Source of the DNA: Promethearchaeota archaeon
Lineage (GTDB): Archaea; Asgardarchaeota; Sifarchaeia; Borrarchaeales; Borrarchaeaceae
Assembly (NCBI GenBank): GCA_048940375.1
Contig: JBHLOP010000019.1
Span: 1-15,844, forward strand
DNA length: 15,844 nucleotides
Reading direction: 5' to 3'
This document shows positions 1 through 15,844 of this stretch, piece after piece. Numbering within the stretch: position 1 is the first letter of the stretch; each line of letters starts with the position of its first letter. A program made the position numbers and the translations under genes. The notes below the pieces were generated by a model that did not search any database, was not told the origin of the DNA, and saw only the letters and a list, made by a program, of their open reading frames with translations.

Positions 1-208
1 AGTTGTCAATTTGAGCCTTATTTTTTCTCTTTATCTCTAAAGAGAAGAAAAAGGAAACCAGTATCTCTTTTCTTAAATTCCCAATTTAAATAAACTTTCC
101 TTTTCGATGTACAACAAAGCCAAGACTTTAGATAAAAATTCGAGATTTTTGTAAAAAATTAAGAATTGATTCTTTAATATCTTAGATAGACTATTTTTTT
201 GCTTAGAA

Positions 209-244
209 TCAAAAAATTCAAAAAAAGCGATAAAAAAAGTGAAA
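209..244 (-). terminator. T-run region (on the minus strand) downstream of the SPFH gene
   Basis: A-runs aaaaaattcaaaaaaagcgataaaaaaag on + read as repeated T-runs on the minus strand, 60-100 nt after the 306..1877 stop codon. Confidence 0.4.
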
Positions 245-305
245 GATTTGATTTTATGAGATTTCTCACGAAGATCGTTCTTTTATGAGGTTGGAACACT
301 ATTAT

Positions 306-1877
306 TTAACCTAACTGTGCTTTAAGCTCTGCAATCTCCTTCTTCAGGCGTGCAACTAAATCTGAGTGCTTCTCCTCGGAAATTTTTCCATCAAGGAGTA
401 GATCATCTGCTTTTTCTATTCTCTCTTGACGTTCTTTGATCTCCTTTTTAATTTTACCTGCATCAGTAGATGTCGTTGGAACCGTTGATGGACCTGCGAC
501 AGGAACGACACCAGCTCCAGTGACAATTGTTGGTGACGCATCAATTGAGACACCTTTCTTACCTAGTTCGCGATATCCTTCAGCTTTTACAAGTTCTTCA
601 ACGCTTATACCCGCTTCTTTGGCTCTTAAATACAACTCTGTGTCAACACCTTTCATTGTAGCATACTTTTCAGCCTCTATTCTTGCAAGTGCTTCATCTT
701 CAGCAGTTGATGAAAGTGCTTCATATTTTGCTTTCATAGCTTCTAATTCTGCGAGTTTTAACTCCTTTTCTTTTTCAAGCATCGCAAGTTCTGTTTCAGA
801 ACTTATCATTTTCGCCTTGGCAGTTTTTTGTATAACTAATTCTTCGTATTCTTCGGCTCCAGCGATGGTTGCTATTTCAAGTCGCGCTAACTGGACTCCC
901 CAATCGCCAAATGTATTCTCCGCGATTACCTTTGCTTTAGTGGAAATACCTTCGCGATTTGAAAACACATCTTCTAATGGATAGGTGGATACTGTTTGAG
1001 TTACAATTCCTCTCATTGAGTCCTTTGCCCAGTTATCAAACTCATCAGGCGCTAATTTCTCTTTACCACCAATAAAGTTTTGAACAAGGCGTTTAGGGTC
1101 ACTAATTTTGATGTATGCAGTGCCTGAGGCACCGATCTTTACCTTATCTTGTGTATAAATACGTTTAGGAACTCCCCAAGGAATTTTATATTCGCGTGTA
1201 TTTACCCATACGATTTCAGTGCCAATTAGTGCACTGTAGAGTTTTCTTACATCCATTCCGCTGAAGATTTTGTGAATTATTCCTTTAGAATCCTCTTTCC
1301 TCCACGCTTTGTCCAGTTTCCCTGCAGCTTCTAATTCTTGTGCACGTGCTCTTGCTTTTTCTTCAATCTTTCTCTCTTCTTCTGGTATTAAATCATATAC
1401 CCCTGCGCTTAATTCTCCTATCAAAGTTCCCTGTTTATAAAACAATGCTTTTTCATACGATCGTACAACAAATCCTCGAATGGGCTCCTGAAGTCTCGCA
1501 TCATATCCACACTTCTTACAGAAAGCCTGACCTGCTTTTATTGTAGAAACTCGTTCGGTAGGTATATCTGCTCCACATTTTTTACAGAATTTTTGTCCTT
1601 TATTTGCAAGTGTTCCACATTGTGGACATTTCCTTGCTTCTGCTAGTTTTCTACATCCCGGGCAGTGCATATCATAAATTGGCGGAGCATTCATAATATC
1701 TTCATACGTAAGACGATGTATTATTCCAGGATAAACTTGGTGGTTCCAAATGTATGTATATCGATCTCTACCCCATTCTTTTTCAATTACCTCATCAGCG
1801 TCTAATCCTTTGTCTGCTACTCTTTTAAGATCCTTGTCTACTTTTCTAGTTCTAAACCATTCTTTAATCGATGACAT
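306..1877 (-). CDS. SPFH (band 7/stomatin-flotillin-like, YdjI-type) domain protein with an N-terminal zinc-ribbon array, a coiled coil and a short C-terminal helical tail
   Basis: 523-aa ORF. Zinc-ribbon cysteines HCPGC..KCPQCG..FCKKCG..FCKKCG. SPFH-like segment 'GTEIVWVNTREYKIPWGVPKRIYTQDKVKIGASGTAYIKISDPKRLVQNF...' followed by a Glu/Lys/Ala-rich coiled coil. C-terminal 'ADDLLLDGKISEEKHSDLVARLKKEIAELKAQ' resembles SHOCT-like tails. Confidence 0.8.
   Translation of the reverse strand: MSSIKEWFRTRKVDKDLKRVADKGLDADEVIEKEWGRDRYTYIWNHQVYPGIIHRLTYEDIMNAPPIYDMHCPGCRKLAEARKCPQCGTLANKGQKFCKKCGADIPTERVSTIKAGQAFCKKCGYDARLQEPIRGFVVRSYEKALFYKQGTLIGELSAGVYDLIPEEERKIEEKARARAQELEAAGKLDKAWRKEDSKGIIHKIFSGMDVRKLYSALIGTEIVWVNTREYKIPWGVPKRIYTQDKVKIGASGTAYIKISDPKRLVQNFIGGKEKLAPDEFDNWAKDSMRGIVTQTVSTYPLEDVFSNREGISTKAKVIAENTFGDWGVQLARLEIATIAGAEEYEELVIQKTAKAKMISSETELAMLEKEKELKLAELEAMKAKYEALSSTAEDEALARIEAEKYATMKGVDTELYLRAKEAGISVEELVKAEGYRELGKKGVSIDASPTIVTGAGVVPVAGPSTVPTTSTDAGKIKKEIKERQERIEKADDLLLDGKISEEKHSDLVARLKKEIAELKAQLG
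1506..1664 (-). other. Zinc-ribbon array (residues ~72-124) in the SPFH protein
   Basis: Four CxxC motifs (CPGC, CPQC, CKKC, CKKC) within about 53 residues, N-terminal to the SPFH-like segment. Confidence 0.8.
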
Positions 1878-1894
1878 TTCTCTCCATCCTCTCC

Positions 1895-2362
1895 TTATCC
1901 TTTATATAGGCTTGGCACATACCAAGCTGTGCCTCCCGCATAACTAGAATCACGTCGGGTAACTCCTTCTTGCTCAAGAGTTTGTAACGCTCGCATTACA
2001 CGTTCATTGTCCCATTGTGTTTTTATCATCAGATCTTCAAGGGAAATATATCCATTTGAGGTTGCAGCCAGCTCAAGTACTGTTCGTGAATCTTCTGTCA
2101 TGCCTACGGGCACAAATTCAACAAGTTTTAAGCCTGAAGGTTTCAATACATGCATATCAGCTATCATTCCAGCTTTATCTAATTTCTTAACTGCTTTTTC
2201 AATATCATTTACATTGAATTCTATGTCTAATCTACGTTCACGCATTTTCATGTAAAGATCTGCTAGCGAACAGATGCCTCCTGTTTCATTTTTGATCATA
2301 TCTTTGAGCTTAAGAATTTCTTCACCAAGTTTCTCATAATAGTCGCCTTTGCCAAAAATTCT
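1895..2362 (-). other. EAP30 domain segment (residues ~233-387, two winged helices)
   Basis: Collinear motif match to Vps22/SNF8 described for the parent CDS. Confidence 0.82.
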
Positions 2363-3058
2363 TGGCTTTTTCGCTTTTTCGTCTTCCATTGCTTTTCTAA
2401 CTTCTCTGACTTTGCCCTTCTCTCGATGTCTCATTTGCCATAATTTTTCGTCAAGTACTTCCTCGATGTTTTTGTATACGCCATGCCATTTGCCAGGAAC
2501 CCACTGATAGATGTGTTCGGCTTCTGTCACGCCCAACAGCAAATCTTGTCTCTTCTTGAAGAGACTCACAACATCATCCATATCACTTTTTATTTCCCGG
2601 AAGAACTTCTTTCCGTCTTCTGCATTTCCATCTTCTACCTTTGGAAGTACCGTTTCTCGTAATATTTCGTTCATTGCATCGATTTCAAATAAAGTAAGCA
2701 TATCTATTCCTACAAGATTTTTGAACATATCGGACTCCAACGTTACATCAAATTTTGTTGGGCCTCCAGCAGTTTTACTTTGTTTATGAAGTTTTTCGAC
2801 CTCAAAAATGGGAGCCATCAACTCAACGTCTTGTTGAAATCTGTTCAATTTCTTTCTTAATCTTTCGCCTAACTTTAATACATCATCATTACCTAAGTCT
2901 ACTGAAGCTTTCTGGATCTCTCCTAATAGCTCATCTGAGCTTTTTAAACTATTTAACATCTTTTCTTTTAAGACGCGATCATAGTTTTCTCGCATCTCCT
3001 TCCTCCAGCCAGGCTTAATCCATTTGAAATAATTCTTAATTTTTCTAAGCCTTTCCAT
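1895..3058 (-). CDS. ESCRT-II Vps22/SNF8-like protein: C-terminal EAP30 tandem winged-helix domain after a ~230-aa mostly helical N-terminal region
   Basis: The C-terminal 155 residues run 'FGKGDYYEKLGEEILKL...NETGGICSLADLYMKMRERR...VNDIEKAVKKLDKAG...LKLVEFVPVGMTEDSRTVLELAATSNGYISLEDLMIKTQWDNERVMRALQTLEQEGV...AWYVPSLY'. This follows the eukaryotic SNF8/EAP30 pattern, remembered as GVGDFYYELG..GG.ITLEEL..DDLIRAIKKL..VP.ELN.D.TVVL.LA..NGYVT..E....L.W..ERA...L..L..EGL...YW.P.LF. Motif recognition only. Confidence 0.86.
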   Translation of the reverse strand: MERLRKIKNYFKWIKPGWRKEMRENYDRVLKEKMLNSLKSSDELLGEIQKASVDLGNDDVLKLGERLRKKLNRFQQDVELMAPIFEVEKLHKQSKTAGGPTKFDVTLESDMFKNLVGIDMLTLFEIDAMNEILRETVLPKVEDGNAEDGKKFFREIKSDMDDVVSLFKKRQDLLLGVTEAEHIYQWVPGKWHGVYKNIEEVLDEKLWQMRHREKGKVREVRKAMEDEKAKKPRIFGKGDYYEKLGEEILKLKDMIKNETGGICSLADLYMKMRERRLDIEFNVNDIEKAVKKLDKAGMIADMHVLKPSGLKLVEFVPVGMTEDSRTVLELAATSNGYISLEDLMIKTQWDNERVMRALQTLEQEGVTRRDSSYAGGTAWYVPSLYKG

Positions 3059-3090
3059 AGGTCACACTCCTTTCTTTCATTTTTTTTAAT

Positions 3091-4575
3091 TTAAACCGAC
3101 TTTTGTCTTTCAAGTTTCATACTTAATGTGCTTCCACAAGTTGGACACTTGAATTTCTCAGGCCCTACCCAATCCACGCTTTCCTCGCTCAAAGGCGCAC
3201 CACATTCTGAACATGTGGTGGGAACGGTCTTTATTAGTATTACTTCTTCTTTCTTCTCGATAACTCTCTCCTTAATGATCATCTCAGTTGGCTTGGAATT
3301 ATTCCCTTCGGAAACTGCAGCGGCTGTAACTGGATCTACGATATCCATATATGCTCTACCAATCTCAATAGTAAGTGGCTCGCTGTAAATAGCAAGTTTT
3401 TGAGATTTAAAGATTTTCGGGGCATTAAAAAGAATCTCAGTAGGATTCAAGGAATATAATCCACCAATTGTTGGTGTAACTTTAAAATCAACAGCTCTAT
3501 ACGTTCCAGGACGAATTCTTTCTATGTGCTTCCCATTACCATTTCCCACTTCAAATTCAGACGGGAAATCTGTTTTGACCTCAATATTAGTAACTTCAAA
3601 ATCAGATTTATTACGAATATCTACCGAAATAAGCCCTTCGTGGTCAATATATAACGCCTTAGCTTCTCTATCTATCTCAATGTTAGGTAGAACGAACACA
3701 GGTGTAAGATTAACATCAGTAGATGTTGGTTGAAAATTCCCTGCAGTTATAGTTGCTTGTGCACGCATCGCAAACACACCAACTTCACCTGTTGGCAGCT
3801 CTAATTCTATCTCTTCAGTTTCATCTTTCCTTAATGAAACTGAAATATCTTCATTCAAAACAGGGAAGTGCAATTTCAACTCAGTAGGTAGTTTTGCTGT
3901 GATAGTCAATGTGAGCGGAATCTGATTACCGATTTTGACAGCTTCAACAGTTTCAACATTTATACTTGGCAAGACTCTCAAAATTGGGATCCCCATACGA
4001 TTGCATACCGGGCAACCGGTATTCACAAGATTTCTGTTGCATAATACTGGATGGGCTCCAGTTTGAATCAACTTCTTCTTATTCAGTTGATTGAAGATGT
4101 CGGCTAGGTTATCTTCAACGATTTTTGGTTTTGATTTTGAAGATTCCCACCCACAAGCTACACAAGTAACTTTATAATCAGGAGCAGCTGAATCAAAGAC
4201 GCCTCCTTTTTGAAATTGCGTGAGAACCAATTGCTTTCCACATTGGGGACACAATGAGTTTAATATAGTCTGACATTTAGCATTAGGTGGCGCTGATTGA
4301 AATCCTACCCCACAGGATGGACAGAATGAAATTTTTTTCGATGCACAATGTTTGCAAAACACGCCGTGTTCAGGACAGTAAAAATTAGCGAATTTACCGC
4401 AGTGTACACAAATATAATTTGCTAATTTTTCTTTTTTCTTTCCTTCTTCAATAAGTAGCATTGAAGCCCTTGTTGTTGGAGTTGGTTTAGAGAGAGAAAA
4501 TAGTGGTGAACCACAAAAAGTACAGAATCTTAGACCTTCTCTTAGTGTTCTTCTGCATCTAGGACATGCCGGCAA
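3091..4575 (-). CDS. Zinc-finger-rich protein: N-terminal double zinc ribbon and B-box-like cluster, central beta-sandwich (Ig/CARDB-like) region, C-terminal zinc ribbon
   Basis: 494-aa ORF with TTG start (caa at 4573-4575 on +) and a good Shine-Dalgarno GGAGGA (complement of tcctcc, 4584-4589). CPRC..CTFCG; 'CVHCGKFANFYCPEHGVFCKHCASKKISFCPSCG'; CPQC..CVAC; CPVC; C-terminal CSEC..CPTC. The middle region alternates hydrophobic beta strands ('QIPLTLTITAKLP..', 'GLISVDIRNKSDFEVTNIEVKTDFPSEFEV'). Confidence 0.75.
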   Translation of the reverse strand: MPACPRCRRTLREGLRFCTFCGSPLFSLSKPTPTTRASMLLIEEGKKKEKLANYICVHCGKFANFYCPEHGVFCKHCASKKISFCPSCGVGFQSAPPNAKCQTILNSLCPQCGKQLVLTQFQKGGVFDSAAPDYKVTCVACGWESSKSKPKIVEDNLADIFNQLNKKKLIQTGAHPVLCNRNLVNTGCPVCNRMGIPILRVLPSINVETVEAVKIGNQIPLTLTITAKLPTELKLHFPVLNEDISVSLRKDETEEIELELPTGEVGVFAMRAQATITAGNFQPTSTDVNLTPVFVLPNIEIDREAKALYIDHEGLISVDIRNKSDFEVTNIEVKTDFPSEFEVGNGNGKHIERIRPGTYRAVDFKVTPTIGGLYSLNPTEILFNAPKIFKSQKLAIYSEPLTIEIGRAYMDIVDPVTAAAVSEGNNSKPTEMIIKERVIEKKEEVILIKTVPTTCSECGAPLSEESVDWVGPEKFKCPTCGSTLSMKLERQKSV

Positions 4576-4583
4576 TTTTCTAG

Positions 4584-4589
4584 TCCTCC
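4584..4589 (-). promoter_or_regulatory. Shine-Dalgarno site for the 3091..4575 gene
   Basis: GGAGGA on the minus strand, 8 nt upstream of the TTG start. Confidence 0.7.
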
Positions 4590-4615
4590 AGTTTTTTCCG
4601 ATGATTTTTTAGTTT

Positions 4616-4637
4616 TAGTACCACAATAGTGGTACTA
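4616..4637. promoter_or_regulatory. Perfect inverted repeat TAGTACCAC-aata-GTGGTACTA, possible operator or 5'-UTR hairpin
   Basis: 9-bp perfect arms with a 4-nt spacer, about 41 bp upstream of the TTG start of 3091..4575 and just downstream of a TATA-like element. Confidence 0.6.
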
Positions 4638-4662
4638 CACATATACTACTACTACATGGCGG

Positions 4663-4670
4663 TATTTAAA
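4663..4670 (-). promoter_or_regulatory. Candidate archaeal TATA box for the minus-strand three-gene operon
   Basis: TTTAAATA on the minus strand. A start site about 25 nt downstream would fall near 4640, immediately before the palindrome. Confidence 0.45.
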
Positions 4671-5009
4671 AATTTTGAGAAAACTCTCCGCATTTCAATT
4701 ATAATTGTTTCAATCAAGCGAAAAACATGTCCTGGTGAATATTTAGAATGTTACATTTATCACAAAGGTTTTTATTTTACATTAGTTAATTTGCGACAAA
4801 TAACTTAATGTTGGATTGCTTAACTGCCGAAATTATATCGATTTATTGACAGATGCGCTTTCATCTTCAGAATTATCTAGTCAATTAGCTCGAAAAAGTC
4901 TTTTCCAAAATTTTAGATATTTATGTCGGACGCAACATTTCTATAGGAGTTATTCAACTCTTAAAATTAGAACTACTATAAAATCAGATATAAAAGAAAA
5001 TTTGGAGAT

Positions 5010-7979
5010 ATGACAAAAATGGGAGTTTCATCGTACTTTTCAGGAAGAAAAATAATTGTATACATTATAACGGCGTTTGTCGCATGGTTTGCTTGGCTGG
5101 ATAATATCATTGACTACTTATATTTCCTCGGTCTCTACGCAGATACATGGCCTTACTACGATGTCTTCACTTTCCCCGACTTCGCATATAATGTCACGCT
5201 TGCACTACCGCTCATCGTTTTTGTAATGACGTTGTTGCCAGAAGCTGAAAAATGGAAAAATATTTTGCGTACCATGGGTATCATTGTACTAATTACTGCG
5301 TTGCTAATGTTAGTATCAACAATAAATCTTGTTCTTTACAGACCTTTCATTACGGCTATTGTTTTAATTGTCATTGCAGGGATATTCGCACTTCTTAATT
5401 ATCCACTTAAGGATAAGACCTTTTGGGAACATGAACCTTGGCAGTGGGCAGTTAATTGGTTCGCGTGTGGAGTTTTTTTTGCATTAATTGGCTTTCTGTT
5501 ACCTCCAGCTGTATTTACTGGATCCCTTGAATATCCAGTTCTTATAGGACCTTACGTCTGGGCTTTAGTGTTCGCTGTTGGCGGTATACTAGCCTTAATT
5601 CTCGGTTTCATCATGCCAGTTGAAACTGGGCTTGTTGAAGGCTTAATTGTTGGTCTGTTCGGTGCAATAGGTACGCTTCTCGGTTTGTGGCTATTTTTCT
5701 GGGATACGGAAGTTATACCTCCTGATGGATGGTACATTCAAATCTTAGTTCTATTCATAGTTTCTGGCTTTGCTGGCGGGTTCTTCAACCAGTTTAACTT
5801 CACAAAATATATCATGAATTCGTTTCAAGACTTTATCAAGATGAAACTAGTGTTAGCTCTATGGATCGTTGCATTACTTGGAGCACTCGTATCGTATTTT
5901 GCTATCGCCATCTATTTCCCAGGCGGTGTTCAAAACATAGTTTTACGTCAGGTGCTGATATTTCTCGTTCCGTCACTCATTGTAACACCCATAGCTTTTC
6001 GTAGCGCCCATTTCTGGCAAGGACTGCTCATTGGTATCACTACGAGCCTTTCATATTTCAGTGTAATCATTCAAGGCGATCCATCTCTTGAGATCATCGG
6101 ACTTATTGGCTTTCCATTTGTTCCATTAATTCGCTATGCACCTCCACAGATATCCATCTATGTGGTCAATGGTTTGCTACTCGTGTTAGCAGCACTGTGG
6201 GGTGGTCTATGGGGTTCAGTTGGAAACTACTTTACAATGGCATATACAGAGATTCCTGAGGAAGGAGATGTAGCAAAGAGATTCAGAACATCATATCTAT
6301 TTCGTGACCTATGGTCAAACTACTTCATTCATGGAAAAAATGTTGAGCCGGAATTTGAGAAGACTGAACAATTCAAGTTAGATTTGGATAAAATTTTAGA
6401 TATTGATTTTGATCTAAAACAGACTGACTTACCAAGATTCGGTGAATACGTTTCTTTTCGCTACATGGACAGAAGTAAGCACTGGGAGACGGTTCCAAAG
6501 CCTTTGAAAACGATTGGTGTCCAACCGATAGAGGACACAGACAAAGCTAGAGTTGAATACAATAATAAGCACATTGGAGACTTTTATGATCCAAAAGTTC
6601 TCGCTGACAAATATTCCCCTGTATGGAGTCCAATGAATCTAGTATTTCAGCGTACGCTAGTTACTGCGATGCGTCCAATCATTTATGTGCTCTTGGTTAT
6701 CACGTTGATACTTGTAGGCTATAGTATTTACGTTAATTTCACAGTAATTGGCGGTGGAATCGAATTTCTAGGACTTGCAGGTGCTCAGATAGTTGTTCTC
6801 ATCTTCTTATTCTTCTTTATGTTCAAGTGGTACGGTTTATTCGAACAAACAGTAAACGAGCGACCAGAAGCTTCATCAAGTTTCTTAATCGTTGCTTTAA
6901 TCATTGTAGTGATTATGCTATATATCACCTACACAGTGAACAGCCTTGGGACGTTCATTGTCACAGAGGCTAACGAAGACCTCATCAGATTCGAGACTAA
7001 CGGACTGTATATAATGCTTCTCATAAACTTTATCTTAGGCATAGGATCTGTTCAAGTACTCGGCTCGGAAAATATGAACCTCTATTGGTATGATAAGAGA
7101 CCAGAAGTTTTTCCAATGCAATCTCAAGAAGATGCGCCTGTTTGGCTTAAGGGGGACCAGTATTGGGTATTTAGGAACCTCTTCTGGTGGCCATTCGAGC
7201 TCACAGTTGGCAGTAAAGGACTTGAACACGAAGATTGGGAACGGATAGAACTGTGGGTGAATGCAAATACAGGCAAACCAGAGTGGATTATCTCAGATTA
7301 TCATTGGCGTGAGTTATGGTATAGGGTGCCAGAACTAGACGAAGAAATTATGATTAAGGTCACATTTGCAACGAACTTTCATACACCAATACCTTCAGTT
7401 CTCCGAAAGGCTACATACGACAAATTTGTAGCGCAATTCGAGGGTGCTGGTGCAGCGAGTGCGGTAATTAAATATGCAATTGGTGCAGCGAAATCAGGTA
7501 TCGGTCGAGCGTTTGACTCAATTGGCTCTTCTTTAGGACTAAAGACTAAGGGCGAAAAGGAGAGAGACGCAAAAACTACTGATGGAATGAAGGCTCGTAC
7601 AAAAGTGCTTGGGAAATATTTTGTTGACGTTGGAGGTCCAGCTAAAGGGATCTGTGGAAAACAAATGGCAGCAACAGACTTTAACTTCTTTAGATATCCC
7701 TATGGATGTGCAAGTACTAAGGATATCGGAACTGGTGGCGCAATAGACATTAAATACTATTATCGTGAAAAAGATTTTGTTCCACCGATCAAGGAACCTG
7801 GCACAGGATTCAATTTAAAAGCTGAGAAGAAAGACGGTCTTGGTTACAAAATTTCAGTAGACGAAACAGCCCCGCAACTGTGCATGGATTGTGGTGAACC
7901 GTATAATGTCATGGAAACTGTAATTTGCCCGGCTTGTGGCTCCAACAATGAAGCGGCGTATAGAATGCCAATCGAGTAA
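5010..7979 (+). CDS. Large multi-spanning membrane protein with two transmembrane blocks, soluble domains and a C-terminal zinc ribbon
   Basis: 989-aa ORF with many hydrophobic segments in the first ~390 aa and again between ~545 and 700 aa. C-terminal 'CMDCGEPYNVMETVICPACG'. Possible starts at 5010 or at the in-frame ATG 5019; GGAG at 5004-5007. Confidence 0.85.
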   Translation: MTKMGVSSYFSGRKIIVYIITAFVAWFAWLDNIIDYLYFLGLYADTWPYYDVFTFPDFAYNVTLALPLIVFVMTLLPEAEKWKNILRTMGIIVLITALLMLVSTINLVLYRPFITAIVLIVIAGIFALLNYPLKDKTFWEHEPWQWAVNWFACGVFFALIGFLLPPAVFTGSLEYPVLIGPYVWALVFAVGGILALILGFIMPVETGLVEGLIVGLFGAIGTLLGLWLFFWDTEVIPPDGWYIQILVLFIVSGFAGGFFNQFNFTKYIMNSFQDFIKMKLVLALWIVALLGALVSYFAIAIYFPGGVQNIVLRQVLIFLVPSLIVTPIAFRSAHFWQGLLIGITTSLSYFSVIIQGDPSLEIIGLIGFPFVPLIRYAPPQISIYVVNGLLLVLAALWGGLWGSVGNYFTMAYTEIPEEGDVAKRFRTSYLFRDLWSNYFIHGKNVEPEFEKTEQFKLDLDKILDIDFDLKQTDLPRFGEYVSFRYMDRSKHWETVPKPLKTIGVQPIEDTDKARVEYNNKHIGDFYDPKVLADKYSPVWSPMNLVFQRTLVTAMRPIIYVLLVITLILVGYSIYVNFTVIGGGIEFLGLAGAQIVVLIFLFFFMFKWYGLFEQTVNERPEASSSFLIVALIIVVIMLYITYTVNSLGTFIVTEANEDLIRFETNGLYIMLLINFILGIGSVQVLGSENMNLYWYDKRPEVFPMQSQEDAPVWLKGDQYWVFRNLFWWPFELTVGSKGLEHEDWERIELWVNANTGKPEWIISDYHWRELWYRVPELDEEIMIKVTFATNFHTPIPSVLRKATYDKFVAQFEGAGAASAVIKYAIGAAKSGIGRAFDSIGSSLGLKTKGEKERDAKTTDGMKARTKVLGKYFVDVGGPAKGICGKQMAATDFNFFRYPYGCASTKDIGTGGAIDIKYYYREKDFVPPIKEPGTGFNLKAEKKDGLGYKISVDETAPQLCMDCGEPYNVMETVICPACGSNNEAAYRMPIE
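7881..7940 (+). other. C-terminal zinc ribbon of the membrane protein
   Basis: C-x2-C-x13-C-x2-C (CMDCGEPYNVMETVICPAC). Confidence 0.75.
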
Positions 7980-7980
7980 A

Positions 7981-8007
7981 AGACTTTTTTTGTCTACTCT
8001 TTTTTTT
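7981..8007 (+). terminator. Poly-T terminator region after the membrane protein gene
   Basis: AGAC-TTTTTTT-GTCT mini-hairpin followed by a run of 8 T, directly after the stop codon. Archaeal transcription commonly terminates at T-runs. Confidence 0.5.
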
Positions 8008-8036
8008 ATTTTGAAAGAAAAGATGAAGGTTAAGAA

Positions 8037-8807
8037 ATGACTCAACTGCCTTGGATTATAGCTCACCGAGGAGCGTCAGGTTATTATCCAGAAAATACTC
8101 TTCCATCTTTCTTAGGAGCAGTTGAATTGGGTGCAACTTGTGTTGAAATGGACATTCAACCAACAGCGGATAAAAAATTGGTCTTATTCCACGATAATAC
8201 TATGGAACGTATTCTTGGTGTTCCAAAAAAGATCACTGACTTATCATGGCAAGAAGTTATCCAATATGATGTAGGTCGTTGGAAAGCCCCTAAGTGGGAG
8301 GGAACAAAGATTCCGCTTCTTAGGGACGTCTTGGAAAAACTTCCACGATCAATGAAATTGAATTTAGAGCTCAAATATTATTCTCCGAAGGATGATTGGT
8401 TTGAAGGATCAGTTCTTGAAGTTGCCTTGCAATATGATCTTCCAAATAGAGGTTATCTAGCTATTAAACATATTGAAACCATTTCCTTCATAAAAGAACT
8501 TGCTCCTGATTGTCCGTTGGGCTTATTACAGAAAAAAAGAACCCCAAAAGAAACATTCGATCTTTGCTGTAAGTGGGATCTTCCATTTGTTCAAATTAGA
8601 AAAACAGCGTTGACCAGTGAATGGATTGACCGATTTCATGAACAAGGTGTCAAAGTTAATTTCTTCTATTCTGACGATCCTAAGGAAATGAAACATCTTT
8701 TAAAAGATCTTAAAATTGACGGAATTCTAACGAATTATCCGGATAGGACAGTGAAAGTGTTCCAAGAGCTTGGCTTGCCCCTTACAAAACATCAAGATCC
8801 CACGTAA
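8037..8807 (+). CDS. Glycerophosphodiester phosphodiesterase (GDPD) family protein
   Basis: 'IAHRGASGYYPENTLPSFLGAVELGATCVEMDIQPTADKKLVLFHDNTMERI' is the canonical GDPD HR(G)..PENT..E.D....D...V..HD signature; 'GILTNYPDRTVK' near the C-terminus. Confidence 0.92.
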   Translation: MTQLPWIIAHRGASGYYPENTLPSFLGAVELGATCVEMDIQPTADKKLVLFHDNTMERILGVPKKITDLSWQEVIQYDVGRWKAPKWEGTKIPLLRDVLEKLPRSMKLNLELKYYSPKDDWFEGSVLEVALQYDLPNRGYLAIKHIETISFIKELAPDCPLGLLQKKRTPKETFDLCCKWDLPFVQIRKTALTSEWIDRFHEQGVKVNFFYSDDPKEMKHLLKDLKIDGILTNYPDRTVKVFQELGLPLTKHQDPT

Positions 8808-8931
8808 TATTTTGCTTCTTCCTAATCCCCTTCTGATTCATTCATCTATTAAGCTTTGAGATTAAAAGTTCGATTGGACACGTATTAGAAAGCTAAAAAT
8901 CTTTAAGTTGAATGTGAACAACAAGTAACGT

Positions 8932-10296
8932 ATGGAAAAAATTCTTGCCTGCATTGATGGAGAACACTACTTGCCTGTCACGAAGGCAGCGATAGACAAG
9001 TTAAATGATTTGCCAAATCAAGAAGTCGTTGCCGCGTTATTTCTGGGAGGTACCGAGAAAATTGGAGATTTTGATGAAGTTAAACGCTATCTACAATTAC
9101 CAATTTATTTTCTTGATTATAAACAAAACTTTCACGAATTTTTACGAAAAATAATGAAGCAGGTCAAGATAAATTCTGTCTTCGATCTTAGTGATGAACC
9201 TGTAGTGACTTCTCAAGATCGAATGAATTTTGCGTGTGCCGCTTTATTTGAAGGATGTAGTTATAAAGGCGCAGACTTTCAATTTACTCCAATAGAATTT
9301 TTAGACGCTAAAAAACCTGTAATAAGTGTCATTGGTACAGGAAAGCGCGTTGGGAAAACGGCTGTTGCAGGTTACATCGCACGTGTTATTAAAGAAACGG
9401 AATGGACTCCTTGTATACTTACAATGGGTAGAGGAGGTCCAGAAAACCCTGAAGTGATCCGAGGTGACAAATTAATTATCGATGCAGAATCTCTTCTTAA
9501 AGTTGAACAACAAGGTAAACATGCTGCTAGTGATTATTGGGAAGATGCTCTTACTAGTCGAATCATTACAGTTGGTTGTAGAAGGTGCGCTGGAGGATTA
9601 GCTGGAACACCTTATTTAGATAATGTAAAAGAAGGCATCAAAATCGCTGAAAAATTATCTGTCGATTTAATCATTGCAGAAGGTAGTGGACCAACCATTC
9701 CACCAGTAATGGCACAGTCATTTATTATCATAATTGGTGCACAACAACCTCTTTCTAACGTCAAATACGTTTTGAATCCTTATAGAATAAAACTTTCCGA
9801 ACTTGCAATTATAACGAATTGCGAACTTCCCCTTGCAACTGATGATAAGATTCAAGAAATCTGCACCACTGTCAAAGCAATAAATCCGCAGATCAAGTTA
9901 TGTTGTACCAAGTTTCGCCCAAAAGTTTTAGGTGATATTCAGAATAAAACCGTGTTTTATGCAACAACAATGCCTATTGAAATGATGGAAATTGTAGTTA
10001 ACTATTTAGAGCAAAATTACAATTGTAATATAGTTGGAACAAGTGTTTATCTCTCAGATCGTGCAAAATTGAAGGAAGATCTCATGAAATTAGCTGATGC
10101 GGATGTTCTTTTGACAGAACTAAAGGCTGCAGCTGTTGATGTAGCGACTAAGACAGCTCTACAGATAGGAAAGCCAACCATCTATTGTGATAATATACTC
10201 CAAATAGTGGAGCATGTTTACGGAGAAATAAAATCGATTCAAGGACTTGATTCATATCTTATTGAGGTCGCAAATAGGATTGTAAAAGGTAGGTAA
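8932..10296 (+). CDS. cpgS: Cyclic 2,3-diphosphoglycerate synthetase
   Basis: 454 aa. 'MEKILACIDGEHYLPVTKAAIDKL...VVAALFLGGTEKIGD', P-loop 'VISVIGTGKRVGKTAVAGYIARVI', 'TMGRGGPENPEVI', 'LIIAEGSGPTIPPV'. Directly followed by 2-phosphoglycerate kinase, the enzyme that makes its substrate. Confidence 0.88.
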   Translation: MEKILACIDGEHYLPVTKAAIDKLNDLPNQEVVAALFLGGTEKIGDFDEVKRYLQLPIYFLDYKQNFHEFLRKIMKQVKINSVFDLSDEPVVTSQDRMNFACAALFEGCSYKGADFQFTPIEFLDAKKPVISVIGTGKRVGKTAVAGYIARVIKETEWTPCILTMGRGGPENPEVIRGDKLIIDAESLLKVEQQGKHAASDYWEDALTSRIITVGCRRCAGGLAGTPYLDNVKEGIKIAEKLSVDLIIAEGSGPTIPPVMAQSFIIIIGAQQPLSNVKYVLNPYRIKLSELAIITNCELPLATDDKIQEICTTVKAINPQIKLCCTKFRPKVLGDIQNKTVFYATTMPIEMMEIVVNYLEQNYNCNIVGTSVYLSDRAKLKEDLMKLADADVLLTELKAAAVDVATKTALQIGKPTIYCDNILQIVEHVYGEIKSIQGLDSYLIEVANRIVKGR

Positions 10297-10300
10297 AGAA

Positions 10301-11218
10301 ATGAGTTCAAAACATATAATGATCAAAACAGATACTTATGATTATCCTTATAGCAGGGGTTTATTAGCAACACGCATTATGGTAACTGGTCTCGACTTAG
10401 TTGACGCTTACAAAACAGCTGAAGCAATAGCTTTAGAACTGGAACTGCAGGGTATCTGGGAACTTACAGAAGTCGAACTTAATGATCTCGTTAGCGATAT
10501 TCTCGAAAAAGAGGGCAGAAAGCTTCATGCTGCTCGATATCGTAATTTTCTCAAATTTAAAAGTATGTATGAACCTCTGATCATTCTGATCGGTGGTGCT
10601 ACTGGCATTGGTAAGTCTACTATTGCATTGAATTTAGCAGCAAGACTAGCTATTAGCCACATAGTTGGAACGGATACAATCCGAGAAGTCATGCGCAAAG
10701 TATTATCTTCAGAATTGGTCCCTTCATTACATTCGTCCTCATATGCTGCTCACGAATCCATGAAAGAATATGTTAGTCCAATTTACAATAAGGTCGTTGT
10801 GGGATTTGAGGAACAAGCGCGACTCGTTGTTTCGGGAATCGAATCTGTAATTAGTCGTGCGTTAACCGAAGGTATAAGTATTATTGTTGATGGGGTTCAC
10901 ATCTTGCCTTCTATAATGGATCCAAAACTTCTCAAATCACCAAATATTATCCCAGTGTTTCTTCATCTTTCAAACAAGGAAGATCATATGATGAGATTTC
11001 ACGAGCGCGCAAAAACAAAGGTGATGAGAAAGCCACTTGAAGATTATTTAAGTCATTTTGATGGCATTCGAATAATACAGGAACATCTTTCAGAGCAGGC
11101 AAGACTGCATAACATCCCTTTAATTGAAAATATACTAATCGAAACCACCATTAGACAGATTTTGGACATCGTTTTTGAACGCATTGAAATGCTAATAACA
11201 AATCCCCTAACAACTTGA
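10301..11218 (+). CDS. pgk2: 2-phosphoglycerate kinase with N-terminal ATP-cone domain
   Basis: ATP-cone-like N-terminus 'YPYSRGLLATRIMVTGLDLVDAYKTAEAIALELE', Walker A 'IILIGGATGIGKSTIALNLAARL', 'GTDTIREVMRKVLSSELVPSLHSSSYAA', 'GISIIVDGVHILP'. Starts 4 nt after the upstream stop. Confidence 0.9.
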   Translation: MSSKHIMIKTDTYDYPYSRGLLATRIMVTGLDLVDAYKTAEAIALELELQGIWELTEVELNDLVSDILEKEGRKLHAARYRNFLKFKSMYEPLIILIGGATGIGKSTIALNLAARLAISHIVGTDTIREVMRKVLSSELVPSLHSSSYAAHESMKEYVSPIYNKVVVGFEEQARLVVSGIESVISRALTEGISIIVDGVHILPSIMDPKLLKSPNIIPVFLHLSNKEDHMMRFHERAKTKVMRKPLEDYLSHFDGIRIIQEHLSEQARLHNIPLIENILIETTIRQILDIVFERIEMLITNPLTT

Positions 11219-11249
11219 AGAACTTTCTTAAACTCAAAGAGGGAACTAT

Positions 11250-12785
11250 TTGGCAAGATTTGTCATTTTCTCAGACTCACATATTACCCATGGTCCAGAA
11301 TTTAATGAAAAAGCCTTTCGAAAAGGTTTAGATTTAATAAGTTCCATAAAGGCAGATTTCTATTTTCACTTAGGCGATATCGTTGAATCAGGAACTCTCG
11401 CAGACTACAAATTAGCTGAAGAACTCTTGCTACCTTTAAAAAACAAGATTTTTTTCATTCCTGGAAATCACGATGCCAGAAACGTAGGAGATCGCCTATA
11501 CGAGGAATTCTATGGAGAGAGGGAATTTGAAATCGAAACAAAAATCGATGGGTCTAAGTTTTATATTACAGGACTAGATAGCTCAATTCCTGATCAGAAT
11601 TCGGGTCGCATGGGGCGTCGAGAGTTACACGTACTTTCGAAAAACTTAAGCCAGTTGGATGATGATGTAATTAAAGTGGTATTTTTCCATCATCATCTTC
11701 TTCCCATCCCAAATACTGGCAGAGAACGTTCTACTATTGATGATGCAGGCGATACATTAAAGATTTTGCTTGCTTATGATGCGGATGTAGTAGTAAATGG
11801 TCATCGACATATTTCCAATGTGTATAGAGTTACAGATGGCGATCATGAGTTAATCACAATTAATAATGGGACCTTTTCGGCAAACAAGACACGATATCGT
11901 GAACTTCACTCCTTCTCAGTTATAGAGGCCACCCGTGAGCAAGTAATAACAAAAAGAATTCAAATTGATACAAACAAAGAAAAGATAACCAAGAAAAAGT
12001 ATCACTATTATCCCGCATTGCATTTTGGCGGCGAAAAACTCGCTCGAATAGTCCATATTTCAGATACACATTTTAGCAAGGGAAGTGAGTTTCAAGAGGA
12101 GACTTATGATAAGGCTGTGGAGTTAATCAATAGGAGTAGAGCGGACGTTGTAGTACATACTGGAGATGTTACAAATGACGCTTATCGATCCAGTTATAGA
12201 ATCGCTGCAGAGAAATTAGCAAAAATCACGTTACCAAAAGTAATTGTGCCAGGACATCGAGATTGCTACGCAATAGGTTGGGATCTCTTTCCAGAGCTTA
12301 TTGGCCCCCTTGATCCTGTATGGGAGTCACCTAACCTTAAAGTAATTGGAATTAATACCAGTTTGCTGGAAGAAGAAATCGGTTCAATGGGGAGATTCCA
12401 ATTACAAAATGTACTTGAAAAAATCTATGCAATAAAGGAACACAAAATTGTGGTTGTCGCTTTTCATCATCATCTCGTTCCAGTTCCTAATACAAAGCAT
12501 GTAGCTTCCCTAACTGATGCTGGTGATACTTTATCTGCACTAGGAAAAAGCGGAGTGGACTTAGTATTGACAGGGCATAAGCATGTCACTTGGTCCGTCC
12601 AAGTTGAAGATGCTGTCATTTCTAACTGTGGATCCCTGTCAAGTTCAAAAGTTCTCTCACTAACTGGCAATGTTTACAATATCATAGACGTATATGAGAA
12701 CGGATTTGTTCAAGTCGATGAAGTATCCCTTGACCAAGATACGCAACGAACTACAGGAAAATTTATGATTCCTGTCCTAAAATGA
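11250..12785 (+). CDS. Tandem-duplicated calcineurin-like metallophosphoesterase (two Icc/CpdA-like domains)
   Basis: TTG start at 11250 preceded by gaggga. Domain 1: FSDSH..GD..GNHD..HHH..GHRH. Domain 2: ISDTH..GD..GHRD..HHH..GHKH. The two halves align along their length. Confidence 0.88.
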   Translation: MARFVIFSDSHITHGPEFNEKAFRKGLDLISSIKADFYFHLGDIVESGTLADYKLAEELLLPLKNKIFFIPGNHDARNVGDRLYEEFYGEREFEIETKIDGSKFYITGLDSSIPDQNSGRMGRRELHVLSKNLSQLDDDVIKVVFFHHHLLPIPNTGRERSTIDDAGDTLKILLAYDADVVVNGHRHISNVYRVTDGDHELITINNGTFSANKTRYRELHSFSVIEATREQVITKRIQIDTNKEKITKKKYHYYPALHFGGEKLARIVHISDTHFSKGSEFQEETYDKAVELINRSRADVVVHTGDVTNDAYRSSYRIAAEKLAKITLPKVIVPGHRDCYAIGWDLFPELIGPLDPVWESPNLKVIGINTSLLEEEIGSMGRFQLQNVLEKIYAIKEHKIVVVAFHHHLVPVPNTKHVASLTDAGDTLSALGKSGVDLVLTGHKHVTWSVQVEDAVISNCGSLSSSKVLSLTGNVYNIIDVYENGFVQVDEVSLDQDTQRTTGKFMIPVLK

Positions 12786-12824
12786 GTCTCGACTTTGAAA
12801 GTTATTCGTTAAATTTCCACCAGG

Positions 12825-14219
12825 TTATTTGTTTTCAAAAAAATCTGCAACTCTAATTTTTGGCGTCTCATAATTAGATAATTCTGCACCAATTGTTTCG
12901 AGTGCAACCGCACTAATATCCCATATGTTCAGTTTATTATTCTCCAAATATTTTTGGAGAATTTTCTTAATCCCTGACGGTTTGGTGAATTTATGTCCAT
13001 CAAAATGGGCAAAAAAAGTATATACGCTGGTACAACTCGGGGTCACTCCACCGTGATTAGCCTTTCTGTAGGTGATGTCATAGCCATATCCTTCATTAGC
13101 TGTTCCGATAACATGTCCAAATTTATCTCGATCATAACCAACATTTTTACCAAAGATTCTCTCTATTTCTTCATATTCAGGAGTAAAATGAACCCAGCGA
13201 TTTGCCTGCATCTTTTTAAGTCGATCAACAAGCTCACATATTTGTTTGTTACGTGTAAGTAATAAGTCTTCGTTAAACCATATTCTGAATCCTCTTCTCC
13301 CATCAGTTGCAATCGCATATTCTTTTTCAGAGAACCCCATTCTTTTTGCAAGTTCGTGAATAGTTGAAGAAATCGGGAATATATGAGGCGTATCAGAATT
13401 TCCATGATCGGTGGTAAGAATGAATAAAGTATCTTCTCCCATTGCAAATAATAGTTCTCTAACCTTTTCAATTGAATTTTTTAATATATCTGCTGCCGTT
13501 AATGATTTTGTACCATCTGTATGAATCGCTTTGTCGGGGCCACCAATTGTTCCTGTAATAACGCTCGGATTATATGTATTAATCAATTCTATGACCTTTT
13601 CGATGAGTACATCATCCATCTCACCGAATTTATCTACCCCTACGTGTTCTCCTCCGAAGATGCGTTGTCTGATTTTCTTGCGTCTTTCATTTAATTCGTC
13701 GAATGGCTCTCTCTTTCCGTTATGATAGATTCCAGAAGGGATTGCAATCTGGTGGAATGGTGAATTAGATGTAGATAAAGACCCATTATCCTTAGTCATT
13801 CGCATATACAGTTGAAGGGTACGTTGCCCTCCCTCATCGCCAGGATCTACGGTTTCCTTTGAAATACCTCCTTCTGAAATACCGCATCCTTTGTTTCCGA
13901 AGCCTAGTAATATCTCTCCTGCATCTTTTAAATCGTCAAAAACAGATCTATATTTCTTAAAAAGGTCTAAGGGGGGGTTTATTACTTTCATTTGCTTAAT
14001 ATCAACAAATCGGTTGCCTACTAGGTTCGTTTCAAATGGCGACAACCTATAACTAAAGGCTACGTGACCTGGTCTTGAGACTGAAAAAATATCTACAAGT
14101 GTGGGGACTTTAAACGCATTATCATCGATATAGTTAAGAAATCCCCCATTAGGAGAGTTAACAGCGGTTTCCCAGCAGTTAATAGCTAATCCATCAATGA
14201 TCACATAGCATAGTTTCAT
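12825..14219 (-). CDS. Alkaline-phosphatase-superfamily (phosphodiesterase / phosphoglycerate-mutase-like) hydrolase
   Basis: 'MKLCYVIIDGLA' start motif, '..DTLFILTTDHGNSD..', '..RKANHGGVTPSC..'. The ORF track extends to 14357, but ATG at 14219 removes the overlap with the upstream gene and has a GGAG just upstream on the minus strand. The first 46 aa of the track ORF look non-native. Confidence 0.62.
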   Translation of the reverse strand: MKLCYVIIDGLAINCWETAVNSPNGGFLNYIDDNAFKVPTLVDIFSVSRPGHVAFSYRLSPFETNLVGNRFVDIKQMKVINPPLDLFKKYRSVFDDLKDAGEILLGFGNKGCGISEGGISKETVDPGDEGGQRTLQLYMRMTKDNGSLSTSNSPFHQIAIPSGIYHNGKREPFDELNERRKKIRQRIFGGEHVGVDKFGEMDDVLIEKVIELINTYNPSVITGTIGGPDKAIHTDGTKSLTAADILKNSIEKVRELLFAMGEDTLFILTTDHGNSDTPHIFPISSTIHELAKRMGFSEKEYAIATDGRRGFRIWFNEDLLLTRNKQICELVDRLKKMQANRWVHFTPEYEEIERIFGKNVGYDRDKFGHVIGTANEGYGYDITYRKANHGGVTPSCTSVYTFFAHFDGHKFTKPSGIKKILQKYLENNKLNIWDISAVALETIGAELSNYETPKIRVADFFENK

Positions 14220-14304
14220 AATATTCTCCAGTATACAAAACAGTATTGCTAAATATTTATCCCTTTCGTCAATTACATAGAAAAAATAAGGGGAAAATAC
14301 CCTG

Positions 14305-15708
14305 TTATCCGCGTAAACTGTGAAATGGGGCGGGTGTACGTCCTCCTCTTTTAACAAAGGTATCTGATCGGTAAGGTTTTGTATTGAGAACTGGAGCTTT
14401 CCCCATCAAACCACCAAACTCTATCATTTCGCCACCATAACTTTTTGGTACCGGAATAATCCGGACACCTGCTGGCTTGTCATTGGCAATAGCTATTGCG
14501 ATTTGATCTGCGATGATTGCTGAAATCGTTTCTTTGCTTGTGTCTCCTGGTATTAGCACCATATCGATCCCCAGTGCACACACACTGCTCATAGCATGAA
14601 GCGTTGTAATATCGATTGCACCTCTTTTTGCTGCCTCTGACATACCCTGATCCTCCATAACTGGGATAAAAACACCCGAAAGTCCTCCTACATAACTACT
14701 GGCCATCGCACCGCCTTTTTTCAGGGCATCAGCGAGAATAGCAAGCGCTGCTATCGATCCATGACCTCCGCATTCTTCTAGCCCCATTGCCTGTATAATC
14801 TCTGCAACTGAGCCTCCATTTGGATCAGGGGCTAAACTGATATCTACTGCACCAAACTCAATCCCTAGCGCTTTTGCGATTTGTCTGCCAATTAGCTCAC
14901 CGGCACGTGTCACTTTAAAAGTAGCAGCCTTGATTTCATCGGCCAATTTCCCAATATCTGCGTGTTCACCAATTTCTTGTATTGCTGCTTTGATCACGCC
15001 AGGTCCGCTAATTCCGATAACAACTGTTGCGTCAGGTCCACCTGGACTGGCAAACGCTCCAGGCATAAAAGGAGTATCTTCCATAGCATTTGCTAAGACA
15101 ATGAATTTTGCACACCCAATTCCGTTAGATGTTTTTTGAGAGACGTTTAGGATGATTTCACCCATTTTAGCAATTGCATCAAAGTTGATTCCAGCATGAG
15201 TTGTCGCCACATTTACAAAACCGCAAACAGTATCAGTTTTACTCATCACTTCTGGCAGAGATTCAATAAGGATAGTATCCGCCTTCATAAAACCTCTATG
15301 AACAAATGTAGAATAGCCTCCTACATAATCAACACCTGATTCCTTGGCAATTCTGTCTAATGAGGATGCTATCTTAAAGGCAACATTGATACCCTCATTT
15401 ATTTCTAAATCTTCAACCATAGGTCCCAATAACTGTGCGATAGGTGTAACTGCTAATCTTTTATTAACGATAGGTACACCAAACCTTTCTTCAATTTGAG
15501 TAATTTCATCAATAAAGCGCTTAATAAAAGGGGGCATATGTGTTTCCATAAGCGATATTGTAATATCTGGATCCTCGCGGGCGTATTTTTGGATGTTCAT
15601 TGCTAAGGTTGTTGCACGTATGTTTAAATTTTCGAGCCAGAACATTCTTACAGTGTCTAAAATCTCGCTTGGTGATAACAATAATGGCATTATTTTTTCA
15701 CTCCTCAC
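14305..15708 (-). CDS. UPF0210 / PFL (DUF711) family protein
   Basis: 'LSPSEILDTVRMFWLENLNIRATTLAMNI', 'GVDYVGGYSTFVHRGFMKADTILIESLPEVMSKTDTVCGFVNVATTHAGINFDAI', 'FMPGAFASPGGPDATVVIGISGPGVI', 'EECGGHGSIAALAILADALKKGGAMASS'. Confidence 0.92.
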   Translation of the reverse strand: MRSEKIMPLLLSPSEILDTVRMFWLENLNIRATTLAMNIQKYAREDPDITISLMETHMPPFIKRFIDEITQIEERFGVPIVNKRLAVTPIAQLLGPMVEDLEINEGINVAFKIASSLDRIAKESGVDYVGGYSTFVHRGFMKADTILIESLPEVMSKTDTVCGFVNVATTHAGINFDAIAKMGEIILNVSQKTSNGIGCAKFIVLANAMEDTPFMPGAFASPGGPDATVVIGISGPGVIKAAIQEIGEHADIGKLADEIKAATFKVTRAGELIGRQIAKALGIEFGAVDISLAPDPNGGSVAEIIQAMGLEECGGHGSIAALAILADALKKGGAMASSYVGGLSGVFIPVMEDQGMSEAAKRGAIDITTLHAMSSVCALGIDMVLIPGDTSKETISAIIADQIAIAIANDKPAGVRIIPVPKSYGGEMIEFGGLMGKAPVLNTKPYRSDTFVKRGGRTPAPFHSLRG

Positions 15709-15715
15709 TCTATTT

Positions 15716-15844
15716 CTATACTCTGTTCATAAAATTAAAGACCTCTTCATGAAGAGTGAAAATATGAACCCCTAATTCTTCACCCTTCGTACGAAGTCTT
15801 TCTTTTAGTGCTTTTAGCGGTACAGTAGCATTGGACATATCGCC
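15716..15844 (-). CDS. C-terminal 42 aa of a UPF0237 ACT-domain protein, truncated at the window edge (not in the ORF track)
   Basis: Reverse complement reads GDMSNATVPLKALKERLRTKGEELGVHIFTLHEEVFNFMNRV*, matching the typical C-terminus (..LK.L.E.L..KG.ELGV.I..Q.EDIFN.MHRI) of the small ACT protein usually encoded upstream of UPF0210. The frame is open to the window edge. Confidence 0.85.
   Translation of the reverse strand, partial: GDMSNATVPLKALKERLRTKGEELGVHIFTLHEEVFNFMNRV

Follow-up and report, generated by a model that had tools for sequence, protein, structure and literature searches.

Organization of the locus

The window, i.e., the whole stretch of 15,844 nt that was analysed, belongs to an Asgard MAG, Candidatus Borrarchaeum, of which it forms one contig. 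Three genes on its minus strand are read in the order A, B, C. Gene A (3091–4575) starts with TTG and encodes a soluble protein of 494 aa in which several zinc ribbons are combined with two Ig-like domains; gene B (1895–3058) encodes a long-form paralogue of Vps22/EAP30 of 387 aa, which was named EAP30L; gene C (306–1877) encodes an SPFH protein of 523 aa without a transmembrane (TM) segment. All positions given below for parts of these proteins refer to the minus strand. According to the ORF list, A and B are separated by 32 nt (3059–3090) and B and C by 17 nt (1878–1894), as had been stated in the first-pass annotation, whose suggestion that the genes are co-transcribed is supported as well: Shine-Dalgarno-like motifs (GGAGG, GGAGTG and GGAGAGG) are present 6–10 nt ahead of the three starts, T-runs are absent from both gaps, oligo-T runs follow about 65–100 nt beyond the stop of C (205–245, minus strand; a likely archaeal terminator region), and the order and spacing of A, B and C are kept in all Borrarchaeum-type loci. 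A, B and C form one operon, of which the pair of B and C is the conserved core.

The divergent intergenic region upstream of A (4576–5009, no strand assigned) contains the presumed operon promoter; GGAGG is found there 9 nt before the TTG of A, and a putative archaeal promoter, the A/T-rich TTTTTAAATA, was read by eye about 90 nt upstream. The gene on the other side of this region (5010–7979, plus strand), divergent from the operon, encodes a polytopic membrane protein of 989 aa that carries a Zn ribbon at its C-terminus. As a neighbour it is conserved in Borrarchaeum only, and it might, speculatively, serve as a membrane anchor. The Borrarchaeum operon also adjoins a cluster of genes for ribosomal proteins, eIF6, prefoldin and FtsY, surroundings which were seen in this lineage only. 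A comparison with the defence-system models of PADLOC gave no match above threshold, and only sub-threshold winged-helix and Zn-ribbon similarities were obtained.

Domain structure of the three proteins

The initial domain calls (a zinc-finger/beta-sandwich protein, an ESCRT-II-like protein and an SPFH protein) agreed with the results from Pfam, AF2 and Foldseek. Protein A, which is identical to the NCBI protein ACFFA5_02065, begins with a cysteine-rich region (residues 1–191; 4003–4575) of about five Zn sites, containing a DZR zinc ribbon (1.4e-9) and the block C-x2-C-x7-C-x2-H-x3-C-x2-C-x7-C-x2-C. Its CxxC pairs are located at residues 4/18, 56/67(CPEH)/74/85, 109/138, 188 (with C179) and 455/477. 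The N-terminal cysteines are kept in every homologue which covers residues 1–191, and the C-terminal zinc ribbon (residues 455–480; 3136–3213) is invariant across all homologues. Between these regions are two tandem Ig-like beta-sandwich domains (residues 211–405; 3361–3945), with weak Pfam matches to TRAP_beta (0.002) and to NPCBM_assoc Ig-like domains; in the AF2 model they occupy residues 211–305 and 315–405 with pLDDT values of 60–84, the overall value being 54. The PDB matches obtained with Foldseek were likewise tandem beta-sandwiches, i.e., C-terminal barrels of transglutaminases and the SPD-2 domain of CEP192. A TM segment was predicted nowhere in A.

Residues 228–385 of protein B (1904–2377) constitute a tandem winged-helix core of the Vps22 type. 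Pfam family EAP30/Vps36 (PF04157) was matched over residues 228–370 (5.4e-16; 59.4 bits with a cutoff of 26.8) and human SNF8 (3cuq_A) over residues 233–385, also with 5.4e-16. Foldseek placed Vps22 (2zme_A/3cuq_A) first with 1.7e-8 and Vps36 lower with 1.4e-5. The AF2 models are of low confidence (pLDDT 52–54). By its tandem winged-helix core, which is similar to Vps22/SNF8, B is a member of the Vps22/EAP30 family; the identity of 40–44% between this core and canonical Asgard Vps22 suggests that interaction surfaces of the Vps22 type have been retained. The core is preceded by a family-specific helical N-terminal domain of about 175–200 aa (residues 24–199; 2462–2989), which gave no match to a known family and is homologous across the EAP30L family (50 bits with a leave-clade-out HMM). 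No TM segment was predicted for B.

Protein C contains an SPFH/Band 7 domain at residues 137–371 (765–1469), as shown by matches to Band_7 (PF01145; 3.9e-17, 63.3 bits, cutoff 23.6) and Band_7_1 (PF13421; 8.5e-12, 45.6 bits, cutoff 24); among solved SPFH sequences the best match was stomatin, with E = 0.002 only. An N-terminal motif, IWNHQVYPGIIHRLT (residues 43–57; 1707–1751), is common to the SPFH partners of EAP30L, the consensus being W[ND]H..PG[IL][IV]W[RK][FI]P. Two zinc ribbons (residues 71–125; 1503–1667; Pfam zinc-ribbon matches at residues 71–105) precede the SPFH domain as an insertion specific to Borrarchaeum. The SPFH domain is followed by an E/K-rich, coiled-coil-like helical tail, then by a Pro/Thr/Val linker, and finally by a C-terminal helix that resembles SHOCT, with the motif DGKISEE (residues 372–523; 309–764). 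The long E/K/A-rich tail and the SHOCT-like end were apparent in the alignment of C; the SHOCT match itself was scored on the Jordarchaeal orthologue, with which the motif in C aligns. Neither a TM segment nor a hairpin anchor was found in C by Kyte-Doolittle analysis, since the maximum over 19 residues was 1.31 and thus below 1.6 throughout; the seven orthologues which were checked also remained below 1.6, except for one with 1.65. As A, B and C are all without a predicted TM segment, their association with a membrane is an assumption.

Conservation of gene order

Distant long-form homologues of B (P0022, P0031/P0169, P0047, P0098/P0189 and P0084), with about 20–30% identity, were obtained, among others, from a Jordarchaeaceae MAG and from metagenomic lineages. 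For every distant full-length homologue, the next gene downstream on the same strand encoded an SPFH protein. When a metagenome scan was started from the SPFH side, an EAP30 gene was adjacent in 14 of 18 loci (directly upstream in 12 and directly downstream in 2) and 2 kb away in another one, the remaining three loci being truncated or weak. The spacing in the 14 paired loci ranged from an overlap of 17 nt to a gap of 80 nt. The identities of the two partners co-vary, with r = 0.95 for 16 loci and 0.85 for pairs of less than 60% identity. Since the adjacency recurs in at least eight deeply diverged archaeal lineages with otherwise unrelated flanking genes, it is far beyond chance, and B and C represent a conserved, co-inherited two-gene module.

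A role of B as a winged-helix DNA-binding regulator of the adjacent SPFH stress gene, in an operon which would then be a membrane-stress unit without ESCRT-like chemistry, appears very improbable. Winged-helix domains often bind DNA, weak TrmB and wHTH matches were obtained for the homologue in locus L020, and membrane stress elicits a response from SPFH and PspA systems (PMC7619361); however, the domains of B match the protein-binding tandem winged helix of Vps22 (5e-16), with an identity of 40–44% to its canonical Asgard form, and the conserved 175-aa N-terminal domain together with the tight co-evolution with SPFH would better fit a structural partner.

Conservation of gene order holds widely for the pair of B and C, whereas A was detected, with an HMM and with a word-index search, in Borrarchaeum-type loci only, its homologues being 75–100% identical. 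An objection that the order is unique to this genome does therefore not apply to B and C; it comes closer to applying to A. Since A is known from one genus-level lineage, it is assigned to the functional unit only by its position in the operon. The functional link could perhaps be restricted to B and C, with A being a lineage-specific zinc-ribbon/Ig protein which shares their transcript or has an unrelated role; this is possible, although we consider it rather doubtful. The restricted distribution of A would be in agreement with such a restriction, as would the fact that lineages outside Borrarchaeum carry other genes upstream of the pair. On the other hand, A is kept directly upstream of B, with gaps of 32–47 nt, in every Borrarchaeum-type locus down to an identity of 76%, C gained its zinc ribbons in the same lineage, and a protein combining a Zn ribbon with a TRAP_beta-type Ig domain is a component of Meth_adaptin and of kinase-containing ESCRT loci.

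ESCRT and ubiquitin-type genes in the vicinity

No families of ESCRT-III, Vps4, E1, E2 or ubiquitin were detected with Pfam among the ten ORFs of at least 200 aa in the window, and none was recorded for the called genes within 10 kb on either side in relatives; to this extent the first-pass statement that such genes are missing nearby holds. Likewise, no ESCRT-III, Vps4, Vps25, Vps23 or Vps28 was seen next to the B-C pair in the loci examined, about 30 in the case of ESCRT-III and Vps4; one of the neighbour checks for ESCRT genes covers the best 25 of 43 matched families, and a weak Snf7 match may escape it. Thus a genomic association of B with Vps25, Vps28, ESCRT-III or Vps4 was found neither in the window nor within 10 kb on both sides in relatives, nor in the surroundings of distant homologues. 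Borrarchaeota are contained in the Vps4 list which Makarova et al. (2024) used for their tree (PMC10936438), and Vps4 is therefore encoded somewhere in this lineage.

Enzymes of the ubiquitin type were found beside the pair in two other lineages. In locus L017 the order is JAB, EAP30L, SPFH, UQ_con; in L020 it is ThiF (E1), Prok-JAB, a UFC1-like E2, EAP30 and SPFH, all co-directional; the E2, whose match (4.8e-6) passes the Pfam cutoff, immediately precedes the pair. A link to ubiquitin-like cargo, as had been proposed, is supported independently by these two arrangements; however, they are confined to 2 of about 8 lineages, and next to these E1, E2 and JAB neighbours no ORF for a ubiquitin-like protein with a terminal G or GG was found. 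The first-pass interpretation, an alternative adaptor complex at SPFH domains, is on the whole partly supported, its underlying observation of the locus being confirmed, whereas a role in membrane remodelling or in the recruitment of ESCRT would still be an inference. Peptidases of the JAB and CHAT types were noticed near the pair in some loci.

The pair could also constitute a stand-alone SPFH system for microdomains or quality control which functions without ESCRT-III and for which B was recruited away from ESCRT-II. B would then be a dedicated partner of a TM-less SPFH subfamily, e.g., a cap, a regulator or a membrane tether, replacing the NfeD or membrane partners of other prokaryotic SPFH operons, and an erlin-like tagging of clients by the ubiquitin-type enzymes would destine them for turnover; the eukaryotic erlin SPFH complex works with an E3 ligase in client turnover. 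Such a system would be compatible with the lack of ESCRT-III and Vps4 among the neighbours in these loci, with the tight two-gene unit, beside which no NfeD gene was seen, and with the nearby peptidases. We regard it nevertheless as unlikely, because the core of B is still so similar to canonical Asgard Vps22, and because the sole published combination of SPFH, winged-helix and Ig/Zn-ribbon proteins includes Vps4 and ESCRT-III.

The UFC1-like E2 in L020 raises another question, namely, whether the pair is part of a platform at the membrane for a UFM1-like or other ubiquitin-fold modifier, with B and neighbouring multi-winged-helix proteins resembling the scaffolds UFL1 and DDRGK1, SPFH as the membrane base, and ribosomes or translocons as possible targets. 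Multi-winged-helix proteins similar to UFL1/DDRGK do adjoin the pair in L010 (E3_UFM1_ligase and DDRGK matches, 1.3e-8) and in L029, a UFL1-DDRGK1 chimera appears in the Foldseek list for B below Vps22 and Vps36, and the ribosomal-protein cluster next to the Borrarchaeum operon might be viewed in the same way. However, the UFL1 and DDRGK matches reflect a generic similarity of winged-helix repeats, B is clearly closest to Vps22, the ribosomal surroundings are limited to Borrarchaeum, and no UFM1-like gene was found among the loci examined, which makes such a platform improbable.

Proposed function

We would favour a model in which an SPFH platform formed by C carries the Vps22-like protein B, receives cargo with ubiquitin-type tags and hands it over to ESCRT-III; as a whole, it appears to us to have about an even chance of being correct. 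By analogy with solved SPFH proteins, C probably oligomerises via its coiled-coil and SHOCT-like tail, probably to a ring or cage at the cytoplasmic face of the membrane. The family-specific N-terminal helical domain of B would dock B onto this assembly, so that the tandem winged-helix core could remain free for contacts of the Vps22 type, i.e., dimerisation with itself or with Vps22, and binding of Vps25; via Vps25, B might reach ESCRT-III, with Vps4, encoded elsewhere in the genome. Together, B and C would represent a membrane-microdomain platform for proteins that carry tags of the ubiquitin type. The platform of Borrarchaeum, to which A may also bind, would have gained zinc ribbons, within C and in A, as well as the two Ig-like domains of A, and these are the kinds of modules which could act as adaptors for cargo or partners, as in other archaeal ESCRT loci. 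The recurrence of this pair of a Vps22-like and an SPFH protein in distant archaea, in part beside enzymes of the ubiquitin type, suggests that protein tagging was connected with membrane scaffolds close to the origin of eukaryotic cells, in a way not described before.

Comparison with known systems

The canonical Asgard cluster comprises Vps23-UEV, Vps28, Vps22, Vps25, ESCRT-IIIA/B, Vps4, ubiquitin and E1/E2, and one Vps22/36-like gene per Asgard genome was reported (Hatano et al. 2022, PMC9192718). The co-location of Vps23(UEV), Vps28, Vps25, ESCRT-III, Vps4 and ubiquitin was not observed here, in contrast to locus L001, where the canonical Vps22 (P0006) adjoins Vps23 and Vps28. B shares the Vps22 core with the canonical protein and adds an N-terminal domain of about 200 aa; in the loci seen it is never beside Vps23, Vps28, Vps25, ESCRT-III or Vps4, its constant partner being SPFH. 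Eukaryotic Vps36 is comparable to B as a Vps22 paralogue with a large N-terminal extension, a helical part and, in addition, a tandem winged helix. The extension of Vps36 binds membrane or cargo; in yeast it contains zinc fingers for the binding of ubiquitin and Vps28, as summarized in PMC10936438. B is, however, nearer to Vps22 by sequence and fold, and its N-terminal domain is all-helical, without a GLUE/PH domain.

Operons of the stomatin-NfeD and HflK/C types resemble B and C in that SPFH and a dedicated partner form a two-gene unit with expected coiled-coil oligomerisation, whereas in C both a TM segment and a hairpin anchor are missing, as is a partner such as NfeD or FtsH. In the YdjGHI-PspA system, zinc ribbons are present in one partner protein (YdjG). 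Like C, YdjI is an SPFH protein of Band_7_1 type that has no TM segment, and it relies on partner proteins; these are membrane proteins and not Vps22-like, and PspA is encoded in that operon, whereas no ESCRT-III gene is present here. According to Scholz et al. (2021), as cited in PMC10936438, YdjI of Bacillus subtilis tethers PspA, which belongs to the ESCRT-III superfamily, to the membrane.

Among published systems, the nearest counterpart is the Meth_adaptin ESCRT locus found in the euryarchaeal Methanomicrobia (Makarova et al. 2024, mBio, PMC10936438), for example, in Methanosalsum zhilinae (WP_013898571-578). These loci encode an SPFH protein with coiled coil and Zn ribbon (arCOG15283), a coiled-coil protein of about 400 aa which ends in a winged helix (wHTH), a protein of about 470 aa with a Zn ribbon and an "adaptin (TRAP-beta)" Ig-like domain (arCOG15284), the genes for the latter two being adjacent and co-directional, and also Vps4, ESCRT-III, ProX and a GOLD-domain protein (PMC10936438). 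Vps4, ESCRT-III, ProX and the GOLD-domain protein are absent from our locus; the SPFH gene, which is divergent in Meth_adaptin, is here directly downstream of the winged-helix gene B; the tandem winged helix of B is a genuine one of the Vps22 type; and A has two beta-sandwiches, with no TBP/platform subdomain detected. The accessory architectures are otherwise the same, the likeness being one of architecture, and it includes an SPFH protein with zinc ribbon and presumed coiled coil, since C combines ribbons at residues 71–125, the SPFH domain at 137–371 and a helical tail.

Operon structure and surroundings

The ORF listing placed three genes on the minus strand at 3091–4575 (protein A, a multi-zinc-ribbon and Ig-like protein, encoded first), 1895–3058 (protein B or EAP30L, a long form of Vps22/EAP30) and 306–1877 (protein C, an SPFH/Band 7 protein), with gaps of 32 and 17 nt, as the first-pass annotation had described them. 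Shine-Dalgarno-like motifs precede the starts (GGAGG for A, which begins with TTG, GGAGTG for B and GGAGAGG for C); the 494-aa TTG start of A is also used in the NCBI annotation, where A is identical to protein ACFFA5_02065, and an exact sequence look-up for B gave no record. T-runs are lacking in the two intergenic gaps, whereas oligo-T stretches occur beyond the C stop codon. Judged from these sequence features, a tri-cistronic operon A-B-C is the simplest reading. The window, Asgard DNA by its relatives and with a GC content of about 38%, contained no tRNA or Rfam elements, and a sigma-70 promoter scan remained at background, this model being irrelevant for an archaeon.

Near-identical loci were present in Candidatus Borrarchaeum weybense, B. 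yapensis and one Borrarchaeota MAG; a locus scan of GTDB representatives with a reduced alignment matched three Borrarchaeum genomes and no others. The Borrarchaeum operon is flanked on one side by genes for a 989-aa membrane protein, a GDPD protein, a cDPG-synthetase-like and a P-loop kinase-like protein, and on the other side by a ribosomal-protein/eIF6/prefoldin cluster. Two of these flanking genes, at 8932–10296 and 10301–11218 (plus strand), resemble cyclic 2,3-diphosphoglycerate synthetase and 2-phosphoglycerate kinase; the first has a CpgS_N Pfam match in relatives only and no Pfam match in the window copy, the second only weak P-loop matches (AAA_18, Zeta_toxin). Their presence in an Asgard MAG is notable, since the pathway, which makes a thermoprotectant, is mainly familiar from methanogens. 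A 511-aa protein with two tandem calcineurin-like metallophosphoesterase domains (11250–12785, plus strand) lies beside the cDPG genes in relatives too. The ORFs at 12825–14357 and 14305–15708 (both minus strand) share 53 nt; the phosphodiesterase-like gene probably begins at an internal start, since its B. weybense relative was called at 467 aa, and the gene upstream of it has a strong DUF711 match (6.6e-149). In B. weybense (locus L002, 21318–21488), some 7 kb away from the operon, a gene begins whose 1,336-aa product unusually fuses helicase domains (DEAD/ResIII/Helicase_C) with Cas1.

Conservation of the EAP30L-SPFH pair

Word-index searches with A, B and C recovered only close relatives and two canonical Vps22 proteins; the distant long-form members of B were found only by an exhaustive HMMER search, which yielded 272 relatives, mostly matching the winged-helix core alone. 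Five cluster representatives aligned with B over its full length at 20–30% identity; they comprise a Jordarchaeaceae MAG, a clade labelled Bathyarchaeota in NCBI (RLI44292.1) and three further lineages, and in all five clusters an SPFH/Band_7 gene is next downstream on the same strand. A reverse search of metagenome contigs, starting from the aligned SPFH partners, gave 18 loci; an EAP30 gene was directly upstream of the SPFH gene in 12 and directly downstream in 2, one had it 2 kb off on the opposite strand, and the remaining 3 were truncated or weak matches. The genes flanking the pair are entirely different from lineage to lineage, and the two partners co-vary in pairwise identity (16 loci, r = 0.95; 0.85 for pairs below 60% identity).

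The gene order of B and C thus extends beyond one genome and recurs in distant lineages; the pair is a real, widely conserved module. The HMM of A matched Borrarchaeum-type loci only, and A is a lineage-specific addition. The first-pass interpretation, a candidate membrane-remodelling operon of three genes, is partly supported: the pairing of B and C is upheld, whereas wider conservation does not include A. In the metagenome loci L031/L032 (5194–8811) the two genes stand in the opposite order and encode larger proteins, a 717-aa SPFH protein (domain at 274–456) being followed by a 464-aa EAP30 protein. Three co-directional genes of like lengths precede the pair in two other loci (L034, 963–4523; L027, 1038–4545), coding for about 540 aa (weak Prominin and DUF2207_C matches in L034), 313 aa (weak coiled-coil-type matches in L034) and 325 aa; none of them gave a Pfam family above threshold.

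Domain structure of the proteins

Residues 228–385 of EAP30L (387 aa) form a Vps22-type tandem winged helix (Pfam EAP30, 59.4 bits; human SNF8, 5.4e-16), which is 40–44% identical to canonical Asgard Vps22 proteins of 240 aa, one of which adjoins Vps23(UEV) and Vps28 in its own locus (L001). Foldseek returned Vps22, then Vps36, then UFL1/DDRGK1. A role as transcriptional regulator, which a winged-helix protein could also have, is less likely. Residues 1–230 are helical and without Pfam or PDB match, a profile of this domain matching nothing but noise and designed helical bundles; the N-terminus is aromatic and very basic, with 9 Lys/Arg in its first 25 residues. An N-terminal-domain HMM built without Borrarchaeum detected residues 24–199 of B with 50 bits (E 1.8e-11, set for a notional database of one million sequences) and matched no unrelated ORF in the fetched loci; because of this specific detection, the domain is considered a genuine family signature.

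Protein C (523 aa) contains two zinc ribbons (71–125), an insertion confined to the Borrarchaeum lineage, and an SPFH domain (137–371; Band_7 63 bits, Band_7_1 46 bits in Pfam), followed by a helical tail rich in E/K, a Pro/Thr linker and, at the end, a SHOCT-like helix. The SPFH partners of EAP30L have a common motif before the SPFH domain, W[ND]H..PG[IL][IV]W[RK][FI]P, and most of them the SHOCT-like end.

Protein A (494 aa) begins with a double zinc ribbon (Pfam DZR, 1.4e-9) and has 23 cysteines, with CxxC pairs at residues 4/18, 56/67/74/85, 109/138, 188 and 455/477. The spacing in residues 56–88 (nt 4312–4410), C-x2-C-x7-C-x2-H-x3-C-x2-C-x7-C-x2-C, recalls a short cross-brace (RING or B-box-like) zinc pattern more than simple ribbons, and this stretch had no RING or B-box Pfam match. 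Two successive beta-sandwiches are predicted at 211–305 and 315–405 (AF2, pLDDT 60–84; 54 overall), for which Foldseek against the PDB found only generic tandem beta-sandwiches (transglutaminase C-terminal barrels, the CEP192 SPD-2 domain); TRAP_beta and NPCBM_assoc Pfam matches were both sub-threshold, a profile of A had no match in the PDB, and NCBIfam gave nothing useful. Since the alignments were shallow, AF2 gave low-confidence models for both A and B (pLDDT 54 and 52), which were therefore used for secondary structure and domain boundaries only. Weak similarities to winged-helix and Zn-ribbon components of defence systems (PADLOC) were all sub-threshold, and a reading as a defence system was rejected.

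No hydrophobic segment fit for a transmembrane helix was found in A, B or C, and the SPFH partners were below the transmembrane threshold in all but one (1.65). Membrane attachment could be provided by the SPFH domain, by the basic and aromatic N-terminus of B, or by the 989-aa membrane protein encoded divergently from the operon (5010–7979, plus strand), a possible membrane anchor for the soluble trio. The latter has about 15 predicted transmembrane helices and a soluble C-terminal region of about 300 aa ending in a CxxC...CxxC zinc ribbon; it matched no Pfam or NCBIfam family and keeps its position beside the operon in Borrarchaeum loci only.

Canonical ESCRT and ubiquitin-type genes

A Pfam search of the window's ten ORFs of at least 200 aa agreed with the earlier observation, finding no ESCRT-III, Vps4, ubiquitin, E1 or E2 family among them; Vps25, Vps23 and Vps28 were absent among these ORFs as well. 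In B. weybense, a second MAG (L003) and one JGI contig, none of these families was recorded for the called genes up to 10 kb to each side. Around the pair in other lineages, Snf7 or Vps4 families were not seen among the neighbours scanned, in one aggregated scan among the 25 strongest of 43 families. The Vps4 tree list of Makarova et al. 2024 (PMC10936438) includes Borrarchaeota; therefore, the lineage has Vps4 encoded elsewhere.

Other lineages carry ubiquitin-type genes next to the pair. In the metagenome locus L017 (451–4051) the order on one strand is JAB/MPN (6.8e-11), EAP30L, SPFH and UQ_con E2 (3.3e-16). Locus L020 (1581–7041; contig Ga0315533_1000009, 314 kb) has, co-directionally, ThiF E1 (5.5e-50), Prok-JAB, a UFC1-like E2 (4.8e-6), EAP30 and SPFH, this EAP30 being 350 aa long with a different N-terminus; no ubiquitin-like ORF was recognised near the cluster. 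Generally, no credible small ubiquitin-like ORF ending in G/GG was found near E1/E2/JAB genes or in the window. In loci L010 and L025, a divergent protein of 1,260 aa gave winged-helix matches to E3_UFM1_ligase and DDRGK. Such matches, with the UFC1-like E2, might suggest a UFM1-like platform, which is less likely for a protein with a Vps22-type core. In locus L029 (3–8325), SPFH is accompanied by a UFL1-like winged-helix protein, a CHAT peptidase, a Ser/Thr kinase whose Ig-like domains are of TRAP_beta and CARDB type, and a protein combining FHA with a zinc ribbon; EAP30L is encoded there on the opposite strand, and neither Vps4 nor ESCRT-III was seen; in L008 a PCI and zinc-ribbon protein is encoded just downstream of the pair. 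Across these contexts, ubiquitin-type enzymes, extra winged-helix proteins, zinc ribbons and TRAP_beta-type Ig domains recur near the pair, carried by different proteins from locus to locus.

Possible function

The pair may bear on the question of how archaeal ESCRT-II finds its membrane site or cargo. In the most likely reading, which has about an even chance of being correct in our estimate, C would form a membrane-located SPFH oligomer, a ring or cage, on which the N-terminal domain of B would dock, presenting its Vps22-type winged-helix surface, and this assembly would collect clients carrying ubiquitin-type modifiers. Protein A, with its zinc ribbons and Ig-like domains, would contribute further binding of cargo or partners in Borrarchaeum. 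It is plausible that a hand-over would follow to Vps25 and ESCRT-III, with their genes elsewhere. Connections between SPFH proteins and ubiquitin are found in eukaryotes with erlins and flotillin endocytosis, which the archaeal pair parallels. EAP30L, a second Vps22 paralogue with a new N-terminal domain, paired by conserved gene order with a dedicated SPFH protein and sometimes amid E1/E2/JAB genes, is a concrete candidate for the missing link between ESCRT-II and its membrane site or cargo, and the pair should be experimentally tractable, since it consists of soluble proteins.

The main rival is an SPFH quality-control system independent of ESCRT-III, for which B was simply co-opted. The neighbourhoods without ESCRT-III would suit it, and the presence of Vps4 in the lineage favours the other side; we consider this rival less likely. 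If the pair did work in this way, ESCRT-II-type winged-helix proteins would have been reused for other membrane scaffolds.

A more far-reaching version of the SPFH-cage reading, which appears decidedly improbable, would make EAP30L the missing second stalk subunit of ESCRT-II in some Asgard archaea, a counterpart of Vps36 docking ESCRT-II on SPFH cages. According to Hatano et al. 2022 (PMC9192718), each Asgard genome has a single Vps22/36-like gene and Vps36 is missing; for the Vps22 of Odinarchaeota, which is monomeric, they considered that a partner might still await discovery. EAP30L would then heterodimerise with canonical Vps22, its helical N-terminal domain replacing the PI3P/ubiquitin-binding GLUE domain of Vps36; dedicated SPFH cages lacking transmembrane segments would be the docking site, and archaeal ESCRT budding would start at SPFH microdomains with ubiquitin-type-tagged cargo. 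Such a mechanism would represent an ancestral, cargo-defined vesicle formation, older than phosphoinositide-based targeting.

Comparison with known systems

In the literature that could be searched, no paper was found pairing EAP30 with Band 7 or describing an Asgard Vps22-like-SPFH module. For one Asgard archaeon, a recent preprint (bioRxiv 10.1101/2025.11.06.686947) describes SPFH-like baskets at the inner face of the membrane. The closest likeness is to the Meth_adaptin ESCRT system of Makarova et al. 2024 (PMC10936438), whose locus in Methanosalsum zhilinae encodes ESCRT-III, Vps4, a 399-aa coiled-coil protein with C-terminal wHTH, a 469-aa protein with Zn-ribbon and "adaptin (TRAP-beta) appendage", a divergent SPFH protein (coiled coil and zinc ribbon), ProX, and an adaptin and GOLD protein. 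Compared by architecture, the Borrarchaeum trio mirrors three of these proteins, but is without the ESCRT-III/Vps4 engine, and its winged-helix protein is a true Vps22 paralogue. Among ten EAP30 matches of 347–408 aa, no recovered cluster name pointed to a methanogen, and they therefore gave no connection with the wHTH protein of Meth_adaptin loci. Locus L029 resembles other archaeal ESCRT loci of the same study, which contain kinases with Ig-like repeats and FHA proteins (PMC10936438). The contextual link between SPFH and ESCRT noted for methanogens now extends to the closest relatives of eukaryotes, and the module belongs with the known class of archaeal ESCRT-associated accessory systems, as a new variant.

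Follow-up and report, generated by a model that had tools for sequence, protein, structure and literature searches.

The 387-aa protein encoded on the minus strand at 1895..3058 of the window, the 15,844-nt stretch of DNA analyzed here, is a genuine Vps22/SNF8 relative in the EAP30 family, confirming an earlier note that had called it an ESCRT-II Vps22/SNF8-like protein. The gene is complete and has exactly the coordinates given in the earlier note, with an ATG start and a TAA stop codon at 1895-1897 (ORF listing), and its source is a Borrarchaeal Asgard archaeon. The Asgard origin had also been proposed in the earlier note, and the closest genome loci are indeed those of Ca. Borrarchaeum weybense, Ca. 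Borrarchaeum yapensis and one Borrarchaeota MAG. Orthologues of 386 aa are found in Borrarchaeal MAGs at 85-93% identity. As had been anticipated, the protein has escaped recognition: the identical NCBI entry (MFX1465245.1) is named "hypothetical protein [Promethearchaeota archaeon]" and the RefSeq annotation is likewise "hypothetical protein", so that Borrarchaeal genomes may count as lacking ESCRT-II in annotation-based surveys. Asgard Vps22 homologues have already been well described (PMC9192718, PMC10936438), and the basic finding is therefore not new. What sets the protein apart from canonical Asgard Vps22 is an N-terminal extension and a gene setting of SPFH and zinc-ribbon proteins.

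Residues 228-370 match positions 79-218 of the 219-position Pfam EAP30 profile (PF04157, E = 5.4e-16, 59.4 bits), a significant match well over the gathering cut-off of 26.8 bits, and a search of the whole protein against Pfam at E <= 0.01 returned no family besides EAP30. When all PDB chains were searched with phmmer, the best match was human SNF8/Vps22 (3cuq_A, E = 5.4e-16, query residues 233-385) and the next was yeast Vps22 (1u5t_A, E = 8.8e-6); the Vps36 chains in the PDB gave no match at E <= 1. The GDYYEKLG lead-in and the terminal W-Y-x-P-S-L segment, both previously picked out as SNF8-like, fall within the alignment to human SNF8, where GkGDYYEKLG is aligned with human GvGDFYYELG and aWYvPSLy with human hYWlPALf. 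Scored against human SNF8, the core reaches 62 bits, compared with 48 and 34 bits for two Asgard Vps22s encoded in ESCRT clusters.

Based on the EAP30 profile, AF2 models and Foldseek, we place the GDYYEKLG lead-in helix and the first winged-helix domain (WH1) at residues 233-318 (2105..2362, minus strand; pLDDT 74-91). In the model WH1 consists of helices at residues 237-249, 252-259, 265-274 and 283-295 and strands at 262-264, 301-305 and 310-314. The second winged-helix domain (WH2, residues 319-387; 1898..2104, minus strand) is defined by the alignment to 1u5t_A and 3cuq_A and by a pLDDT of 85-91, and it holds D370 and the terminal WYvPSLY motif. The AF2 pLDDT was 52 with an alignment of 8 sequences, and with 43 sequences only the C-terminal half of the model was confident, with a pLDDT of 85-91 over the tandem winged helices (residues 237-387). 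The five top Foldseek matches to the model are three Vps22 chains and two Vps36 chains (E between 2e-9 and 2e-4). Human Vps22 scores 2e-9 and yeast Vps22 3e-7; the two Vps36 chains follow at 8e-6 and 2e-4. Judged by both phmmer and Foldseek scores, the affinity of the protein to Vps22 is greater than its affinity to Vps36.

At the level of sequence, D370 aligns with D214 of yeast Vps22, the salt-bridge partner of Arg83 of Vps25 (PMC539351). Both the Borrarchaeal and the Jord/Freyarchaeal families conserve this residue, which is present in 32 of 43 family sequences, all Borrarchaeal ones included. The winged-helix part as a whole evolves with a dN/dS of 0.06-0.09.

The protein exceeds canonical Asgard Vps22 (238-244 aa) by about 130-150 N-terminal residues. 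Residues 1-128 (2675..3058, minus strand) form a lineage-specific extension, defined by dN/dS, by AF2 and by a lack of relatives outside its own cluster. The extension opens with a basic aromatic segment, MERLRKIKNYFKWIKPGWRKEMR, with a net charge of +6 across the first 25 residues, after which a long helical hairpin (helices at about 18-55 and 58-96) is predicted from models whose pLDDT lies below 57 throughout the N-terminal region, including the residues upstream of WH1. Across residues 1-150 the dN/dS is 0.08-0.15, and the N-terminal extension is under purifying selection. A Shine-Dalgarno-like AGGAG (3067..3071, minus strand) was read from the sequence 8 nt 5′ of the ATG, inside the 32-nt gap that separates this ATG from the stop codon of the upstream gene. 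The length of 386-387 aa is nearly constant among the approximately 27 cluster members listed, three being shorter and one of these marked partial. Because the dN/dS is low, the ORF length constant and the ATG preceded by an SD-like motif, the extension is real coding sequence, and a mis-called start as its source is ruled out. The extension went unmentioned in the earlier note, as did the non-ESCRT gene setting and the prior description of Asgard Vps22 homologues.

An exhaustive phmmer search of residues 1-232 against 1.84 billion representative proteins returned only the protein's own cluster and one spurious match, which was to a 2040-aa acidic repeat protein. Searches of the N-terminal region at relaxed thresholds against Pfam (E <= 0.1) and PDB sequences gave nothing credible, and no Cys motifs and no PH or zinc-finger signature were found in the N-terminus.

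Between the extension and WH1 lies a helical region (residues 129-232; 2363..2674, minus strand) with a dN/dS of 0.03-0.06. In a BLASTP comparison with a canonical 244-aa Asgard Vps22 (P0043), query residues 155-384 align with residues 27-242 (E = 5e-31), so that from about residue 155 onward the protein is collinear with the N-terminal helical domain of the canonical form; a gap in this alignment reveals a 15-residue insertion, LGVTEAEHIYQWVPG, within residues 129-232. A profile comparison of the Borrarchaeal and canonical families with hhalign gave no alignment upstream of residue 230, and homology of residues ~155-232 to the canonical helical domain is therefore weakly supported. The Foldseek alignments to Vps22 cover 209-216 columns, with a model pLDDT below 57 upstream of WH1. 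Residues 1-128 and 129-232 show marginal similarity to each other (BLASTP E = 0.02; Smith-Waterman score 46, against 31.6 +/- 5.9 for shuffled sequences, 60 of 2000 of which reach 46). As this similarity is only marginal, an internal duplication of the N-terminal region is not relied on.

The Vps22-like gene is the middle member of a tight three-gene unit, lying between a multi-zinc-ribbon gene and a gene for a zinc-ribbon-SPFH-coiled-coil protein. The upstream gene (3091..4575, minus strand) encodes a 494-aa protein with a Pfam DZR match (E = 1.4e-9) and ten CxxC motifs. Two of these lie at the C-terminus; the other eight, in residues 4-191, belong to a double zinc ribbon and additional ribbons. 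Its central part is beta-rich and carries sub-threshold Ig-like matches (TRAP_beta, E = 0.0006-0.002; NPCBM_assoc, E = 0.001-0.003); hydropathy analysis of the product found no transmembrane segment. A GGAGG at 4585-4589 precedes its TTG start by 9 nt. The downstream gene (306..1877, minus strand) encodes a 523-aa protein with an SPFH/Band 7 domain at residues 137-371 (Pfam Band_7, E = 3.9e-17), which matches stomatin in the PDB at E of about 0.002. This protein also has two zinc ribbons with four CxxC motifs in residues 72-123 (Zn_Ribbon_1; Zn_ribbon_3, E = 8e-9) and a repetitive Lys/Glu-rich C-terminal tail, a putative coiled coil when read by eye, and its hydropathy profile contains no transmembrane segment. 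The SPFH gene begins 17 nt past the Vps22-like stop codon, with GGAG at 1891-1894 and 1882-1885. The two intergenic gaps of 32 and 17 nt, both with SD-like motifs, suggest that the three genes are co-expressed.

The three-gene unit is present in all Borrarchaeal loci examined (L001, L002, L003 and the P0001 contig). The operon was encountered in a single narrow clade only (85-96% identity), so that it argues only weakly, by its conservation, for functional coupling. Close relatives (82-96% identity) were all that came back when proteins were searched with the SPFH neighbor and metagenomes were scanned with an alignment of SPFH sequences, and these provide no independent test of operon conservation. 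A divergently transcribed gene on the plus strand (5010..7979) encodes a predicted membrane protein of 989 aa with strongly hydrophobic 19-residue windows (KD up to 2.8), a C-terminal zinc ribbon (CMDC/CPAC motifs at 958/973) and no Pfam family. Its position and orientation are identical in L001 and the P0001 contig, and it may be associated with the three-gene operon. Besides these DZR, SPFH and membrane proteins, the window holds GDPD, ribosomal and eIF6 genes; scans of the window for tRNA and Rfam RNA genes found none.

Neither the window nor the roughly 10 kb flanking the corresponding Borrarchaeum locus (L001) on each side contains a gene for Vps25, Vps4, ESCRT-III, Vps23 or Vps28, which weighs against the ESCRT-II reading preferred below. 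Borrarchaeota do encode Vps4 and UEV-Vps23, indicating that downstream ESCRT machinery exists in the lineage.

We consider it probable that the protein is a Borrarchaeal Vps22-type ESCRT-II subunit that is linked by its N-terminal extension to SPFH and zinc-ribbon partners; the coupling itself, like binding to Vps25 and to membranes, is inferred. The C-terminal 155 residues would form the tandem winged-helix core of an ESCRT-II stalk. If the ESCRT-II complexes of yeast, humans and Heimdall/Loki archaea are a guide, WH2 may dock a Vps25-like subunit via Asp370, and the docked Vps25 could then nucleate ESCRT-III on the membrane. The N-terminal extension would be the adaptor part: its basic Trp/Phe-rich N-terminus may aid membrane binding in the manner of helix H0 of eukaryotic Vps22, and the predicted helical hairpin may mediate dimerization or docking onto the two operon partners. 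ESCRT-II and ESCRT-III would thereby be recruited to SPFH-organized membrane patches. More tentatively, and with considerable doubt, one may picture a dedicated Borrarchaeial ESCRT-II/SPFH module in which the Vps22-type subunit docks via its extension on a soluble zinc-ribbon-SPFH-coiled-coil scaffold and on a multi-zinc-ribbon, possibly Ig-like adaptor, steering ESCRT-III remodeling to SPFH microdomains.

It is possible, and carries appreciable weight, that the protein is instead simply the sole Vps22 orthologue of Borrarchaeia, working in a standard ubiquitin-ESCRT pathway together with Vps23, Vps28 and Vps25, whose genes would lie elsewhere, the extension being a lineage elaboration of the helical/steadiness-box region and the neighbors coincidental. 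The highly SNF8-like winged-helix core fits such a role, Asgard ESCRT genes are not always clustered, and Asgard genomes carry a single Vps22/36-like gene according to Hatano et al. (PMC9192718). Consistent with this, a profile search of 5.8 billion proteins, RefSeq-named Borrarchaeum entries included, returned no second EAP30 protein labeled Borrarchaeum; however, this search was restricted by a word index and was not a genome scan, so the lack of a second Borrarchaeum copy is not established. Coincidence of the neighbors is harder to reconcile with the short, SD-bearing intergenic gaps that suggest co-expression, and proteins that combine zinc ribbons, SPFH and coiled coil are the very type already tied to archaeal ESCRT loci. 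If the protein is no more than the Vps22 orthologue of its lineage plus an additional helix bundle, it adds a routine entry to a well-catalogued family.

The placement of the gene apart from all ESCRT genes, the uniqueness of its N-terminus and the lack of a Vps36 sequence match, unlike canonical Asgard Vps22s, could also be explained by a diverged paralogue outside the ESCRT pathway, whose winged helices would act as a protein scaffold for an SPFH/zinc-ribbon assembly, for example regulating a membrane-microdomain or protease complex, without recruiting ESCRT-III. We regard this as improbable, since the core is closer to human SNF8 than are the canonical Asgard proteins and keeps both the Asp that contacts Vps25 and the YWxPxL-like motif at the end, and since the winged-helix dN/dS is low. 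Winged-helix domains are common in archaeal regulators, and some short relatives bear a weak precomputed PF09339 (HTH_IclR) label, as might be expected of an ordinary coiled-coil and winged-helix DNA-binding transcription factor with a superficial likeness to EAP30. Such a factor has next to no probability left and is effectively refuted by the Pfam, PDB and Foldseek results: EAP30 is the sole Pfam match, with no wHTH family beside it; MarR, ArsR and Fur-type transcription factors reach only E > 0.1 in Foldseek and align with one winged helix alone, where the Vps22 match extends along the entire chain at 2e-9; and close homologues lie in canonical ESCRT clusters. The comparison between ESCRT-II structures and transcription factors, raised as a check in the earlier note, was thus decided for the C-terminal model in favor of the ESCRT-II stalk subunits.

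The debate on the origin of eukaryotic membrane trafficking centers on homologues of ESCRT-I and ESCRT-II in Asgard archaea, and how archaeal ESCRT-II, lacking both Vps36 and ESCRT-0, reaches membranes and cargo is yet to be explained. If the preferred reading, an ESCRT-II subunit coupled through its extension to SPFH and zinc-ribbon partners, is true, a Vps22-type protein with a new adaptor and genetic coupling to these partners would offer a concrete, testable recruitment route, and the link between ESCRT and SPFH, which has until now been noted for loci of Methanobacteriales alone, would reach Asgard archaea. Should the dedicated ESCRT-II/SPFH module exist, it would be an Asgard counterpart of ESCRT-0/flotillin-type cargo clustering and would provide the first true EAP30 protein with genetic coupling to SPFH.

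Among known archaeal systems, the ESCRT loci of Methanobacteriales encode SPFH proteins with zinc-ribbon and coiled-coil domains as well as zinc-ribbon/Ig-like adaptin-appendage proteins (Makarova et al. 2024, PMC10936438). The euryarchaeal "Meth_adaptin" and "Halo_adaptin" loci (PMC10936438) likewise combine a double winged-helix protein bearing an N-terminal helical domain with SPFH and zinc-ribbon genes, and the counterpart of the Meth_adaptin-type SPFH protein with zinc-ribbon and coiled-coil domains is here the gene at 306-1877. These loci are anchored on Vps4 and ESCRT-III, whereas neither gene is present in the window or in the 10-kb flanks at L001, and the winged-helix proteins they encode, unlike the Borrarchaeal one, are no true members of the EAP30 family. 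The Meth_adaptin zinc-ribbon protein has an Ig/TBP adaptin-appendage-like region; in the 494-aa neighbor the zinc ribbons are clear, but the Ig-like matches are sub-threshold.

Canonical Asgard Vps22 (asCOG cog.002769, "EAP30/Vps22 family"), which we compared as the 244-aa Jord/Freyarchaeal and the 238-aa families (P0006 and P0067), is homologous to residues 230-385 of the Borrarchaeal protein, with 38% identity and an hhalign probability of 99.7%. At 238-244 aa the canonical proteins are shorter than the Borrarchaeal one, which reaches 387 aa with the unique N-terminal extension and the 15-residue insertion. The canonical genes adjoin those for UEV-Vps23 and Vps28 (L004) or Vps25, Vps4 and Snf7 (L005), whereas the Borrarchaeal gene adjoins SPFH and zinc-ribbon genes, and several of the canonical proteins are named "EAP30/Vps36 family vacuolar-sorting protein" by NCBI, where the Borrarchaeal one is "hypothetical". 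Asgard archaea have no known Vps36 partner, and homodimers have been proposed instead (PMC9192718).

With eukaryotic Vps22/SNF8 (PDB 3CUQ/2ZME chain A, 1U5T chain A) the Borrarchaeal protein has in common a tandem winged-helix core following a helical region, a GDYYEKLG-type lead-in, the terminal WYxPSL motif and the Asp equivalent to yeast D214; identity is only 20-24%, and the Borrarchaeal N-terminus is about 130-150 residues longer. Eukaryotic Vps36, the second-best structural match, has a paralogous tandem winged-helix core that likewise carries a large N-terminal addition, which serves in membrane and partner binding. Vps36 has a GLUE/PH domain there, which may or may not be accompanied by NZF fingers, whereas the Borrarchaeal addition is predicted to be all-helical.

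The EAP30 gene is a 387-codon ORF with an ATG start on the minus strand (1895..3058), exactly as delimited in the earlier note. A Pfam search matched residues 228-370 to positions 79-218/219 of PF04157 (EAP30/Vps36 family; E = 5.4e-16; score 59.4 bits, gathering cut-off 26.8 bits) and returned no other family at E <= 0.01. In a phmmer search of all PDB chains, the top match was human SNF8/Vps22 (3cuq_A and 2zme_A, E ~5e-16, query residues 233-385), followed by yeast Vps22 (1u5t_A, E = 8.8e-6), with no Vps36 chain at E <= 1. Both motifs by which the earlier note had likened the C-terminus to SNF8/Vps22, a GDYYEKLG lead-in and a terminal W-Y-x-P-S-L segment, recur in the alignment with the human protein (GkGDYYEKLG against GvGDFYYELG; aWYvPSLy against hYWlPALf). 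The Pfam and PDB matches and both motifs thus place the EAP30 resemblance far beyond chance. Its tandem winged-helix core is of Vps22 type and resembles human SNF8 (62 bits) no less than do two Asgard Vps22s encoded in ESCRT clusters (48 and 34 bits). Yeast Vps22 Asp214, which forms a salt bridge with Vps25 Arg83 in ESCRT-II crystal structures (PMC539351), has its aligned counterpart in Asp370, a residue conserved in 32 of 43 family sequences, all Borrarchaeal ones included. NCBI records the exact protein as MFX1465245.1, "hypothetical protein [Promethearchaeota archaeon]", the annotation that had been anticipated.

An initial AlphaFold run with 8 sequences performed poorly (mean pLDDT 52). 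We widened the family to 45 proteins by profile search and supplied a 43-sequence alignment (A2) to a second run, which modeled residues 237-387 as two helix-strand winged-helix units (pLDDT 85-91). The best five Foldseek matches in the PDB were all ESCRT-II stalk subunits, among them human Vps22 (2e-9), yeast Vps22 (3e-7) and human Vps36 (8e-6 and 2e-4). MarR, ArsR, Fur and SelB-type winged-helix proteins appeared in the same search only at E > 0.05-0.1, covering a single winged helix. The two outcomes that the earlier note named as refuting its reading, no significant EAP30 hit and a better structural match to ordinary transcription factors, were therefore not observed.

The closest genome loci belong to Candidatus Borrarchaeum weybense, Ca. 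Borrarchaeum yapensis and a Borrarchaeota MAG (85-92% full-length protein identity), and cluster mates are labeled Ca. Borrarchaeum sp. (WP_287587870.1) or Sifarchaeia; these loci and labels therefore assign the window to an Asgard archaeon, in line with the earlier note. Asgard Vps22/EAP30 homologues have been described previously and partly characterized biochemically. Each Asgard genome carries a single Vps22/36-like gene, nearer Vps22 than Vps36 and usually close to Vps25, ESCRT-III and Vps4, and its product is homodimeric in Heimdall- and Lokiarchaeota (Hatano et al. 2022, PMC9192718). An "EAP30/Vps22 family" (cog.002769) is fused to a steadiness-box-like helical hairpin (Makarova et al. 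2024). Given these published homologues, the identification of an ESCRT-II protein in this Asgard DNA is correct but not new: the earlier note was right in observation and interpretation, and the family and its Asgard presence are already known. The protein is an unannotated, possibly specialized variant of different architecture, and the potentially new elements are only its N-terminal extension and the SPFH/zinc-ribbon operon, whose functional meaning is putative.

Every other relative recovered is 238-244 aa long. These relatives form two families: a short Jordarchaeal/Freyarchaeal one, ~40% identical in the winged-helix core, in which several entries bear the name "EAP30/Vps36 family vacuolar-sorting protein", and one of 238 aa with no taxon label (34% identity). 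Profile-profile comparison aligned only Borrarchaeal residues 230-385, to short-family residues 90-243 (probability 99.7%), and BLASTP against P0043, a canonical 244-aa Asgard Vps22, was collinear back to residue 155 (P0043 residue 27) with a 15-residue insertion, LGVTEAEHIYQWVPG. By these alignment limits, residues 1 to ~128-150 are extra relative to the short relatives. An exhaustive phmmer search of 1.84 billion representative proteins with residues 1-232 recovered nothing beyond the cluster to which the protein belongs, apart from a single spurious match to an acidic repeat protein, and Pfam and PDB searches with the extension at relaxed thresholds gave no match. An annotation artefact as its source is ruled out by length constancy (nearly all of ~27 listed cluster members have 386-387 aa; three are shorter, at 227, 339 and 178 aa, one marked partial), by a dN/dS of 0.08-0.15 over residues 1-150 (0.06-0.09 in the winged-helix core) and by an AGGAG motif 8 nt 5′ of the ATG.

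Both AF2 runs predicted an all-helical region at pLDDT < 57, with a long hairpin (~18-55/58-96), a helix pair (~120-142/147-175) and helices at 194-230; because confidence is low, we left this fold uninterpreted. Residues 1-25 form a basic stretch (net +6) with many Trp, Phe and Tyr residues. The protein has two copies of a Trp-rich motif, as FKWIKPGW at the N-terminus (residues 11-18; window 3004-3027, minus) and as YQWVPGKW inside the 15-residue insertion (184-191; 2485-2508, minus), and a similar helix (xxNxxxVLxEK) comes after each copy. The two regions resemble each other only marginally (BLASTP E = 0.02; Smith-Waterman score reached by 60/2000 shuffles), and the repetition may reflect duplication of part of the protein or a membrane- or partner-binding motif present twice.

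The EAP30 gene is the middle of three closely spaced minus-strand genes, with intergenic gaps of 32 and 17 nt and an SD-like motif before each. The upstream gene (3091-4575, minus) encodes a 494-aa protein in which eight of ten CxxC motifs fall within residues 4-191 (Pfam DZR, E = 1.4e-9) and the other two are C-terminal; its central beta-rich region has sub-threshold Ig-like Pfam matches. The 523-aa product of the downstream gene (306-1877, minus) combines a pair of zinc ribbons with an SPFH/Band 7 domain (E = 3.9e-17) and a repetitive tail rich in Lys and Glu, by eye a probable coiled coil. Hydropathy indicated no transmembrane segment in any of the three proteins. The SPFH protein has neither a transmembrane nor a hairpin anchor (maximum KD19 = 1.3); its ~130 N-terminal residues, with the two zinc ribbons, stand where stomatin- and HflK-type proteins usually carry a membrane anchor. 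The three-gene set recurs in Borrarchaeal loci L001 (Ca. B. weybense), L002 and L003 and on the contig of P0001, which is weak evidence of functional linkage because all belong to one narrow clade. No more distant version of the operon was found via the SPFH protein. No other ESCRT gene lies in the window, nor, in Ca. B. weybense, at a distance of up to 10 kb; there the downstream flank is a ribosomal-protein/eIF6/prefoldin cluster.

The gene at 5010-7979 (plus) diverges from the operon, separated from it by 434 nt of AT-rich spacer, and its position is conserved in Borrarchaeum. Its 989-aa product matches no Pfam or NCBIfam family; it contains strongly hydrophobic stretches (KD as high as 2.8) and, near the C-terminus, a zinc ribbon with CMDC and CPAC at residues 958 and 973. 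DZR-type zinc ribbons thus occur in all three neighbors of the EAP30 gene. Elsewhere in the window, two genes are adjacent at 8932-10296 (plus) and 10301-11218 (plus). An orthologue of the first product carries PF27272 (CpgS_N, cyclic 2,3-diphosphoglycerate synthetase N-terminal domain), and the second matches 2-phosphoglycerate kinase NF003259 (E = 1e-94, 317 bits, just below the 343-bit cut-off). Judged by these matches, the pair would synthesize cyclic 2,3-diphosphoglycerate, a thermoprotectant known chiefly from hyperthermophilic methanogens and not expected in an Asgard MAG of 38% GC. Directly after the kinase gene, 11250-12785 (plus) encodes a 511-aa protein with two tandem calcineurin-like metallophosphoesterase domains (Metallophos E = 7e-30, two stretches). 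The ORFs listed at 12825-14357 (minus; phosphodiesterase/metalloenzyme-superfamily protein) and 14305-15708 (minus; DUF711/PRK05313 protein) overlap by 53 nt, and the 510-aa ORF probably begins downstream of its listed TTG.

By analogy with established ESCRT-II biology, the second winged helix of the core (WH2) would dock a Vps25-like subunit, which would recruit ESCRT-III. Borrarchaeota encode Vps4 and UEV-Vps23, so the downstream machinery exists. More speculatively, the N-terminal extension could confer specificity or act as an adaptor. The basic, aromatic segment at its tip might aid membrane binding in the manner of the analogous helix H0 of eukaryotic Vps22, a basic helix known from work on human ESCRT-II, and the helical hairpins of the extension might support dimerization or docking onto the co-encoded SPFH and zinc-ribbon proteins.

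The main alternative, possible if somewhat doubtful, is that this protein is the only Borrarchaeal orthologue of Vps22, elaborated by helices specific to the lineage, and that its operon partners are incidental; consistent with this, the profile search, a word-index-limited protein search, returned no second Borrarchaeum-labeled EAP30 protein. A paralogue gone from the ESCRT pathway is improbable, as its core would hardly be expected to stay so strongly conserved and SNF8-like. An ordinary wHTH transcription factor is effectively excluded by the Pfam EAP30 match, the PDB Vps22 match and the Foldseek ranking, in which Vps22 precedes every transcription factor.

The gene differs in setting from those of canonical short Asgard Vps22s, which lie in classical ESCRT clusters, whereas it lies in an SPFH/zinc-ribbon unit. 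The gene of the Jordarchaeal protein P0006 comes after genes for a UEV/Vps23 core and for Vps28 (locus L004), and that of P0067 adjoins Vps25, Vps4 and Snf7 (locus L005). Directly upstream of the UEV-Vps23/Vps28/EAP30 cluster, L004 also encodes an Arf/Ras-like small GTPase (6920-7438) and a protein of 232 aa that faintly matches a zinc ribbon (7532-8230). Methanobacteriales ESCRT loci encode SPFH proteins with zinc-ribbon and coiled-coil domains as well as zinc-ribbon/Ig-like adaptin-appendage proteins, and an ancient ESCRT-SPFH connection has been proposed (Makarova et al.). Unlike those loci, the window locus is without the anchoring Vps4 and ESCRT-III genes and has a bona fide EAP30 protein; by this comparison it would, speculatively, be an Asgard example of the ESCRT-SPFH connection.
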